Notes under the pieces: model-generated
What the model was told of the DNA's origin: nothing
Seen by the model: only the letters and a program-made list of their open reading frames with translations
Databases searched by the model: none
Source: Gaiellales bacterium
GTDB taxonomy: Bacteria > Actinomycetota > Thermoleophilia > Gaiellales > Gaiellaceae
DNA: 64,000 bases
Reading direction: 5' to 3'
NCBI GenBank assembly: GCA_046330455.1
Contig: JAXLSU010000006.1
Coordinates: forward strand, 73,601 to 137,600
Translations under genes and position numbers: made by a program
Shown here: piece by piece, positions 1 to 64,000 of the stretch
Layout: every line of letters starts with the position of its first letter
Numbering within the stretch: the first letter of the stretch is position 1

Positions 1-1
1 A

Positions 2-379
2 GGCGCCCAGTTCCTCGTCGCTCCCACCTACCAGCCGTCCGTCGTCGAGCGGGCGCTCGAGCTCGGCGTCCCGGTCGTTCCCGGCGCGTTCACGGCCACC
101 GAGATCGACACGGCCTGGCAGCAGGGCGCGACGTTCGTGAAGCTCTTTCCCGGCGCGGCGGTCGGGCCTGCCTACCTCCGGGCCGTGCTCGCGCCCCTGC
201 GCGACGTCGAGATCGTCGTCACGGGCGGCGTCGACGCGACGACCGCACGCTCGTTCCTCGACGCCGGCGCAGTAGCGGTCGGCGTCTCGACGGCGCAGCT
301 GCGCGGGCCGGCGACGGCCGAAGCCGATCACACGCCGTCCCCGGCGGCCGTACGCGACCTGCTCGCCGCGGTCGCGTAG
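2..379 (+). CDS. eda: 2-dehydro-3-deoxyphosphogluconate / 4-hydroxy-2-oxoglutarate aldolase, C-terminal part (5' end outside window)
   Basis: The frame is open from the window edge. The translation ...FLVAPTYQPSVVERALELGVPVVPGAFTATEIDTAWQQGATFVKLFPG...EIVVTGGV... is the typical Eda/KHG-aldolase C-terminal half. Stop at 377-379. Confidence 0.8.
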   Translation, partial: GAQFLVAPTYQPSVVERALELGVPVVPGAFTATEIDTAWQQGATFVKLFPGAAVGPAYLRAVLAPLRDVEIVVTGGVDATTARSFLDAGAVAVGVSTAQLRGPATAEADHTPSPAAVRDLLAAVA

Positions 380-469
380 GCTCGCCGACCCCGGGCCCGC
401 ATTCCGGACTGGCGGGTGCGGGCCGCTTTCGGTACAACGAAACTGTCCTCATCGAGCCGGGAGGTCAGC

Positions 470-685
470 ATGGGCACTGCCGAGAGCATCGCCGGCACGC
501 TCGGCTTCATGCTCGCCGTGGTTGCGGCGATCGCCTTCTTCCTCCACGCCGTCGGGCACGCCCTCAGCGACGAGGGACACGTCACGACCGGCGAGAAGGT
601 GGAGGCCGGAATCGCCACCGTCACGCTGTTGTTCTGCATCATCGGAGGCTTCATCTGGTTCCGGGTGCTCATCGTCGGCCTGTGA
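470..685 (+). CDS. small membrane protein (71 aa), hypothetical
   Basis: ATG at 470 is preceded by GGGAGG at a 6-nt spacing. There are two hydrophobic helices (LGFMLAVVAAIAFFL; VTLLFCIIGGFIWFRVLIVGL). GC3 is high. Confidence 0.55.
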   Translation: MGTAESIAGTLGFMLAVVAAIAFFLHAVGHALSDEGHVTTGEKVEAGIATVTLLFCIIGGFIWFRVLIVGL

Positions 686-720
686 CGGCGGGCGCCGGGG
701 CGACCCGGATCGTCTAGCCT

Positions 721-936
721 CTCGTCATCACCGAGTCGGCCACTGTCAGCCTCCTACGCTGGCTGCGAAGCCAGCTCACCCAGCCGGGGTCGTTCCGCGA
801 GCGACTCGAGGCTGCGGTCGCGAACGACGACCCGGCCGAGGTGCGCCGCCTCGTCGTCGACGTGCCGTTCTCCGACGCCCAGCGCCGCTATCTCGAGGAG
901 CTCGTGGACGCCTGGGAGCGGGAACGGTCCCTGTGA
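721..936 (+). CDS. small hypothetical protein (~70 aa), start codon unresolved
   Basis: A high-GC3 frame runs from the TAG at 715-717 to the TGA at 934-936 (…LLRWLRSQLTQPGSFRERLEAAVANDDPAEVRRLVVDVPFSDAQRRYLEELVDAWERERSL). Its stop overlaps the next gene's GTG (GTGA). There is no ATG/GTG/TTG near the 5' end. Confidence 0.35.
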   Translation, partial: LVITESATVSLLRWLRSQLTQPGSFRERLEAAVANDDPAEVRRLVVDVPFSDAQRRYLEELVDAWERERSL

Positions 937-1892
937 CCCGCGCACGGCTCGGGGCGGCGGCCGCAGCCGGACTGGTCGTTGCGCTACTCGCGGCGGCGCC
1001 GGTCGGAGCGCAGCCTGGAAGCTCCTCGATCGAGCGCAGGTCAGTGACGCTCACCGTCCCTCTGCCCGAGGCCGGAGCGGTGACGGTGACGCGGTTCGCG
1101 GTCGGCCTCACGCGGCCCGGGACGTCGAGGAGCGTCGCCGGAGCCCTCACGGTGTCGAGCGACTACGGGCGCCTCCCGTCCGGGGTCACCGTGCTCGCCC
1201 GGCTGCGGACGACCGGGCCCGGCCGCACGGCGATCGACGTGGTCGTAACCCGCCGGAAGCCGGGCACGATCGCACCGGCGCGGGGTGCTTCGCTCTCCGC
1301 CGGCGAGCCCGTCCAGGTCGCGCTCGTCGTCGAGGCGCAGCGCCGCTTCGCGCTGCGGGTGACCGAGGTGAGTCGCTGGCGGTCGAGCCCGCTGTTCGAC
1401 CGTCCGGCGCCGATCTGCCGGCCGGGCACGCCCGCGATCCGCCCGTCGTTCCTCTTCCTCGCGGGTCGGCCCGATCCCGTCGCGGAGCCCTCGCTCCCCG
1501 AGGGAGAGACGTGGGCGGAGCTCCTGCCGGGGCTGCTCTGTCGCGCATCGCCCGGGTCGATCGGCGTGCTCAACCCGGCCGGCTGCGCATTTGCGCTCGA
1601 GCCGGTCGACACGGCGGAGAACGCCTCGCTCGCGGGCTGGTGCGGCTCCACGCTCCGCGAGCTGCGGATCTCGTCGTCGACCCCGTTCACCTCGATCGGC
1701 CAGGTCTCGATCACCGGTCCGGGTGGGAGCCCGAATGCGGGCGCTTGCCGGCTGGAGGGCGGCGCAATCGTCTGCCCCGTCGTGCTCGTCGGGCCCGCCG
1801 GCCTCTCCGCACGGCTTGCCTCACCGGGCGTTCCCGTCGACGTCGAGATCGTCCCGGCCGACTCGCCGCGAGCGCTGTACCGCCTCGGCTGA
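933..1892 (+). CDS. secreted hypothetical protein
   Basis: GTG at 933 gives VTRARLGAAAAAGLVVALLAAAPVGAQP…, a signal-peptide-like N-terminus. The upstream part of the listed 456-aa ORF is Arg/Pro-rich and implausible. No family recognised. Confidence 0.6.
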   Translation: MTRARLGAAAAAGLVVALLAAAPVGAQPGSSSIERRSVTLTVPLPEAGAVTVTRFAVGLTRPGTSRSVAGALTVSSDYGRLPSGVTVLARLRTTGPGRTAIDVVVTRRKPGTIAPARGASLSAGEPVQVALVVEAQRRFALRVTEVSRWRSSPLFDRPAPICRPGTPAIRPSFLFLAGRPDPVAEPSLPEGETWAELLPGLLCRASPGSIGVLNPAGCAFALEPVDTAENASLAGWCGSTLRELRISSSTPFTSIGQVSITGPGGSPNAGACRLEGGAIVCPVVLVGPAGLSARLASPGVPVDVEIVPADSPRALYRLG

Positions 1893-1895
1893 CGC

Positions 1896-3338
1896 CTACC
1901 CGGCGGGGACGCCCGCCGGCGCCGTCTGCAGCTCGTCGCGGCGCAGGAGCACGAGCGTAGCGATCAGGCTGATGACAGCGAACGCCGCCCCGATCCAGAA
2001 CGCGAGCGCGTATCCGCTCGTGAACGCCTCCGGCGCCGGCTCACCGGACTCGAGCAGGCTCTCCGTGCGGGTCGTGGCAACCGTGATCAGGAGCGCGACG
2101 CCGAGCGCTCCCCCGATCTGTTCCGAGGTGTTGATAAGCCCCGAGGCGAGCCCCGCCTCCTGCGGCTCGACGCCCGCGAGCGCCGCGATCGACACCGGCA
2201 CGAACGCGAAGCCCATACCGACGCCGATCAGCAGGAAGCCCGCGAGCAGATCGACGACGTATGAGCCGTCCACCGAGATCTGCGTGAACCAGATCAGTCC
2301 GCCGGCGAGCAGGACCATGCCCGTGGCGAGGATCGGCTTGACACCGACACGCGTCACGAGCGCCTGCGCGACGCCGGATGCGGCGATCGCCGTCAGCGCG
2401 ACCGCGAGGTAGCCGACGCCCGTCTTCAGCGCCGAGAACCCGAGCACCTGCTGCTGATAGAGCGAGAGCAGGAAGAACATGCCGAACACGATCGTTCCGA
2501 GCCCGAAGCCGATGATGTTCGCGCCCGTCGGGGTGCGCTTGCGGAAGAAGCGCAGCGGGACGAGGGGCGACGGCGATCGCTGCTCGATGACGACGAAAGC
2601 GCCGTGCAGCGCCGCGGATCCGAGCAACAGCCCGATCGTCTGCGCCGAGCCCCAGCCGGCGTTGTTCGCCTGCGTGAGCGCGTAGACGAGCATCATCAGG
2701 GCGGCCGTGATCGTCGCCGCCCCGAGTGCGTCGAAGTGCCGCTGCACGCCCTCGAGTCGGCTCTCGGCGACGAACCGGCGGGTCAGGAGCAGGGCCGCGA
2801 CCGCGATCGGCGCATTGAGGAAGAAGATCCACTCCCAGCCGATGTACTCGGTGAAGACGCCGCCGAGCAGCACGCCGATGGCCGCGCCCGAGCCGGCGAT
2901 CGCGCCGAGAATCCCGAGCGCCTTGTTCCGCTCGGCGCCCTCCTCGAACGTCACCGTCACGATCGAGAACACGGACGGCGCGAGCACCGCCCCGGCCGCG
3001 CCCTGCAACGCCCGGGCGGCGATCAGCATCCCGGACGAGGTCGAGAACCCGCAGAGCAGTGAGAAGGCGGCGAAGCTGGCAAGGCCGATCATGAACAGCC
3101 TGCGCCGGCCGAGGACGTCGCCGATCCGACCGCCGAGCAGCAGGAAGCCGCCGAACGTGAGGGCGTAGCCCGAGACGACCCACTGGAGATCCTCCGGCGT
3201 GAAGCCGAGGTCCTCCTGGATCACGGGCAGCGCGACGTTCACGATCGAGACGTCGAGCACCACCATCAGGTAGGCGATTCCGAGCACCGCGAGCGCCTTC
3301 CAGCGACGCGGATCTGCATGCGCGGCAGTGACCAACAT
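1896..3338 (-). CDS. MFS transporter, DHA2 (EmrB/QacA-like, 14-TMS) family
   Basis: MLVTAAHADPRRWKALAVLGIAYLMVVLDVSIVNVALPVIQEDLGF…GGRIGDVLGRRRLF is the classic DHA2 N-terminus. The ATG at 3338 has GGAGGAGGA just upstream. About 480 aa and polytopic. Confidence 0.85.
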   Translation of the reverse strand: MLVTAAHADPRRWKALAVLGIAYLMVVLDVSIVNVALPVIQEDLGFTPEDLQWVVSGYALTFGGFLLLGGRIGDVLGRRRLFMIGLASFAAFSLLCGFSTSSGMLIAARALQGAAGAVLAPSVFSIVTVTFEEGAERNKALGILGAIAGSGAAIGVLLGGVFTEYIGWEWIFFLNAPIAVAALLLTRRFVAESRLEGVQRHFDALGAATITAALMMLVYALTQANNAGWGSAQTIGLLLGSAALHGAFVVIEQRSPSPLVPLRFFRKRTPTGANIIGFGLGTIVFGMFFLLSLYQQQVLGFSALKTGVGYLAVALTAIAASGVAQALVTRVGVKPILATGMVLLAGGLIWFTQISVDGSYVVDLLAGFLLIGVGMGFAFVPVSIAALAGVEPQEAGLASGLINTSEQIGGALGVALLITVATTRTESLLESGEPAPEAFTSGYALAFWIGAAFAVISLIATLVLLRRDELQTAPAGVPAG

Positions 3339-3485
3339 TCCTCCTCCAGACGGCCGTGCTCCGTGCTTCCAGAACGAGCGCGCGCGGCGCATCATTCCGC
3401 ACGCGCCGGACAGGCGGCGCCGAGCGGGCGTCCGCACCGCCGCGCCAACCGGCCGGGGTCGCAGAACGGCTCTGGTCGCCCGGCC

Positions 3486-5759
3486 TCAGCCGGCGGGGGC
3501 GAGCGCCTCCCAGACGCGCTCGGGCGTCATCGGCAGCTCGCGCAGGCGCAGGCCCGTGGCTGCGGCGACCGCGTTCGCTACCGCGGCCGGGCCGCCGACG
3601 ACCGGCGCTTCGCCGATGCCCTTGGCGCCGAACGGCCCGTCGGGTGAGGGAACCTCGACGAGGACGGTCTCGATCGCCGGTACGTCGCCCGCGCCGGGGA
3701 TCCCGTACCCGGTGAACGAGGCGTTCAGCACGTGCCCCTCGTCGTCGGCGAGGAGCTCCTCGTGGAGGGCCCAGCCGATCGCCTGGGCGACGCCGCCGCG
3801 GAGCTGGCCCTCGCAGAGCGCCGGGTTGAGCGCCCGGCCGACGTCCTGGGCCGCGAGCCACCGGCGCACGTCGACACGGCCGGTCTCGGGATCGACTCGG
3901 ACGTGGACGAGGTGCCCCGTCACGGAGGGTGAGGGCGGAACGGAGGCGGTGCGGCCCGTTCCCACGACCGGCGCGCAGCCGCCGCCCGCGACGCGCTTCC
4001 CGAGCGAGGCGAGCTCGACCGCCTGCGAGGGGGCGCCCTTCGGGCGGATCGTTCCGTCGACGAGCTCGAGATCGGCAGGGTCGGCCTCGAGCTCGGCGGC
4101 AGCGAGCTCGAGAAGCTGCGCGCGGGCGTCCTCGGCCGCGGCGGCGACTGCCCGTCCGACGGCGAGGGTTGCCTTGCTGCCACCCGACAGCGGCGCATAC
4201 GGGGCGGTGGCGGTATCCGCCACGGTGATCCGAACGGCCTCCGGAGCGATGCCGAGCAGCTCGGCGACGATCGCGGCGAAGCCGCTCTCGGCCCCGGTCA
4301 TGTCCGAGAACCCCGTCACGAGCGTCACGCCACCGTCGTCGTCGAGCCGGCAGGTCGCACCGGAGCTGTCGGACCCGCCGGGCCAGACCCCGAGCGCGAG
4401 GCCCACGCCCTCGTGCTCCGCCAGTCCGTCGCGGCGCTGCCAGAGCTCGTGAGCGGCGAGGCGCTCGAGGCACTCGCGGGCGCCGAGCCGTGCCCAGGCC
4501 TTTCCGTCGGCCCGCAGGTCGCCCTCGCCGGCGAGGTTCGCGAGGCGTAGCTCGACCGGGTCGATTCCGAGCCGGGCCGCGAGCTCGTCGAGAAGCGTCT
4601 CGAGCGCGAAGGCGGCAGGCGGGGCGCCCGGCGCCCGGTAGGCCCCGAAGCCGACGCGGTTCGTCTCGACGCCGTACGCGCGGACGTCGACCGCGGGCCA
4701 CCGGTAGACGCCTCCGATCAACGCCGCGGCGACGGTCTCGACTCCCCACCCGTGGAACGCGCCCCGCTCGAAGACGATTCGGGCCTCGAGCCCGGTCAGC
4801 TCGCCTGCGTCCGTGGCGCCGATCGTCAGCTCGATCCTGCCCGCGGGGGCGGGGGTGGTGGCGACGAAGTCCTCGCTGCGCGAGAGCGAGAGCCGAACGG
4901 CCCGGCCGACGGCGAGCGCGGCGGCGGCAGCGAGCGGCTCGACGAGCAGGAGCTTCGCCCCGAACGAGCCGCCCATCGCCCGCGGAACGACGCGGACGCG
5001 CTCGACGGGCAGGTCGAACAGCTCGCAGAGGCGGCTCCGCGTCTGGAAGGCGCTCTGGGTGCACGTCTCGACGACGAGCCCGCCACCGGGCTCCGGCCTG
5101 ACGATGCAGCCCGCGGGCTCCAGGTACGCCTGGTGGAGCCACGGGGTCTCGAACGTACCCGACAGGACGACGGGGCTCCCGGCCAGCGCTGCGGTGGCCT
5201 CGCCGCGGCGGTAGCGCCGGCGAAAGACGACGCTCCCCGACAGCTCCTCGTCGTCGGCGGCCTCGTCCTCGTCGCCGCCGGCCACGGCAGCGTGAGCGCT
5301 CCCGAGGTCTGCCTCCTCGGTCTCTCCTCCGAGGCGGGCGCGCAGCGCGCCGGGGCGCATCGCCTCATCGAGGCTCACGATCGCACGCAGCGGCTCGACG
5401 TCGACGACGACGAGCTCGGCTGCGTCCTCGGCTGCGGCCTCGGTCTCCGCGACGACGATCGCGACGGGCTGACCGGCGAAGACGATCTCCTCCCGCGCGA
5501 GCGGCTCGGAGCTGCGCGAGCCTGGCGGCGCGACGATCGGGAGGTCGGCGGCCGTCAGCACGGCGACGACGCCCGGGACCGCCAGAGCGTCGGCGCGGTC
5601 GATCGACCGGATCCGCGCGTGGGCGTCCTGGGAGAGGACGAGGCGGGCCGAGAGCACGCCCGGTCCGTGGAGGTCGCCGACGTAGGGGACGGCGCCCCGG
5701 AGCTTCTCGTCCGAGTCGTGCCGCGGCCGGGCGACGCCGATGACGCCGGTCTCCTCCAC
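3486..5759 (-). CDS. xanthine dehydrogenase / aldehyde oxidase family molybdopterin-binding (CoxL-like) large subunit
   Basis: …ARPRHDSDEKLRGAVPYVGDLHGPGVLSARLVLSQDAHARIRSID…AVLTAADLP…GGSFGAK…FGAYRAPG…GIGEAP…. The start is taken as GTG 5759. The upstream 84 codons of the listed ORF are Arg/Pro/Ser-rich and overlap the MFS gene. Start is uncertain by a few codons. Confidence 0.8.
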   Translation of the reverse strand: MEETGVIGVARPRHDSDEKLRGAVPYVGDLHGPGVLSARLVLSQDAHARIRSIDRADALAVPGVVAVLTAADLPIVAPPGSRSSEPLAREEIVFAGQPVAIVVAETEAAAEDAAELVVVDVEPLRAIVSLDEAMRPGALRARLGGETEEADLGSAHAAVAGGDEDEAADDEELSGSVVFRRRYRRGEATAALAGSPVVLSGTFETPWLHQAYLEPAGCIVRPEPGGGLVVETCTQSAFQTRSRLCELFDLPVERVRVVPRAMGGSFGAKLLLVEPLAAAAALAVGRAVRLSLSRSEDFVATTPAPAGRIELTIGATDAGELTGLEARIVFERGAFHGWGVETVAAALIGGVYRWPAVDVRAYGVETNRVGFGAYRAPGAPPAAFALETLLDELAARLGIDPVELRLANLAGEGDLRADGKAWARLGARECLERLAAHELWQRRDGLAEHEGVGLALGVWPGGSDSSGATCRLDDDGGVTLVTGFSDMTGAESGFAAIVAELLGIAPEAVRITVADTATAPYAPLSGGSKATLAVGRAVAAAAEDARAQLLELAAAELEADPADLELVDGTIRPKGAPSQAVELASLGKRVAGGGCAPVVGTGRTASVPPSPSVTGHLVHVRVDPETGRVDVRRWLAAQDVGRALNPALCEGQLRGGVAQAIGWALHEELLADDEGHVLNASFTGYGIPGAGDVPAIETVLVEVPSPDGPFGAKGIGEAPVVGGPAAVANAVAAATGLRLRELPMTPERVWEALAPAG

Positions 5760-5796
5760 GACGTGGAGGCTACCGAAGACCGGCCCGACCGTTCGC

Positions 5797-6882
5797 TCAG
5801 ACGGCGGCCCGCTCGCGCAGGATGGCGGCGCGGCGGGGGCCCGGGGCCCAGGCGAGCGGCAGCAGGGCTGCGAGCGTCGCGGCGCCTCCGAGCACGAACA
5901 TCGACCGGTAGCTGTCGGTGGCTGCGATCGTCCACCCGGCGATCGGGAGCGCGACGACGGCTGCCGCCGCCCGCAGCGAGAAGTAGAGAGCCGTGTAGCT
6001 TCCGGCCTCCCCACGCGGGATCAGGTGCGCGAAGAGGGCGTAGCCGAGCGTCGAGATCATCCCGAAGCCGACCGCCGCGAGCAGGACGGCCATCGAGACC
6101 GCGACGAGATCCGTGAAGGCGGCGATCCCGAGGAAGCCGACTCCCATCACGGCCACCCCGATGATGAGCAGCGGCTTGTGCAGGCGGGCGCTCCGGAGGC
6201 GTCCGGCCGCCAGCATCGCGATGCCGGCGACGACCGCGAACGCGGCGAGCCAGAGCGACGCGATGCCGGTACCGAGGCCGAGCACGTTCTGTGCGTAGAG
6301 GATGAAGAAGACGGGGAGGGCCGCGTACCCGAGGACCCAGAGGATCTCGGCGGCGAGCATCGCCCTGACCCCGGGCCGCACGAGCAGGCGCGAGTACAGC
6401 CGCATCGGTCGATGCTGATGGGCGGGGAAGTCCTCGTCGAGGTTCTCGCCCACGGGCACGCCTCGCAGCGTCGGCCAGACGAGCAGCGGCATCGCGAGCG
6501 CGGCGAGCAGGAACGGCGCCCACATCGCCAGCTCGCCGAGCATCCCACCGACGACGAGGCCGAGCAGCGCCCCGACGAGCATCGCGACCTCCTGCGCGCC
6601 GTTCCCGCGCGTGCGCTGGCCCGGCTCGAAGCAGTCGTGCACGAGCGCGCGGTGGGCGGTCGTGACGACGTTGACGCCGACGTAGGTCACGAACCCGGCG
6701 AACGCGAGCAGCAGGAACGTCGTCTGGTGCCCGAGCGTGACGGCGACGAGGCCGAGCACGGTGATCGCACAGCCGCCCGCGATGAACGGCCTCCGGCCCC
6801 GGTGCGGGGTGTGGTGGCGATCGCTCCAGAGCCCGACCGTGAGCGGGACGGCGAACCCGGCGAGCGCGTTGACGATCATCAC
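5797..6882 (-). CDS. MFS transporter; the 5' end is probably disrupted or mis-called (may extend to ATG 7015 after a 1-nt frame correction)
   Basis: Polytopic MFS-like sequence. The same frame continues upstream of 6882 as …RRWRGLPYILVFAAAAVGAGLVRTVATTYLPVLLAEIREAPGLIGLV (a clear TM1 and loop) but has no start codon. See the finding at 7007-7015. Confidence 0.7.
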   Translation of the reverse strand: MMIVNALAGFAVPLTVGLWSDRHHTPHRGRRPFIAGGCAITVLGLVAVTLGHQTTFLLLAFAGFVTYVGVNVVTTAHRALVHDCFEPGQRTRGNGAQEVAMLVGALLGLVVGGMLGELAMWAPFLLAALAMPLLVWPTLRGVPVGENLDEDFPAHQHRPMRLYSRLLVRPGVRAMLAAEILWVLGYAALPVFFILYAQNVLGLGTGIASLWLAAFAVVAGIAMLAAGRLRSARLHKPLLIIGVAVMGVGFLGIAAFTDLVAVSMAVLLAAVGFGMISTLGYALFAHLIPRGEAGSYTALYFSLRAAAAVVALPIAGWTIAATDSYRSMFVLGGAATLAALLPLAWAPGPRRAAILRERAAV

Positions 6883-7097
6883 GAGCCCGATCAGGCCCGG
6901 CGCCTCCCTGATCTCGGCGAGCAGGACGGGGAGGTACGTCGTTGCAACCGTGCGTACGAGGCCGGCGCCGACGGCGGCTGCTGCGAAGACGAGGATGTAG
7001 GGAAGTCCCCGCCATCGGCGCGCTGGTGTGTTGGGGCTAGGAACGGCGCACCCTGGTTCGCGTCCAGCCTACACCCGCCGTACCACGGCGCGGCCGG

Positions 7098-7979
7098 CTA
7101 GCCCTTCACGGCGCCTGCGGTCAGCCCCCGGATGAAGTACCGCTGGCCGAACAGGTAGAGCAGGAACATCGGGATCGAGGCGAGGACCATCCCCGCCATC
7201 GTCACCGGGATGTCGATGTTGTACCGGCCCTGGAACACGGTCACGCCGACCATCAGCGTCCGCTTCTCCTCCTCGGGGAGGAACACGAGCGCGATCAGCA
7301 GCTCGTTCCACACCCACAGCGCGTTCACGACGACGAGGGTCACGAGCGCGGGGGCCGACAGGGGCAGCACGATCTTCCAGAGGATCCGCAGGTGGGAGGC
7401 GCCGTCCATGGCAGCCGACTCGAACAGCTCGCGCGGGATCGAGCGGAAGAAGTTCGCCAGCAGGTAGATCGAGAACGGGAGCGTCAGCCCGGCGTAGAGG
7501 ATGATCACGCCCCAGTACGTCGACACCATCGAGAACTGGACGTAGAGGGTGAACAGCGGAATCATCATCACGACTGGCGGCACGATCATGAGCGCCACGC
7601 TCAGCGACATGAAGACGTCCCGGCCGCGGAACCGCATCCGGGCGATCGCGAACGCCGCGAGCGCGGCGCAGCCGGTCGCCACGATGACCGCGCCTCCGGC
7701 GAAGACGGCGCTGTTCTTGAGCCAGGTGAAGAACTCGCCGCCGTGGAGCGCCTCGTCGAAGTTCCCGATCGTGAGCGGCCACGGGAAGCCGAGGATGTCG
7801 TCCAGGTACTGGTCGCGCTCCTTGAACGCGGTCGTGACCATGAACCAGACCGGGTACAGCGCGAGGATCGCCGCACCGATGAGGAGGAGGTGGCGAACGA
7901 CTCGCCCGGACCTCCGGTGCCGCCCACCCCGGCGCTCGACCGGCTCGAGCGGAGTCGTGACGGGGTCGGTGACGCTCAC
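7098..7979 (-). CDS. carbohydrate ABC transporter permease (MalG/UgpE-like)
   Basis: GTG 7979 overlaps the upstream stop (GTGA). It carries an EAA-type loop (…FESAAMDGASHLRILWKIVLPLSAP…) and the C-terminus …YLFGQRYFIRGLTAGAVKG, typical of CUT1 permeases. Confidence 0.85.
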   Translation of the reverse strand: MSVTDPVTTPLEPVERRGGRHRRSGRVVRHLLLIGAAILALYPVWFMVTTAFKERDQYLDDILGFPWPLTIGNFDEALHGGEFFTWLKNSAVFAGGAVIVATGCAALAAFAIARMRFRGRDVFMSLSVALMIVPPVVMMIPLFTLYVQFSMVSTYWGVIILYAGLTLPFSIYLLANFFRSIPRELFESAAMDGASHLRILWKIVLPLSAPALVTLVVVNALWVWNELLIALVFLPEEEKRTLMVGVTVFQGRYNIDIPVTMAGMVLASIPMFLLYLFGQRYFIRGLTAGAVKG

Positions 7980-8845
7980 CCGAGTTCCTCGTCCCGCGAG
8001 CGGGCGCGGACGTAGAACAGCGCTGCGACGAAGATCATCGTCGCGCCCATGAGCAGCACGGCCACCGCGGACGCCATCCCCGGCAGCGAGTTGCGCAGGC
8101 CCTGGTTGTAGATGTACAGCTCGAGTACCTGCGTGGCGTCGCCGGGGCCGCCTCCGGTGAGCGTGAACACGTACCCGAACACCCAGGCGAGCATCGTGAT
8201 CGCCGCGATCACGCAGTAGAACTCGATCGTCCCCTTCAGCTCGGGGACGATCACGTAACGCAGCCGCGCAAACCAGCCTGCCCCGTCGATGCGGGCGGCC
8301 TCGAACGGCTCCTCGGGCAGCGTCAGCAGGCGTGCGAGGAAGAGGACGATCCCGAAGCCGACCTCGCGCCAGACGATCACGAGCATGAGCGTCCACAGCG
8401 CCAGGTCCTGGGAGCCGAGCCAGTCCGGCCCGTCGATGCCGATGCTCCCGAGGATCGAGTTGACGACGCCGTTCAGCGTGAACATGTAGCTCGCCACGAC
8501 GCCGACCACCGGGACGGCGAGGATGAACGGGAAGAAGAGGACGCTGCGGTAGATCCTCCACCCGCGCACGCGCTCGTAGAGCAGCACCGAGACGAGGATC
8601 GAGATCACGAGGAGTACCGGCACGGCGAGCAGGAGCAGCGCGCTGTGCTTCGCCGCCGCGACGAACGTCGGGTCTTCGAAGACGAGCCGGTAGTTGTCGA
8701 GACCGACGAAGGGCCCGCTGTTGCCGCGGATCAGCCGCAGCGAGAAGTCGATCACGCGGGCGACCGGGTAGGCGAACACGAACCCGATCAGGAGGAGCGC
8801 CGGCAGCAGGTAGGCGTACGGCGTCCAGGCGCGCGTCTTCAGCAC
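7976..8845 (-). CDS. carbohydrate ABC transporter permease (MalF/UgpA-like)
   Basis: MLKTRAWTPYAYLLPALLLIGFVFAYPV…FEAARIDGAGWFARLRYVIVPELK…. Six predicted TM segments. GTG start. Confidence 0.85.
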   Translation of the reverse strand: MLKTRAWTPYAYLLPALLLIGFVFAYPVARVIDFSLRLIRGNSGPFVGLDNYRLVFEDPTFVAAAKHSALLLLAVPVLLVISILVSVLLYERVRGWRIYRSVLFFPFILAVPVVGVVASYMFTLNGVVNSILGSIGIDGPDWLGSQDLALWTLMLVIVWREVGFGIVLFLARLLTLPEEPFEAARIDGAGWFARLRYVIVPELKGTIEFYCVIAAITMLAWVFGYVFTLTGGGPGDATQVLELYIYNQGLRNSLPGMASAVAVLLMGATMIFVAALFYVRARSRDEELG

Positions 8846-8881
8846 GGCGGGCCCTTCGTCGGCGTGGTCAGGGTCGATTCG

Positions 8882-10342
8882 CTACGCGAGCTCCAGGTCC
8901 TGGCCCCAGATCGTGTAGTTCTCGACCATGTCGGGGTTCTGGTCCTTCCACTTCTGCGTCACCTGGGCCGCGACCGCCCCCGAGTCGGCCCCCTGGAGCT
9001 TCCCGCTCAGGATGTCCTGGGAGATGACGAACATCGCGTCGGTCCAGAAGAGGGAGGGCATCATGTCGGCCACGTACACGTTGTGAGGGCCGGCCCACCA
9101 CGTCTGGTACACGCTCGCCAGGAACGGGTCGTCGATCAGCGAGGCATCGAAGATCTCGCTTGCCGGCAGCGCCTTCGAGGTCGTCCACATCGCGTTGACG
9201 CGGTCTGGCGACTGCATGTACTCGAGGAACGCGGCGGCCGAGGCGGGGTTCTTCGCCTCCGTCGGGATGCAGAACCCCTGCGTGTCCGTGATCGGGATTC
9301 CCGCCATCGAGCCGGTGCCGTACACGGGCATCACCATGTAGCCGAGCTTCTCGCCGAGGACCGTCTGGGCGTTCGGGAGCGCCGCGGTCGTGTTCAGCGT
9401 CATCGCGGCCTTGCCCGTCTCCATCAGCTGGGTGCCCTGGTAGAGGTCGAGCGAGCTGATGTCGTCGTTCAGGAAGCCGTTGTCCCGTAGCTCCTGGAGC
9501 TTGACCCACTGCTCGTGGTACTGGGGGTCCTCCCAGGAGAGGTTGCCGATGAACAGGTTCAGCGCGTCGGCGGGGCTGTTCAGCGCCTGGGTGAGCGTGT
9601 TGACGAAGTACCACTCGCCGAAGAACCCGTCGGAGATCCCGCCCGAGAACGGGATCACGCCCGAGGTCTTCAGCTTGTCGCACGCGTCGAGGAAGGCGTC
9701 CCAGGTCGTCGGCGGGCTGTCGCCGTCGAGGCCCGCCTTGTCGAACAGCTCCTTGTTGTACTCGATGCCGAAGCCGACGATGTAGAAGCCGACGCGGTAC
9801 TGCTTCCCGTCGAAGATCGACAGGGCCGTCGCACCGGACGTCGCGAGGACGTCGTCCGGGATCAGGCCGTTCAGCGGCTGGATGTAGCCGAGCCACACGT
9901 TCTCCATGTGGTAGATGCCGTTGAACACGAACTGCACGTCGGCCGGCTCGCCTGCGGCGGCTGCCTGCGTGAACTGCGGGATCACCTGGGCGGTGTCCAT
10001 GAGCAGCGGGTCGACGGTCGTGCCGGTCTCCTCGGTGAAGTCGGCGATCGTCTCGTCCATCCACGCCTGGATCCCGATCGCCTCCTGCTCGCCCCACCAC
10101 CAGAGCGAGATCTCGCCGCCGGTCGGAGCGGCAGGCGTCGTCTCGACAGCTGCGCCGGTATCGACGGCCGCTCCCGTGTCGGCAGGGGTGGTCTCGGCCG
10201 GCGTCTCGGCCGTCGTGGCGCTCTCGTCGCCCCCGCCGCCGCAGGCGGCCAGGATGGGTGCCAGGCCCGCTGCTGCGAGGCCGCCGCCGGTGAGCTTCAG
10301 GAATCGTCGTCGCGTCAACATGTGCCTCGTGAGCTCGTCCAT
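8882..10342 (-). CDS. ABC transporter extracellular solute-binding lipoprotein (family 1, sugar type)
   Basis: Tat-like RRRFLK motif plus a lipobox (LAACGGGG) and a low-complexity linker. AAGGAGGAAGAGGAGG lies upstream of ATG 10342. Confidence 0.85.
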   Translation of the reverse strand: MDELTRHMLTRRRFLKLTGGGLAAAGLAPILAACGGGGDESATTAETPAETTPADTGAAVDTGAAVETTPAAPTGGEISLWWWGEQEAIGIQAWMDETIADFTEETGTTVDPLLMDTAQVIPQFTQAAAAGEPADVQFVFNGIYHMENVWLGYIQPLNGLIPDDVLATSGATALSIFDGKQYRVGFYIVGFGIEYNKELFDKAGLDGDSPPTTWDAFLDACDKLKTSGVIPFSGGISDGFFGEWYFVNTLTQALNSPADALNLFIGNLSWEDPQYHEQWVKLQELRDNGFLNDDISSLDLYQGTQLMETGKAAMTLNTTAALPNAQTVLGEKLGYMVMPVYGTGSMAGIPITDTQGFCIPTEAKNPASAAAFLEYMQSPDRVNAMWTTSKALPASEIFDASLIDDPFLASVYQTWWAGPHNVYVADMMPSLFWTDAMFVISQDILSGKLQGADSGAVAAQVTQKWKDQNPDMVENYTIWGQDLELA

Positions 10343-10406
10343 GTCCTCCTCTTCCTCCTTGTTGCTGGTCTGAACTGATTAGACGTCGTGGGGTCCGGCT
10401 GGTTGG

Positions 10407-11201
10407 TCAGCCGGCGTGCTCGAGGGTCTCGAGGATGTACCAGTTCGCGGTCAGCCCGCAGTCCACGGTCAGATCGATCCCGGTGACGGCCGACGCGTCG
10501 TCCGAGGCGAGGTAGGCGCAGGCGGCCGCGATCTCGCCGGGCTTCACGAGCCGGCGCATCGGCACGCGGTCGAAGCGGTTGGCCAGGTAGTCCATGAGCT
10601 CGGGCGGGACGGCCTCCTCGGTCATGTCGGTGTGCGTGAACCCCGGGCTCACGCAGTTGACGCGGATCCCGTGCGTGGCGAGTTCCATCGCCATCGTCCG
10701 GTTGAGCCCGAGCAGGCCCGCCTTCGAGGCGTTGTAGCTCGCGTACGGCCCGTCTCCTCCCGACGCGTCGATCGAGGCGATGTGGAGGATCACGCCGCCG
10801 CCCGCCTTCGCCATCTCGCGGGCGACCAGCTGCGAGAGGACGAACGGCGCGCGGAGGTTCGTCGCCACGACCTCGTCCCACTGCTCGCGCGGGAGCTCGA
10901 GGAACGGGGTCTCGTACCCGATGCCCGCGTTGTTCACGAGCACGTCGAGGCGCGGCCAACGCCCCCTCGCCGCCGTCACGATCGACTCGAGATCGGCGTC
11001 GCGGGTCAGATCGGCCTCGTGGCCGAAGGCCCTTCCCCCGGCTGCCGTGACGGCGCCGACGGTTGCCTCGATCGTGCCGGGATTGCGCCCGACCACCATG
11101 ACGTCGGCCCCCTCGGCGGCGAAACGCTCGACGATCGCCCGCCCGATCCCCCGGTTGCCCCCCGTGACGATCGCGGTCTTGCCCTCGAACCTGCTGCTCA
11201 T
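10407..11201 (-). CDS. SDR family oxidoreductase
   Basis: TGGNRGIG Rossmann motif, NNAG, and YxxxK (YNASKAG). AGGAGGAGGA lies upstream of the ATG. Confidence 0.85.
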   Translation of the reverse strand: MSSRFEGKTAIVTGGNRGIGRAIVERFAAEGADVMVVGRNPGTIEATVGAVTAAGGRAFGHEADLTRDADLESIVTAARGRWPRLDVLVNNAGIGYETPFLELPREQWDEVVATNLRAPFVLSQLVAREMAKAGGGVILHIASIDASGGDGPYASYNASKAGLLGLNRTMAMELATHGIRVNCVSPGFTHTDMTEEAVPPELMDYLANRFDRVPMRRLVKPGEIAAACAYLASDDASAVTGIDLTVDCGLTANWYILETLEHAG

Positions 11202-11223
11202 CCTCCTCCTTTCCTGCCCGTCG

Positions 11224-11940
11224 CTAGTCCATCACGAAGCCGCCGTTGACATCGACGATCTCGCCGGTGACGAAGCTCGCGTGCGCCGAGCAGAGGAACG
11301 CGACGACGTCGGCGACCTCCTGCGGACGGCCGTAGCGCTTCAGCGGGATCCGGTCTCGTAGGTCGTCGATGCCGGCGATCATCTCCGTGTCGATGAGCGC
11401 GGGCGCCACCGCGTTGGCGAGAACGCCGTGCGCGGCGTACTCCTTCGCGATCGACTTCGCGAACGTCATCAGCCCGGCCTTCGAGGCCGAGTACGCGGCC
11501 GCGGCCGTGCCTCCGCCGGTCTTGCCGGCGCTCGAGCCGACGACGACCACCCTGCCGAACCCCGCCTCCCGCATCCCGGGCAGCACGCGGCGCGCACACA
11601 GGTAGGCGCCCGTCAGGTTCACGTCGACGAGCCGGCGCCAGGCGTCGGGCCCGGTCTGCTCGAGCGGCTCGGCGATCAGGATCGCAGCGTTCAGCACGAG
11701 CAGCTCGACCGCTCCGAGACGCTCCTCGATCGCCGTCACCGCGGCATCGACCGCGGCTTCGCTCGCCACGTCGGCCTGCAGCCCGAGCACGCCCGTGACG
11801 GCCGGCGCCTCGAGGTCGCACGAGGCGACCTGCGCTCCCAGGTCACGGAGGGTCTCGGCGATGCAGCGGCCGATTCCCCTCGCCCCGCCGGTGACGAACG
11901 CGACCCGGCCGTCGACCCCGTCGAGCTGCATCGGGCTCAT
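11224..11940 (-). CDS. SDR family oxidoreductase (FabG-like)
   Basis: ATG 11940 overlaps the upstream stop (ATGA). Motifs are VTGGARGIG, NAA and YSASKAG. The longer listed ORF extends into the upstream gene in another frame. Confidence 0.85.
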   Translation of the reverse strand: MSPMQLDGVDGRVAFVTGGARGIGRCIAETLRDLGAQVASCDLEAPAVTGVLGLQADVASEAAVDAAVTAIEERLGAVELLVLNAAILIAEPLEQTGPDAWRRLVDVNLTGAYLCARRVLPGMREAGFGRVVVVGSSAGKTGGGTAAAAYSASKAGLMTFAKSIAKEYAAHGVLANAVAPALIDTEMIAGIDDLRDRIPLKRYGRPQEVADVVAFLCSAHASFVTGEIVDVNGGFVMD

Positions 11941-13070
11941 TTCCTGCCTTCGATGGAGATCCGGTGGGCGGCGATGTAGTCGCCGTCGAGCTCCCACCCG
12001 AGCCCCGGCGCATCCGAGAGCTCGAGGGTGCCGTCGACGAGCGCGGGTCGGTTGGCGACGAGGTTCCACCAGACCGGGTCGCGATCGGGATGGAAGCACT
12101 CGAGCACGGTCCCGTGCGGGATCGACGCGAGCAGGTGGGCGGCGACCTGCGGCTCCTCGTGGTGACCCATCCGCACGTCGTAGGCGTGCGCGATCGCCGC
12201 GGCCCTGCGCCACTCGGTGGGGCCGCCCGACCAGGACGCGTCGAAGTTGCAGATGTCGACCGCGCCGGTCTCCATGAGGTCGCGGCACCCGGCGGCGCTG
12301 AGCTCGCTCTGCCCGGCGCAGATGCGCACCGGCGCTCCGAACCGCACGTCGCGGAGCGCACGGCGATCGTTCGCCCAGCGGACGGGCTCCTCGAACCAGG
12401 CGAGATCGCAGTCGGCGACGAGTCGCGCGAACCGGATCGCCTCGTCGACCGTGTAGCCCTGGTTCGCGTCCGCGGCCAGGAGGAAGTCCGGTCCCGCGGC
12501 CGACCGCGCTTCGCGGAAGCGGGCCGCGTCCTCCTCGGGTGAGCGCCCGCCGACCTTGAACTTCAGCCCACCGAGCCCCAGCTCGCGGAGCCCGGCGATC
12601 TCGTCGGCAATGGACGTCTCCATCCCGTAGTAGCCGCCGATCGCGATCATGGGGAGCGAGCGCCGGTAGCCGCCCCAGAGCCGCCAGAGAGGCTGGCCGA
12701 GCGTCTTTCCGACCGCGTCCCAGATCGCGGTGTCCACGCAGGCACAGGCGACGAGCCCGAGCCGCCGGTCGCGGAGGATGTCGTTGGTCGCGGGGCGGGC
12801 GAGCTCCCAGCAGCGCTCGACGGCCAGCGCGTCCTCATCGATGAGCCGGGGCGCGATCTCGCCGTGGATGATCCGCTCGATCTCGCGCAGGCCGGCGTCC
12901 TCGTCACCTGCGTAGGCCTCGCCGACGATCCCGCCGTCCGTGTGCACGCGGGTCACGATTGTCGAGCGGTGCGTCATCTGGTAGCCGCTTCCGCGGTAGA
13001 TGCGGGCGAGCGGGACCCGGATCGGGATCGTCTCGATCCGCCGGATCGTGAGGCTCGATCCTGCAGGCAC
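11937..13070 (-). CDS. enolase-superfamily enzyme (mandelate racemase / muconate lactonizing enzyme family, dehydratase-like)
   Basis: …IVGEAYAGDE…DTAIWDAVGK…LKFKVGG…AADANQGY…WFEEP…FD… are typical MR/MLE capping and barrel motifs. Confidence 0.85.
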   Translation of the reverse strand: MPAGSSLTIRRIETIPIRVPLARIYRGSGYQMTHRSTIVTRVHTDGGIVGEAYAGDEDAGLREIERIIHGEIAPRLIDEDALAVERCWELARPATNDILRDRRLGLVACACVDTAIWDAVGKTLGQPLWRLWGGYRRSLPMIAIGGYYGMETSIADEIAGLRELGLGGLKFKVGGRSPEEDAARFREARSAAGPDFLLAADANQGYTVDEAIRFARLVADCDLAWFEEPVRWANDRRALRDVRFGAPVRICAGQSELSAAGCRDLMETGAVDICNFDASWSGGPTEWRRAAAIAHAYDVRMGHHEEPQVAAHLLASIPHGTVLECFHPDRDPVWWNLVANRPALVDGTLELSDAPGLGWELDGDYIAAHRISIEGRK

Positions 13071-13084
13071 GCCGGCGCTCGTCG

Positions 13085-13543
13085 TCAGCGCGGAGTCGGA
13101 GGCTGGAACAGCTCGATGATGATCCCGTCGGGATCGCGCAGGTACAGGGCGAGCCCGCCGGCGTTGGCGCCCGTGTCGACCTCGACGGGAGGCGTGAAGA
13201 ACGAGCCGGCTCCGGCAGCCCGCAGCCGCTCGTACAGAGCGGGCAGGTCGGCGACGACCAGGCAGACGTGCGTCGGCCCGATCTGCCTCGGCTCGACCTC
13301 GTGGGGCTCGCCCGGCGGATTGACGTACTCGAAGAGCTCGAGCCGGTGCCCCGCTCCGGAAAGCGCGAGGTGGGCCATCTTCACGTGCGCGTCGGGGTAG
13401 CCGACGATCTCGGCGAGATAGCCGCCCTGCTTCTCCTGGCGCATCACGACCTCGAACCCGAGCAGCCCTTCGTAGAACGTGAGCGAGCGCTCGAGGTCGG
13501 AGACCGTGAAGCCCGTGTGGTGGAGCGTCGTGACGTCAGCCAC
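13085..13543 (-). CDS. VOC (glyoxalase/bleomycin-resistance/dioxygenase) family protein
   Basis: LHHTGFTVSDLERSLTFYEGLLGFEV…HVCLVVADL…YLRDPDGIIIEL is the paired beta-alpha-beta-beta-beta module signature. Confidence 0.8.
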   Translation of the reverse strand: MADVTTLHHTGFTVSDLERSLTFYEGLLGFEVVMRQEKQGGYLAEIVGYPDAHVKMAHLALSGAGHRLELFEYVNPPGEPHEVEPRQIGPTHVCLVVADLPALYERLRAAGAGSFFTPPVEVDTGANAGGLALYLRDPDGIIIELFQPPTPR

Positions 13544-14693
13544 GCGCGACCCCGAAGGCGTCTCGAAGCTCGACCCCGCCCGACGGGGTGACGACGAAGA
13601 TGTTCTCGACGCGGGCGCCGAAGCGGCCCGGGAAGTAGACGCCCGGCTCGACCGCGATCGCCATCCAGGTTTCGAGCGGCGTCTCGTCGGAGGGGATCAG
13701 GTGCGGGTCCTCGAACGACGTCAGCCCGGCGGCATGGCCCCCGTGATGGGGAAACTCGCCGCCCGGGAACGTATCGGCGATCCGGGCAGCCATGGCCTGG
13801 AAGATCGCGGCACCCGTCGCGCCAGGCACGAGCTCCTGCCTTGCCTGCTCGAGGATCTCGAGCAGCCCGGCCCGCGCGGCCGCTGCCTCGGGGTTCGAGC
13901 CGACGACGTGCGTCTCGGCCGTGTCGCCCCAGTACCCGTTCGCCCGGACGACGACGTCGGCGATCACCGGCTCACCCGGAGCCACGCGGCGGGTGCCTGC
14001 GATCCGGATCGGGCAGCACACCTCTGCGGTGGCCTCGCCGGCGAGGAGGTCGGCGAGGAACTCGATCGGCTCGCCGTGGGCGATCTGGGCGGTCGCCAGC
14101 GCGGCGGTGAACATCTCGATCTCGGACGCACCGTCCGCGGCCGCCTCGGCGACGGCGCGCTGGCCGAGCCAGCAGAGCTCGTAGGCGTGGAGCATCCGGG
14201 CGAGCTCGTCCTCGTCCTTGCGCAGCCGCAGGTGGACGAGCTGGGCCGCGGCCGGCACGAGCGCCGCGCCCACGCGCGAGGCGAAGAGGCCCTCCATCCC
14301 GCCGAGGCCGTCCGCGAAACCGGCGCGGGTGGCGCCCGCGAGCGCCGGGATCGATGCGACCACCTCGGCGAGCAGCGGCGCCGGGCTCAGCTCGATCCCG
14401 AAGCCGCGCACGCCGAACCCGAGGACCGCGTCCGCCTGACCGAGCGACTCTGCCACCGACACCTCATCGCGCATGACGACGAGCGTCCGCTCACCGTCGC
14501 GGTCGACGACGACGCCGGACGGCCCCCCGTAGTAGCGCGAGTAGCCGGTGAGGTAGTTCACCTCGTCGGGCCCGAACGCGACGAGGCAGTCGAGGTCTTC
14601 CGTATCCAGCCAGGCCCGGAGGCGCTCGAGCCGGTGGGGTAGCCGCTCGCCGGTGATGCGGTCGCCGATGGACGGGGTGCTGACCTGGCTCAT
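13536..14693 (-). CDS. M24 family metallopeptidase (Xaa-Pro dipeptidase / creatinase-like)
   Basis: ATG 14693 (MSQVSTPS…). It has a creatinase-like N-domain and the pita-bread metal ligands (…IADVVVRANGYWGDTAET…HHGGHAAG…AVEPGVY…ARVENIFVV). The other 438 codons of the listed 824-aa ORF are antisense to real genes. Confidence 0.8.
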   Translation of the reverse strand: MSQVSTPSIGDRITGERLPHRLERLRAWLDTEDLDCLVAFGPDEVNYLTGYSRYYGGPSGVVVDRDGERTLVVMRDEVSVAESLGQADAVLGFGVRGFGIELSPAPLLAEVVASIPALAGATRAGFADGLGGMEGLFASRVGAALVPAAAQLVHLRLRKDEDELARMLHAYELCWLGQRAVAEAAADGASEIEMFTAALATAQIAHGEPIEFLADLLAGEATAEVCCPIRIAGTRRVAPGEPVIADVVVRANGYWGDTAETHVVGSNPEAAAARAGLLEILEQARQELVPGATGAAIFQAMAARIADTFPGGEFPHHGGHAAGLTSFEDPHLIPSDETPLETWMAIAVEPGVYFPGRFGARVENIFVVTPSGGVELRDAFGVARG

Positions 14694-14724
14694 CGTCTCT
14701 ACTTCCTCCGGTCGTCGGGTTCGC

Positions 14725-14736
14725 GCAAAGGTTTGC
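14725..14736. promoter_or_regulatory. candidate LacI-family operator half-palindrome GCAAAGGTTTGC
   Basis: Arms GCAAA/TTTGC lie in the divergent intergenic region, 32 nt upstream of the M24 operon start. Confidence 0.3.
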
Positions 14737-14806
14737 CTTCCGCGAGCGCGACTATGCCCCATCGACAGCGGGGCGTCAAGTCGGGAAAACGATTGTTTCC
14801 ACGTAC

Positions 14807-14836
14807 TTGACCGATGCGGCCGGGCAGTCCTACAAT
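14807..14836 (+). promoter_or_regulatory. sigma-70-type promoter TTGACC-18 nt-TACAAT for the SDR/ABC operon
   Basis: TTGACC sits at 14807-14812 and TACAAT at 14831-14836, 41 nt upstream of ATG 14877, which has its own GGGAGG RBS. Confidence 0.45.
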
Positions 14837-14842
14837 CGCGAG

Positions 14843-14854
14843 GCAAGCGTTTGC
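14843..14854. promoter_or_regulatory. candidate LacI-family operator GCAAGCGTTTGC (central CG)
   Basis: A near-palindrome of the TGnAAnCGnTTnCA type sits 7 nt downstream of the TACAAT box, at the predicted transcription start. Confidence 0.4.
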
Positions 14855-14876
14855 TCTGGCTAGCCGGGAGGACAGG

Positions 14877-15644
14877 ATGGGAGTGCTCGACGGCCGAGTG
14901 GCCATCGTGACAGGCGCAGGCACCGGACTGGGCCGGGGGATCGCCGAGGAGCTCGCGCGGGCGGGCGCCGCGATCGCGGTCGCGGAGATCGATGCCGCGT
15001 CCGGCGAGCAGGCTGCGGTCGAGCTCGCGGCGATCGGGGTCGACGCCCGCGCCTACCCGACCGACGTCGCGAAGGGCGACCAGGTCGACGCGACCTTCGA
15101 GGCCGTGGTGCGCGACCTCGGCCGGGTCGACATCGTCGTCAACAACGCCGGGATCAGCCGGGTCGGTCCGCACACCCAGGACGTCACCGACGAGGACTGG
15201 CACGACTCGATCGCGGTCATGCAGACCGGCGTCTTCTTCTGCATGCGGGCGGCCGGGCGGCACATGCTGCCGCGGAAGACGGGGTCGGTCGTGAACATCT
15301 CGTCGATCCGGGGTTTCTCGCCGAACCCCGGCCGGATGACCTACTGCGCTCCGAAGGCGGCGGTGATCATGATGACGAAGATCGCCGCCGGCGAGTGGGC
15401 GCCCCACGGCGTCCGCGTGAACGCGATCGCGCCCGGCGTCCTGCGGACCCCGATGTGGGACGCCGACGTCGCGCGCGGCGCGATCGACGAGCAGTTCTAC
15501 CTCGACATCGTGCCGGCACACCGCCTCGGCACTCCGGCCGAGGTGGGGAAGCTCGCCGTGTACCTGAGCTCCGATGACGCGGCCTACGTGACGGGCGCCG
15601 TCTTCACGATCGACGGCGCGCTCACGTCGATTCCTGCTGGATGA
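14877..15644 (+). CDS. SDR family oxidoreductase
   Basis: GGGAGGACAGGATG start context. Motifs are VTGAGTGLG, NNAG and YCAPKAA. Confidence 0.85.
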   Translation: MGVLDGRVAIVTGAGTGLGRGIAEELARAGAAIAVAEIDAASGEQAAVELAAIGVDARAYPTDVAKGDQVDATFEAVVRDLGRVDIVVNNAGISRVGPHTQDVTDEDWHDSIAVMQTGVFFCMRAAGRHMLPRKTGSVVNISSIRGFSPNPGRMTYCAPKAAVIMMTKIAAGEWAPHGVRVNAIAPGVLRTPMWDADVARGAIDEQFYLDIVPAHRLGTPAEVGKLAVYLSSDDAAYVTGAVFTIDGALTSIPAG

Positions 15645-15672
15645 CCGAACGACGGGAAGAAAGGGAGAGCTA

Positions 15673-17136
15673 ATGGGACGTTCGAAGCGACACCTCCGCT
15701 GGTGGGTCGGGCTTACCTGCATCGTCGCGCTCGCCCTCGTCGCCGCCGGCTGCGGCGGCGGGGAGGAGCCTGCGACCACGGCCGCGCCGGCGACGACGGA
15801 GGCACCCGCCGACACCGGCGCTCCGGCGGAGACCGGCGCGCCCGCCGAGACCGAGCCGGCCGGAAGCGGGCTGGGAAGCGAGTTCGACGTCGCCTCGGCC
15901 GGCGACGTGACGCTCAAGCTGTGGTGGCTCGGCGATCTCGAGGCGCCCGGCATCGAGGCGTGGATGGACGAGATGGTGCAGGCATTCCAGGCCGAGTACC
16001 CGAACGTCACCGTCGAGCCGACGCTCTACGAGACCGGGACGTGGATCCAGACCCAGCAGACCGCCTGCCAGTCGAGCAGCGGTCCTGACCTCTGGTACAA
16101 CTGGAGCGGCACCTGGTCGCTCGAGCCCGCGTGGAAGGGCTGCACCGTTCCGAACGAGACGATCGTGGCGCCGGCCGACCTCGAGGCCAACCCGAACGTC
16201 GCCGAGACGCTCTACGAGGGCCAGACCTGGCTGTTCCCGCTCTACAAGTTCGTCTACCCGATCGTCGTCAATCTCGACCTGATCGAGCAGGCAGGGCTCG
16301 ACCCGAACGCCCCGCCGACGACCTGGGACGACTGGATGGCGGCTCTCGAGCAGATCAAGGGCGCCGGGATCACGCCGATCGCGCTCGGGCTCAAGGACGG
16401 CTTCGGCGGCGAGATCGCCGCGGCGGGTCAGCTCGAGAAGCAGTGGGTCAACGATCCGGACGACATCAAGCAGCTCGTCATCGACGGCGACATGTCGACC
16501 GACCCGGGCTGGACGCAGTGGATCGACATGGCGTTCGAGCTCCAGCCGTACTTCAACGAGGACGCGAACTCGCTCGGCTTCGCCGAGGGGCTCGCGCTCT
16601 GGCAGGCGGGCAAGACCGCGATGGTGTTCGGGGCGCCCGGCGTCCAGTCGGTGATCAAGGCCGCCCAGGACGGCGGGATGAACGTCGGCCTCATGAAGAT
16701 GCCGGCGTTCGGCGACGGTGCCTGGGCCGACTCGCTCGTGAACACGGGCAACGGCTTCCAGGTCACCCAGTGGTCGGAGAACAAGGAGGTCGCGGGAGCC
16801 TTCATGGCGTACCTCCAGCGGCCGGAGAACCTCGAGGCGCTCTACCAGGCGACCGGGAACTTCCCGGCCTCCTCGAACTGGGATCCCTCGACCGTCACGA
16901 GCGTCACCGACCAGCAGATGCTCGGATGGCTGGACGAGAAGAACACGGCGTGGTGGGCCGCGAACTACACGCCCGTCGATCTCGACGTGAACGGCACGTT
17001 CGTCGTCTTCCAGAAGATGATGGCCGGGGAGATCGACGCCGCCGGGGCGGCGCAGCTCTACCAGGACGTGATCACGAAGTGGCGTGAGGCCAACCCCGAC
17101 GCGGTCGCGAACTTCCAGTCGTGGCTGGGCTCCTGA
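15673..17136 (+). CDS. ABC transporter solute-binding lipoprotein (family 1, sugar type)
   Basis: Signal peptide plus lipobox (LVAAGCGGG) and a PAxT-rich linker. It resembles the 8882-10342 protein in architecture. Confidence 0.85.
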   Translation: MGRSKRHLRWWVGLTCIVALALVAAGCGGGEEPATTAAPATTEAPADTGAPAETGAPAETEPAGSGLGSEFDVASAGDVTLKLWWLGDLEAPGIEAWMDEMVQAFQAEYPNVTVEPTLYETGTWIQTQQTACQSSSGPDLWYNWSGTWSLEPAWKGCTVPNETIVAPADLEANPNVAETLYEGQTWLFPLYKFVYPIVVNLDLIEQAGLDPNAPPTTWDDWMAALEQIKGAGITPIALGLKDGFGGEIAAAGQLEKQWVNDPDDIKQLVIDGDMSTDPGWTQWIDMAFELQPYFNEDANSLGFAEGLALWQAGKTAMVFGAPGVQSVIKAAQDGGMNVGLMKMPAFGDGAWADSLVNTGNGFQVTQWSENKEVAGAFMAYLQRPENLEALYQATGNFPASSNWDPSTVTSVTDQQMLGWLDEKNTAWWAANYTPVDLDVNGTFVVFQKMMAGEIDAAGAAQLYQDVITKWREANPDAVANFQSWLGS

Positions 17137-17162
17137 GCCTCTGACCGACCTCCCCCGGGGGC

Positions 17163-18074
17163 GTGGCCGGCACGGCGCCGGCCACGTCCCTCCCCCCGAT
17201 GCGCCGGCACCTGACCCCGTGGCTCTTCGCGATCCCGATGATCGTCCTGGTCGGGTTCGTCTTCCTCTACCCGATCGTCGGGGTCTTTCGCTACAGCTTC
17301 CAGCGGGTCGGGTCGGCCTACATCCCGAGCGAGTCGGTCGGCTTCGACAACTACCGCTACATCTACAAGGACTCGCTGTTCTGGGACGCGCTCCAGAACA
17401 ACGCCCAGCTCCTGCTCTGCGTCCCGATCCTGATCGGCCTCGCGGCGATCATCTCGGCCCTGCTCTTCGATCGCGTCAGGGGCTGGAAGACCTACCGGAC
17501 GCTGCTCTTCATCCCCTACATCATCTCGATCCCGGTCGTCGGGATCGTGTTCGGCTACGTGTTCCAGCTGAACGGCCTGCTCAACTCGGCCCTCGAGACG
17601 GTCGGGCTCGGAGGGGTCGCCCAGGACTGGCTCGGCTCCTCGTCACGGGCGATGTGGTCGATCATGGCGGTGATCGTCTGGAAGGAGCTCGGGTTCGGGA
17701 TCATCGTCTTCCTCGCCCGGCTGATGAGCGTGAACGAGGAGGTCTTCGAGGCCGCTCGGGTCGACGGCGCCGGGTGGTGGCAGACGTTCCGCCACGTCAC
17801 CGTGCCGCAGCTTCTGCCCGCGATCGTGTTCTTCGGGATCGTCGAGACGATCACGATGCTCTCGTGGGTCTTCGCCTACATCTACGTGATGACCGCGGGC
17901 GGCCCGGGGAACTCGACGGTCGTCAGCGAGTGGTACATCTACCAGCAGGTCTTCTCGAACAGCGCGATCGGGATCGGGTCGGCGGCCGCGGTGACCCTGC
18001 TCGCCTTCGTGAGCCTCCTGATCGCCGTGCGGCTCTGGGCGAGCAGGCGCTACGACGATCTCGCGTATGCCTGA
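17163..18074 (+). CDS. carbohydrate ABC transporter permease (MalF/UgpA-like)
   Basis: …FEAARVDGAGWWQTFRHVTVPQL…. Start is GTG 17163, or alternatively ATG 17199. Confidence 0.8.
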   Translation: MAGTAPATSLPPMRRHLTPWLFAIPMIVLVGFVFLYPIVGVFRYSFQRVGSAYIPSESVGFDNYRYIYKDSLFWDALQNNAQLLLCVPILIGLAAIISALLFDRVRGWKTYRTLLFIPYIISIPVVGIVFGYVFQLNGLLNSALETVGLGGVAQDWLGSSSRAMWSIMAVIVWKELGFGIIVFLARLMSVNEEVFEAARVDGAGWWQTFRHVTVPQLLPAIVFFGIVETITMLSWVFAYIYVMTAGGPGNSTVVSEWYIYQQVFSNSAIGIGSAAAVTLLAFVSLLIAVRLWASRRYDDLAYA

Positions 18075-18924
18075 GCGAGCCCCCCGATCGACACGGCGAC
18101 GGCGCCGGCTCCTGCGGGCGACGCCCAAGCACCTGCTGCTGCTCGTGTTCGTGCTCGTGACGCTGATCCCGCTCTGGTTCCTGCTCGTCAACAGCTTCAA
18201 GTCCCAGGCCGAGTACCTCACGAACCCGTACGGGATCCCCCGCGATCCGACACTCGGGACGCTCGGCGACGCGTTCCGCGGCGGTGACCTCCTCCGCTGG
18301 TTCGGCAACTCCGCGATCTTCACGGTCGCGTCCGTCACGATCTCGACCGTGATCGCGGCGCTCGCCGCCTACCCGATCTCGCTGATGCGCTGGCGGCCCG
18401 GGGGGCTGCTGCTCGGCGCCCTCGTCGCGCTGATGGTCGTGCCGCCGATCGTCCTCGTCGTGCCGCTCTTCAAGATGATGGTGGACCTCGGCCAGCTGAA
18501 CAGCTACCACAGCGTGATCGTCGTCTACACGGGGATCCTGCTCCCGTTCTCGACGTTCCTGCTCGCGAGCTTCTTCCGCACGACGCCGCGTGACCTGCTC
18601 GAGGCGGCGCGGCTGGACGGTGCGGGGCACCTTCGCACCTGGTGGTCGCTCGTGCTGCCGCTCGCCGTGCCCGCGCTCGTCACCGTCGCCACCGTGCAGG
18701 CGCTCTGGGTCTGGAACGAGGTGCTGATCGCCGTCGTGTTCCTCCAGACCGAGGAGCTACGAACGCTCATGGTCGGGATCAAGCTGTTCCAGAGCCGCTA
18801 CGACCTGAACGTGCCACTCGTGATGGCCGGGATGCTCTGGGCGACGATCCCGATGCTGCTGCTGTACCTCGCCGGCCAGCGGTTCTTCATCCGCGGCATG
18901 ACCGCCGGCGCCGTGAAAGGCTGA
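18067..18924 (+). CDS. carbohydrate ABC transporter permease (MalG/UgpE-like)
   Basis: ATG overlaps the upstream stop by 8 nt. …LEAARLDGAGHLRTWWSLVLPLAVP…YLAGQRFFIRGMTAGAVKG is a close paralogue of 7098-7979. Confidence 0.85.
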   Translation: MPERAPRSTRRRRRLLRATPKHLLLLVFVLVTLIPLWFLLVNSFKSQAEYLTNPYGIPRDPTLGTLGDAFRGGDLLRWFGNSAIFTVASVTISTVIAALAAYPISLMRWRPGGLLLGALVALMVVPPIVLVVPLFKMMVDLGQLNSYHSVIVVYTGILLPFSTFLLASFFRTTPRDLLEAARLDGAGHLRTWWSLVLPLAVPALVTVATVQALWVWNEVLIAVVFLQTEELRTLMVGIKLFQSRYDLNVPLVMAGMLWATIPMLLLYLAGQRFFIRGMTAGAVKG

Positions 18925-19268
18925 ACCGGGCCGTCCAGGAGAAGCCCGAGATCGCGGCGCCGATCAGCTTGACGCCGAGGATCAGGAGCAGGACGGCCAT
19001 GATCACGGGGTTGTTGTGGGCCGGCCAACTCTTCAGGCGGTCGAGAAGCTCGGGCCGAGCGATCCCCGAGCGCGAAGTAGGTGACGACCGGAGCCGCGAC
19101 CCCGATCGAGGCGATGAGCGCGAAGGCGACGAGCGCCACGACCTGAGCTCCGGTCGAGCTGCCCGTCTGCGCGATCGCCGCCATCCCGGCGTTCTTTGGG
19201 TTGAGAGCCGGGAGCACGACCCCGGCCCCGTCTGCCTCGGGCGGCGTGAACGGGTCGAGCGCACCCAT
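18887..19268 (-). pseudogene. GAP-family (Sap-like) membrane protein remnant: only the C-terminal ~110 codons, with a frame change near 19065
   Basis: Frame A reads …LPALNPKNAGMAAIAQTGSSTGAQVVALVAFALIASIGVAAPVVTYFALG. Frame B continues IARPELLDRLKSWPAHNNPVIMAVLLLILGVKLIGAAISGFS. The N-terminal half of the family is absent. Confidence 0.55.
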
Positions 19269-19337
19269 CCATTTCGGGGTGACGGTTTCCGCGGTTCCGT
19301 CGGGCCGACCCCGCGATCGCGGGCCGCTGCGATCTGG

Positions 19338-19748
19338 TCATGGTTGGTACGGGTCGAGCAGGCCAACAGCCGCCGGCTCGAAGTCGGCCCGGTTGTGTGT
19401 CACGACGGTGAGCCCGTGTCGGAGCGCCGTCGCGGCGATCAGGCTGTCCTTGACCGGCATCGCGCGGCCTCGCGCCCGAAGCTGGGCGAGGAGCTCCGCC
19501 CAGCTCAGGCCGGTCTCGGCGTCCCAGGGCAGACACGTGAGCTTCGCGACGCCCCTGTCGAACCACTCCTCGAGAGCGGTGCGACGCTTGCTGCGGCGAA
19601 GCAGGAGGATCCCGAAACGCAGTTCGCCGAGGATGATCGGGTCGACGACGATGTCGCGCTCGTTCTGCCGAAGCCAGTCGACGACGCGAAACTCCGGCGA
19701 GGGCTTCGTTGGCTCGCTGAGGACGTTCGCGTCGACGAGGTACGTCAC
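19338..19748 (-). CDS. vapC: type II toxin VapC (PIN-domain ribonuclease)
   Basis: YLVDANVLSE…ILGELRFG…DSLIAATALRHGLTVVTHNRADF carries the PIN acidic residues. The GTG start overlaps the vapB stop (GTGA). Confidence 0.85.
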   Translation of the reverse strand: MTYLVDANVLSEPTKPSPEFRVVDWLRQNERDIVVDPIILGELRFGILLLRRSKRRTALEEWFDRGVAKLTCLPWDAETGLSWAELLAQLRARGRAMPVKDSLIAATALRHGLTVVTHNRADFEPAAVGLLDPYQP

Positions 19749-19975
19749 AGCGCGTCAGTCGACTCGGACTCCACCGGAACGAAGAAGCCCTTCGCCGGGC
19801 AAGAGAGCAACCAGTCGACCACACCGCGGTTCGGAGGTAGCGGCCGGCGCTCGAGCCGGTACACGCCGTCTTCGACTCGTTCGACGTCGAACTCCTGGCC
19901 CGGCTCGATGCGATCGCGCCGACGGATCTCGGCCGGCAAGACGATCTGGCCCTTGGATGAGACCCGGGTTCGCAT
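19745..19975 (-). CDS. vapB: type II antitoxin VapB (AbrB/MazE/SpoVT-type)
   Basis: MRTRVSSKGQIVLPAEIRRRDRIEPGQEFDVERVEDGVYRL is a looped-hinge-helix (swapped-hairpin) fold signature. 76 aa. Confidence 0.8.
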   Translation of the reverse strand: MRTRVSSKGQIVLPAEIRRRDRIEPGQEFDVERVEDGVYRLERRPLPPNRGVVDWLLSCPAKGFFVPVESESTDAL

Positions 19976-19979
19976 GGTG

Positions 19980-19996
19980 GTAGGATCGTATCCTAC
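19980..19996. promoter_or_regulatory. inverted repeat GTAGGAT-CGT-ATCCTAC, candidate VapB(C) operator
   Basis: A perfect 7-bp inverted repeat starts 5 nt upstream of the vapB ATG, inside the only AT-richer stretch of this neighbourhood (19980-20040). Confidence 0.4.
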
Positions 19997-20127
19997 AAGG
20001 TAAGGCTTTGTCTTACATATCAGGATAGAGCCAGGCTGATCGAGAAGCAAACCCTCACCCGGCCCTACGCCAGACGGCAGTGGCTGGTTCAAGGTCAGCG
20101 CTACAACCGCGAGATCTGAACGGCTCG

Positions 20128-21138
20128 CTAGCTCGCCGAGCGGGCGGGCGGCGCGGTCGAGGCCCGGACGACGAGCTCGGGCGGCGTCCCGACCATGAGG
20201 TCGTCGACGGTCGTCCCGCCGATCAGCGTGAGAAGGTGGTCGGCCGCCTGCCGCCCCATCTCGACGAGCGGCATCCGGACGGTCGTCAGGGCCGGGTCGA
20301 GGTACGCGGCAAAGGGCGCGTCGTGGAAGCCGACGATCGACACGTCGTCGGGAATCCGGAGCCCGAGGCGCCCCGCCGCGGCCATCGCTCCGAGCGCGGC
20401 ACGGACGTTTCCGACGAACAGCGCGGTCGGGCGCGGGGTGAGCCCGAGCAGACGGGTGGCCGCGACATGCCCGCCGGCCTCGTCGAACGAGGTCTCGACG
20501 ACCAGCGCGTCGCGGGGCTCGACGCCGGCCGCCTCGAGCGCGCGCTCGTAGCCCCGCAGGCGCCGGCGGCCCGTATCGGCGTTCTGGGGGCCTGCGACAT
20601 GGCCGATCTCCCGGTGCCCGATCGCGAGCAGATGCTCCGTTGCGAGCGCCGCGCCGGCCTCGTCGTCGACCGTGACGCTCGGGATCCCGCACGGCTCGCG
20701 CCGGTTGACGAGGATCGCCGGGATGCCCGACCCGAAGTCGCCGAGCCTCGGCGTCTCGGTCGTCGCCATCCCGACGAGCAGGCCGTCGATCCGGCCGTGC
20801 AGGTCGGGCAGGCGCTCGGTGGCGAAGCCGCTGGCGACGAGGATCGTGTACCCGGCCCGGGCGGCGCGGTCCTCGGCACCGCCGGCGATCGTCGCGTAGT
20901 TGACGTTGGCGAGGTCGGGGACGATCATGCCGATCGCCATCGTCCGCGCGGTCTTCAACGTTCGCGCGGCCGTGTTCGGCCGGTAGTCGAGGCGGGTCGC
21001 GGTCTCGAGGATCCGCTGGCGTGTCTCGTCCCGGATCGAGAGGCGATCGTCGCCCGAGAGGACGCGCGAGACGACGGAGGCGTCGACGCCCGCCGCGGCC
21101 GCGACGTCGAGGAGGCGAACGGTCTGCTTGCGCTTCAT
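20128..21138 (-). CDS. LacI family transcriptional regulator
   Basis: VRLLDVAAAAGVDASVVSRVLSG…TRQRILETATRLDYRPNTAARTLK is the HTH_LacI signature, followed by a periplasmic-binding-fold core. Confidence 0.9.
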   Translation of the reverse strand: MKRKQTVRLLDVAAAAGVDASVVSRVLSGDDRLSIRDETRQRILETATRLDYRPNTAARTLKTARTMAIGMIVPDLANVNYATIAGGAEDRAARAGYTILVASGFATERLPDLHGRIDGLLVGMATTETPRLGDFGSGIPAILVNRREPCGIPSVTVDDEAGAALATEHLLAIGHREIGHVAGPQNADTGRRRLRGYERALEAAGVEPRDALVVETSFDEAGGHVAATRLLGLTPRPTALFVGNVRAALGAMAAAGRLGLRIPDDVSIVGFHDAPFAAYLDPALTTVRMPLVEMGRQAADHLLTLIGGTTVDDLMVGTPPELVVRASTAPPARSAS

Positions 21139-21185
21139 GATCGAGGCGGCGTCACGCTTGACACGACGGGAGCTGCCATTCTAGG

Positions 21186-21195
21186 GTCTCGAGAC
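21186..21195. promoter_or_regulatory. 10-bp perfect palindrome GTCTCGAGAC in the lacI / lyase divergent intergenic region
   Basis: It has a central CG and lies between a TTGACA hexamer (21159-21164) and the GTG at 21223. Possible operator. Confidence 0.3.
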
Positions 21196-21222
21196 AATCG
21201 TATGCCTAACTCGCTCTGATCA

Positions 21223-22566
21223 GTGCCTACCACCCTCGACTGCGAGCTGCTCCGCGACCTCTACGGGACGGACGAGGTGCGCGCCGCGTTCGACTCCCAG
21301 GCGCTCGTGCAGGCCTGGCTCGACGTCGAGGTCGCCCTTGCAGAGGCGCAGGCCGAGGTCGGCATCGTACCGCCCGAGGCGGCACAGCGGATCCGCGAGG
21401 AGGCCTGCGCGACGAACTTCGACCTCGGGGTGCTCCGTAGCGGGATCGCGGCCTCGAAGCACCCGCTCGTCCCGCTGATCCGGGCGCTCGGCGAGCGGTG
21501 CGGCGAGGCCGGCGCCTGGGTGCACTGGGGGGCGACGACACAGGACGTCGTCGACACGGGATTCACGCTCCAGGCCCGGGCGGCGCTCGTCCCGATCGCG
21601 CGCGATCTCGACCGCGCGACCCGGGCCGCGGCGGTGCTCGCCGACCGGTACGCCGACACGCCGATGGCGGGGCGGACGCACTTCCAGCACGCGGTGCCGA
21701 TCACCTTCGGACTGAAGGCTGCGACCTGGGCCGACGAGCTCGATCGCGCCCGGCAGCGCCTCGGCCGTGCAGGGGAGGCAGCCCTGACCGCGCAGCTCTC
21801 GGGCGCGGCGGGCACGTTCGCCACGCTCGGCGGCGACGCCGAAGCCGTCCAGGAGGCGTTCTCCCGCCGGCTCGGGCTGGCGCGGGCCGACGTGCACTGG
21901 CACGCGACCCGCGACCGTGTCCGCGACCTCGGGCACGCGCTCGCCGAGCTCGGCTCGGTCGCCGAGCGGATCGCCGCGGAGATCGTGCGCCTGCAGTCGA
22001 CCGAGCTCGCCGAGGCGGCCGAGCCCTCCACCGAGGCGCACGTCGGCTCCTCGACGATGCCGCAGAAGCGCAACCCGATGACGTGCGAGTACGTGATCGC
22101 GAGCGCCCGGGCCCTCCGCGCCTCCGTGAGCGCCGTCGCGGACGCGCCCGCGCATGCCTTCGAGCGCGACATGGGCTTCTGGGCGATCGAGTGGCTCGCC
22201 TTCCCGCAGGCGATGATCCTGGCCGGGGGCGTCCTCGACAAGCTCGCCGGCGTGCTCGAGGAGCTCCATGTGGACGGAGCGCGAATGGAGGCGAACCTCG
22301 CGCTGACCGAGGGGCAGATCATGGCCGAGGCCGTGATGATGGCGCTCGGCCGCTCGCTCGGCCACGAGACCGCGCACCGGCTCGTGGGCCAGGCGTCCCG
22401 CCGCGCCGCGGCCGAGGCGACCCCGCTGCGCGACGCGTTGCTCGCCGTGCCCGAGGTCTGCGCCGGGCTCGACGGCGCCGAGCTGGACGCGCTGCTCGAC
22501 CCGGCGAGGTACCTGGGGCTTGCGCCCGCGTCGGCGCGCGCCGTCTCACAGAGGATCCTCGCATGA
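21223..22566 (+). CDS. fumarate-lyase superfamily enzyme (adenylosuccinate lyase / 3-carboxy-cis,cis-muconate cycloisomerase-like)
   Basis: It carries the signature GSSTMPQKRNP, plus WGATTQDVVDT and TH.QHA motifs. 447 aa. Confidence 0.85.
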   Translation: MPTTLDCELLRDLYGTDEVRAAFDSQALVQAWLDVEVALAEAQAEVGIVPPEAAQRIREEACATNFDLGVLRSGIAASKHPLVPLIRALGERCGEAGAWVHWGATTQDVVDTGFTLQARAALVPIARDLDRATRAAAVLADRYADTPMAGRTHFQHAVPITFGLKAATWADELDRARQRLGRAGEAALTAQLSGAAGTFATLGGDAEAVQEAFSRRLGLARADVHWHATRDRVRDLGHALAELGSVAERIAAEIVRLQSTELAEAAEPSTEAHVGSSTMPQKRNPMTCEYVIASARALRASVSAVADAPAHAFERDMGFWAIEWLAFPQAMILAGGVLDKLAGVLEELHVDGARMEANLALTEGQIMAEAVMMALGRSLGHETAHRLVGQASRRAAAEATPLRDALLAVPEVCAGLDGAELDALLDPARYLGLAPASARAVSQRILA

Positions 22567-23681
22567 GGATCACGGACGTCGAGCCGATCGTTCTGCGGCT
22601 GCCGAGCATCGACACGACGCGCGCCGACGGGACGCAGGACACCGTCCTCGTGCGCATCCACACCGACGAGGGGCTCACCGGGATCGGCGAAGCCGACAGC
22701 TCGCCCTACCTCGTCCGGACGATCGTCGAGATGCCGTCCTCGCACGCGGTCGCGCGAGGGCTGCGGGAGCTGCTCGTCGGCGAGGATCCGCTCCAGATCG
22801 ACCGCCTCTGGCAGCTCCTCTACCGAGGGTCGAGCTACTACGGTCGCTCCGGCCCGGCCCTGCACGCGATCAGCGCGATCGACGTCGCCCTCTGGGATCT
22901 CGCCGGAAAGGCGGCGGGCCGGCCTGTCCACGAGCTGCTCGGCGGGGCGAGCGTGCAGGCCGTGAAGGTGTACGCGAGTGAGGTGATGCCGGAGTCGCCG
23001 GCGGAGGTGCGGGCGATCGCGGAGCAGGCCGTCGCGGCCGGCTACGGCGCGTTCAAGCTCGGCTGGGGCCCCCTCGGCCGCGACCTCGCGTATGACGAGC
23101 TGCTGATCCGTGCTGCACGAGAGGTGCTCGGCCCGGATCGCGACCTGATGATCGACGGGGGGCAGGTGTACACCGTCGAGCGAGCTGCTGAGCTGCTCCA
23201 CCGGGTCGAGGACGTCGGCCTGTACTGGTTCGAGGAGCCGTTCGCGCCCGACGACTACGAGAGCTACCGGCGGCTCTCCGACCAGGTCGGCACCAGAATC
23301 GCGGCCGGTGAGGCAGACACGACGATCGGGCCGTTTCGCGCGCTGGTCGAGCAGGGCCGTGTCGATGTTCTTCAGCCCGATCTGGGACGCTGCGGCGGCT
23401 TCACGGTCGCCCGGCAGATCACGGAGCTCGCGCAGGCGAACGAGGTGGAGGTCGTCCCGCATTGCTTCAAGTCGGGCGTTCTCGTCACGACGTCGCTGCA
23501 GCTCGCGTGCACGCTCGACCGTCCCACCTACTCGGAGTACTCGGTCGCAGAGTCGCCGCTCGCCGGCGGGCTCCTGGCCGGGACGCTCGCGTTCAGCGCG
23601 GGTATGCTCGCCGTTCCCGGCGGGCCAGGGCTCGGGATCGAGCTCGACGAGGAGCTCGTCGACCGGCTGAGGGTGGACTGA
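22563..23681 (+). CDS. enolase-superfamily enzyme (MR/MLE family)
   Basis: ATGA overlap with the lyase gene. MRITDVEPIVLRLP…GLTGIGEA…DVALWDLAGK…FKLGWG…MIDGGQ…WFEEP…GEADT…QPD…. Confidence 0.85.
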   Translation: MRITDVEPIVLRLPSIDTTRADGTQDTVLVRIHTDEGLTGIGEADSSPYLVRTIVEMPSSHAVARGLRELLVGEDPLQIDRLWQLLYRGSSYYGRSGPALHAISAIDVALWDLAGKAAGRPVHELLGGASVQAVKVYASEVMPESPAEVRAIAEQAVAAGYGAFKLGWGPLGRDLAYDELLIRAAREVLGPDRDLMIDGGQVYTVERAAELLHRVEDVGLYWFEEPFAPDDYESYRRLSDQVGTRIAAGEADTTIGPFRALVEQGRVDVLQPDLGRCGGFTVARQITELAQANEVEVVPHCFKSGVLVTTSLQLACTLDRPTYSEYSVAESPLAGGLLAGTLAFSAGMLAVPGGPGLGIELDEELVDRLRVD

Positions 23682-23683
23682 CG

Positions 23684-24814
23684 ATGGGCGCGATCGAGTT
23701 CGACAGGGTCACGAAGCGCTTCCCCGACGGCACGGTCGCCGTCGACGACCTGAGCCTCGGGGTCGAGGACGGGGAGTTCATGATCCTCGTCGGCCCGTCC
23801 GGGTGCGGAAAGACGACGGCCCTGCGGATGATCGCCGGGCTCGAGGAGATCACGGAGGGCGAGATCCGGATCGGCGAGCGCGTCGTCAACGAGCTCGAGC
23901 CGAAGGAACGAGACGTTGCGATGGTGTTCCAGAGCTATGCCCTGTACCCGCACATGACGGTACGCGACAACATCGCGTTCCCGTTGAAGATGCAGAGGGT
24001 CGCGAAGGCCGAGATCGACACGCGGGTGGGAGAGGCGGCCAAGCTGCTCGGTCTCGGCGAGCTCCTGCACCGCAAGCCGCGCGAGCTGTCGGGCGGCCAG
24101 CGGCAGCGCGTCGCGATGGGACGCGCGATCGTGCGGCGCCCGCAGGCCTTCCTGATGGACGAGCCGCTCTCGAACCTCGACGCGAAGCTCCGGGTGCAGA
24201 TGCGGGCCGAGCTCGCGAACCTCCATCGCCGGCTCGGCGTGACGACCGTGTACGTCACGCACGATCAGACCGAGGCGATGACGCTCGGTCAGCGGGTGGC
24301 CGTGATGAGCAAGGGCGTCGTCCAGCAGGTCGATGCGCCGCAGCGGCTCTACCGCCGGCCCGCGAACGTCTTCGTCGCTGCCTTCATCGGCTCACCCCCG
24401 ATGAACTTCGTCGAGGGGAGGCTCGCTGACGGCCTGCTTCAGCTCGGCGAGCGGCAGTACGCGCTTCCCGACACCGTCCGGGCGCGGCTCGCCTCGTCTT
24501 CCGGGGAGGTCCTCGCCGGGATCCGGCCCGAGGACTTCCGGGACGTCCGCGACGGCGGCGCCGGGGAGGCGGTCGTGCCCGCCGACGTCGAGATCACCGA
24601 GCAGCTCGGCCCCGAGACCTTCGCGTACTTCCGGATTCCGGGGCTCGAGTCGGTCGAGATCGGCGAGCGCCCGATCGAGCTGGCGGGAGCGTTTGCGGCG
24701 AGGCTCGATCCCCGGCTCGGCGCCGCGTCCGGCCAGCGGCTCGAGCTCGCGATCGACCTCGAGGCCGTGCACCTCTTCGACGCCGCGAGCGGCGCCTCGA
24801 TCCTCGGTGCCTGA
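23684..24814 (+). CDS. ABC transporter ATP-binding protein, MalK/UgpC/MsiK type
   Basis: Walker A GPSGCGKTT, Q-loop, LSGGQRQRVA, Walker B FLMDEPLSNLDA, H-loop VTHDQ, and a TOBE-like C-terminal domain. Confidence 0.9.
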   Translation: MGAIEFDRVTKRFPDGTVAVDDLSLGVEDGEFMILVGPSGCGKTTALRMIAGLEEITEGEIRIGERVVNELEPKERDVAMVFQSYALYPHMTVRDNIAFPLKMQRVAKAEIDTRVGEAAKLLGLGELLHRKPRELSGGQRQRVAMGRAIVRRPQAFLMDEPLSNLDAKLRVQMRAELANLHRRLGVTTVYVTHDQTEAMTLGQRVAVMSKGVVQQVDAPQRLYRRPANVFVAAFIGSPPMNFVEGRLADGLLQLGERQYALPDTVRARLASSSGEVLAGIRPEDFRDVRDGGAGEAVVPADVEITEQLGPETFAYFRIPGLESVEIGERPIELAGAFAARLDPRLGAASGQRLELAIDLEAVHLFDAASGASILGA

Positions 24815-25805
24815 CGCGCCGCGGGTCAGCGCGGGCACCTTCGCGGGCTGGAGCTCGGCCTCGGTCGAGAACGGACGGCTGCGCGTCACCGTCCTTCCCG
24901 ACCGGGGCGCCGAGATCGTCGAGCTCGTCCACCTCGAGCGGGGTGTCGACGTCCTGTTCCACGCACCCTGGGGGCTGTCCCCGCCGGGATCGCCCCGGCG
25001 CGAGGGCAGCGACGGGCACGCCTTCCTCGAGGGCTACGCGGGCGGCTGGCAGGAGCTGTTCCCGAGCGTGGGCGACCCCTGCGAGTACCGGGACGCGTCG
25101 ATCCCGTTCCACGGCGAGGTCGCGACGCGACCCTGGACGGTCACGGCCGAGGTCGGCAGCGACGAGGCGGTGCTGCGCTGCTCCGTCGAGTGCGAGACCG
25201 TGCCGCTGCGGCTCGAGCGCCTGATGCGGCTCGGGACGGGTAGCTCGGAGCTCGTGCTCGACGAGACGGTGACGAACGTGGGGGAACAGCCCGTCCACGC
25301 CGTCTGGGGCCATCACTGCGTGCTCGGCCCGCCCCTCGTCGCCGCCGGGGCGCGCCTGCGGCTCCCCGCCCGGACGATCGTGACGATCCCCGAGCTCTGG
25401 GAGGAGACCGCGCGCCTCGAGCCGGGCCAGCGGTCGAGGTGGCCGGACGCCCGGCTTCGCGACGGCGGCTCCGTCGATCTCTCGTTCGTCCCCGGCCCGG
25501 ATGCCGGAAGCCACGACGACGTGTATCTCACCGACCTCGACGCCGGTTGGGTCGAGGTCGAGAACCCCGCGCTGGGCCTCACGTTCCGACTCCACTTCGA
25601 CCCGCTCCTGTTCCCGTGGGTGATCTCCTGGCAGCCCTACGGCGGGGCGCTGGCGATGCCGCTCGCCGGCTCCTACGGGCTCGGCGTGGAGCCGTGGACG
25701 TCGCGCCTGTGCCTCGCCGACGCCGTGGAGGCGGGCGAGGCGCTCGAGCTCGCCCCGGGCGAGACGGTTCGCACGACGCTGCGGGCGGTCGTGACCGCGT
25801 CCTGA
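24807..25805 (+). CDS. galactose-mutarotase-like (aldose 1-epimerase superfamily, DUF4432-like) protein
   Basis: GTG 24807 overlaps the ATPase stop by 8 nt. …GGWQELFPSVGDPCEYRDASIPFHGEVATRPW…VWGHHCVLG… resembles mutarotase-fold proteins. The family call is from memory of the motifs. Confidence 0.6.
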   Translation: MPDAPRVSAGTFAGWSSASVENGRLRVTVLPDRGAEIVELVHLERGVDVLFHAPWGLSPPGSPRREGSDGHAFLEGYAGGWQELFPSVGDPCEYRDASIPFHGEVATRPWTVTAEVGSDEAVLRCSVECETVPLRLERLMRLGTGSSELVLDETVTNVGEQPVHAVWGHHCVLGPPLVAAGARLRLPARTIVTIPELWEETARLEPGQRSRWPDARLRDGGSVDLSFVPGPDAGSHDDVYLTDLDAGWVEVENPALGLTFRLHFDPLLFPWVISWQPYGGALAMPLAGSYGLGVEPWTSRLCLADAVEAGEALELAPGETVRTTLRAVVTAS

Positions 25806-25841
25806 GTCGCGAGACGTGCTCGCCGGCTTCGTGAGTCCCCG

Positions 25842-25909
25842 CACGGCCTTGGAGGGCCGTAGGGGCGGGATCTCATCCCGCCCGCACGATGCGGAAGGCC
25901 GAGGCCGTG
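25842..25909. repeat. REP/MITE-like element: central hairpin GGGCGGGAT-CTC-ATCCCGCCC (25863-25883) nested in 11-bp imperfect terminal inverted repeats
   Basis: CACGGCCTTGG (25842-52) pairs with CCGAGGCCGTG (25899-909), 1 mismatch. The central hairpin is the reverse complement of copies at 58184, 51948 and 37142. Confidence 0.5.
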
Positions 25910-25958
25910 GAGGCTGAGCAAGGTTGCTCAGGCGCGCCCGCTAAGCTACCGGCGTCCG

Positions 25959-26225
25959 ATGTGGTGGTTCATCCTCGTCTTCATCGTGCTGCTCAAGATC
26001 CCGATGCTCTATCTCGGCTACGTCGTGTGGTGGGCGCTCAAGAGCCCGCCGGAGGTCGGTGAAGGGGAAACCGGGACCGAGGACGTGCTCGGCCCCGAGG
26101 GGCCGTACTCGAGCGGCTGGTGGAAACGCAACCTGCCCGGCCGGACGCCGCGCCGCGGCCCGCACGGCTCGCCCGCGCGCCGCCCGCGAACCGCGTTCGC
26201 CAGGGCCCGATCGAAGCAGGTGTAA
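25959..26225 (+). CDS. small membrane protein (88 aa), hypothetical
   Basis: One strong TM segment (MWWFILVFIVLLKIPMLYLGYVVWWAL) and a basic tail. Its stop overlaps the next ATG (TAATG). Confidence 0.5.
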   Translation: MWWFILVFIVLLKIPMLYLGYVVWWALKSPPEVGEGETGTEDVLGPEGPYSSGWWKRNLPGRTPRRGPHGSPARRPRTAFARARSKQV

Positions 26226-26497
26226 TGGGCGGGATCAGGTACGAAGAGGTCGTCGACCGCACGCCGGTCTCCCGGATCATCGGCGGCTACCTGTCGGCGG
26301 TGGCCGTCTTCGGCGGCCTCGTGGCGCTGTTCTACTATCCGGGCCGCGTCGGAACCTCGGCGATCGTGATCGGGCTGATCGCGGCCGGGATCGGGAGCAC
26401 GAGTCGCCGTTTCACCGCGATCGGAGTGCTCGTCGCGGGCCTCGGCTGGTTCTTCGGGATGGTCATCGCCGTCGCGCTCGAGCGGCCGATCTTCTAG
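26225..26497 (+). CDS. small membrane protein (90 aa), hypothetical
   Basis: ATG 26225 is coupled to the upstream stop. There are three hydrophobic helices. Confidence 0.55.
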   Translation: MGGIRYEEVVDRTPVSRIIGGYLSAVAVFGGLVALFYYPGRVGTSAIVIGLIAAGIGSTSRRFTAIGVLVAGLGWFFGMVIAVALERPIF

Positions 26498-26618
26498 CCG
26501 AACCCGGCCCGATCGTGCCGAAAGCGTGACGAACCGCTGACGGACGCGCTACCCTGTTTGCCGGTACCGCCCGGACGGGCTACGATCGCCGGCCCGGGCG
26601 ACGGAGAGGGAGGTTTGC

Positions 26619-26951
26619 ATGACCTTGGACGGAAGCCAGTCGTTTGCGAGGGTGATCGAGGAGCACCTCGAGCTGAAGCGGCGCAACGCGACTCTCGAGG
26701 GGAGCATGCCGATCGAGCGCTACCGGATCGACGATCCCTTCCAGAATCATCCGCTCTTCAAGTCCGAGGAGCAGGCCCGGCTCGAGGAGACGCTGACCGG
26801 GTCGCAGCCGTCGGTGATGAGCGAGGAGATGGTGCTCGCCTGGCCGGCCGCCGAGGAGACCGACCCGAGCATCGGCACCGCCGCGACGGCGCCCCGGCCG
26901 TCCGAGGACACGCTCTGGGGCCGTTCGCGCGACTTCGACTGGGGCGACTGA
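26619..26951 (+). CDS. acidic hypothetical protein (110 aa)
   Basis: GGAGAGGGAGG lies upstream of the ATG. GC3 is high throughout. No family recognised. Confidence 0.55.
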   Translation: MTLDGSQSFARVIEEHLELKRRNATLEGSMPIERYRIDDPFQNHPLFKSEEQARLEETLTGSQPSVMSEEMVLAWPAAEETDPSIGTAATAPRPSEDTLWGRSRDFDWGD

Positions 26952-26993
26952 GGCTTCGCGCCGCCGGCGCGGCCGGCTCGAATCAGGTTTGAC

Positions 26994-27020
26994 GGAGGGG
27001 CCGGCGCTGCCGGCCCCTCC
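26994..27020. terminator. bidirectional hairpin GGAGGGGCCGGC-GCT-GCCGGCCCCTCC between convergent genes
   Basis: Perfect 12-bp GC stem with a 3-nt loop, lying between the stops at 26951 (+) and 27032 (-). No clear U-tract. Confidence 0.55.
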
Positions 27021-27031
27021 GCGTTCCGTGG

Positions 27032-27511
27032 CTATGCGCAGGCCCGCGTCTTCACCCACTGCAGATCGACGTAGGTCTCGATCCCGGTCGCGGTGTCGGT
27101 CACCTTGGTGAAGAACGTGTAGGTGCCGGGGCGCCAGCCCCCGCCGGCACAGCCCATGCCGAGCCCCTTCGCCTTCTTGATGAAGCCGAAGTTCGGGCCG
27201 CCCTCGGCGCAGTTCGCGACCTGCCCGGTCTTCGTGAACGCCCGGCGGGTCGTCACGCCGTTGCGCACCCGGTCGATCAGCACCTCGACGGTGAGCTCCC
27301 GCGTCGTGAGGCACGACTGGGTGTCGTCGGTCCAGCCGCCCATGAGCTGAACGGCCTTCGCGCTGACGAGCGCGCTCGCGTCGAACCGCATGTCGCCGTC
27401 CTTCGTCCCTCCGAACGCGAACGGCTCGTTCGCCGCGGCTGCGCCTCCGGCCAGCATCGCCACTCCCAGCACCGCGGCCACGAGCACCCAGCTCCTCCTG
27501 ATCCGTCCCAT
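27032..27511 (-). CDS. secreted hypothetical protein (159 aa, Cys-containing)
   Basis: Signal peptide MGRIRRSWVLVAAVLGVAMLAGGAAAA. The mature part has 4 Cys. No family recognised. Confidence 0.6.
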   Translation of the reverse strand: MGRIRRSWVLVAAVLGVAMLAGGAAAANEPFAFGGTKDGDMRFDASALVSAKAVQLMGGWTDDTQSCLTTRELTVEVLIDRVRNGVTTRRAFTKTGQVANCAEGGPNFGFIKKAKGLGMGCAGGGWRPGTYTFFTKVTDTATGIETYVDLQWVKTRACA

Positions 27512-27585
27512 GCCCCGCTCCTCTCGGTTTGGCGCCGCCGTGATACACGATACGACCCCTGACGGCGCGTGTACATTGACGCCGA

Positions 27586-27658
27586 GGGGCGTTAGCTCAG
27601 CTGGGAGAGCGCCGGCTTTGCAAGCCGGAGGTCACCGGTTCGATCCCGGTACGCTCCA
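27586..27658 (+). tRNA. tRNA-Ala (anticodon TGC)
   Basis: GGGGCGTTAGCTCAGCTGGGAGAGCGCCGGCTTTGCAAGCCGGAGGTCACCGGTTCGATCCCGGTACGCTCCA folds as a cloverleaf with the G3:U70 identity pair. CCA is not encoded. Confidence 0.95.
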
Positions 27659-27727
27659 TGGGACGATGTCCGAGTGTCTCGGCCTTCCCTTTCCGCTCGC
27701 CACGGCTCTCCACCTGGAGATCACCCG

Positions 27728-28216
27728 ATGACCGATGCGCAGAGGATCCGCTGGACGGCCTCGGCCTCCAACCGCATGGGCCAGGAGGAGCTCGAGCGGT
27801 TCGTTGCCGAGCCGCGCGCGGGTTGCCTGGCGACGAACCGCGCCGACGGGTTCCCGCACCTCTCGCCGATCTGGTTTCTCTACGACGGCGGTGTCGTGTT
27901 CCTCGAGCTCGCCCAGAGCCGGATCCACCTGGCAAACCTGCGGCGCGACCCGCGCGCGTCGCTCATGGTCGAGGAGGACGAGCGTCCCGCCGGTGGCTGG
28001 CAGGCGAGGGTGCAGGGCGTCGTCTTCCGCGGGACGGTCGAGCTGATCGACGACGAGGACAGCGTCTCCGCCTACGGGGAGCGCATCGACCGTCGCTACC
28101 TCGGCAGCGGGGTCGACGATCCCGAGCTCGCCGAGGTCACCGAGCCCGAGCGGTACACCCTCGTCCGGCTCACCCCGTCCACCTGTGTGAGCTGGGACTT
28201 TCGCAAGGGACGCTGA
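27728..28216 (+). CDS. pyridoxamine 5'-phosphate oxidase (PPOX) family protein, possibly F420-dependent class
   Basis: …CLATNRADGFPHLSPIWFLYDGGVVF…NLRRDPRASLMVEE… is the split-barrel FMN/F420-binding family pattern. Confidence 0.7.
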   Translation: MTDAQRIRWTASASNRMGQEELERFVAEPRAGCLATNRADGFPHLSPIWFLYDGGVVFLELAQSRIHLANLRRDPRASLMVEEDERPAGGWQARVQGVVFRGTVELIDDEDSVSAYGERIDRRYLGSGVDDPELAEVTEPERYTLVRLTPSTCVSWDFRKGR

Positions 28217-28338
28217 TCGGAGCCTGGCGTGGCCCGGGTCGGGCGAAAGCCGGCCGGCCGCGGGTCTCGCGGCGGGCGTGCGAGATCGGAGCGTGCTAGC
28301 GTTCTAGACCCTGACGCCGACCCGGCGCAACGAGAGCC

Positions 28339-28542
28339 ATGCTCCGTCTCTTTCCCGTTCAGATCACGACCGAGACCGGCGAGGCCGCCGGCTCGGGGCT
28401 CGTCGTCCAGCGGCTGTGCGATCCGGCGGGGAACCTCTACTACCGGCTCGAGGACGGCAGGATCGGCGAGGCGACGCTGTACGGACGCGGCTGCACGCTC
28501 GTCGATCCGGCCCAGCTGCCGCCGCTGCACCCCGTCACGTAG
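28339..28542 (+). CDS. small hypothetical protein (67 aa)
   Basis: ATG start and uniformly high GC3. No family recognised. Confidence 0.45.
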   Translation: MLRLFPVQITTETGEAAGSGLVVQRLCDPAGNLYYRLEDGRIGEATLYGRGCTLVDPAQLPPLHPVT

Positions 28543-28633
28543 CGCTGCCCGAGGCGCCGTAGCCCTCCTTTATTGGGGCCGGCCGGCTGATCGATTTCCA
28601 TCACGATCTCCGTGAGGCTGCTAAAGTGCCGCG

Positions 28634-31564
28634 GTGAGACGCTGCCTTCGTCGGCGCGTTTCGACGGTTTCCGCCGTCCTCGTGGTAGCCGGGATGTTCG
28701 TGCTGGGTGCCCCGGCAGCGGCACGCGCAGTCGTCGGTGTCCAGGGGCCGTCCTTCGACGGCGCGAATGCCACGACGCCCCCGAGCGGGCCGAAGCCCGA
28801 GTCGAAGCTCTGGTTCAACGACGGCTCGTGGTGGGGGTACCTGTTCGACGGGCCGGCCGGGCAGAGCCAGGACTTCCACATCTTCCGCTTCGACGCGGGC
28901 TCCGAGACCTGGGTGGACACGGGCGTGGCGGGCGACACGCGAAACAACACGACCGCCGACGTCCTCTGGGACGGCACGAAGCTCTACGTCGCCTCGCACG
29001 CACAGAGCGACTCGACCACGAAGTCCGGGAGCCCGGCCTACCTCTACCGGTACAGCTACGCCACCTCGACCGACACCTACTCGCTCGACGGCGGCTTCCC
29101 CGTCCAGATCAACAACATGAAGACCGAGACCCTCGCGATCGCGAAGGACTCGACCGGAAAGCTCTGGGCGACGTGGACGGAGGACGGCGCCTCGGACGCC
29201 CAGAACACCGTGAAGGTCGACTCGACGGTCTGCAGCCCGGGCTGCAGCGACTCGACCTGGGGGACGCCGTTCGCGCTCGCCGTGCCCGCACCGGCCGACG
29301 ACGACATCTCCTCGGTCATCGCGTTCGGCGGCAACAAGGTCGGTCTCATGTGGTCGAACCAGTCGACGAACGGGATGTACTTCGCCGTGCACGTCGACGG
29401 CGATGCCGATACCGCCTGGGCGGTCGAGACGGCGACCTCAGGGACCGGGATCGCCGACGACCACATCAACCTGAAGACGGACTCGAGCGGCCGCATCTTC
29501 GCGGCGACCAAGACGAGCCTGAGCGGCTCCGGTGCGCTCAACCGGCTGCTCGTGCGGACCGCCTCCGGGACGTGGGTGACTCATGTCTTCGGGCTCGGAA
29601 CCGACAACCACACGCGGCCGATCGTGCTCCTCGACGATGAGAGCGGGCTGATCCGCATGTTCGCGACCTCGGGCCAGTCGGGCGGGAAGATCTACGAGAA
29701 GACGCTGCCGTTCGCACAGGCCGAGACGCCGGGTGTCGACTTCGCGCCGGGAGTGGGCACCGTCTTCATCGATGACGGGGGAGCCGACCTCAACAACTCG
29801 ACCTCGACGAAGCAGAACCTCGACGCGTCGACCGGCATCCTCGTTCTCGCGACGAACAAGCAGGACACGAAGACCTACTGGCACCGCTACGTCGCGCTGA
29901 CCCCGGACACCGACCCGCCCGAGGCCCAGACCGCCGAGGCGAGCGGGGCGACGCTGACGATCTCCTACGACGAGTCGCTCGATCCAGCGTCGGTCCCGGC
30001 GAACGGCGACTTCGCCGTCGGCGGCGGGCACGCCGTTACCGCGGTGAGCGTGACGGGCACGGACGTCGTGCTCGCGCTCGCGCCGGCCGTCCTCGCCGGC
30101 GAGTCGGGCCTGACCGTCAGCTACACGCCGGGAGCTTCCCCGCTCCAGGACATGGCCGGCAACGACGCGGCGGCGCTCGTGAGCCAGGCGGTCACGAACT
30201 CGACCGGCAGCGGCCCCCTCACCCTGGTCGCGAACGCCGACGTCTCCGCGAGCGACGTCCGGGTGAGCGGAGCCACGAACCTGTTCGATGCGATCGACGA
30301 GGGAGTCGCGAGTGCCAACGACGGTGACGATCTGATCCGCAACAACAGGGGCGTCAGCGCCGCCTATGTGGCGGGGCTCACCGACACGCCGGACGACTTC
30401 GGCTCGATGGCGACGCTCACCGCCGATGTCCGCGCGAGGTCGTCGAACTGGACAGACGACCAGCTGACGCTCGTCGCGCAGGTGTTCCGGGCGGACGGGA
30501 CGACGCCGCTGACCGACGAGGTCACGCTCACCACTGCAGCGGCATCGTCGGGCTGGACGACGGTCACGGACATCCCGTTCACGGGGGTCGTGGCGGCGGA
30601 CAAGGCGGCCTGGGACGGAGCGTTGCTGAAGCTGCGCTGGGTCTACACGGCCGTCGGGGGCGGCGACGGCGCACAGCTCAAGGTCACCGCGGTCGAGCTC
30701 GACGGAACCTCGGCGCCGAGTGGCCCGGACCTCACCCCGCCGGCGTTCCAGTCGGCTTCCGTGGACGGGGCGGCGTTGACGATGGCGTACGGGGAGGCGC
30801 TCGACGGGGGCTCGACGCCGGACGGGTCGGCGTTCACGGTGAACGTGAACGCGTCGCCGGTCGGGGTGTCGAACGTGTCGGTCGCGGGGTCGGCGGTGAC
30901 GGTGACGCTCGCCTCGGCGGTCGTGTCGTCGGATGTGGTGACGGTCGCGTACGCGGTGCCGGGGACGAGCCCGCTCCAGGACGTGGCCGGGAACGACGCG
31001 GCGGCGCTACCCGAGACCGCCGTGACGAACACCACCTCGGGTGGCGGCAACGGCTCACTCACCCTGACCCCGAACGGTGACGGCACGATCGATGCAGGGA
31101 TCCGCGACAAGGATCACGCCACGACCGACCTCTACGCCTCGATCGACGAGGGGCTCGCGACCACGAACGACGGGGACGACTACGTCTGCAACAACAACAA
31201 GACGAGCGGCAGCTACTTCGTCCAGCTCACGGCCACTCCCGCTGGCTTCGGCCAGATGCAGACCCTGGCGATCGGCATTCGCGCCCGCACGACGGGGCTC
31301 GTCGACGACGAGACGACGATGTACGCGCAGCTGTTCCAAGCCGACGGCGCGACACCGCTGTCGGATGAGGTCGTCGTCGCCGTCAACCCCGGCCCGTCGG
31401 GGTTCACGACCGTCGCGGACATCGCGCTCACCGGTCTCGTCGGTGGCTCGAAGGCGATCTGGGACGGAGCCCAGGTGCGCCTGCGGTGGGCCTACACGGC
31501 GGTCGGCGCGCAGGACTCGACGCAGCTCCGGCTCAGCACGGTCGAGCTCGCCGGAACGTACTGA
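28634..31564 (+). CDS. large secreted protein: signal peptide + sialidase-like/beta-propeller-like N-domain + 2 x [SwmB-type Ig-like repeat + ~165-aa unassigned module]
   Basis: Signal peptide …VLGAPAAARA. Residues ~55-420 have Trp-rich repeated blade-like segments. Residues 437-522 and 711-800 match the …L.L.Y.E.LD…F.V…V..V.V.G..V.L.L…V.Y…G..P.QD.AGNDAAAL…AVTN repeat. Residues 527-692 and 808-976 are mutually homologous. Confidence 0.8.
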   Translation: MRRCLRRRVSTVSAVLVVAGMFVLGAPAAARAVVGVQGPSFDGANATTPPSGPKPESKLWFNDGSWWGYLFDGPAGQSQDFHIFRFDAGSETWVDTGVAGDTRNNTTADVLWDGTKLYVASHAQSDSTTKSGSPAYLYRYSYATSTDTYSLDGGFPVQINNMKTETLAIAKDSTGKLWATWTEDGASDAQNTVKVDSTVCSPGCSDSTWGTPFALAVPAPADDDISSVIAFGGNKVGLMWSNQSTNGMYFAVHVDGDADTAWAVETATSGTGIADDHINLKTDSSGRIFAATKTSLSGSGALNRLLVRTASGTWVTHVFGLGTDNHTRPIVLLDDESGLIRMFATSGQSGGKIYEKTLPFAQAETPGVDFAPGVGTVFIDDGGADLNNSTSTKQNLDASTGILVLATNKQDTKTYWHRYVALTPDTDPPEAQTAEASGATLTISYDESLDPASVPANGDFAVGGGHAVTAVSVTGTDVVLALAPAVLAGESGLTVSYTPGASPLQDMAGNDAAALVSQAVTNSTGSGPLTLVANADVSASDVRVSGATNLFDAIDEGVASANDGDDLIRNNRGVSAAYVAGLTDTPDDFGSMATLTADVRARSSNWTDDQLTLVAQVFRADGTTPLTDEVTLTTAAASSGWTTVTDIPFTGVVAADKAAWDGALLKLRWVYTAVGGGDGAQLKVTAVELDGTSAPSGPDLTPPAFQSASVDGAALTMAYGEALDGGSTPDGSAFTVNVNASPVGVSNVSVAGSAVTVTLASAVVSSDVVTVAYAVPGTSPLQDVAGNDAAALPETAVTNTTSGGGNGSLTLTPNGDGTIDAGIRDKDHATTDLYASIDEGLATTNDGDDYVCNNNKTSGSYFVQLTATPAGFGQMQTLAIGIRARTTGLVDDETTMYAQLFQADGATPLSDEVVVAVNPGPSGFTTVADIALTGLVGGSKAIWDGAQVRLRWAYTAVGAQDSTQLRLSTVELAGTY

Positions 31565-31606
31565 GCGCCGTCCGGCTCGCCGGATCGTCGGTCACAATGA
31601 TCCCGG

Positions 31607-32602
31607 ATGAGGCCTCGCGTCGCGATCCTCCTCGCGCTCCTCGCCCTGGGCGCGTTCCTCGGCGTCTTCTTCGGAGGTCTCCTCTCCGCTGAGTCGGAAG
31701 CCGCCGCGCCGGCGACACCGACCACGACCCCGAACGTCCTCGAGGAGCCGATCGCAGCGGCCGCAGCGACGGCCGAGCCGCCTGTCAACGAGGCGGTTGC
31801 GCCGCTCGCCTACGACGAGGAGGCCACGAGGAGCTCCTTCCGCCCGAAGCTGACCGCCGGGTCGTTCGTCGCGATCGACGCCGACGAGGGCCGGGTGCTG
31901 ATCGCCCACGCCGAGCGGGCGAGGCGGCCGATCGCATCGCTGACGAAGATGATGACGGCGCTGATCGTGATCGAGGACGGAGAGCTCGACCGGAAGATCA
32001 GGGTGCCGAAGGCGGCGACGCTCGTCGAGCCGAGCAGGGAGGGGCTTCGGGCCGGACGCTGGTACCCGCGCCGGCTGCTGCTCTACTCGGCGCTTCTCGT
32101 CTCGGCGAACGACTCGGCAGAAGCGCTCGGCTACGCGGCAGGCGACGGCTCGCTCAGGCGGTTCTACCGGCGCATGAACGAGCGGGCCGCCGAGCTCGGC
32201 ATGACTCTGACGCACTACCAGAGCACGTCGGGCCTCGAGGACGAGTCGAACCTCTCGACGGCGCTCGACCAGGCCATCCTCGCGAGGGCGGCGCTCGAGA
32301 ACCGGACGTTCGCGAAGATCGTCCGGACGCGGCGCAAGCTCGTCGACTGGCCGCCTCCCACGTACGCCAAGGAGTGGATCAACCACAACAAGATGCTCGT
32401 CACCTACGAGGGCACCTACGGCGTCAAGACGGGGTACACGACCCGGGCCGGCGCCTGTCTCGTCGTCGCGGTCGAGCGGAACGGGCACCACGTGATCGGC
32501 GTCCTGCTCGACTCGACTAGCATCTGGGCCGACATGCCGCGCCTGATCGACGCTGCCTTCCGCCGGCTCGCCGCCCGCGAGGACGAGGCGGGAGGTCCGT
32601 AG
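31607..32602 (+). CDS. D-alanyl-D-alanine carboxypeptidase (peptidase S11, PBP5-like)
   Basis: It has an N-terminal TM/signal segment. Active-site motifs are SLTK (SxxK), SAN (SxN) and KTG. Confidence 0.85.
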   Translation: MRPRVAILLALLALGAFLGVFFGGLLSAESEAAAPATPTTTPNVLEEPIAAAAATAEPPVNEAVAPLAYDEEATRSSFRPKLTAGSFVAIDADEGRVLIAHAERARRPIASLTKMMTALIVIEDGELDRKIRVPKAATLVEPSREGLRAGRWYPRRLLLYSALLVSANDSAEALGYAAGDGSLRRFYRRMNERAAELGMTLTHYQSTSGLEDESNLSTALDQAILARAALENRTFAKIVRTRRKLVDWPPPTYAKEWINHNKMLVTYEGTYGVKTGYTTRAGACLVVAVERNGHHVIGVLLDSTSIWADMPRLIDAAFRRLAAREDEAGGP

Positions 32603-32607
32603 CCCCC

Positions 32608-33030
32608 GTGGCGAGCTCCGCGACGAGACGTCGCGTTCCGGGCACGGTCCTGCTCGTCGCCGTGCTCGCGCTCGCGGTGGGGGCGATCGGCATCGTCAAC
32701 GGCGTCGGTCTGATCGCAGACCGCGGCGAGCAGGCGGTTCAGGCCGACACCGGCATGTCGAGCGGCGGCCTCGTCGCCTACGGGCTCGTCGCGATCGGGC
32801 TCGGCGCGCTGCTCGCGGCCCTGGCGGTCTCGCTGGCCCGCGGTAGCCGCTCCGCCCGCTGGACGGTCGCCGTCCTGCTCTTCCTCCATCTCGCGGGCGG
32901 GCTCGCGATCGTGTTCGGCTGGTACGACGTGAGCCCCTGGGAGGGAGTCGCGAGCGTCGCCGTGTCGGCGTGCCTCCTCTTCCTCCTCTACGGGTCGAGA
33001 CGCAGCCGCGCGTTCTACGCGCGGGCCTGA
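32608..33030 (+). CDS. membrane protein (4 TM), hypothetical
   Basis: GTG start 6 nt after the dac-like stop. Four hydrophobic helices. The 3' end overlaps the convergent CBS gene by 16 nt. Confidence 0.55.
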   Translation: MASSATRRRVPGTVLLVAVLALAVGAIGIVNGVGLIADRGEQAVQADTGMSSGGLVAYGLVAIGLGALLAALAVSLARGSRSARWTVAVLLFLHLAGGLAIVFGWYDVSPWEGVASVAVSACLLFLLYGSRRSRAFYARA

Positions 33031-33473
33031 TCGGCGTCGGGCGCCCGCCGCTCGAGCAGCTGGTGCACCGTCTCGTGCGCGACCTCGTCGTGTGAGCGCC
33101 ACATGCGCTCGGCGAGGGCATCGAGCACCTCGCGGCTACCCACCATGCCGAGCACGTGCTCGCCGTCGACGACGGGCAGGTGGCGGACGTCGTGCTCGCG
33201 CATCAGCCGCGCGACCGAGAGGATGCCGTCGTCGGGCGACACGGTCACGAGGCGTGTCCGCATCACGTGGCGCACGGCGAGCTCGTCCATGCGGGCGCCG
33301 CGTCCCGCCAGCCGCAGCACGTCACGCTCGGTGAGGATGCCGACGAGCCTCGGGCCCTCGCAGACCGCGACGGATCCGACGCCCCGGTCGAGCATGGCCT
33401 GGATCGCCTCCTCGACGCGCGCCTCCGGGGTGACGCTCACGAGCCTCACGTTCATGACGTCGACGATGGACAT
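33015..33473 (-). CDS. CBS-domain pair protein
   Basis: Two CBS repeats (…VSVTPEARVEEAIQAMLDRGVGSVAV…GILTERDVLR…; …VTVSPDDGILSVARLMREHDVRHLPVV…). GGAGG RBS. A TACAAT box (33509..33504 on the minus strand) lies ~30 nt upstream. Confidence 0.85.
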   Translation of the reverse strand: MSIVDVMNVRLVSVTPEARVEEAIQAMLDRGVGSVAVCEGPRLVGILTERDVLRLAGRGARMDELAVRHVMRTRLVTVSPDDGILSVARLMREHDVRHLPVVDGEHVLGMVGSREVLDALAERMWRSHDEVAHETVHQLLERRAPDADQARA

Positions 33474-33568
33474 CGTGTCCTCCTTGCATCGACCGACGCG
33501 ACAATTGTATCAATAATCACGACTTCCGGCGGCACCCGTGATGGAGCTTCGGCGGTACGCTGCGGGCG

Positions 33569-35185
33569 ATGGCGACGACAGGCGAGCCGCCCGGGCTGCG
33601 CGAGCGCGACGCCCCCGGCGAGACGATCTCCGGCCTACCGATCCGGGCCGTGTACGGGCCCGGGGACGTCCAGCCCGACTACCGACGCGAGCTCGGCGAC
33701 CCGGGCGAGTTCCCGTACACGCGCGGCGTCTACCCGTCCATGTACCGGGGACGCCTCTGGACGATGCGCCAGTTCGCGGGGTTCGGGACGGTCACCGAGA
33801 CGAACGAGCGATTCCGCTACCTGCTCGAGCACGGGCAGACGGGTCTCTCGGTGGCGTTCGACATGCCGACCCTGATGGGCTACGACTCCGATCACGCGCG
33901 GTCGCTCGGCGAGGTCGGCCGGGAAGGGGTCGCGGTCGACTCGCTCGAGGACATGCGCGACCTGTTCGCCGGCATCCCGCTCGAGCAGGTCTCGACGTCG
34001 ATGACGATCAACTCGCCGGCGGCGATCCTGCTCGCGTTCTACGTGTGCGTCGCCGAGGAGCAGGGTGCCGCCCGCGCGGCGCTGCGGGGAACGGCGCAGA
34101 CGGACATCCTCAAGGAGTACATCGCGCAGAAGGAATGGATGTTCCCGCCCGAGCCGTCGATGCGGCTCTGCGTCGACATGATCGAGTTCTGCGCGCGCGA
34201 GCTACCCCTGTTCCACCCGGTCTCGATCTCCGGGTACCACATCCGCGAGGCCGGGTCGACGGCGGCTCAGGAGCTCGCATTCACGCTCGCCGACGGGTTC
34301 GCCTACGTCGAGGCGGCGCTCGAGCGAGGTCTCGAGGTCGACGAGTTCGCGCCGCGACTGTCGTTCTTCTTCAACGCCCACATCGACTTCTTCGAGGAGA
34401 TCGCGAAGTACCGGGCGGCCCGCCGGATCTGGGCGCGCGAGCTTCGCGACCGGTACGGCGCGAGGGACGAGCGCTCGCTGCTCATGCGCTTCCACGCCCA
34501 GACGGCAGGGGTCTCGCTGACGGCGCAGCAGCCCGAGAACAACATCATGCGGACGGCGATCGAGGCGCTCGCCGCGGTGCTCGGCGGGACGCAGTCGCTC
34601 CACACGAACTCGTTCGACGAGGCCCTCGCACTCCCGACCGAGCACGCGGCGAAGCTCGCCCTGCGGACGCAGCAGATCATTGCGCACGAGACCGGCGTCG
34701 CGTCCACCGCCGACCCGCTCGGCGGCTCGTGGTACCTCGAGGCGCTGACGGACGAGCTCGAGCGACAGGCGTACGCGTACTTCGAGCGGATCGACGCACT
34801 CGGCGGCGTGATCGCTGCGATCCGCCAGGGCTTCTTCCAGAGCGAGATCGCGGACGCGTCGTTCCGCTTCCAGCGCGAGGTCGAGCACGGCAGGCGGGTG
34901 ATCGTCGGGGTCAACGCCTTTGCGGAGGACGGGGAGGAGGAGATCCCGCTGCTCCGGATCGATCCGGACGTGGAGGCGAGACAGGTCGCGCGTGTGAAGG
35001 CCCTGCGTGCCGGGCGGGACGAGGGTCGTGCCCGGGCCGCGCTCGCGCGGCTCGAGGAAGCGGCCGGCGCCGCGAACCTGATGCCTCTCTTCATCGACGC
35101 CGCGAAGGCCGACGTGACGATGGGCGAGATGTGCGACGTGCTGCGCCGGTCCTTCGGGACCTGGCGCGAGACGCCGGCGTTCTAG
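33569..35185 (+). CDS. icmA: adenosylcobalamin-dependent acyl-CoA mutase, large (substrate-binding TIM-barrel) subunit; isobutyryl-CoA-mutase-type residue signature
   Basis: …[27 protein letters not shown]…[17 protein letters not shown]…[17 protein letters not shown]…. There is no B12-binding domain in this polypeptide. It has Phe (RQF) and Gln (IAQKEW) where methylmalonyl-CoA mutases have Tyr and Arg. Confidence 0.75.
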
Positions 35186-36015
35186 TCGGAAACGGGTCCG
35201 GTCACCGGCTCGGGCGCCGGAAGCCAGCGTCGGTCGAGGACGGCGACGAGCGCGAGCCCGGCAAGAGCGGGGACCGTGGCCGGGATCGGCGAGGTGACGT
35301 CGAGGAAGAGCAGCAGCCCCCACAGCAGGGCTGACGCCGTCACGGTGAGCGCGACCGCGCCACGGACAGGCCAGGCGCGGCCGGCGACGAGCGTCGCGAG
35401 GAGCGCCGGGGCGAGCAGATCGAGCCAGCCCATGAGCGCGTGTCCGAAGGTGATCTCCTGGAGCGCAGGCAGCGGCACGGCCTGACCACCGGGAAGGGCC
35501 ACGGTCGGTGGCGCGGCCTCGTGGAGCGTCAGCATCGCCGGCTCGATCTGGCGGTTGCCCCAGACGAGGATCACGTCGAGGACGACCAGCAGCATGATCC
35601 CGATCGCGAGCGCGCGAGCCGGCGCGACGCTCGAGAAGGCGGCTGCGAGCGTCAGGCAGGCGGCGGCGATCAGGAGCACGCCGGCCGCGTCGGCGAGCAG
35701 CGTGTCCTGGTTTCGCCAGGCGATTACGTACAGGCCGATCGCCGCGGGCGGGTAGAGCCACGCGAGCCGCCAGCCACGAAGGCGTCCGACCAGCGCGGCA
35801 AGGAGCGGGGTCGCGACGGCGGCCAGCGTCGTTAGCGCGTCCGCACCGCCGCTGAACGCGCGGACGATGCCGACGCCGGCGGCGAGCATCGCGACCGGCA
35901 GTACGAGGCCGAGCAGGCTCGAGCGCGCGACGCGAAACGGTCGCCACGAGGCGAGCACGAGCAGGCCCTGCACGAGACAGAGCACGACGTAGGAGGGCAC
36001 GAAGTCGAGGCTCAT
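35182..36015 (-). CDS. polytopic membrane protein with presenilin / signal-peptide-peptidase-like (A22) motif arrangement
   Basis: About 8-9 TM segments. It has …[12 protein letters not shown]… (Asp147), …[12 protein letters not shown]… (Asp199) and a C-terminal …PATVPALAG… (PAL). Its stop shares the CTAG tetranucleotide with the convergent mutase stop. Confidence 0.6.
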
Positions 36016-36080
36016 CGCGCGCTCTCATTGTGCGTGCCGCCAGGGCGCCGGCACGTTAGGCGTCGATTACGATCTCCGGC

Positions 36081-36890
36081 GTGACGATCAGGGAGAAGCT
36101 CGTCGTCGAGCCCGGATCGCCTGCGGGGCTCGCCGGACGCGACCCCGGCGACCGGCTGGGGTTCGAGAGCAAGAACGGGATCGCGGCCGAGCTCGACGGG
36201 CTGACGACCGAGCTCCGCGAGCTCCAGGAGCGGCTCTGGGCCGAGTCCAGACGGTCGCTGCTCCTCGTCCTCCAGGGTATGGACACGTCGGGCAAGGACG
36301 GGACGATCCGCCACGTCTTCCGGGGCGTCAACCCCCAGGCCTGCCGTGTCGCGTCCTTCAAGGTGCCGACCGAGGCAGAGCTCGCCCACGACTTTCTCTG
36401 GCGGGTCCACGCCGTCTGCCCCGCGCACGGGCAGCTCGGGATCTTCAACCGTTCTCACTATGAGGACGTCGTCGTCGTCCGGGTGAAGGAGCTCGTTCCG
36501 GAGCAGGTGTGGAGGCCGAGGTATGCGCAGATCCGGGAGTTCGAGCGCCTGCTCGTCGAGTCGGGCACGACGATCGTGAAGGTCTTCCTGCACATCTCGA
36601 AGGACGAGCAGCGCGAGCGGTTGCAGGAGCGACTCGACGACCCTCTGAAGACGTGGAAGTTCCGGCTCGGCGACCTCGACGACCGCAGGCGCTGGGACGA
36701 CTTCCAGGCCGCCTACGAGGACGCGCTCACCGAGACCTCGACGGAGTGGGCGCCCTGGTACGTCGTGCCTGCGAACTCGAAGCGGGTGAGGAACCTCGCG
36801 GTCGCGAGGCTGCTCGTCGGGATCCTTCGCGACCTGGACCCGCAGATCCCGCCCCCGCCGGACGGGCTCGACGGCATCGTCGTCGAGTGA
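36081..36890 (+). CDS. ppk2: polyphosphate kinase 2 family protein (single-domain, ~270 aa)
   Basis: …LLLVLQGMDTSGKDGTIRHVF… (P-loop), …FNRSHYEDV…, …KVFLHISKDEQRERL…, …WAPWYVVPANSK…. Confidence 0.85.
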   Translation: MTIREKLVVEPGSPAGLAGRDPGDRLGFESKNGIAAELDGLTTELRELQERLWAESRRSLLLVLQGMDTSGKDGTIRHVFRGVNPQACRVASFKVPTEAELAHDFLWRVHAVCPAHGQLGIFNRSHYEDVVVVRVKELVPEQVWRPRYAQIREFERLLVESGTTIVKVFLHISKDEQRERLQERLDDPLKTWKFRLGDLDDRRRWDDFQAAYEDALTETSTEWAPWYVVPANSKRVRNLAVARLLVGILRDLDPQIPPPPDGLDGIVVE

Positions 36891-36939
36891 GCGGCGGCGG
36901 TAGGCTTCTCACTCCGTCAACGCGACCGAGGGAGAAGCG

Positions 36940-37125
36940 ATGCCGCTGATCGAAGTGAAGCTCTACGACCGCCGGGTCACCCCCGAGTCGTCGGAGAAGA
37001 TGATCAAGGAGCTCACCGACGGCCTCTGCCGGGCGCTCGGCGAGGAGGTCCGCGACGTGACGTGGGTCGTCGTCCAGGGCGTCCCGCCGACGAGCTGGGG
37101 CATCGCCGGGAACGCGGGCTCGTAG
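36940..37125 (+). CDS. 4-oxalocrotonate tautomerase family protein
   Basis: MPLIEVKL… gives Pro-1 after Met removal. 61 aa. GAGGGAG RBS. Confidence 0.8.
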   Translation: MPLIEVKLYDRRVTPESSEKMIKELTDGLCRALGEEVRDVTWVVVQGVPPTSWGIAGNAGS

Positions 37126-37141
37126 CCTTCTCGGCTCGAGC

Positions 37142-37162
37142 GGGCCGGATGAGGTCCGGCCC
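37142..37162. repeat. REP-like hairpin GGGCCGGAT-GAG-GTCCGGCCC (probable terminator between convergent genes)
   Basis: Member of the hairpin family also seen at 25863, 51948 and 58184. It is followed by CCTAC as in the other copies. Confidence 0.5.
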
Positions 37163-37251
37163 CTACGTGGTCAGCGGGCGGTCGTCTCTCGGGGGTGTTC
37201 CTCGGGGGGTGGGGGCGGGGTCTCGTCGCGCCCGAAGGTGTGTGCAGGTCG

Positions 37252-38337
37252 CTACGGAGCGGTGACCGGGAGCTCCCGGTCGGGCTCGTCGCGGAGGACC
37301 GTCCGCAGCACCCTGAGCGCGTTTCCCCCGAGGATCCTGGCCGCGTCCTCCTCGGAGTAGCCTCGACCGAGCAGGGCGGCGGTGAACACCGGCAGCGTCT
37401 CGACGCGGCGAAGCCCCTCCGGACCGAGATACCCGCCCCCCTCGGCCGGATCCACCATCAGGTCGAGGGCGAACTCGACGTAGTCGGCGCCGATCGCGAC
37501 CGCGTCGATCCCTGCCACGTCGACGAGATGGTCGACGTGATCCATGACATGGTCGACCGTGACGGGCTCGCCGATGAAGTCGCCGATGAAGCAGACGCCC
37601 ACGAAGCCACCCGTGCCGGCGACCGCCCTGACCTGGTCGTCGGTGAGGTTGCGGCGGTGTTGCGTGACCGCCTCGGCGTTTGCATGCGAGGCGACGACCG
37701 GCCCTTCCGCAAGCTCGACGAGGTCCCAGAACGACGGCTCGGCGAGGTGCGCGACGTCGATGAGGATTCCGAGCCTGTCGAGCTCGGAGACGAGCTCCAG
37801 CCCGAGCGGCGTGAGCCCCTTCGGCTCGGCGACCCCGACGCCGTCCGCGAACGGGTTCGGCCCGTTCCAGGTGAGCTGCAGCGAGCGCAGCCCGAGCTCA
37901 TGGAACATCGCGAGCTCTGTCCGGAAGCCGGTCCCGAGCACGTCGTTCCCGGCGATCAGCGGCTTCGCACCCTCCAGGTGGAGCACGAGCCCGATCTTCT
38001 CACCGGCGAGCACGGCGTCGAGGTCGCCGGTCGTTCGGACGATGCGGAAGCCGGGATCACCGCCTTCCTCCGCGAGCACGTCCCCGAGCATGGCGAGCGC
38101 CGACTCGCGCTCGTCGCCGGCACACTCGTGCTGCCCGGGCACGTCGCCCCCGGCCGCGAGGAGCTGGATCTTCACACCTCCGGCCCGGAGCCGGTCGAGG
38201 TAGTCGTCGCAGTAGGGTGCGGCCTCGCCCGCCCTCCGGCGCCGGTACACGTCGACGGGGTAGTCGGCGTGGCACTCGACGACGGGCCGGACACGATGCA
38301 GCGCCTCTGCCCGGGCCCGCAGGTCGCTCGCGGCCAT
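37252..38337 (-). CDS. membrane dipeptidase (peptidase M19) family protein
   Basis: …VVECHADYPVDV…LHLEGA…LQLTWNG.N…DVAHL…VASHANA…RNLTDDQ… is the renal-dipeptidase-family pattern. Confidence 0.85.
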   Translation of the reverse strand: MAASDLRARAEALHRVRPVVECHADYPVDVYRRRRAGEAAPYCDDYLDRLRAGGVKIQLLAAGGDVPGQHECAGDERESALAMLGDVLAEEGGDPGFRIVRTTGDLDAVLAGEKIGLVLHLEGAKPLIAGNDVLGTGFRTELAMFHELGLRSLQLTWNGPNPFADGVGVAEPKGLTPLGLELVSELDRLGILIDVAHLAEPSFWDLVELAEGPVVASHANAEAVTQHRRNLTDDQVRAVAGTGGFVGVCFIGDFIGEPVTVDHVMDHVDHLVDVAGIDAVAIGADYVEFALDLMVDPAEGGGYLGPEGLRRVETLPVFTAALLGRGYSEEDAARILGGNALRVLRTVLRDEPDRELPVTAP

Positions 38338-38371
38338 CGCGCCACTCTACTTCTCGGGCAAGCGGGCCCGG

Positions 38372-38803
38372 CTACCCGGCCCGGGTGCGGTACTCGTCGG
38401 GGTGGTGACGGCCGTGGTAGGAGATCACCGTGACGAGCAGTCCGACGAGCGCGATTCCGGGGCCGACCGAGAGGCCGAGCAGCTCCTCCCGGGTGTACGG
38501 GGCATCGAGAGCCAGGGCGCCGACCGCGACCCAGACGCCGGCGGCGATTGCGGGGAGCAGCAGGAGGATCACCTGCCAGTCGTGCCACGGCCGGTTCCGT
38601 CGTCGCCACAGCACGTAGTCCCAGAGCGCGAACGCGATCACGGTTGTGCCAGGCACCGGGCCGAGCACGACCCGCTCGAGCGTCGAGACGTCGGTCCAGA
38701 CGAGCGGCGCGATCGCGACCCAGAGCCCGGCGAGCAGGATCGGCGGGGTCGCGAACGAGGGGAGAACCGATCTACCGGGCTCTCGAGAACCGGTGGACGG
38801 CAT
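38372..38803 (-). CDS. membrane protein, hypothetical (start uncertain)
   Basis: Four hydrophobic helices. ATG 38803 is the only internal canonical start and overlaps the csoR 3' end by 32 nt. Confidence 0.5.
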   Translation of the reverse strand: MPSTGSREPGRSVLPSFATPPILLAGLWVAIAPLVWTDVSTLERVVLGPVPGTTVIAFALWDYVLWRRRNRPWHDWQVILLLLPAIAAGVWVAVGALALDAPYTREELLGLSVGPGIALVGLLVTVISYHGRHHPDEYRTRAG

Positions 38804-39062
38804 CGAGGAGCTCTCTGCTCTTCGCGTGCGCGACGTCGGGGTCGCCGGACTCGAGGGCGCCGGCGACGCAGTGGTTGACATGGTCGTCGAGGATCCGGAA
38901 GGCGAGGCTCTCGAGCGCCGTCGTCACCGCCGAGATCTGGGTGAGGATGTCGATGCAGTAGCGGTCCTCGTCCACCATGCGCTCGATCCCGCGCACCTGT
39001 CCCTCGATCCGGTGCAGGCGGTTGACGAGCGCATCCTTGTCCTGGGTGTAGCCATGGGTCAT
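38772..39062 (-). CDS. csoR: CsoR-family copper-sensing transcriptional repressor
   Basis: …[34 protein letters not shown]…DHVNHC… carries the Cys-His-Cys ligand pattern. ATGA overlap with the copA stop. Confidence 0.9.
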
Positions 39063-41239
39063 GCCCGCACGCTCCTGAATCGGCGCAGCCTGAGTGAGTT
39101 CGAGACGACGAAGAGGCTCGAAAACGCCATCGCGGCGGCGGCCACGATCGGGTTGAGGAGCCCGGCGACGGCCAGCGGGATCGCGGCGACGTTGTAGGCG
39201 AAGGCCCAGAAGAGGTTGCCCTTGATCGTCGCGAGCACGCGGCGGGAGAGCCGGATCGAGTCGACGGCCGCCCGCAGGTCTCCCGAGACGAGCGTGAGGT
39301 CGGACGCCTCGATCGCGACGTCGGTGCCGGTGCCGATCGAGATCCCGAGGTCGGCCTGGGCGAGCGCCGGTGCGTCGTTGATCCCGTCGCCGACCATCGC
39401 CACCACGCGGCCCGCGTCCTGGAGGCGCCGGACCTCGGCGACCTTGCCGTCGGGGAGCACCTCGGCGATCACCTGAGCGATGCCGACCTCGCCGGCTACA
39501 CGCCGGGCCGTCTGCTCGTTGTCGCCGGTCAGCAGGACCGGCGTGAGCCCGAGGCCTGTCAGCTCGCGGATCGCCTCGGCGCTCGTCGGCTTCACGGTGT
39601 CATGCACCGTCAGCGTCGCGCGCGGCTCGTCGTCCCAGGACACGGTGATCGAGCCGTCTCGCCGGGCGACCTCGACCCGGTGTCCCTCGACCACTCCCTG
39701 GACGCCGATGCCCGGGAGGTTCCGGAACTCGGCAACAGGCGGCAGCGCCGTGAGCTCGGCCCGTGCAGCCGCTGCGACGGCCTGTGCGACCGGGTGCTCG
39801 CTCGCCGCCTCCACGGCTCCCGCGAGGCGCAGCACGTCGGTGCGTGAGGCGCCGTCGAGGAGGCTGACGGCGGCGAGCTCCATCCGTCCCTCGGTCACCG
39901 TGCCGGTCTTGTCGAGCACGATCGTGTCCACGCTGCGTGTCTGCTCGAGGATCTCGGGGCCGCGGATCACGATCCCGAGCTGCGCGCCGCGACCCGTGCC
40001 GACCATCAGCGCGGTCGGCGTGGCGAGGCCGAGCGCGCACGGGCAGGCGATCACGAGCACGGAGACGGCGGCGGCGAACGCGAACGTCGGCTCGGCCCCC
40101 GTGGCGAGCCAGAACCCGAGCGTGCCGAGCGCGACGACGATCACGACCGGCACGAAGACGGCCGAGACCCGGTCGGCGAGGCGCTGCACCGGCGCCTTCC
40201 CGCCCTGGGCCTCGGCAACGAGCCGCGCGATCTGCGCGAGGGCCGTCTCCGCGCCGACGCGGGTCGCCCGGACGACGAGCAGGCCGTACGTGTTGATGGT
40301 GGCGCCGGCGACCTCCGAGCCCGGCTCCACCTCGACCGGCAGGGGCTCGCCGGTCAGCATCGCCTGGTCGATCGCGGACACCCCGTCCTCGACGACGCCG
40401 TCGGTCGCGAGCTTCTCGCCCGGCCGGACGACGAACCGGTCGCCGACCCGGAGCTCCTCGATCGGAACGAGCACCTCCTCGTTGCCGCGGAGCACCCGGG
40501 CCTCCTTCGCGCCGAGCTCGAGCAGCGCCCGCAGCTCCGCGCCGGCACGGCGCTTCGCACGGGCCTCCAGGTAGCGGCCGAGGAGGATCAGGGTCGTGAC
40601 GGCGGCGGCGACCTCGAGATAGATCTCCGTCTCGGCGCCGGCGGTGTCGAACGTGAGCTCGAACGTCATGCGCATCCCCGGCTCGCCGGCGCCGAGGACG
40701 AACAGGGCGACGACCGACCAGGCCCAGGCGGCGAGCGAGCCGAGCGAGATCAGCGTGTCCATCGTAGCGGCCCGGTGGCGAAGGTTCAGCAATGCGGCGC
40801 GGTGGAACGGCCAGCCGCCCCAGAGCACGACGACGCTCGCAAGCTGGAGCGAGAGCCACTGCCAGTAGTCGAACTGCAGCGCCGGCACCATCGAGAGAAG
40901 GACGACCGGAACCGACATGGCGGCCGAGACGAGCAGGCGGACCCGCAGCTCGCGGAGCGGGTCGGCGGTGGCTGCAGCCTCCTGCGGCTTCTCCTCGTGG
41001 GGAAGCGTCGCGTGGTATCCGGTCTGCTCGACGGCCTCGACGAGCGTCTCCGGATCGGCCTGCCCGGGGTCGTACTCGACGGTCGCCGTCTCGGTCGCGT
41101 AGTTCACCTGCGCGCTGACGCCGGGCAGCCGGTTGAGCTTCCGCTCGATCCGCACCGCACACGATGCGCACGTCATCCCCTCGATCGGGAGCTGGAGGTG
41201 CTCGAGCTCCCGTGGTGCCTGTGGCGCCGTCGTACTCAT
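39059..41239 (-). CDS. copA: copper-translocating P1B-type ATPase
   Basis: ATG 41239 overlaps the copZ stop. N-terminal HMA domain GMTCASC, plus CPC ([12 protein letters not shown]), [13 protein letters not shown] and a TGE-like loop. Confidence 0.9.
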
Positions 41240-41439
41240 TCCACGTCGTAGCCGGCCGCGTCGATGGCGGCACGGATCGCTGCGTCGTCGAGCCCCGACC
41301 CGCTGACGGTCACGAGCTTTGCCTCGAGGTCGACCGCAACCGATTCGACGCCGGCGACCGCGCCGACCTCGGAGGTGACGGCCGCGCGGCAGTGCTCGCA
41401 CGACAGCCCCGGAACGCGATAGGTGAGCGTCTCAGCCAT
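41236..41439 (-). CDS. copZ: copper chaperone, HMA domain
   Basis: [25 protein letters not shown]… carries the CxxC metal site. 67 aa. Confidence 0.85.
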
Positions 41440-41445
41440 GTGTCC

Positions 41446-41474
41446 ATCATACCCTAATGGGGTATGAAGAACAA
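41446..41474 (-). promoter_or_regulatory. copZA-csoR promoter TTGTTC-17 nt-TATGAT; geometry predicts a leaderless transcript
   Basis: On the minus strand, TTGTTC is at 41474..41469 and TATGAT at 41451..41446. Only 6 nt (GGACAC) separate the -10 box from the copZ ATG at 41439. Confidence 0.5.
41449..41465. promoter_or_regulatory. candidate CsoR operator ATACCC-TAATG-GGGTAT
   Basis: The inverted repeat spans the -35/-10 spacer. It resembles the TACCC…GGGTA pseudo-palindromes reported for CsoR operators (recollection, not searched). Confidence 0.6.
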
Positions 41475-41496
41475 GGGCTCTCTGCGGGCCGAGTCC

Positions 41497-43257
41497 TCAG
41501 GCGTCGTCGTCGGCGTTCCCGTTCCCGCCTTCGGAGCCCGCCGGCGGCCCGTACTCGACGATCGTGTGCTCGGGGTCGTACCGGACCGTGAAGTGCTCGT
41601 CGCGGCGGACCTCGCCGTTGCGATACACCGTGCGCGTGTACTCGACCGTGAAGCCGGAGACGCCGCCGCTCTGCACGACCTTCTCGGTCCCGGGGGGCAG
41701 CGACGGGTTGTACTCCCTGATCGTCGTCGCCGCCGTGTACGCGTAGGGCTCGCCCGTCTCCGTCTCGACCCGCCGTCCGAGCTTCGAGGAGTAGAAGCGG
41801 ACCGTCACCGACGTGTCGCCCGCCTCGACCTTGACGAGAATCCCCGCGGGCCAGTCATTGCGGAAGATCAGCTCGGGGCCGCCCCAGGAGACCGTCGCCT
41901 CGCGACCCATCGGATACCGCGAGATGTAGAACTGGTGCGGGGTGTGGGCGATCAGCTCGAGCCCGGCGAAGAACGCGGCGTTGTACACGGTCGTCGCGAT
42001 CTGGCTGACCCCGCCGCCGATCGCGTCCTCGAGCCGTCCGGCCGTGATCATCGGCGCCGCGACGAAGCCCCGCGCTGCCGTCCGCTCGCCGAGCCGCTGG
42101 TTGAGCGAGAAGCGCCCTCCCGCGACGATGAGCTGGCCGTCGAGGATCTCGGCCGCCCGCTGGATGTTCGTGACCCGCGGCTGGCAGCACGAGTACGGCG
42201 TCGTGAACTCGGCCACGAGGCGCCGGATTCCCATCCCCTTTGCCTCCCTGGTCGTCAGCTCGGGCTCCGTGTGATCGAAGCGGGCGCGCACGGCCCGCGC
42301 GCCGACGCGCTCCATGATCTCGGCCGTCACGCGGTCGGGGGCGAGCGCACGCCCGTCGCGGGAGGGGACGACGACGGCACGCTCGCCCTTCACCCTGAAG
42401 GTCGCATCGACCGGCTCGCGCTCGAACGCGCCGAAGGCCTCCTGCAGAGGCGCCTCGAACGGCTCGCTGTCGAGGCGGACCCGGATCGCACCCTTCCGGG
42501 CGCGAAACCTCAGCGCCTCGGCGATCAGCGTCCGGTCGAGCTCGAGCCGCTCGGCGCGATACACGACGTCGGGAGGGGCAGCGAGCAGGGTCTCCGCGAC
42601 GAGACGGGCCGCGTCCGCCGCCTCGTCGTCCACCTTCGGCGGGACCTCCCGCAGCTCGAGCTCGACCCGGGCCGGCAGCGTCGCGAGGTCGGCGGCGGCG
42701 GCTTCCGCGTCCAGCTCGGCACCCGGAGCCGAGGGGGTAGCGACCACCTGGTCACCCTCGATGGTGACCTTCGCCGAGACGGGCCGGCGGTCGACCTCGG
42801 AGGCGACTCGCTCGAGCGTCCCGGCGAGCCGCTCCTCGTCGACCGTGTAGACGAGCGCGAAGGTGAGTGAATCGGCCAGGCCGAGCCGTGCTCCGAGACG
42901 GTCGAGCCCTCCACGGCTCCGCTGTGCCTCGGCGAGGACCTCGTCGAGGTTCGTGTGAACGCCGAGCTCCTCGCCGGAGGTCGTCAGCTCGCCGCCCGGG
43001 TAGGCGAGCACGATCGGCCGTGACGCCGTGCGCTCGACCTGACCGGACACCGATGCGCGGGCCTCCTCGATGGTGAGACCGCCCACATCGATGCCCTCGA
43101 TGACGATTCCGGGCGGCAACGTCCCGCTCTCGGAGCGCGCGAGCCAGGCGCCGCAGCCGGCGAGCGCTCCGACGACGACGGCGAGCACGAGGGCCGCGAC
43201 CCGCCAGCGCCTGCGACCGGGCGGGCGGCCGTACACGGTGAAGCGGGGGGCGGCCAC
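41497..43257 (-). CDS. VanW-family protein with N-terminal membrane anchor and C-terminal G5-like segment
   Basis: TM anchor WRVAALVLAVVVGALAG. The VanW core is …RVTNIQRAAEILDGQLIVAGGRFSLNQRLGERTAARGF…GGGVSQIATTVYNAAFFAGL…. The C-terminus reads …TEKVVQSGGVSGFTVEYTRTVYRNGEV…. Confidence 0.8.
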   Translation of the reverse strand: MAAPRFTVYGRPPGRRRWRVAALVLAVVVGALAGCGAWLARSESGTLPPGIVIEGIDVGGLTIEEARASVSGQVERTASRPIVLAYPGGELTTSGEELGVHTNLDEVLAEAQRSRGGLDRLGARLGLADSLTFALVYTVDEERLAGTLERVASEVDRRPVSAKVTIEGDQVVATPSAPGAELDAEAAAADLATLPARVELELREVPPKVDDEAADAARLVAETLLAAPPDVVYRAERLELDRTLIAEALRFRARKGAIRVRLDSEPFEAPLQEAFGAFEREPVDATFRVKGERAVVVPSRDGRALAPDRVTAEIMERVGARAVRARFDHTEPELTTREAKGMGIRRLVAEFTTPYSCCQPRVTNIQRAAEILDGQLIVAGGRFSLNQRLGERTAARGFVAAPMITAGRLEDAIGGGVSQIATTVYNAAFFAGLELIAHTPHQFYISRYPMGREATVSWGGPELIFRNDWPAGILVKVEAGDTSVTVRFYSSKLGRRVETETGEPYAYTAATTIREYNPSLPPGTEKVVQSGGVSGFTVEYTRTVYRNGEVRRDEHFTVRYDPEHTIVEYGPPAGSEGGNGNADDDA

Positions 43258-43295
43258 TACCCGGAAGGGTAGGTGCCGGGGTCAGCCGGCCGCGG

Positions 43296-46200
43296 TCAGA
43301 TCCGGCGCTCGCCGGCGACGCGCTTGACCTCGTCGAGCGAGGTCAGACCCTCGATGCAGAGGCGAAGACCGTCGTCCTGAAGGGTTCGCATCCCGTCCGT
43401 CACGGCGACCTCGTAGATCTCTTCGGCGGTTGCCGTCTCCATCAGCCGGCGCATCTTCGGGGTGACGAGCATCGTCTCGAACAGCCCGATCCGCCCCTTG
43501 TACCCGCCGGTGCACTGCCCGCAGCCACGCGGCTTGAAAAGCGTCACGGGCCCGCTCACGGGCAGGACGCGCTCGTCGGCCCCTGCCTTCAGCAGCAGGC
43601 CGGGATCGAGCGGGAACGCCTCGCGGCAGTTCGTGCACAGCTTGCGTGCCAGGCGCTGCGCGAGGATGACGTTGATCGTCGAGGCGAGCAGCTGCCGCTC
43701 GACCCCCATGTCCGTCATTCGCGAGACGGCGGACCCGACGTTGTCGGCGTGGAGCGTCGAGAGCACGAGGTGGCCCGTCATTGCCGCCTGCACCGCGATC
43801 TTCGCGGTCTCGGAGTCGCGGATCTCGCCGACGAGGAGGACGTCGGGATCCGAGCGCAGGATCGTGCGGAGGCCGTGGGCGAACGTGAGGCCCGCCTTGA
43901 CGTTCACCTGCACCTGGTTGAGACCCTCGAGCTGGTACTCGACCGGATCCTCGATCGTCATCACGCAGCGATCCTCGGTATTGAGGAGGCGGAGCGCCGA
44001 GTAGAGCGTCGTCGTCTTGCCGCTGCCCGTCGGGCCCACCGAGAGCAGCGCGCCGTAGGGCTGCGCGATCGCGTGGCAGATAGCGGCCTCGGTGTCCGCT
44101 GCGAGCCCGAGGTCTGCGAGATCGGCCGCGCTGGACGAGCGGTAGAGGACGCGAATCACGATCTGCTCGCCGTACAGCGTCGGAAGGACGGCGATCCGCA
44201 GGTCGACCGGACGCCCGCCGAACGTGATCGTGACGCGGCCGTCCTGAGGTGCGCGACGCTCGGCGATGTCGAGCTCGCCCATGATCTTCAGCCGGGCCGA
44301 CACGGCCTGCTGCAGGCGGGCCGGGATGATCCGGACCTCGCGCATGACGCCGTCGATACGGGCCCGAACGAGCATACGCTCGCTCTGCGGCTCGAAGTGG
44401 ACGTCGGAGGCGCCTTCCTGGATCGCGTGCTTGATGACCTCGTTCACGAGCTCGATCGCGGGCGCGTTGGTCGTCGCCTCGAGCACCTCGACAGGGCCCT
44501 GCCTGCGGAACCCGCTCGGCGTCTCGTGATCGGCAGCCTCCGGCTCCTCGGTCTCCATCGTGGTGGGGATCGTGGTCGCTCCCTCGGGATGGACCCGGTC
44601 GAGCGTCGCGTCGATGTCGCTTCCGAGCGCGACCGCGAGCTGGATCTGGACGCCGAGGACGAGCCGGAGATCGTCGGAGGCGAGCACGTCGGTCGGGTCA
44701 GCCACTGCGACGAGGAGAGTGCCCCCCTCGAGGTAGCGGACGGGAACGGCCCGGTAGCGACGGGCGTACTTCGCGGGCAGCAGCGAGGCGACCGCGACGT
44801 TCGGCGGAGCCGCGGCGATGTCCAGGTAGTCGAGGTCGTGCTGCTCTGCGAGCGCCGTGGCCAGACCCTGCTCGGAGAGGGCGCCGGTCTGCACGAGGAT
44901 CCGGCCGAGCCGCTCGCCGCTCTCCTCTTTCTCCTCGAGGCCCGCGGCCACCTGCTCGGGCGTCACGAGGCCCTGGCGGAGCAGGATCGTGCCGAGCTGC
45001 GGCCGGCGATGCTCGAAGAGCGGAACGATCGCCGCCGACTCGACCTCGGCCGGCTCCTCCACGTCTGCGACCGGGAAGAGCGAGGTCTCGATCGCCTCGA
45101 GGGCCGGCGCGGCCGGCTCGGCCGCTGCCTCGTCGTCCTGCTCGCGGTCCGGAGCCTCCCCGGCGACCGGCTCCGTCGTGGTGGACGGAGGTGCGTCGTC
45201 GTCCTGCCCGTCTGTGCTCCACCCGGGCCCGGCCGCCTCGGGCTCCGTCTCGTCGGGCTCGGCCGCCTCGGGCTCCGTCGCCTCGGGCTCGACGGCCTCG
45301 GGCTCGGCCGGATCGGGCCGTACTTCCTCGGGCTCGACGGCGTCGGAGTCGACCGCCCCGAGCTCGACCGGATCGGGCTCTACTTCGTCGGGCTCGGGCT
45401 CCGTCGCCTCGGGCTCGACGGCCTCGGGCGCTGCCGCTTCGGGCTCGGGCTCCGTCTCCTCGGGCTCCAGGTCCGGCTCGGCCCGCGCCTCGGGGTCCGG
45501 CTGTGGCGTCGCGGGCTCGGGCTCGTCGGCGTCCCCTTCGGGCTCCACGAGCTCCTCGGTGGGCGGGACGGCCGGCCAGACGATCGCGGGCGTCCAGGCC
45601 TCGACGTGGGGGCTCCCGGTCGGAGACCAGAGTACGGGCTCGACCGGGGGCTGCTGGGCGCTCGTCGGAAGCCAGAGGTCGGAGGGGGAGGGCGGGAAGG
45701 GGTCTGGATCGGGCCCGTGCGTCAAGTCGGGCGGGGCCGGCACGTCGGCCGGCGGGGCGCCGATCACGCGAAGCAGCGGCACGCCCGCCACGGGCTCGAC
45801 CGTCGAGAGGTCGAGCGCGCTCGGAGCGGGCCCGGTGGAGAATCCGTGCCCGCCGGACGGGTCGGGTCGCGCCGGCACAGGATCCTCGACCGGTACAAGG
45901 AGGTCGTCGACGTCCGGCTCGGACGGCTCGATCAGCTCGCCGCGCAGCGCTGCGGGGATCTCGACGATAGCGACGAGCTCCTCGGTCGCTCCGTCACCCG
46001 GTGCTGCGATGGCCTCGTCGGACGTCTCGGTCTCCGCGCCGGCAGGCTCCGGCCCGGGCAGCGTGACCACGATCGACGCCAGGTGACCTGGCTCGGTGAG
46101 GCCCGCGCCGGCGGTCGAGGCCTCGACCGCCACCTCCGCTTCGGCGTCCGGCTCCGCCGTTGCGGGCTCGACCTCGTCAGGGGTCTCGGCGGGCTCTGTG

Positions 46201-46730
46201 GTCGCCTCCGGGGCCTGTACGTGTGGGACGGCCAGCGGATCGGGCTCCTCGGGAGGCGAAAGGGCGTTCTCGGTGGGCAGCGTGGGGTCGAGCCTGGCAA
46301 GAGCTGCCTTGATCTCGGAATCGGTCGCCACCGCAAGGCCCACATCGAGACCGATCGCGCTACGAAGGTCGTCGATCGCGACGCTCGTGGGATCGGAGAC
46401 GGCGACGAGCACGGTGTCGTCGTTGACGAACCGGACGGGAACGGCCCGAAAGTAGGCGCCGACCCGGCTCGAGAGCAGCGACTCGACCCGCGGCTCGGAA
46501 GGCGTGGTGGCGAGACTGATGAAGGGCAGGTCGGACTGGTCGGCCAGCAGCTTGGCAACCTGGGCTTCGGTCACCCAGCCGCGTCTGACGACGATCTCGC
46601 CCAACCGCTCGCCGGTCTGCTCCTTCTCCTCGAGTGCCTCGGCGAGCCTGTCGGCGGACAGCAGGCCGCTGCGGAGCAGCAACGCTCCGATCCGAAGGCG
46701 ACGATGCCGGTAGGCCGCAGCCGCTTCCAT
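43296..46730 (-). CDS. GspE/PilB-type (T2SS/T4P) secretion ATPase with duplicated MshEN-like N-domains and a long Pro/Glu/Ala-rich spacer (1144 aa)
   Basis: ATG 46730 (MEAAAAYRHRRLRIGALLL…). MshEN-like domains sit at residues ~10-145 and ~575-710. Walker A is GPTGSGKTT and the Asp box is VMTIEDPVE. Walker B/His box is LLVGEIRD…TGHLVLSTLH, with a tetra-Cys cluster (CTNC…CGQC). The 251 codons upstream in the listed ORF are antisense to the Pit gene. Confidence 0.85.
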   Translation of the reverse strand: MEAAAAYRHRRLRIGALLLRSGLLSADRLAEALEEKEQTGERLGEIVVRRGWVTEAQVAKLLADQSDLPFISLATTPSEPRVESLLSSRVGAYFRAVPVRFVNDDTVLVAVSDPTSVAIDDLRSAIGLDVGLAVATDSEIKAALARLDPTLPTENALSPPEEPDPLAVPHVQAPEATTEPAETPDEVEPATAEPDAEAEVAVEASTAGAGLTEPGHLASIVVTLPGPEPAGAETETSDEAIAAPGDGATEELVAIVEIPAALRGELIEPSEPDVDDLLVPVEDPVPARPDPSGGHGFSTGPAPSALDLSTVEPVAGVPLLRVIGAPPADVPAPPDLTHGPDPDPFPPSPSDLWLPTSAQQPPVEPVLWSPTGSPHVEAWTPAIVWPAVPPTEELVEPEGDADEPEPATPQPDPEARAEPDLEPEETEPEPEAAAPEAVEPEATEPEPDEVEPDPVELGAVDSDAVEPEEVRPDPAEPEAVEPEATEPEAAEPDETEPEAAGPGWSTDGQDDDAPPSTTTEPVAGEAPDREQDDEAAAEPAAPALEAIETSLFPVADVEEPAEVESAAIVPLFEHRRPQLGTILLRQGLVTPEQVAAGLEEKEESGERLGRILVQTGALSEQGLATALAEQHDLDYLDIAAAPPNVAVASLLPAKYARRYRAVPVRYLEGGTLLVAVADPTDVLASDDLRLVLGVQIQLAVALGSDIDATLDRVHPEGATTIPTTMETEEPEAADHETPSGFRRQGPVEVLEATTNAPAIELVNEVIKHAIQEGASDVHFEPQSERMLVRARIDGVMREVRIIPARLQQAVSARLKIMGELDIAERRAPQDGRVTITFGGRPVDLRIAVLPTLYGEQIVIRVLYRSSSAADLADLGLAADTEAAICHAIAQPYGALLSVGPTGSGKTTTLYSALRLLNTEDRCVMTIEDPVEYQLEGLNQVQVNVKAGLTFAHGLRTILRSDPDVLLVGEIRDSETAKIAVQAAMTGHLVLSTLHADNVGSAVSRMTDMGVERQLLASTINVILAQRLARKLCTNCREAFPLDPGLLLKAGADERVLPVSGPVTLFKPRGCGQCTGGYKGRIGLFETMLVTPKMRRLMETATAEEIYEVAVTDGMRTLQDDGLRLCIEGLTSLDEVKRVAGERRI

Positions 46731-46807
46731 ACGCGCCCTGTATCGGCAGAACGGGGGATCTTCTTGACCCGTCCGGGGGTGGGCGCGAGCCCCCGCCGGC
46801 CGAACGG

Positions 46808-47956
46808 TCAGACGCCCGTCGAGACGGTCGCGGGCGCCGGCGGGGCCTGCGTCTCGGCCGCGGGCTTCGCCGGCGCATGCATGAGCCGGGAGCGGGCGAT
46901 GAACGCGAGCAGCGCGATCGCGACCCCGATCGCGAACACGATCGCCGGGCCCACGCCGCCCGGGATCCGCGTGATGACCTCGAGCAGCCCGCCCACGAGC
47001 GCCGCACACGGGATCGTGAGCAGCCACGCGGTCACGATGTTGCCCGCGACGCCCCAGCGCACGGCGTGGAGGCCGCGCGTCGCGCCGGCGCCGAGCACCG
47101 AGCCGGAGATCGTGTGGGTCGTCGAGACGGGGAAGCCGAAATGCGCCGTGAGGTAGAGCGTGATGCTCGTGGCCGCTTCGGCGGCGAAGCCCTGGGGCGG
47201 CGAGATCTTGGCGATGCGCTGCCCGAGCGTCCGGATGATCCGCCAGCCACCGGCGTACGTTCCGAGCGCGATCGCGGTGGCGGCGGTGACGATCACCCAG
47301 ATCGGTGGGCGCGAGAAGTCCTCGTCGAGCCGCCCGGAGGCGACGAGCGCCAGTGCGATGATCCCCATCGTCTTCTGGGCGTCGTTCGTTCCGTGCGTGA
47401 ATGCGAGCAGGCTCGACGAGAAGAGCTGCATCCGCCGGAACGCGAAGTTCACCCGTTTCGGCGAGCGCCTGCGCACGATCCACAGGAACGCGACCATGAG
47501 CGCCGCGGCCCCCGCCATCCCGAGGAACGGTGCGGCGAGCGAGGGGATCAGCACCTTCTGCACGAGCCCGTCCCCGAAGACGGCGCCGAAGCCGTTGGCG
47601 GCGATTGCCGCGCCCATCGTGCCGCCGATCAGCGCGTGGCTCGAGCTCGATGGGAGCCCGAGATACCAGGTGATCAGGTTCCAGGAGGTCGCGCCGATCA
47701 GGCCTGCCAGGAGGATCGGCAGCGTGATCACCGAGGGGTCGACGATCCCCTTTGCGATCGTCGCCGCCACCGCGAAGGACGTGAAGGCGCCGGCGAAGTT
47801 GAGCACCGCGGCGAGGATCACGGCGACCCGCGGATGGAGCGCTCTCGTCGAGATCGCCGTCGCGATCGCGTTGGCCGCGTCGTGGAAGCCGTTCGTGAAG
47901 TCGAAGAAGAGCGCGACGACGACGACCGCGATCAGCAGGAGGATGCTGTCGTCCAC
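46808..47956 (-). CDS. pit: inorganic phosphate transporter, PiT (PHO4) family
   Basis: …FFDFTNGFHDAANAIAT… and …FTHGTNDAQKTMG… are the duplicated PiT signatures. Confidence 0.9.
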   Translation of the reverse strand: MDDSILLLIAVVVVALFFDFTNGFHDAANAIATAISTRALHPRVAVILAAVLNFAGAFTSFAVAATIAKGIVDPSVITLPILLAGLIGATSWNLITWYLGLPSSSSHALIGGTMGAAIAANGFGAVFGDGLVQKVLIPSLAAPFLGMAGAAALMVAFLWIVRRRSPKRVNFAFRRMQLFSSSLLAFTHGTNDAQKTMGIIALALVASGRLDEDFSRPPIWVIVTAATAIALGTYAGGWRIIRTLGQRIAKISPPQGFAAEAATSITLYLTAHFGFPVSTTHTISGSVLGAGATRGLHAVRWGVAGNIVTAWLLTIPCAALVGGLLEVITRIPGGVGPAIVFAIGVAIALLAFIARSRLMHAPAKPAAETQAPPAPATVSTGV

Positions 47957-47960
47957 CGAC

Positions 47961-48581
47961 CTACGTGCTCTTGACGACGATGTTGCCGAGGACGCTCCCG
48001 ACGGCCTGGGCGGAGTTGATCGCCGCCTCGAGACCCTCGTGGATGTCCTTCCAGCGGATCACCATCAGCGGATCGATCCGGGAGTCGTCGAAGAGATCGG
48101 CGAGCGCGTTGCGAACGACGCGGTCGCCCTCGTCCTCCTCGTACTGGAGCTGGTCGATCACGGCCTCGAGGGTGCTCTGCCCCTTCAGGTCGGCGAGGCC
48201 GAGCGCGAGTTGCTCACACGCGCGAACGAGGATCGCGCACTGCTCGATCGCGGCCCTGCTCGGAAGCTCGACCGAGTAGAGGCTCAGCAGCTCGGTCGCG
48301 TGGTAGATGTGGTCGACGACGTTGTCGAGCCGGCCCGCGAGCTCGTAGATGTCCTCCCGGTCGAACGGGGTCACGTACTGGGTGTTGAGGAGCTGGATGA
48401 TCTCCTTCGTGAGGTCGTCGCCGCGGTGCTCGAGATCGTTGATGTCGTCCTGGGTCGTCGACGGATTCGGCCACTCCCGGAACCTCGTCTCGGCCTTCCG
48501 GGCGACCTCGAGCGCGTTCTCGCCGGCCTTTGCGAAGAGCTCGTAGAACCCGCTGGACTTCGGAACCAGGCTCAACCGCAC
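47961..48581 (-). CDS. DUF47 (PhoU-like) Pit accessory protein
   Basis: GTG 48581 gives VRLSLVPKSSGFYELFAKAGEN…, the usual DUF47 N-terminus. It lies 4 nt upstream of pit. The longer listed start (48656) would abut the repeat boxes. Confidence 0.8.
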   Translation of the reverse strand: MRLSLVPKSSGFYELFAKAGENALEVARKAETRFREWPNPSTTQDDINDLEHRGDDLTKEIIQLLNTQYVTPFDREDIYELAGRLDNVVDHIYHATELLSLYSVELPSRAAIEQCAILVRACEQLALGLADLKGQSTLEAVIDQLQYEEDEGDRVVRNALADLFDDSRIDPLMVIRWKDIHEGLEAAINSAQAVGSVLGNIVVKST

Positions 48582-48665
48582 CGCATCCCCGCCCCCCCTG
48601 TCTGGCGCCCGCATCGCCGGGCGCATCCCTACCCTTCGAAGGTAGGCGAAGATCACGTAGGTGTG

Positions 48666-48698
48666 TGGTATCGCTCTGGTTACAGAGTGGTAACGATC
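48666..48698 (-). promoter_or_regulatory. three 11-nt-phased direct repeats (TGGTATCGCTC / TGGTTACAGAG / TGGTAACGATC); Pho-box-like response-regulator site
   Basis: Read on the gene strand, the cores are GTTACCA / GTAACCA / GATACCA at exact 11-nt spacing, 85-117 nt upstream of the DUF47-pit start. See finding. Confidence 0.5.
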
Positions 48699-48879
48699 GT
48701 GGGCCCATCAGCGGGTCGGAGCCGATCGCGGCCCCCCGGAGGACCCGCACCAGCCGTGCGCGTCGGCGGGTTGGGCGGGCATCCGGCCCTCCCTGCGGGA
48801 CCGAGCGTGACCGCCGGGCTTCGCCCGGCTCTTGCGCGGGTCCGGCCCGGCCGGGCCGGGCCGTCAGCCGCGTGGGCCG

Positions 48880-49527
48880 TCAGCTGCGGGCGACCAGCCG
48901 CTCGATGAGAGCGGCGTCGAGGCGCTCGACGACCTCGTCTGCTTCGGCGAGCAGGCCGGCCGGCTGCGAGCCGAGCACCGCGATGCAGCGCAGCCCGGCG
49001 GTCTTGGCCGCCGCGATCCCGACAGCCGTGTCCTCGAAGGCGAGCATCCGACAGGGCTCGACGCCGAGCCGCCCGGCCGCGACCAGGTAGGCCTCGGGGT
49101 CCGGTTTGGGGCGGGTCACGTCCTCGAGCGCCACGACCGTGGCGAGGAGCGTCGCGAGCCCCGCCCCGCGGAGGATGCCGTCGACCTCGACCCGGAACGC
49201 TCCCGACACGACGGCGACCGGTAACGTCTCCGCCGCCTTCCGGACGGCGTCACGCGTGTGCGCGGGCACGGTGCGCCCGTCGGCGGCGAGGTGCAGGAAG
49301 CGCTCGATCCGCTCGGCCAGGAGCTCGTCGATCCGCGCGAAGTCGTCTCCGAGCCAGCGCCGGACGAGCGCCGGGTCGGCGTTGCCGACGAGTTCCTGGA
49401 AGTACTCGCGACGGGTGACCGGCCTGCCTTCGCGCTCGAACAGCTCGGCGAAGATCTCGAAGTAGAGCTCCTCGTCGTGGGAGAGCGTGCCGTTCAGGTC
49501 GAACGCGATCGCGCGGAGCGTGCTCAG
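48880..49527 (-). CDS. HAD-superfamily hydrolase (phosphatase / beta-phosphoglucomutase-like); start codon unresolved
   Basis: …AIAFDLNGTL… (DxD motif I), plus …VVSGA… and …FEDT..G… motifs. There is no ATG/GTG/TTG between the phoU stop and motif I. The CTG at 49527 overlaps the phoU stop (CTGA). Confidence 0.7.
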   Translation of the reverse strand: MSTLRAIAFDLNGTLSHDEELYFEIFAELFEREGRPVTRREYFQELVGNADPALVRRWLGDDFARIDELLAERIERFLHLAADGRTVPAHTRDAVRKAAETLPVAVVSGAFRVEVDGILRGAGLATLLATVVALEDVTRPKPDPEAYLVAAGRLGVEPCRMLAFEDTAVGIAAAKTAGLRCIAVLGSQPAGLLAEADEVVERLDAALIERLVARS

Positions 49528-50216
49528 CGATCCCCGCCGGGGTGCGATGCGTCCTCGAACTCCTGGAAGTCCCCGGAGACGAGGTAGGCGGTCTGCTCGC
49601 CGATGTCCACGGCGTTGTCGCCGATCCGCTCGAGACAGCGCGAGACGATGATCATGAGGAGCGCCCACTCCCGCATCGTCGCATCGCCTTCGAGGCGGGC
49701 GAGCTGCTGCACGACGCGGCGGTTCGAGTTGTCGATCAGCTCGTCGAGGGCGACGAGGCTCTTCGCGGCCTCGAGGTCACGCCGGAACAGGGAGTCGAGC
49801 GCGATCCGCGTCATCTCCTCGGCCCGCGAGCCCATCTCCTCGAAGCCGTCGATCACGACCTCGCTCTCGGGGGAGATGACGCGCTTCACCTTGCCGAGCT
49901 TCGCGATGTTGACGCAGAGGTCGGCCATCCGCTCGAGGTGGTGGTTGACGTGCAGCGTGGCGAGGACGAGGCGAAGCTCGGTGGCGGCCGGCGTCTGCCG
50001 GGCGAGGATCTGCTCGACGAGCTGCTCGACGCGCTGCGAGCGGTCGTCGACCTCGTCGTCGAAGGCGATCACCTCGTCGGCAAGCTCCGCATCGCCGGTC
50101 CGCAGCGCGTTGAGCGCGCCCCGAAGCGCGCGCAGGACGTACTCACCCTCCTCCTGGAGCGTCGCCTCCAGCTGGTCGAGCTCCTCCTGTCGTTCGATCC
50201 GCGTCGGTTGGCGCAT
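49524..50216 (-). CDS. phoU: phosphate signalling complex protein PhoU
   Basis: Two PhoU repeats (…HLERMADLCVNIAK… and …CLERIGDNAVDIGE…). ATG 50216. Confidence 0.9.
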   Translation of the reverse strand: MRQPTRIERQEELDQLEATLQEEGEYVLRALRGALNALRTGDAELADEVIAFDDEVDDRSQRVEQLVEQILARQTPAATELRLVLATLHVNHHLERMADLCVNIAKLGKVKRVISPESEVVIDGFEEMGSRAEEMTRIALDSLFRRDLEAAKSLVALDELIDNSNRRVVQQLARLEGDATMREWALLMIIVSRCLERIGDNAVDIGEQTAYLVSGDFQEFEDASHPGGDR

Positions 50217-50258
50217 CGTCGTCCTCGACCGCCATCTTGACACGTATCGGGTGCGAGC

Positions 50259-51224
50259 CTAGGCGCCCGGGAGCAGGCAGCGGATCGTCAGCCCTTCCCC
50301 CCGGGCGCCGACCGCCTCGACCGAGCCGCCGGCCTGCGTCACGATGTGCTTGACGATCGCGAGCCCGAGGCCCGTACCGCGCGAGGCGCGGGCCCGGTCT
50401 GTCCGGTAGAAGCGCTCGAAGAGGCGCGGGAGGTCTGGCCCGGAGACACCGACCCCGGTGTCCGACCCGGCGAGCACGACACGGTCGCCCTCCCGCGAGA
50501 TCGACAGCGTCAGGGCCGCGCCCGGGCCCGCGTAGCGGATCGCGTTCTGGAGCAGGTTCTCGCCGATCACCCGGAGCATCCGGGGTCGCAGCGGGACATC
50601 GATCGATTCGTCACCCTCGACCGAGACCTTCATTCCCGCGCGAGCGGCACGCTCCGCGTGCTCCTCGACGAGCTGCCGGAGAATCGGCATCGCCCGCGTC
50701 TGGCCGAGCCCGACGACCTCCCGGCCGGTCTCGAGCTCCGAGAGAAAGAGCACGTCGTCGATCAGCTCGCGGATCTGCTCGACCTCTGCCCGCGCCTGCT
50801 CGACGACCTCGCCCGGGTCCGAGCCCGGAAGCGCGGCGCCCTCGAGGATCGCGAGCAGCCGGGCGAGGGGAGTGCGGAGCTCGTGCGAGACGGCGGCGGT
50901 GAACCCGGCACGGAGCTCCTCGTACGCCGCGAGCTGGCCCGGCTCGATCAGGTAGAGGAGCGTCTCACGCCGCCCGGCCGCCTCGTAGCCGACCGTGAAG
51001 GGCGTGCGACGGTCGCCCGGAGCGAGCAGTCGCTCGGGGACGAGCTCACCCTCGCGGAGACCTTCGAGCTGCTCGCGCGCGCGCCGGCTCGCGGCCACGA
51101 CGCGCTGCTCCGCGTCGAGCACGATCACGAGCTCGCGGCTCTCCTCGATCAGCGCCCGCCCCCGCGCGGCCTCGAGCACGACGTCGCCGCCTGCGCTCTC
51201 GGTCCGACCGGGCTCCCGCTTCAT
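50259..51224 (-). CDS. soluble PAS-domain sensor histidine kinase (SenX3/PhoR-like)
   Basis: No TM segment. H-box SHELRTPL, N-box LLQNAIRY, and G-boxes DTGVGV and GTGLGLAIV. Confidence 0.85.
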   Translation of the reverse strand: MKREPGRTESAGGDVVLEAARGRALIEESRELVIVLDAEQRVVAASRRAREQLEGLREGELVPERLLAPGDRRTPFTVGYEAAGRRETLLYLIEPGQLAAYEELRAGFTAAVSHELRTPLARLLAILEGAALPGSDPGEVVEQARAEVEQIRELIDDVLFLSELETGREVVGLGQTRAMPILRQLVEEHAERAARAGMKVSVEGDESIDVPLRPRMLRVIGENLLQNAIRYAGPGAALTLSISREGDRVVLAGSDTGVGVSGPDLPRLFERFYRTDRARASRGTGLGLAIVKHIVTQAGGSVEAVGARGEGLTIRCLLPGA

Positions 51225-51238
51225 ACTGCGCCTGGCAG

Positions 51239-51934
51239 ATGTCGCGGGTGCTCATCATCGAGGACGACGAGGTGATCGCGCAGGGGATGGCGCGGCATCT
51301 GCAGGCGGCAGGGTTCGATCCGTTGTGGGTGGCGAAGGGCGAGGCTGGTCTGGCGCGGTTGCGATTCGAGCGGCCGGATGTGTGCGTGCTGGATCTGATG
51401 TTGCCAGGGATCGACGGGTGGAGCGTGATCGAGACGGTGCGCCAGGAGGGGATCGGGACGCCGATCGTCGTCGTGTCGGCACGGGGGACAGAGCACGATC
51501 GGGTGCATGCGCTGGAGATCGGCGCGGACGACTATCTCGTCAAGCCGTTCTCCATGAAGGAGCTCGTGGCCCGGGTGAGGGCTGCGGCGCGCCGGGGGGT
51601 ACGGGCGCAGGAGGGAACTCGGGGTGAGCCTGTCCGGGTGGAGGAGTTGCTCGTCGATCCACGCAACGTGCAGGCGTTCGTGGACGGGGTCTCGTGTGAG
51701 CTGACGCCGACGGAGTTCCGGCTGCTCTACGCGCTCGCGCTCGAGCAGGGTCGGGTCGTCACCCGCGACGAGCTGCTCCAGCGCGTCTGGGGCCGGCGGG
51801 CCACCCACCGGGATCGCACCGTCGACGTCTTCGTGCGCCGTCTGCGCGACAAGGTCGACCGCCGGGCGACCGCGCACAGCTTCATCCAGACCCGCTACGG
51901 GGTCGGCTACAAGCTCGAAGCGCTCCCGAAGTAG
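51239..51934 (+). CDS. OmpR/PhoB-family response regulator (RegX3/PhoP-like)
   Basis: Receiver domain (…LIIEDDE…VLDLMLPGIDG…KPF…) plus a winged-helix domain (…LTPTEFRLL…RTVDVFVRRLRDK…GVGYKL). Confidence 0.9.
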   Translation: MSRVLIIEDDEVIAQGMARHLQAAGFDPLWVAKGEAGLARLRFERPDVCVLDLMLPGIDGWSVIETVRQEGIGTPIVVVSARGTEHDRVHALEIGADDYLVKPFSMKELVARVRAAARRGVRAQEGTRGEPVRVEELLVDPRNVQAFVDGVSCELTPTEFRLLYALALEQGRVVTRDELLQRVWGRRATHRDRTVDVFVRRLRDKVDRRATAHSFIQTRYGVGYKLEALPK

Positions 51935-51947
51935 GGGCGGGCATTGC

Positions 51948-51968
51948 GGCCCGGATGAGATCCGGCCC
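51948..51968. repeat. REP-like hairpin GGCCCGGAT-GAG-ATCCGGCCC abutting the IS110 element
   Basis: 14 nt after the response-regulator stop. Same family as 37142, 58184 and 25863. The sequence downstream of …GCCCCTCAT switches to lower-GC IS sequence. Confidence 0.5.
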
Positions 51969-51971
51969 CTC

Positions 51972-53500
51972 ATATGGGAGTGGTTTTGTCAACGGTCCAG
52001 GCCGCGTCACCCCCGGGGTGGGGGTGAGTGGCTGCTCGGGTGGGCGTCGGGCGCGGCGGCGACGGTGGCTTGCGGTCAGTCTCACGATGCGGGGGTTGGT
52101 TACCCCAGTGCCCTGGTTGCGTCGCCGGGCGTGCGCTGTCTACGAGCGGGCGTGGCCGCTGGGGCTGCCCATAGGGGCATCGCGCGTGCCTGGCGGCTTT
52201 GGCCCGGCGCCCGCCCGAGCAGGCGGCGGTGTTGTCGGGGTCATTCGGCCACGGCGGCGGCCCAGAGGAAGCAGGCGAGCTCGCGGGCGGCGGCGATGGT
52301 GGCGACGTTGGCGGGCTTGCCGCGGGCGCGCAGGCGCGCGTGGAGGCGGTAGAGGCGGTGCTGGGCGCGCCAGGCGATCCGGAGCACCTGGGCCGGCTGG
52401 TCGTGCTGGCGGGCGGCGAGCGCCGCCCCGACCGCGGGCTGGCGCAGGTAGTGCCAGGCGGCCTCGACAAGCAGACGGCGGGCGTAGCCGGAGCCGGTCT
52501 TGGTGATCGCTCCCTCGACTCTGCGCTCCCCGGACTGGTCGAGCGCGGGCACGAGCCCAAGCCAGGAAGCGAGCCGGGAGGGCCGCGGGAAACGGTGGAA
52601 GTCACCGATCTCGAGCGTGAGCGCGAAGGCGCTCAGCGTGTCGATGCCGCGAAAGCAGCGCAGCCGCGCCACCGTCGACCGCCACTCGCCCTCGACGGCA
52701 AGCCGGGAGAGACGCTCATCGAGCGCCTGCCTGCGCGCCACCAGCCCCTCAACGGCAGCGAGCGCGTCGAGGTAGGCAAGCTCGGCAGCCGGCTCTTCGA
52801 AGCGCTGGCGGCTGAGCCAGTCACGGTGGCGCTGTGTCCAGGTGTTCGGGTGCGGGTAGAGCCGCCCGTGCAGAAGCAACAGCTTCGAGACCCGATGGCG
52901 AGAGCGCATCAGGTCAAAGCGCACCTGCTCCCGGGCCCGGCAGAGATGACGGGCCGCCTCGTAGCTCGCGCTCGGCACAGCCACAAACGCAAGCTGCCCA
53001 GCCAAGAGCAGCCGCGCAAGCAGCTCAGCGTCCTTGCGATCGGTCTTGACCCGACCGCCCGGCGCCCGCGGCGTCTTCGACGGCGCCACCACCTCAACGC
53101 GCACACCCGCGGCCTCAGCCGCCCGAAACAGCGAAAACCCGGTCGGCCCGGCCTCATAACAAGCCCGCACCGGCCCAGGCAACGTCCCCAGCCACCCGAC
53201 CACCTCCTCACAGCCAGCGCCGAACCGAGCCCGGCGCAACTCACCGCTCACCACATCGACCGCCGCCGCATGCGTCGAGCGAGCATGCACATCCAGCCCC
53301 ACGTACGTCATCGTTGCCACCACGGCCGGACCCTCCTTTCGGTGCACGGGGACAGCCGGAGCCCGTCCCCGGCCAGACAACCCCCGGAACTGCCACCAGA
53401 GGGTCCGGCCCAGACCGGACAACGGCCAATCCGCATAGGGTCTACAGGGTGCGAAAGGACGAAAGAGCGCGCGGCAAGCCGAAACCCCCGCCCTGGGCAG
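51972..53500 (-). mobile_element. IS110-family insertion sequence (boundaries approximate)
   Basis: One DEDD-type transposase gene is flanked by ~265 nt (3') and ~180 nt (5') of non-coding sequence. No obvious terminal inverted repeats, as expected for IS110. It sits between a REP-like hairpin and tRNA-Ser. Confidence 0.6.
52241..53323 (-). CDS. IS110-family transposase (DEDD recombinase)
   Basis: …TYVGLDVHARS…CYEAGPTGF…KTDRKDAELLARL…FRGIDTLSAFALTLEIGDFHRF…LASWLGLVP…SG…ITKTGSGYARRLLVEAAW…. GTG 53323 lies 7 nt after GGAGGG; the alternative is ATG 53311. Confidence 0.85.
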   Translation of the reverse strand: MVATMTYVGLDVHARSTHAAAVDVVSGELRRARFGAGCEEVVGWLGTLPGPVRACYEAGPTGFSLFRAAEAAGVRVEVVAPSKTPRAPGGRVKTDRKDAELLARLLLAGQLAFVAVPSASYEAARHLCRAREQVRFDLMRSRHRVSKLLLLHGRLYPHPNTWTQRHRDWLSRQRFEEPAAELAYLDALAAVEGLVARRQALDERLSRLAVEGEWRSTVARLRCFRGIDTLSAFALTLEIGDFHRFPRPSRLASWLGLVPALDQSGERRVEGAITKTGSGYARRLLVEAAWHYLRQPAVGAALAARQHDQPAQVLRIAWRAQHRLYRLHARLRARGKPANVATIAAARELACFLWAAAVAE

Positions 53501-53518
53501 GGACCTCGGCTCGGGAAG

Positions 53519-53607
53519 CGGAGGGGGGGAGATTTGAACTCCCGAGGGACGGAACCGCCCCTAACGGTTTTCGAGACCGCCGCATTCGACCGCTCTGCCA
53601 CCCCTCC
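53519..53607 (-). tRNA. tRNA-Ser (anticodon CGA)
   Basis: The reverse complement is GGAGGGGTGGCAGAGCGGTCGAATGCGGCGGTCTCGAAAACCGT…GGGAGTTCAAATCTCCCCCCCTCCG. It has a long variable arm. CCA is not encoded. Confidence 0.9.
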
Positions 53608-53666
53608 GGGGCGCGCCCATCCTAGCTGCCCGCCCGGGGCGAGAAGGGAGCCAGGGAGCGACGGAG

Positions 53667-53757
53667 CGGAGAAGGAGGGATTCGAACCCTCGAGGCAGGG
53701 AATCCCCCACCTAACGCCTTAGCAGGGCGCCGCCTTCAGCCACTCGGCCACTTCTCC
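53667..53757 (-). tRNA. tRNA-Ser (anticodon GCT)
   Basis: The reverse complement is GGAGAAGTGGCCGAGTGGCTGAAGGCGGCGCCCTGCTAAGGCGT…GAGGGTTCGAATCCCTCCTTCTCCG. It has a long variable arm. Confidence 0.9.
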
Positions 53758-54019
53758 GTGCGGGTCCGATTTCACGCTTGAGCGATTTTCCCCTTTCACG
53801 TTTGAGCAGGGAGTTCTTCGCATGAACGCTGGGGCCGGGCCCGTGCGCCACAGTGTAACCGGAACCGCGCGGGATCCTTCGGGCGCGCGGACGGCGGTGG
53901 CCGGGCCGTCTACGAGGTGCGATCGCCCGTCGCGGGCCGATCAGGGCCGCCACGAAGCGCCGGGCCTGGTTGCGGGCAGGCGTCTGGCGTGCGGGTGAAC
54001 GAATCGGCTGCGGCGGGCT

Positions 54020-54240
54020 ACATGGCGAGTGCCGGTGGCGCGAGCGCGGGTCTTGGTGCGCCAACGCTGCTTCGTCGTGCCGATGCGGAAGCGTGTGGCG
54101 AGGACGCCGTGGGCGCCTTCGTTGCGGCCGAAGCGCTGCCTTCCGTGCTCGGCGGCGGCAGGCGAGTTGTAGGTGAAGCCGTTGCCGAAGGCGAGGTCGG
54201 CGTTCGGGTCGTTGCGCTCGCACTGCTTGTACGTTCGGGA
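54020..54240 (-). pseudogene. unassigned coding remnant (about 70 codons with very high GC3, no start, no recognisable family)
   Basis: The minus frame reads …TYKQCERNDPNADLAFGNGFTYNSPAAAEHGRQRFGRNEGAHGVLATRFRIGTTKQRWRTKTRARATGTRH. Almost every codon ends in G/C, unlike the flanks. It abuts the truncated cupin fragment. Confidence 0.35.
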
Positions 54241-54252
54241 TCGGCTGTCGTA

Positions 54253-54595
54253 CTGTTCACGGGATCGGTGTACGTCGACACGATCGCAGCGCCGGGGCCT
54301 GACTCTCGGATCGGGGCGGCGAGCGTCCACGTCACGCCCGGCGCACGCACCGCGTGGCACACCCACCCGCACGGCGAGACGATCTGGGTCACCGAAGGGC
54401 TCCGCCTCTGCCAGCGCGAGGGCGGCCCGATCGAGGTGATCCGGCCCGGTTGTTCTCCGAACCGGGCAAGATCGGCTCGTGACCCACATCGCCATGCAGC
54501 AGGCCGACGACGAGGGCAACGTCGTCAGCTGGGGCGTCCACGTCACGGACGACGTGTACGGGCAGGCGCCGTCGATCGCGGACCGCGAGGCGTGA
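54253..54595 (+). pseudogene. cupin-domain protein remnant: 5'-truncated, with an internal deletion and frame change at ~54448
   Basis: Frame 1 reads LFTGSVYVDTIAAPGPDSRIGAASVHVTPGARTAWHTHPHGETIWVTEGLRLCQREGGPIEVIRPG. Frame 2 then reads VVLRTGQDRLVTHIAMQQADDEGNVVSWGVHVTDDVYG…. The second cupin motif (…H.HG…) is missing and there is no start codon. Confidence 0.6.
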
Positions 54596-54661
54596 TGCGC
54601 CCGACCGGCGTCGTCTGGGAGACTACGGCGGACGGCCACATACACGTAACAGGAGCTGCTG

Positions 54662-55996
54662 ATGCCTGACAGTCGGATCGCGCTTGCCGCGGAGGCGTTC
54701 GTCTACGGGTTCCCGCTGGTGTTCGACCTGCAGGAGGTCGACCAGTTCACGCGCGCCGGCTTCGGCAGCGTGCCGGCGACCCCGTTCAATCGGTTCGGGC
54801 ACTCCCCGTCGCTCGCCGGACCGGAGGCGCGATTCGTATCCATCAACAACGACACGATCTATTCGATCGCACAGGTCGACTTGAGCGGCGGGCCGCTGCG
54901 GCTCGAGGTTCCGGACACCGCCGGCCGCTACTACGTGCTGCAGTTCATCGACGCCTGGACGAACAACTTCGCCTACGTCGGCCACCGCGCAACCGGGACG
55001 GCCGCCGGCTCGTTCCTGCTCGCGCGTCCGGGTGACGAACGAGCCTCGGGCGTCGACTCTCCGGTGATCCACTTCCCGACCGATGTGGGCACCGTCCTCG
55101 GCCGCTTCGCGGTCGACGGCGACGAGGATCTCCCGGCGGTTCGGGCGCTTCAAGCCGAGCTGAAGCTCTCCCAGGGTGGTGAAGGCACGCCCCACGGCCT
55201 TCCCGAGCCCAACCGGTCCGCACTCGAGGAGCTGCAGTTCTTCGAGCAGCTACGTGTCTGGATGAGGGCATTTCCCCCCGCTGCCCGCGACATCGAGTAC
55301 CAGCGGCGCTTCGAGTCGCTCGGGCTGCTCGACGAGGGCTCGCCCTACGTCGAACCCGACCCCGAGCTTGCGGCGGCACTTCGGGCGGGGCTCGACGAAG
55401 GCCGGTCTGAGCTGGAGCGGGCGATTCGGGACAGTCCCGCTCCGAAGCAGAACGGCTGGAATCTCACCTACCACATGTTCGACTACAACCTGGATTTCTT
55501 CGAGCTCGGGGCGCTCGACGACCCTCGGTGGAAGATGGACGTCGACGCGGGTACCCGATACATGCTGCGTGCAGGCGCCGCCCGTGGCGGCCTCTGGGGA
55601 AATCATGGCTACGAGGCCGCGTACGCGATGGTCTACGAGGACGGCGACGGGCACCAGCTCAACGGCGGCAACCGGTACGAGCTGCGCTTCGAGACGACAC
55701 CCCCGGTGGGAGCGTTCTGGTCGGTCACGATGTACGACATGCCCGACTTCTATCTCGTCGCCAACCCCATCGATCGGTACGCGATCGGTGACCGGACCCG
55801 CGGCCTCGAGCTCGCAGAAGACGGCTCGCTCACGATCGTGATGCAGGCGAACGAGCCGTCCACGCCCGGTGCTCGCGCCAACTGGCTGCCGACACCCGAG
55901 GGAGACTTCCGGCCGCTTCTTCGCATGTACGAGCCGGAGACCGCCGTCCTCGACGGAGGGTACGAGCTCCCCCCGATCACGAAGCTGAGGCCCTGA
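54662..55996 (+). CDS. DUF1254 / DUF1214 two-domain protein
   Basis: AGGAG RBS. …AEAFVYGFPLVFDL…FVSINNDTIYSIAQVDLS.GPL.LEVPDTAGRYYVLQFIDAWTNNFAYVG… matches DUF1254. …FWSVTMYD…DRYAIGDRT…L…DGSLTIV…NWLPTP.G.F…LRMY.P matches DUF1214. Confidence 0.8.
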   Translation: MPDSRIALAAEAFVYGFPLVFDLQEVDQFTRAGFGSVPATPFNRFGHSPSLAGPEARFVSINNDTIYSIAQVDLSGGPLRLEVPDTAGRYYVLQFIDAWTNNFAYVGHRATGTAAGSFLLARPGDERASGVDSPVIHFPTDVGTVLGRFAVDGDEDLPAVRALQAELKLSQGGEGTPHGLPEPNRSALEELQFFEQLRVWMRAFPPAARDIEYQRRFESLGLLDEGSPYVEPDPELAAALRAGLDEGRSELERAIRDSPAPKQNGWNLTYHMFDYNLDFFELGALDDPRWKMDVDAGTRYMLRAGAARGGLWGNHGYEAAYAMVYEDGDGHQLNGGNRYELRFETTPPVGAFWSVTMYDMPDFYLVANPIDRYAIGDRTRGLELAEDGSLTIVMQANEPSTPGARANWLPTPEGDFRPLLRMYEPETAVLDGGYELPPITKLRP

Positions 55997-56422
55997 GCCG
56001 ACTGATGGACGAGCTGCTCGCCGGCATCCCCACGCGCCGGCGCGGTTGAGGGCCATGCCGCCGACGGGAGGCACGGAAGGATCTCCAGGACACGCCCGGG
56101 TAGTTGTGCCAGACGAGCCCGATGCTCGTAGTCCACCTCGCCCGCCGCGCCCAAACGTCGTTGCGGGACTCGGAGCAGCCCGCCCGACGCGGCGACATCG
56201 TCGAGTAGCTTCCGAGTCACGGAGACATTGCCTGTCGTGGAACGGGAGCGTTCGTACCATCCACCTGCGCGAGGTACTCGACGCCGGCCGGCGCAACCTT
56301 CGCCTCTCGGGTCGGGCCGCGCCCGGTGATCGTGCTCAGGTTGCGTTTGCGCGGTGACGGAGAATGCGTGCGGCCTGATGGGTACCAACCTCCGCCTCCG
56401 GGCTCCGCGGCCTCGAGAACGC

Positions 56423-56453
56423 GACAGGGCCCGCGGGGGAGGCGGGCCCTGTC
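56423..56453. terminator. strong hairpin GACAGGGCCCGC-GGGGGAG-GCGGGCCCTGTC
   Basis: Perfect 12-bp stem, 105 nt downstream of the GroES-like stop on the minus strand. The U-tract is weak. Confidence 0.4.
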
Positions 56454-56557
56454 CATCACCGGGGTTGGGGATGTCCTGCGTGAGAGGAGCATCGACCCCC
56501 TGCCACAGCGCCTCCATACCCGGATCGAGGGATCTGCCGGAGCCGCGCCCCGCGTGC

Positions 56558-56857
56558 TCAGTCGTGCACGCGGGCGATCAGCTCGTGGCGGCGAAGCACC
56601 TTGACGGAGACACCCGCCAGGCGCACGTCGAAGCCCGCCGGCTTCGGGAAGAGCACCTTGTCGCCCGGCTCGACGCCGCCGACCTCCGGGCCGGCAGCGG
56701 TGACGATGCCCGACCGGCACTGGGTCTCGGCGCTCGCCGGGATGATCAGGCCGGTCCGCGTCTCCGCCTCCTCGTCGACGGGCTCGACGACGACGTAGTC
56801 GTCGAGCGGCTCGAGCCAGACGCTGAGCCCCGACTGCGTCTCCTCCACGGGATCCAT
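56558..56857 (-). CDS. groES: GroES-like co-chaperonin (Cpn10 family), atypical and without adjacent groEL
   Basis: …LEPLDDYVVVEPVDEEAETRTGLIIPASAETQCRSGIVTAAGPEVGGVEPGDKVLFPKPAGFDVRLAGVSVKVLRRHELIARV aligns by eye with the LKPLGDRVLV…GIVLP…G.V.AVG…GD.VLF..Y.G…L….DILA pattern. Confidence 0.7.
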   Translation of the reverse strand: MDPVEETQSGLSVWLEPLDDYVVVEPVDEEAETRTGLIIPASAETQCRSGIVTAAGPEVGGVEPGDKVLFPKPAGFDVRLAGVSVKVLRRHELIARVHD

Positions 56858-56864
56858 TGCTTCA

Positions 56865-56870
56865 ATTGTA
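56865..56870 (-). promoter_or_regulatory. -10 box TACAAT placed 7 nt upstream of the GroES-like ATG (leaderless geometry)
   Basis: The reverse complement of CAATTGTA is at 56863-56870. There is no room for an SD sequence. Confidence 0.4.
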
Positions 56871-56926
56871 CGACTCGCGCTGCGTGCAACCCGCCGTACG
56901 CGCCACCCGTCTAATCCATAGAGAGC

Positions 56927-58159
<1,233 letters not shown>

Positions 58160-58183
58160 GCCGGCGCAGTCGGTCCGACGTGA

Positions 58184-58204
58184 GGGCGGGATGAGATCCC
58201 GCCC
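58184..58204. repeat. REP-like hairpin GGGCGGGAT-GAG-ATCCCGCCC
   Basis: 25 nt after the fabF stop. It is the exact reverse complement of the copy at 25863-25883. Confidence 0.55.
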
Positions 58205-58235
58205 CTGCCGTGCGGTCGGTTCGCGGAGACCGCAT

Positions 58236-58353
58236 GGGGCGCCTGCGCGACCCCGACGGGCGGGTTGAGCTCCCGCCCTCACCGTACGGACGGGCTGCGC
58301 AGACCAAAGGGGGCGCCTGCGCGACCCCGACGGGCGGGTTGAGCCTCCCGCTC
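58236..58353. repeat. two tandem ~74-nt units sharing GGGGCGCCTGCGCGACCCCGACGGGCGGGTTGAGC…, each with a variant REP-like hairpin
   Basis: Unit 1 starts at 58236 and contains the hairpin GGGCGGG-TTGAGCT-CCCGCCC at 58258-58278. Unit 2 starts at 58310 with a degenerate right arm. Confidence 0.55.
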
Positions 58354-58361
58354 CTACCCGT

Positions 58362-58400
58362 GCCGGCGGAGCGAGTCGCTGGGACCGGTCGCTCGCCGGC
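58362..58400 (-). terminator. hairpin GCCGGCG(G)AGCGA…TCGCTCGCCGGC immediately after the HAD gene stop
   Basis: 12-bp stem with one bulge and a 14-nt loop, directly abutting the stop codon at 58401-58403. No U-tract. Confidence 0.4.
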
Positions 58401-59051
58401 TCACGACTCGATCGCGGAGGGGTGAAGCTGCGCGATCGAGTCGAGCACCAGGTCGGCCGCCGCGAGCGCTTCCGCGCGCGGTGGGAAGTGCGGGTTCGGG
58501 ACCGCGATCACCCGCATCCCGGCAGCGTGCGCCGAGAGGATGCCGTTGTGCGAGTCCTCGATCGCGACCGCACGGCTCGCCTCGACCCCGAGCCGGCCGA
58601 CGGCCTCCAGGTAGACGTCGGGAGCCGGCTTGCCCCGGGCGACCTCCTCCGAGGAGACGACGACCCGGAAGAGCGATGAGAGCTCGGCCGTTTCGAGCAC
58701 GAGCTCGATCAGCGTCCGGTTCGACGAGGACGCGAGACCGAGCGGCCAGCGGGCAGCGACACGCCGAACGGCCTCGACCGCACCGGGAATCAGCGGGAGC
58801 CCGTCGCGATAGCGTCCGGCCATCCGCCGCACGACCTCGGCGTCGATCTCGCCGGGCGGCTCGGAGAGACCGATCACCTCGTGCATGTACGCCGACCACT
58901 CCGGAGCGCTCATGCCCATCATGTCGCCCTGGGCACGCTCGTGCCACCGGCCGCCGCGCTCGCGGGCGAGCTCCTCCCGGACGTCGTCCCAGATCTGCTC
59001 GGAGTCGACGAGCACGCCGTCCATGTCGAAGACGACCGCTTCGGTCTCCAT
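58401..59051 (-). CDS. HAD-superfamily hydrolase (phosphatase, subfamily IA-like)
   Basis: METEAVVFDMDGVLVDSE (motif I), …LASSS… and …IEDSHNGILSAHAAGM…. Alternative starts are ATG 59063 and TTG 59069. Confidence 0.8.
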   Translation of the reverse strand: METEAVVFDMDGVLVDSEQIWDDVREELARERGGRWHERAQGDMMGMSAPEWSAYMHEVIGLSEPPGEIDAEVVRRMAGRYRDGLPLIPGAVEAVRRVAARWPLGLASSSNRTLIELVLETAELSSLFRVVVSSEEVARGKPAPDVYLEAVGRLGVEASRAVAIEDSHNGILSAHAAGMRVIAVPNPHFPPRAEALAAADLVLDSIAQLHPSAIES

Positions 59052-59064
59052 CGGGGAGATCATG

Positions 59065-59070
59065 CACAAT
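59065..59070 (+). promoter_or_regulatory. -10-like box CACAAT 7 nt upstream of the trkA GTG (leaderless geometry)
   Basis: The divergent intergenic gap to the HAD gene is only 26 nt, so any -35 element lies inside the HAD coding region. Confidence 0.35.
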
Positions 59071-59077
59071 CCGGCCG

Positions 59078-60403
59078 GTGAGGATCCTCGTCATCGGCGC
59101 CGGCCAGGTCGGCTCGACGATCGTCGAGGCGCTCCATGCCGAGCACGACATCACCGTGATCGACCTCGACCACGCACGCCTGAACGCGCTCGCCTACCGG
59201 TTCGACGTCGTCACGGTCGAGGCGAACGGCTCGAGCAGGCGGGCTCTCCAGGACGCGGGAATCGCCAACGCGGACCTCATGATCGCGAGCACCTCCCGCG
59301 ACGAGGCCAACATCGTCGCGGCGATGCTCGCGCGGACGCTCTCGTCGGCGAAGACGATCGTCCGCACGACGAACGTCGAGTACCTGGACGTCTGGCGCGA
59401 GCGCCAGCTCGACGTCGACTTCGTCGTCGCCTCCGAGGTCGAGACCGCGAACTCGATCGTCCGCATCATCGGTATGCCGGCGGCGAAGCAGACGGACGTC
59501 TTCGCCGACGGCCAGGTGGAGATCGTCGAGTTCGACATCCCCGCCGACCTCGCGTCGAACAGGACGATCGGCCGGCCGCTCCGGGAGGCGTTCATCCCGT
59601 CCGACTCGAAGGTCGCGAGCATCATCCGCGGGGAGGCGATGCTCGTCGCGAGAGGTGACGAGACGATCATGCCGGGCGACCGCGCGATCGTGATCGGCTC
59701 GCCGAAGGCAGTGCGGGAGTGGAGTGGCATCGTCTCGCACGACGTCGGGCCGATCGACGACGTCGTCGTCTTCGGGGCCGGTCGGACCGGTCGCGCGATC
59801 GCACGGACGCTGATCACCCAGGGCGTCCGGGTCCGCCTGATCGAGCCTGACCCGGTGAAGGCCCGAATGGTCGCCGAGGACCTGGCCGAGGTGCGCGTCT
59901 TCAACGCGACGGGTCTCGACGCCGACTTCCTCGAGCGGGAGCGCATCGGGCAGACCCGCGCGGCCGTGTTCGCCATGGGCGACGATGCGAAGAACCTGTA
60001 CGCCGCGACGCTCGTGAAGGTCGTCGGTGTCCGCTTCACGATCGCGGTCGTCGACGACCCGATCTCGCTCACCGTCCTCGAGCGAGCAGGTGTCGACGTC
60101 GCCGTCAACCCGAGGCTCGTGACCGCGGAGGAGATCGTGCGCTTCGCCCACGATCCGCGGATCCGGCAGCTCACGATGCTCGAGGGCGACCGTTTCGAAG
60201 TGCTCGACATCACCGTGCGCGAGGACTCAGACCTCATCGGCAGGCCGTTCCGGGAGCTTCCGCTGACGGGCTCGCTGATCGGCGCGATCGTCCGGGACGG
60301 CAAGGCGATCTTCCCGCACGGCAACGACATGCTCCTCGCCGGCGACCGGGCGATCCTGTTCACCGAGTCGTCGCGCGTCGCCCGCGTCGAGCGCGTGCTG
60401 TAG
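59078..60403 (+). CDS. trkA: Trk system potassium-uptake protein TrkA (two RCK_N + RCK_C repeats)
   Basis: GTG 59078. It has two Rossmann motifs (VIGAGQVG and VFGAGRTG) and two RCK_C-like segments. The 199 upstream codons of the listed ORF are Arg-rich and antisense to the HAD gene. Confidence 0.85.
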   Translation: MRILVIGAGQVGSTIVEALHAEHDITVIDLDHARLNALAYRFDVVTVEANGSSRRALQDAGIANADLMIASTSRDEANIVAAMLARTLSSAKTIVRTTNVEYLDVWRERQLDVDFVVASEVETANSIVRIIGMPAAKQTDVFADGQVEIVEFDIPADLASNRTIGRPLREAFIPSDSKVASIIRGEAMLVARGDETIMPGDRAIVIGSPKAVREWSGIVSHDVGPIDDVVVFGAGRTGRAIARTLITQGVRVRLIEPDPVKARMVAEDLAEVRVFNATGLDADFLERERIGQTRAAVFAMGDDAKNLYAATLVKVVGVRFTIAVVDDPISLTVLERAGVDVAVNPRLVTAEEIVRFAHDPRIRQLTMLEGDRFEVLDITVREDSDLIGRPFRELPLTGSLIGAIVRDGKAIFPHGNDMLLAGDRAILFTESSRVARVERVL

Positions 60404-60444
60404 AGCGGATCTCAGGGAGGCCGGGAGCGGTAGCCTTCCTCGCC

Positions 60445-61989
60445 GTGCCAGGCTCCTGGAGGCGAGCGGACGGACGGCGAGGACGCCGGTCTGCCACGCT
60501 CGGCGTCGACGTTGCCGGTGCGCTCAACCTCGTCGCGGCCCTCCTGCGCTACCTGTCCCTCACGTTCCTGTTCCCGGCCGCGCTCGCGCTCGGCTACGGC
60601 GATCCCGTCTGGCCCTTTCTCGTCTCCGGCGGCGTGACCGCGCTCGCCGGACTCGCGATCGGCGCGGTCACCAGGGGACGCGAGCGCATCGGGCCCCGGG
60701 AGGGCTTCCTCGTTGCTTCGCTCATCTGGCTGCTCGTTCCGGCGTTCGGCGGGCTGCCGTTCCTGCTCGCCGAGCCCCAGCTCGCCAACCCGGTCAACGC
60801 GTACTTCGAGTCGGTGTCCGGCTTCACGGCCACGGGCGCGACCGTGCTGACCGACATCGACGCGCTCGCGCCGTCAATGGCGATGTGGCGTCAGACGAGC
60901 CACTGGCTGGGCGGCATGGGGATCATCGTCCTCGCCGTCGCGATCCTCCCCCGGCTGCGCGTCGGAGGCCGCCAGCTGCTCGAGACCGAGCTGGCGGGGC
61001 CGCAGGAGCTCGAGCGGCTCGGCGCGTCGATCCGGGAGACGGCCCGGCGGCTCTGGAGCCTCTACGTCGCGCTGACTGTGATCGCGATCCTCGCGCTCGC
61101 GGCGCTCGGCTGGAGCGGTGCCGACCCGGCGATGAACCTCTACGAGGCCACGGCGCACGCATTCTCTGCGCTGGCGCTCGGTGGGTTCTCGACGAAGAGC
61201 CAGTCGATGGCGGCCTTCGCGCCGGTCACGCAGTGGGTCGTCCTGCTCTTCATCGTCCTCGCCGGGATCAACTTCCTGCGGCTCTACCGGCTCTTCGTCC
61301 AGCGACACGTCGCAGTGGTCGCCCGGGACGAGGAGCTCCGGCTGTACCTCGCGTTCCTGCTCGCCGGCTCCGTGCTGCTCCTTGTCGAGGTGCTTTCGGC
61401 GGGCATCGCGAGCGGGGAGGCGGCGATCCGGATCTCGGCCTTCCACGCCGTCTCGATCATGACGACGACCGGCTTCGCGGTCGCCGACTACACGACCTGG
61501 GGCGTGCTCGCGCTCATGACCCTGTTCGCGCTCATGTTCATCGGCGCGTCGGCAGGCTCGACGGGCGGCTCGATCAAGGTCGTCCGCCACCTGCTGCTCT
61601 TCCGGGTCGTGCGGCGGGAGCTCGACCAGACGGTCCACCGCGAGGTCGTGGTGCCGGTGCGCCTCAACGGGATCGTCGTCGACGAGCGCGCGCTGCGCTC
61701 GCTGGTCGTCTTCGTCGCCGTGTACGTGGCCGTGTTCGTGCTCGCGTCGGTCGGGCTCGCGATCGACGAACGGCGGCTGGAGGTGGGGCTCGGGCCATTC
61801 GACGCCATGGGGGCGGTCGCCGCCTGCCTTGCGAACATCGGGCCCGGGTTCGGGTTCGCGGGGCCGTTCGGCTCGTACGCCCCGTTCAGCGATCTCTCGA
61901 CGGGGATCCTGACCGCCGTCATGTGGCTCGGACGGCTCGAGATCATCCCCGTTGCCGTCCTGCTCAGTCGCACATACTGGCGCCCGTGA
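60445..61989 (+). CDS. trkH: TrkH-family potassium transporter subunit (copy 1)
   Basis: About 10-12 TM segments with repeated pore-loop motifs (…SGFTATGATV…, …LALGGFST…, …IMTTTGFAV…, …ANIGPGFG…). Confidence 0.85.
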   Translation: MPGSWRRADGRRGRRSATLGVDVAGALNLVAALLRYLSLTFLFPAALALGYGDPVWPFLVSGGVTALAGLAIGAVTRGRERIGPREGFLVASLIWLLVPAFGGLPFLLAEPQLANPVNAYFESVSGFTATGATVLTDIDALAPSMAMWRQTSHWLGGMGIIVLAVAILPRLRVGGRQLLETELAGPQELERLGASIRETARRLWSLYVALTVIAILALAALGWSGADPAMNLYEATAHAFSALALGGFSTKSQSMAAFAPVTQWVVLLFIVLAGINFLRLYRLFVQRHVAVVARDEELRLYLAFLLAGSVLLLVEVLSAGIASGEAAIRISAFHAVSIMTTTGFAVADYTTWGVLALMTLFALMFIGASAGSTGGSIKVVRHLLLFRVVRRELDQTVHREVVVPVRLNGIVVDERALRSLVVFVAVYVAVFVLASVGLAIDERRLEVGLGPFDAMGAVAACLANIGPGFGFAGPFGSYAPFSDLSTGILTAVMWLGRLEIIPVAVLLSRTYWRP

Positions 61990-62005
61990 GGATCTCATGA
62001 GATCC
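61990..62005. repeat. 16-nt perfect palindrome GGATCTCATGAGATCC enclosing the trkH copy-2 start codon
   Basis: It is its own reverse complement. The ATG at 61997 lies at its centre. Each half is identical to the stem-loop core (GGATCTCAT / ATGAGATCC) of the REP-like hairpins. Confidence 0.6.
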
Positions 62006-63514
62006 GGTGGGAGGCAGCGCCTGCCCGTTGCGGGCGTCGATCTGCCGGCCGCGCTCGGCCTGGTCGGACGGTTCCTCAAGTACTTCGCGGTCACGTTCGC
62101 CTTCCCGACCGTGCTCGCGCTCGGCTACGGCGATCCCGTCTGGCCGTTTCTCGCGGCCGCGGGCATCACCGTCGCGGCCGGGGCGGCGCTGCAGTACGGC
62201 TTCGGGAGCCACCGCACGATCGGTCTGCGCGAGGGTTTCCTCGTCGTCTCCCTGACCTGGGCGCTCACCGCCTGGGCGGTCGCCCTCCCGTACCTGCTCG
62301 GCGAGCCTCAGCTTCGCAACCCCGTGAACGCGTACTTCGAGGCGATGTCCGGGATGACGACCACGGGCGCGAGCACGCTCACCGACCTCCCGGCGGTCGA
62401 CCACTCGATGATGATGTGGCGCCAGTTCTCCCAGTGGCTCGGCGGCATGGGCATCGTCGTGCTCGGCCTCGCCGTGCTGCCGCGCCTGCGCGTCGCCGGG
62501 CGCCAGCTCGTCGAGAGCGAGATGCCCGGCCCCGAGTACGAGCCGCTCACGGCGCGGATCCGGGACACCGCGCGGCGGTACTGGCTCGTCTACGTCGGGC
62601 TGACCGCGCTGATGGTGCTCGTCCTCTCGTGCTTCGGCTGGAGCGGCGTCGACCCGCTCATGTCGGAGTTCCAGGCTGCGGCGCACGCGTTCACGACGCT
62701 TCCGACGGGCGGCTTCGGGACCCAGCCGACCTCGATCGCGTCGTTCGCGCCGGCCAGCCAGTGGGTGATCGCGCTCTTCATGGCCCTCGGAGGTGTCAAC
62801 TTCGCCCTCCACTACCGGGCGGTCGTTCGCCGCGCCAACCCGTTCCGCGACGAGGAGCTGCGGTACTACCTCGGCTTCCTCCTCGCCGGCGCGCTCGTGC
62901 TGTTCCTCGAGCTCGTTCGCTCGGGGATCTTCGAGCCCGGCGAGGCCGCGATCCGAGCGGCCGTGGTCCAGGCCGTCTCGATCATGACGACAACCGGGTT
63001 TGCGAGCCAGGACTTCGCGCTCTGGACGAGCCTCACGTGGGTGACGCTCACGGGCCTCATGCTGATCGGCGGCTCGGCGGGCTCGACGGGCGGCGCCATC
63101 AAGGTCGTTCGGTGGGTGCTGATCGGCAAGCTCGTCGCCCGCGAGCTCGACCAGACGCTCCACGGCGAGGCGGTCGTCCCCGTTCGCCTGAACAGGCGTC
63201 CGGTCGACGAGAAGACCCTCCGTGCGATCCTCGCCTTCGGGATCGTCTACCTGGTGCTGTTCCTCGTGGGAGCGTTCGTGCTCATGATCGACGCGGCCGT
63301 GACCGGGAGCGGCCTGCGCCCGATCGACGCGATCGGGGCCTCGGCGACGACGATCGGCAACGTCGGGCCGGCGTTCGGGTTCGCCGGGCCGATGGGGTCG
63401 TTCGAGCCGTTCAGCGACTTCGCAACCTCGGTGATGGTCGTCCTCATGTGGGTCGGGCGGCTCGAGATCATCCCGATCGCGGTGCTCCTGACCCGCCGGT
63501 ACTGGCGTGCGTGA
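61997..63514 (+). CDS. trkH: TrkH-family potassium transporter subunit (copy 2)
   Basis: Collinear with copy 1 and clearly paralogous (…FPTVLALGYGDPVWPFL…, …SGMTTTGAST…, …IMTTTGFAS…, …GNVGPAFG…). Confidence 0.85.
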   Translation: MRSGGRQRLPVAGVDLPAALGLVGRFLKYFAVTFAFPTVLALGYGDPVWPFLAAAGITVAAGAALQYGFGSHRTIGLREGFLVVSLTWALTAWAVALPYLLGEPQLRNPVNAYFEAMSGMTTTGASTLTDLPAVDHSMMMWRQFSQWLGGMGIVVLGLAVLPRLRVAGRQLVESEMPGPEYEPLTARIRDTARRYWLVYVGLTALMVLVLSCFGWSGVDPLMSEFQAAAHAFTTLPTGGFGTQPTSIASFAPASQWVIALFMALGGVNFALHYRAVVRRANPFRDEELRYYLGFLLAGALVLFLELVRSGIFEPGEAAIRAAVVQAVSIMTTTGFASQDFALWTSLTWVTLTGLMLIGGSAGSTGGAIKVVRWVLIGKLVARELDQTLHGEAVVPVRLNRRPVDEKTLRAILAFGIVYLVLFLVGAFVLMIDAAVTGSGLRPIDAIGASATTIGNVGPAFGFAGPMGSFEPFSDFATSVMVVLMWVGRLEIIPIAVLLTRRYWRA

Positions 63515-64000
63515 GCTCGGCGCCCTGCTGGCCCACCCGGCCCGGCTCGTCTCGCTTGCGTTCGCCACCGTGATCCTCGCCGGCGCCGGCATGCTGATGA
63601 TTCCCGCCGCCACTGCCGGCCCCGGCGGCGCCTCGTTCCTCGAGGCGGTGTTCACGTCGACGTCGGCGGTCTGCGTGACGGGGCTGATCGTCGTCGACAC
63701 CGCGACGTACTGGAGCGACTTCGGCCAGGCCGTCGTGATGGTGCTCGTCCAGATCGGCGGGTTCGGGATCATGACGCTCGCCTCGGTGCTCGCCCTGGTC
63801 GTCGCCCGCCGCCTCGGGCTTCGCTCGCGCCTGATCGCCCAGGCCGAGACCGGGGCGCTCGATCTCGGCGACGTCCGCCGGATCCTCGTCGGTGTCGCTG
63901 CGTTCAGCCTCCTGTTCGAGTCGATCGCAGCGATCGTCCTCACGCTGCGCTTCGCGCTCGCCTACGACTTCCCGGTCGGATCGGCGATCTGGCACGGCGT
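63507..64000 (+). CDS. third TrkH/KtrB-family cation transporter subunit, N-terminal part (runs off the window)
   Basis: It is not in the ORF track because the frame is open-ended. GTG 63507 overlaps the previous stop by 8 nt. The translation is VRELGALLAHPARLVSLAFATVILAGAGMLMIP…FLEAVFTSTSAVCVTGLIVVDT…QIGGFGIMTL…. Confidence 0.7.
   Translation, partial: MRELGALLAHPARLVSLAFATVILAGAGMLMIPAATAGPGGASFLEAVFTSTSAVCVTGLIVVDTATYWSDFGQAVVMVLVQIGGFGIMTLASVLALVVARRLGLRSRLIAQAETGALDLGDVRRILVGVAAFSLLFESIAAIVLTLRFALAYDFPVGSAIWHG

Follow-up and report, generated by a model that had tools for sequence, protein, structure and literature searches.

A PilB-type ATPase with two predicted c-di-GMP receptor domains, separated by a polyanionic disordered spacer, from a Gaiellales bacterium

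Introduction

What is a PilB/GspE-type assembly ATPase doing in a stretch of DNA that encodes none of the usual partners of such an enzyme, and what might be the use of two MshEN domains held apart within it by some 420 disordered residues? The gene in question lies in a 64-kb window (the whole stretch of DNA that was analysed, 64,000 nucleotides from a contig of a Gaiellales bacterium). A sequence-only reading had described its product as an ‘orphan’ ATPase with a duplicated sensor and a long acidic spacer, and had not recognized the architecture as a known one. That last claim holds in part. PilB ATPases with several MshEN domains have been described before: Thermus PilF carries three GSPII/MshEN domains in a row (PMC11731258), and a Deinococcus PilB contains a ‘middle’ MshEN (PMC5013675). 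Duplication of the sensor is itself not new; the long polyanionic tether and the orphan position, in contrast, are undescribed in the literature searched, as are the ATPase-dead positional orthologues considered below.

Domain organization

The gene occupies exactly the coordinates first assigned to it, on the minus strand (which had been left unstated), with an ATG at 46730, a TGA at 43296-43298 and a product of 1144 amino acids plus stop. Its parts, and the two genes that flank it, are collected in Table 1.

Table 1. Features of the dual-MshEN ATPase gene and its immediate neighbours (positions in the window; residue numbers in parentheses).
Feature	Position	Strand	Basis
Complete CDS, dual-MshEN PilB-like ATPase	43296..46730	-	Translation, GC3, orthologues
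MshEN1 domain, tethered extra sensor (12-155)	46266..46697	-	Pfam MshEN, NCBIfam NF053729, AF2
MshEN1 c-di-GMP motif pair (13-36 and 42-65, gap EQTGE)	46536..46694	-	Regex
Polyanionic Pro-rich disordered spacer (156-574, about 419 aa)	45009..46265	-	AF2, composition
Conserved short linear motif AGVPLLRVIG in spacer (315-324)	45759..45788	-	10-mer conservation test
Imperfect 15-nt tandem array in spacer (pentapeptide, EPEAx-like)	45224..45448	-	Tandem Repeats Finder
MshEN2 domain, canonical N1D position (575-717)	44580..45008	-	Pfam, TIGR02538 alignment, AF2
MshEN2 c-di-GMP motif pair (578-601 and 607-630, gap EESGE)	44841..44999	-	Regex
Short disordered linker, MshEN2 to ATPase N2 domain (718-755)	44466..44579	-	AF2 pLDDT <50
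PilB/GspE-type ATPase core, N2D + CTD (756-1144)	43299..44465	-	Pfam T2SSE, Foldseek
Walker A GPTGSGKTTT (899-908)	44007..44036	-	Motif search
Walker B DPDVLLVGEIRD (961-972) and His box TGHLVLSTLHA (985-995)	43746..43850	-	Motif search
Tetra-cysteine (Zn) motif C1032, C1035, C1070, C1073	43512..43637	-	CxxC...CxxC, alignment
Pit/PHO4 phosphate transporter, upstream neighbour (start approximate)	46808..47902	-	Pfam PHO4, E 4e-94; synteny L060, L062, L066
PG_binding_4-VanW-G5 protein, VanW-type L,D-transpeptidase family, downstream neighbour	41497..43257	-	Pfam; adjoining also in L062, L064, L066

The C-terminal part of the protein is, judged by its motifs and predicted fold, a catalytically competent cytoplasmic ATPase of the PilB/MshE class of the secretion superfamily. 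As first proposed, an HMM match (Pfam T2SSE, PF00437, over residues 752-1137; E 2e-127; 425 bits, where the cutoff is 24.9), the motifs (Walker A, Walker B and His box all intact, together with an Asp box, IEDPVEYQ, and the tetra-cysteine motif) and the AlphaFold2 (AF2) model with its Foldseek matches agree on a T2SS/T4P assembly ATPase. All 25 aligned sequences share the first three cysteines of the zinc motif, and nearly all share C1073. The model forms a bilobed N2D + CTD fold with pLDDT of about 90 or above across residues 756-1140, and its structural matches include PilB (5tsh from Geobacter, and 6olj) at a target-normalised TM of 0.83-0.85, an rmsd of 3.7-4.0 Å and 45% identity. The top NCBIfam match is the PilB model TIGR02538, covered from position 2 to 562 of 564 in an alignment that begins at residue 579, with a score (601.8 bits) below the equivalog cutoff of 675.65; the cutoff of the GspE model TIGR02533 is likewise unmet (525.4 bits versus 630.25).

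The two N-terminal domains are both predicted to be c-di-GMP receptors. Pfam MshEN (PF05157) matches in two stretches (E 5e-32; the best stretch for MshEN2 is 631-715), as does the NCBIfam model NF053729 ‘c-di-GMP_motif’ (105 bits; cutoff 38), and AlphaFold2 and Foldseek support the same two domains, which are 46% identical to one another. A regular expression built on the consensus of Wang 2016 (PMC5013675) finds four 24-residue motifs with a 5-residue gap within each pair, the gaps reading as originally quoted, and all four diagnostic glycines are present in both domains (G15, G22, G44 and G51; G580, G587, G609 and G616). Departures from the strict consensus are minor: K instead of Q at the end of motif I in both copies, Q instead of R at the start of motif I in copy 2, and V at one Leu position in motif II of copy 1. 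The MshEN1 motif pair is mostly invariant among nine family members, and that of MshEN2 is kept in P0002-P0005 and P0014.

In the AF2 model MshEN1 (pLDDT about 90-96) has helices at residues 14-20, 26-39, 43-49 and 55-65 followed by β/α elements, a pattern that repeats at 579-713 in MshEN2 (pLDDT about 90), so that both copies fold as a four-helix MshEN_N plus an α/β MshEN_C. Sequence matches for the MshEN domains in the PDB comprise 5htl, 8pdk and 6f8l, with MshEN1 matching the GSPII domains of Thermus PilF at E 2.5e-34, and the MshEN part of the N-domains also matches the glycosyltransferase models NfrB and PRK15489. Between the window and the orthologue P0002, dN/dS is 0.16 for MshEN1, 0.15 for MshEN2, 0.10 for the ATPase and 0.70 for the spacer, values that are approximate because dS is near saturation and GC3-constrained.

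Genomic neighbourhood and relatives

Both neighbours named by the sequence-only reading were recovered: the Pit gene lies upstream across a gap of 77 nt (46731-46807) and the VanW gene 38 nt downstream (VanW function is taken from PMC11348318). Further upstream than Pit are PhoU_div, PhoU and a SenX3-like kinase, and the order senX3/regX3-pst-phoU-(PhoU_div-Pit)-gene-VanW-M19 is conserved at orthologous loci; VanW does not adjoin P0005 or P0002. The reported lack of pilus or secretion partners nearby extends across all 64 kb, whose called ORFs yielded no T2SSF/PilC, PilM/N/O, pilin, prepilin peptidase, PilT or secretin, and the search at five orthologous loci (L060, L062, L063, L064 and L066), which covered ±10 kb, found no pil genes at any of them.

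Among 1.84 billion representatives, the intact full-length form occurs in only two clusters at 50% identity, and the family is small, apparently undescribed and probably actinobacterial. One relative, P0006, has three MshEN domains. Orthologues with a single N-domain in ordinary pil clusters, which might have marked the duplication as a lineage-specific accident, were not found; the nearest single-N-domain relatives (P0009/L083 and L068) are orphans too, in a housekeeping context. In Armatimonadota, Bacillota and Verrucomicrobiota, a genome scan gave PilB matches of about 2.8-3.3 kb, a length that would suit multi-domain PilBs.

In sister lineages the positional orthologues are predicted from their sequences to be catalytically dead. 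The Walker A lysine is lost in P0007/8/11 (GPREGG[TA]TTT) and replaced by arginine in P0014/23/25 (GPAxSGRTTT), and the Asp box, Walker B, His box or the whole N2D is degenerate. These proteins retain the tetra-Cys motif and MshEN1 and are under purifying selection, with an approximate dN/dS of 0.125 for MshEN1 (their most constrained part) and 0.25 for the CTD. Identity to the window is 42-50% for their ATPase domain and mostly 53-77% for the neighbouring genes.

Pilus motor or stand-alone receptor

We put at roughly even odds the proposal that this protein is not the dedicated motor of a pilus operon, and that it would act instead on its own, as a hexameric c-di-GMP receptor-ATPase that signals or recruits. 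Three observations lead to that reading: the gene keeps its place in a Pho-regulon/cell-wall neighbourhood, pilus genes are never near it at the loci examined, and the sister positional orthologues are predicted dead and yet selected, with MshEN1 the most constrained. Several points count against it. The motor is canonical in sequence and strongly selected, just as that of an ordinary pilus extension ATPase is; the 64-kb window yielded no diguanylate cyclase or phosphodiesterase; the Pho/VanW synteny, incomplete in any case at P0005 and P0002, may be gene-order inertia within one lineage; and the dead orthologues could represent a secondary exaptation after pilus loss, uninformative on the intact clade.

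The main competing explanation, a credible one that we nevertheless place on the doubtful side, is that of an ordinary extension motor for a T4aP, a competence pilus or a T2SS-like system, in which the duplicated MshEN would let c-di-GMP be sensed at two tiers, as PilF does, and the spacer would be no more than a linker that is tolerated. Pilus genes are often dispersed over genomes, and the partner genes could lie elsewhere in this one. The canonical catalytic and zinc motifs, the near-complete coverage of the PilB model, the PilB fold match (target-normalised TM 0.85) and the low dN/dS of the ATPase all suit such a motor, and PilF shows that a motor with several GSPII domains can serve a real pilus (PMC11731258, PMC6325625). 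Set against these are the failure to reach the PilB equivalog cutoff, the absence of pilus genes from the window and from five of five orthologous loci, the orphan state of even the nearest single-domain relatives, and the predicted dead yet selected positional orthologues, whose condition makes a motor role incompatible in those lineages.

The spacer and the integrity of the reading frame

The spacer is as acidic, proline-rich and low in complexity as the sequence-only reading held. Residues 151-572 (422 aa) comprise 20% P, 17% E, 16% A and 8% D (D+E 25%), with zero Lys and a net charge of -101, and AF2 gives the spacer as modelled (156-574) a pLDDT of 29-40 and no secondary structure. The tandem array within this region has a period of 15, 14.6 copies and 66% matches. 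Clade A orthologues have spacers of 281 to 413 aa; the reading frame is preserved at an amino-acid identity of 37-38% and an approximate dN/dS of 0.65-0.70.

Such a region might have no function of its own, being instead low-complexity sequence that slippage has expanded neutrally in a genome of high GC, an accident of one lineage that fell between two working domains. The relaxed dN/dS and low identity, the range of lengths among close orthologues, the imperfect array and the lack of predicted structure would all be expected of it. We consider this unlikely: every family member has 200-413 aa of polyanionic disordered sequence, wherever in the protein this is located, with a net charge of -45 to -109 and almost no Lys or Arg, across three clades and a second paralogous locus, and neutral drift is not expected to produce such constancy. 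One motif within the spacer, PLLRV(I/V), is moreover conserved: the 10-mer that contains it, AGVPLLRVIG, is the only one in the spacer clearly conserved between clades (z = 9.6 versus shuffled spacers), and related strings occur in 10 of 10 other members, those of P0002, P0014 and P0025 being the strongest. Every assembly also keeps the frame open for more than 1.2 kb.

The gene is real and under selection. Its N-terminus (MEAA...) is common to all orthologues, and neither an assembly artefact in the spacer nor a frameshift, both raised as dangers at the outset, was seen. The extremely improbable alternative of a mis-assembly or frameshift joining a small MshEN gene to a PilB gene, or of a decaying pseudogene, can appeal to the long spurious ORFs that arise in high-GC DNA (the opposite strand here holds one of 1135 aa) and to frameshifted tails in some long-read relatives (for example the C-terminus of P0011), but is effectively refuted by in-frame GC3 of 0.80-0.96 along the entire ORF, spacer included, by an independent JGI contig (P0001) with a near-identical 1144-aa ORF (4 substitutions), by orthologues 56-68% identical that still encode a single uninterrupted ORF, by the fused architecture of at least five diverged orthologues from different samples, and by purifying selection on all three folded modules.

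Comparison with known systems

The closest described parallel is Thermus thermophilus PilF (6f8l, 6ejf, 8pdk), which shares the PilB-class core, Walker A/B, the tetra-Cys motif and more than one N-terminal MshEN/GSPII domain. MshEN1 of the window protein aligns to GSPII-A, -B and -C, and the high-affinity GSPII-B gives the best alignment; the PilF copies are unlike one another in c-di-GMP affinity and in function (PMC11731258), and GSPII-C is required for PilMN stimulation (PMC6325625). The PilF domains, however, abut, joined by short linkers (6-150, 164-300 and 304-476; PMC11731258), and form a compact N-terminal disc of consecutive GSPII domains on the hexamer, an arrangement that the window protein, with its copies about 420 disordered polyanionic residues apart, does not share. 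PilF also serves a pilus/competence machine together with PilMNO (PMC6325625), whereas the window gene is without such neighbours; no ATPase-dead PilF orthologue is reported in the literature searched.

Vibrio cholerae MshE (5htl) has the same tandem motif, RLGxx(L/V/I)(L/V/I)xxG(L/V/I)(L/V/I)xxxxLxxxLxxQ, with its 5-residue gap and four diagnostic glycines, and the same succession of MshEN_N four-helix bundle, α/β MshEN_C and GspE/PilB ATPase (PMC5013675). It differs in having a single sensor and a place in the msh pilus operon, where the window protein has a second sensor, a giant tether and no partners in an operon. Motif I of the window protein, moreover, closes with K in both copies and opens with Q, not R, in the second.

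A signalling role for a PilB has precedent in Myxococcus xanthus, where PilB is a signalling protein for EPS; in that species and in Chloracidobacterium thermophilum, PilB has an MshEN N-domain and a nucleotide state proposed to signal to EPS production (PMC5544727, PMC6957770). Those enzymes, unlike the present one, are single-sensor, pil-cluster-encoded, true pilus motors, and the signalling role suggested here comes solely from genomic context and the dead orthologues. MshEN also serves as a portable c-di-GMP input outside pilus systems, fused to non-ATPase outputs (the E. coli NfrB glycosyltransferase, REC, HD-GYP and CheA; PMC5013675, PMC8669469), whereas the output in the window protein is a PilB-type ATPase (a pseudo-ATPase in relatives) and not a glycosyltransferase or signalling enzyme.

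Proposed role

The proposed stand-alone receptor-ATPase has a duplicated MshEN, with MshEN2 about 40 residues ahead of the motor and MshEN1 on a lysine-free tether of about 420 residues that carries, in PLLRV(I/V), one conserved docking-type motif. Two c-di-GMP would be bound per protomer, and the two sensors may differ in affinity and output, as they do in Thermus PilF. Occupancy by c-di-GMP would then set the choice of partner of the presumed hexamer, and not ATP turnover itself, the tether allowing MshEN1 to reach a distant partner or to be kept away from it. Since ATP hydrolysis, judging by its intact motifs, appears to be retained and strongly selected in the clade of the window, the output there is probably still ATP-driven.

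The gene and its product

The coordinates of the gene, 43296-46730, agree with those of the earlier sequence-only reading, which had left the strand unstated; it lies on the minus strand, running from an ATG at 46730 to a TGA at 43296-43298, and encodes a product of 1144 aa. Because spurious long open reading frames are frequent at a GC content of 70.7% (the value for the window), GC at the codon positions was checked, and in-frame GC3 was found to be 0.80-0.96 in all 50-codon blocks, those of the spacer included; a 1135-aa frame also crosses the same region on the opposite strand. A longer frame of 1395 aa, beginning at GTG 47483, was rejected: it runs out of frame over the upstream Pit gene, and all orthologues begin MEAA at the equivalent of 46730. 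The earlier concern that the spacer might be an assembly artefact or conceal a frameshift is answered by independent sequences, since the homologue P0001 (from a JGI metagenome contig) has the identical length of 1144 aa and differs at four positions, three of which fall in the spacer, and P0002-P0005, from other samples and 56-68% identical, retain the complete architecture, their spacers being 281-365 aa long. The gene is selected and intact, and what had been read from the sequence is real and was described correctly.

Arg/Ser-rich tails that look out-of-frame were seen at the C-terminus of P0011 (locus L062) and in P0172, P0173 and P0179 (ENA long-read assemblies). These are probably assembly frameshifts, and the 180-240 aa ‘stand-alone MshEN’ proteins in ENA long-read data are therefore untrustworthy.

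Two predicted sensor domains and an ATPase core

Pfam assigns T2SSE to residues 752-1137 (E 2e-127) and MshEN to two stretches (E 5e-32), and NCBIfam NF053729 (the MshE-type ‘c-di-GMP_motif’) likewise matches two stretches (105 bits; cutoff 38). Among full-length models PilB TIGR02538 scores best: its positions 2-562 align to residues 579-1139 with 601.8 bits, below the equivalog cutoff of 675.65; the protein falls short of the equivalog cutoffs for both PilB and GspE. A regular expression derived from the published c-di-GMP consensus (PMC5013675) recovers the tandem motifs claimed at the outset, four of 24 residues each (13-36, 42-65, 578-601 and 607-630), with a gap of exactly five residues inside each pair. 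Deviations from the consensus are small (a terminal K for Q in motif I of both copies, and an initial Q for R in motif I of copy 2), and all four diagnostic glycines are present in each domain. The Walker A, Asp box, Walker B, His box and tetra-Cys motifs are canonical, as proposed, and by every measure of sequence and fold the protein belongs to the T2SSE/PilB-GspE superfamily and both N-domains to the MshEN family.

AlphaFold2, supplied with a 25-sequence family alignment, predicts three confident modules (residues 12-155, 575-717 and 756-1140, pLDDT mostly 85-97), separated by a spacer (156-574, 419 residues) and a linker (718-755, 38 residues) with pLDDT below 50. In Foldseek searches against the PDB, the core matches Geobacter PilB (5tsh/6olj; target-normalised TM 0.83-0.85, 45% identity), as well as Thermus PilF and GspE. 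The best sequence match of MshEN1 is Thermus PilF (6f8l, E 2.5e-34), to all three of whose GSPII domains it aligns, best to GSPII-B (a high-affinity c-di-GMP binder), and it also matches the Vibrio cholerae domain VcMshEN (5htl). MshEN1 and MshEN2 are 46% identical across 147 residues, and internal duplication would fit as the origin of the two copies. Judged by their sequences, both domains carry motifs predicted to be binding-competent. The folded modules are strongly constrained, with dN/dS ratios relative to P0002 (by the Nei-Gojobori method, and approximate, dS being high and GC3-biased) of 0.16 for MshEN1, 0.15 for MshEN2 and 0.10 for the ATPase.

Many PilB representatives of about 1000 aa among the best-ranked hits (P0026 and P0029-P0036) have their match to the query ATPase in the N-terminal half, together with a further matched stretch.

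The acidic tether

The spacer is acidic and Pro-rich, as had been noted: residues 151-572 comprise 20% Pro, 17% Glu, 16% Ala, 8% Asp and no Lys, for a net charge of -101. A hidden folded domain was considered and rejected, as AlphaFold2 gives none (pLDDT 29-40 and no secondary structure across 156-574) and Pfam returns only sub-threshold noise. An imperfect 15-nt tandem array within it codes for EPEAx-like pentapeptides. At the residue level the spacer is near-neutral, with an approximate dN/dS of 0.70 and 37% identity to that of P0002 (a 68%-identical orthologue). One string, AGVPLLRVIG (residues 315-324), is conserved well beyond what shuffled spacers give (z = 9.6), and the spacers of all other family members hold related strings (PDAPLLRVVG, EVSLLRVAE, PLPSLRIVA, GEPLLRVVS, GEPLLRLSV and FPTL(R/H)IV). 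The tether is disordered and polyanionic and carries one conserved motif; it provides a clean bacterial example of a disordered region that conserves its charge and composition but not its sequence, and in which a single short linear motif is embedded. Paralogous families also possess a long polyanionic disordered region.

An orphan gene in a conserved neighbourhood

A Pfam scan of the called ORFs across the 64-kb window found no PilC/GspF, PilM/N/O, pilin, prepilin peptidase, PilT or secretin, in keeping with the original remark that pilus and secretion partners are missing nearby. The same-strand order is SenX3-like kinase, PhoU, PhoU_div, Pit, the gene, a PG_binding_4-VanW-G5 protein, a Cu P-type ATPase, a 183-aa hypothetical protein and an M19 dipeptidase, and the neighbours first named, Pit upstream and VanW downstream, lie across gaps of 77 and 38 nt respectively. 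Around five loci of relatives from independent samples (L060, L062, L063, L064 and L066), the arrangement regX3/senX3, pstSCAB, phoU, (PhoU_div-Pit) and the gene is conserved, VanW and M19 follow the gene in three of the five, and no pilus genes occur within ±10 kb. The gene is an orphan with conserved synteny. VanW domains have recently been shown to be a peptidoglycan L,D-transpeptidase family (PMC11348318).

Searches for local regulation returned little: an Rfam scan of the window gave three tRNAs only and no c-di-GMP riboswitch, and nothing in a promoter/terminator scan of 41000-49500 exceeded shuffled expectation. The GC-rich region between Pit and the gene was rejected as an attenuator or terminator (folding no better than shuffles, z = 0.21), and the large PAS-GAF neighbour in L060 was rejected as a diguanylate cyclase, being a PAS-GAF-SpoIIE phosphatase/HATPase_c_2 protein.

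Further features of the neighbourhood are collected in the table. The SenX3-like kinase gene is directly followed by phoU in the window (49527-51251), while pstSCAB intervenes in L060, L062, L064 and L066; from this position in the window genome, pstSCAB has therefore apparently been lost or moved elsewhere. The IS110-family transposase (DEDD_Tnp_IS110 + Transposase_20) directly beside two tRNA-Ser genes may mark an insertion hotspot at the border of the Pho cluster. The 183-aa protein is 62-76% identical in the four relatives where it was found (L060, L062, L064 and L066), and adjoins the M19 dipeptidase in the last three. A PPK2 fragment is also present in L062, and these features hint at a phosphate/polyP theme. 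The TrkH ORFs may be split genes; otherwise they form an unusual tandem triplication.

Features of the window and of the second orphan locus in related contigs
Feature	Position	Strand	Remark
979-aa protein, SWM_repeat + Big_5 Ig-like domains	28625-31561	+	likely surface/secreted
S11 D-Ala-D-Ala carboxypeptidase	31601-32599	+	after the 979-aa protein
Methylmalonyl-CoA mutase	33542-35182	+	near Pho/Pit cluster
PPK2 polyphosphate kinase	36060-36887	+	near Pho/Pit cluster
183-aa protein	38375-38923	-	no Pfam match; conserved hypothetical of neighbourhood
PG_binding_4-VanW-G5 protein	41497-43257	-	adjoins ATPase gene in 4/6 contexts
15-nt tandem array	45224-45448		within spacer
phoU	49527-50258		
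SenX3-like kinase	50262-51251		
IS110-family transposase region	52244-53757		
tRNA-Ser (cga)	53518-53607		
tRNA-Ser (gct)	53666-53757		
TrkH-family cation transporter ORFs (three consecutive)	60445-61986, 61952-63511, 63492 to window end	+	
Second orphan locus, L065	10001-12769		
Second orphan locus, L083	4998-7109		
Second orphan locus, L068	9394-11049		

Positional orthologues and the loss of catalysis

The intact full-length form is rare: when the family was scored against 1.84 billion representatives, no more than two clusters at 50% identity (P0001 and P0005) carried it, beyond which the match score drops from 1013 to 634 bits, the level of a generic PilB. A genome-contig scan with the full protein, whose patterns are partly low-complexity, yielded generic PilBs from other phyla (identity no higher than 43% across most of the protein) and no orthologue; a metagenome-contig scan with the MshEN1 alignment, using unspecific patterns, yielded at least 16 loci, L067 and L068 being useful among the matches listed. 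A homologue search with MshEN1 alone returned short fragments only. The one relative with a name, a weak hint of taxon, comes from a MAG of the Gaiellaceae (class Thermoleophilia), whose partial PilB is 48% identical to MshEN1. Gene content tentatively favours Actinomycetota, with low confidence: SenX3/RegX3, MMPL, VanW-G5 and PPK2 are among the genes of the window and of its syntenic relatives, and related contigs carry mihF-gmk-rpoZ-coaBC at a second locus.

The positional orthologues divide into three clades, all of which share the tetra-Cys motif and a near-invariant MshEN1. Clade A (the window protein and P0002-P0006) has canonical catalytic motifs, and one member, P0006, carries three copies of MshEN. 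Clade B (P0007, P0008 and P0011) has two adjoining MshEN domains followed by an acidic disordered region of 320-393 aa (net charge -94 to -109); the Walker A lysine is gone (GPREGG[TA]TTT), as are both His-box histidines, the Asp box reads EDPIAVP and Walker B reads DPDxVLVGDLAD. In clade C (P0014, P0023 and P0025), Walker A is GPAxSGRTTT, the Asp box is absent, Walker B is degenerate, acidic low-complexity sequence stands in place of the N2 domain and MshEN2 is eroding. Within clade C (P0014 versus P0023), dN/dS is lowest in MshEN1 (0.125), intermediate in the pseudo-ATPase CTD (0.25) and highest in MshEN2 (0.43). At the degenerate loci, the ATPase domain is 42-50% identical to that of the window, and flanking genes are mostly 53-77% identical; the ATPase domain has therefore diverged faster. 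Together, these ratios and identities show that the degenerate forms are not pseudogenes but proteins still being maintained: catalytically dead, yet selected.

A second orphan PilB-like locus was observed in related contigs, between dtd/rimP-nusA-infB and coaBC-rpoZ-gmk-mihF-pyr, an arrangement that is typically actinobacterial. It occurs either as an intact PilB-like gene with a single MshEN (P0009/L083 and L068) or as a form with two MshEN domains, an acidic disordered region and a dead Walker A (P0024/L065, where the motif is GPVGSGTTTT, and also P0016-P0018). The sequence-only reading had allowed for single-N-domain orthologues in pil clusters; the nearest single-sensor relatives are the intact forms of this second locus, outside pil clusters.

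Function and relation to known systems

Multi-GSPII ATPases are themselves known: those of the PilF type were, according to a 2024 statement, reported only in Deinococcus-Thermus (PMC11731258), and the PilB of D. geothermalis, with its ‘middle domain’, is another case (PMC5013675). PilB matches of about 2.8-3.3 kb in Armatimonadota, Bacillota and Verrucomicrobiota, from the genome-contig scan, are consistent with multi-domain PilBs. The architecture had initially gone unrecognised, and full-text literature searches likewise found nothing on MshEN sensors separated or tethered by a polyanionic disordered region of several hundred residues, nor on the conserved non-pilus location or the pseudo-ATPase orthologues.

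Pilus and T2SS motors are defined by genomic association, and the protein has no such association within the 64-kb window, nor have its relatives within ±10 kb. We regard it, with confidence that is evenly balanced, as a stand-alone c-di-GMP receptor-ATPase. The competing explanation, that a protein with canonical motor motifs is an ordinary pilus motor serving a remote operon, appears somewhat less probable, and is ranked lower because selection preserves MshEN1 and a tetra-Cys-keeping core when catalysis is lost. As a stand-alone receptor-ATPase, each protomer would bind two c-di-GMP, and MshEN2, in the canonical N1D position, would pass on its ligand state to the core or a partner. Stimulation of PilF by PilMN requires GSPII-C (PMC6325625), and ATPase rate is not necessarily altered by c-di-GMP (PMC11656802). 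MshEN1 may act at a distance, as a second receptor or as a recruitment module, with the tether setting its reach and electrostatic exclusion and the PLLRV motif a candidate docking site. Any link to the VanW L,D-transpeptidase or phosphate homeostasis is suggested solely by synteny.

More tentatively, the proteins could constitute an undescribed family of PilB-derived c-di-GMP receptors, departed from pilus machinery, in which a motor has turned signalling scaffold; its hosts are probably Thermoleophilia-like Actinomycetota. A hexameric core retaining the tetra-Cys motif would fly-cast one or more MshEN domains on a disordered, polyanionic tether, and ATP hydrolysis would now be optional, with at least two independent losses among the positional orthologues; the second, paralogous orphan locus (dtd/nusA-pyr context) would follow the same trend. 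Such a scaffold might couple c-di-GMP to phosphate homeostasis or VanW-type peptidoglycan cross-linking.

If the protein is an ordinary pilus motor, the finding shrinks to a curious linker expansion; the family-level features lift its interest above that, although the function proposed here is inferred. MshEN is one of just two truly widespread c-di-GMP receptor modules, and the conversion of N-domain binding to output is unclear even in model PilBs (PMC11656802). The family would add a candidate c-di-GMP receptor for an uncultured, probably actinobacterial lineage, for which our searches found no described MshEN-type receptor. It also offers a natural dissection of coupling, in which about 420 disordered residues uncouple one sensor from the motor, and the tethered sensor stays the most conserved part while the ATPase dies in sister lineages, a pattern that would show that sensor output need not run through ATP turnover.
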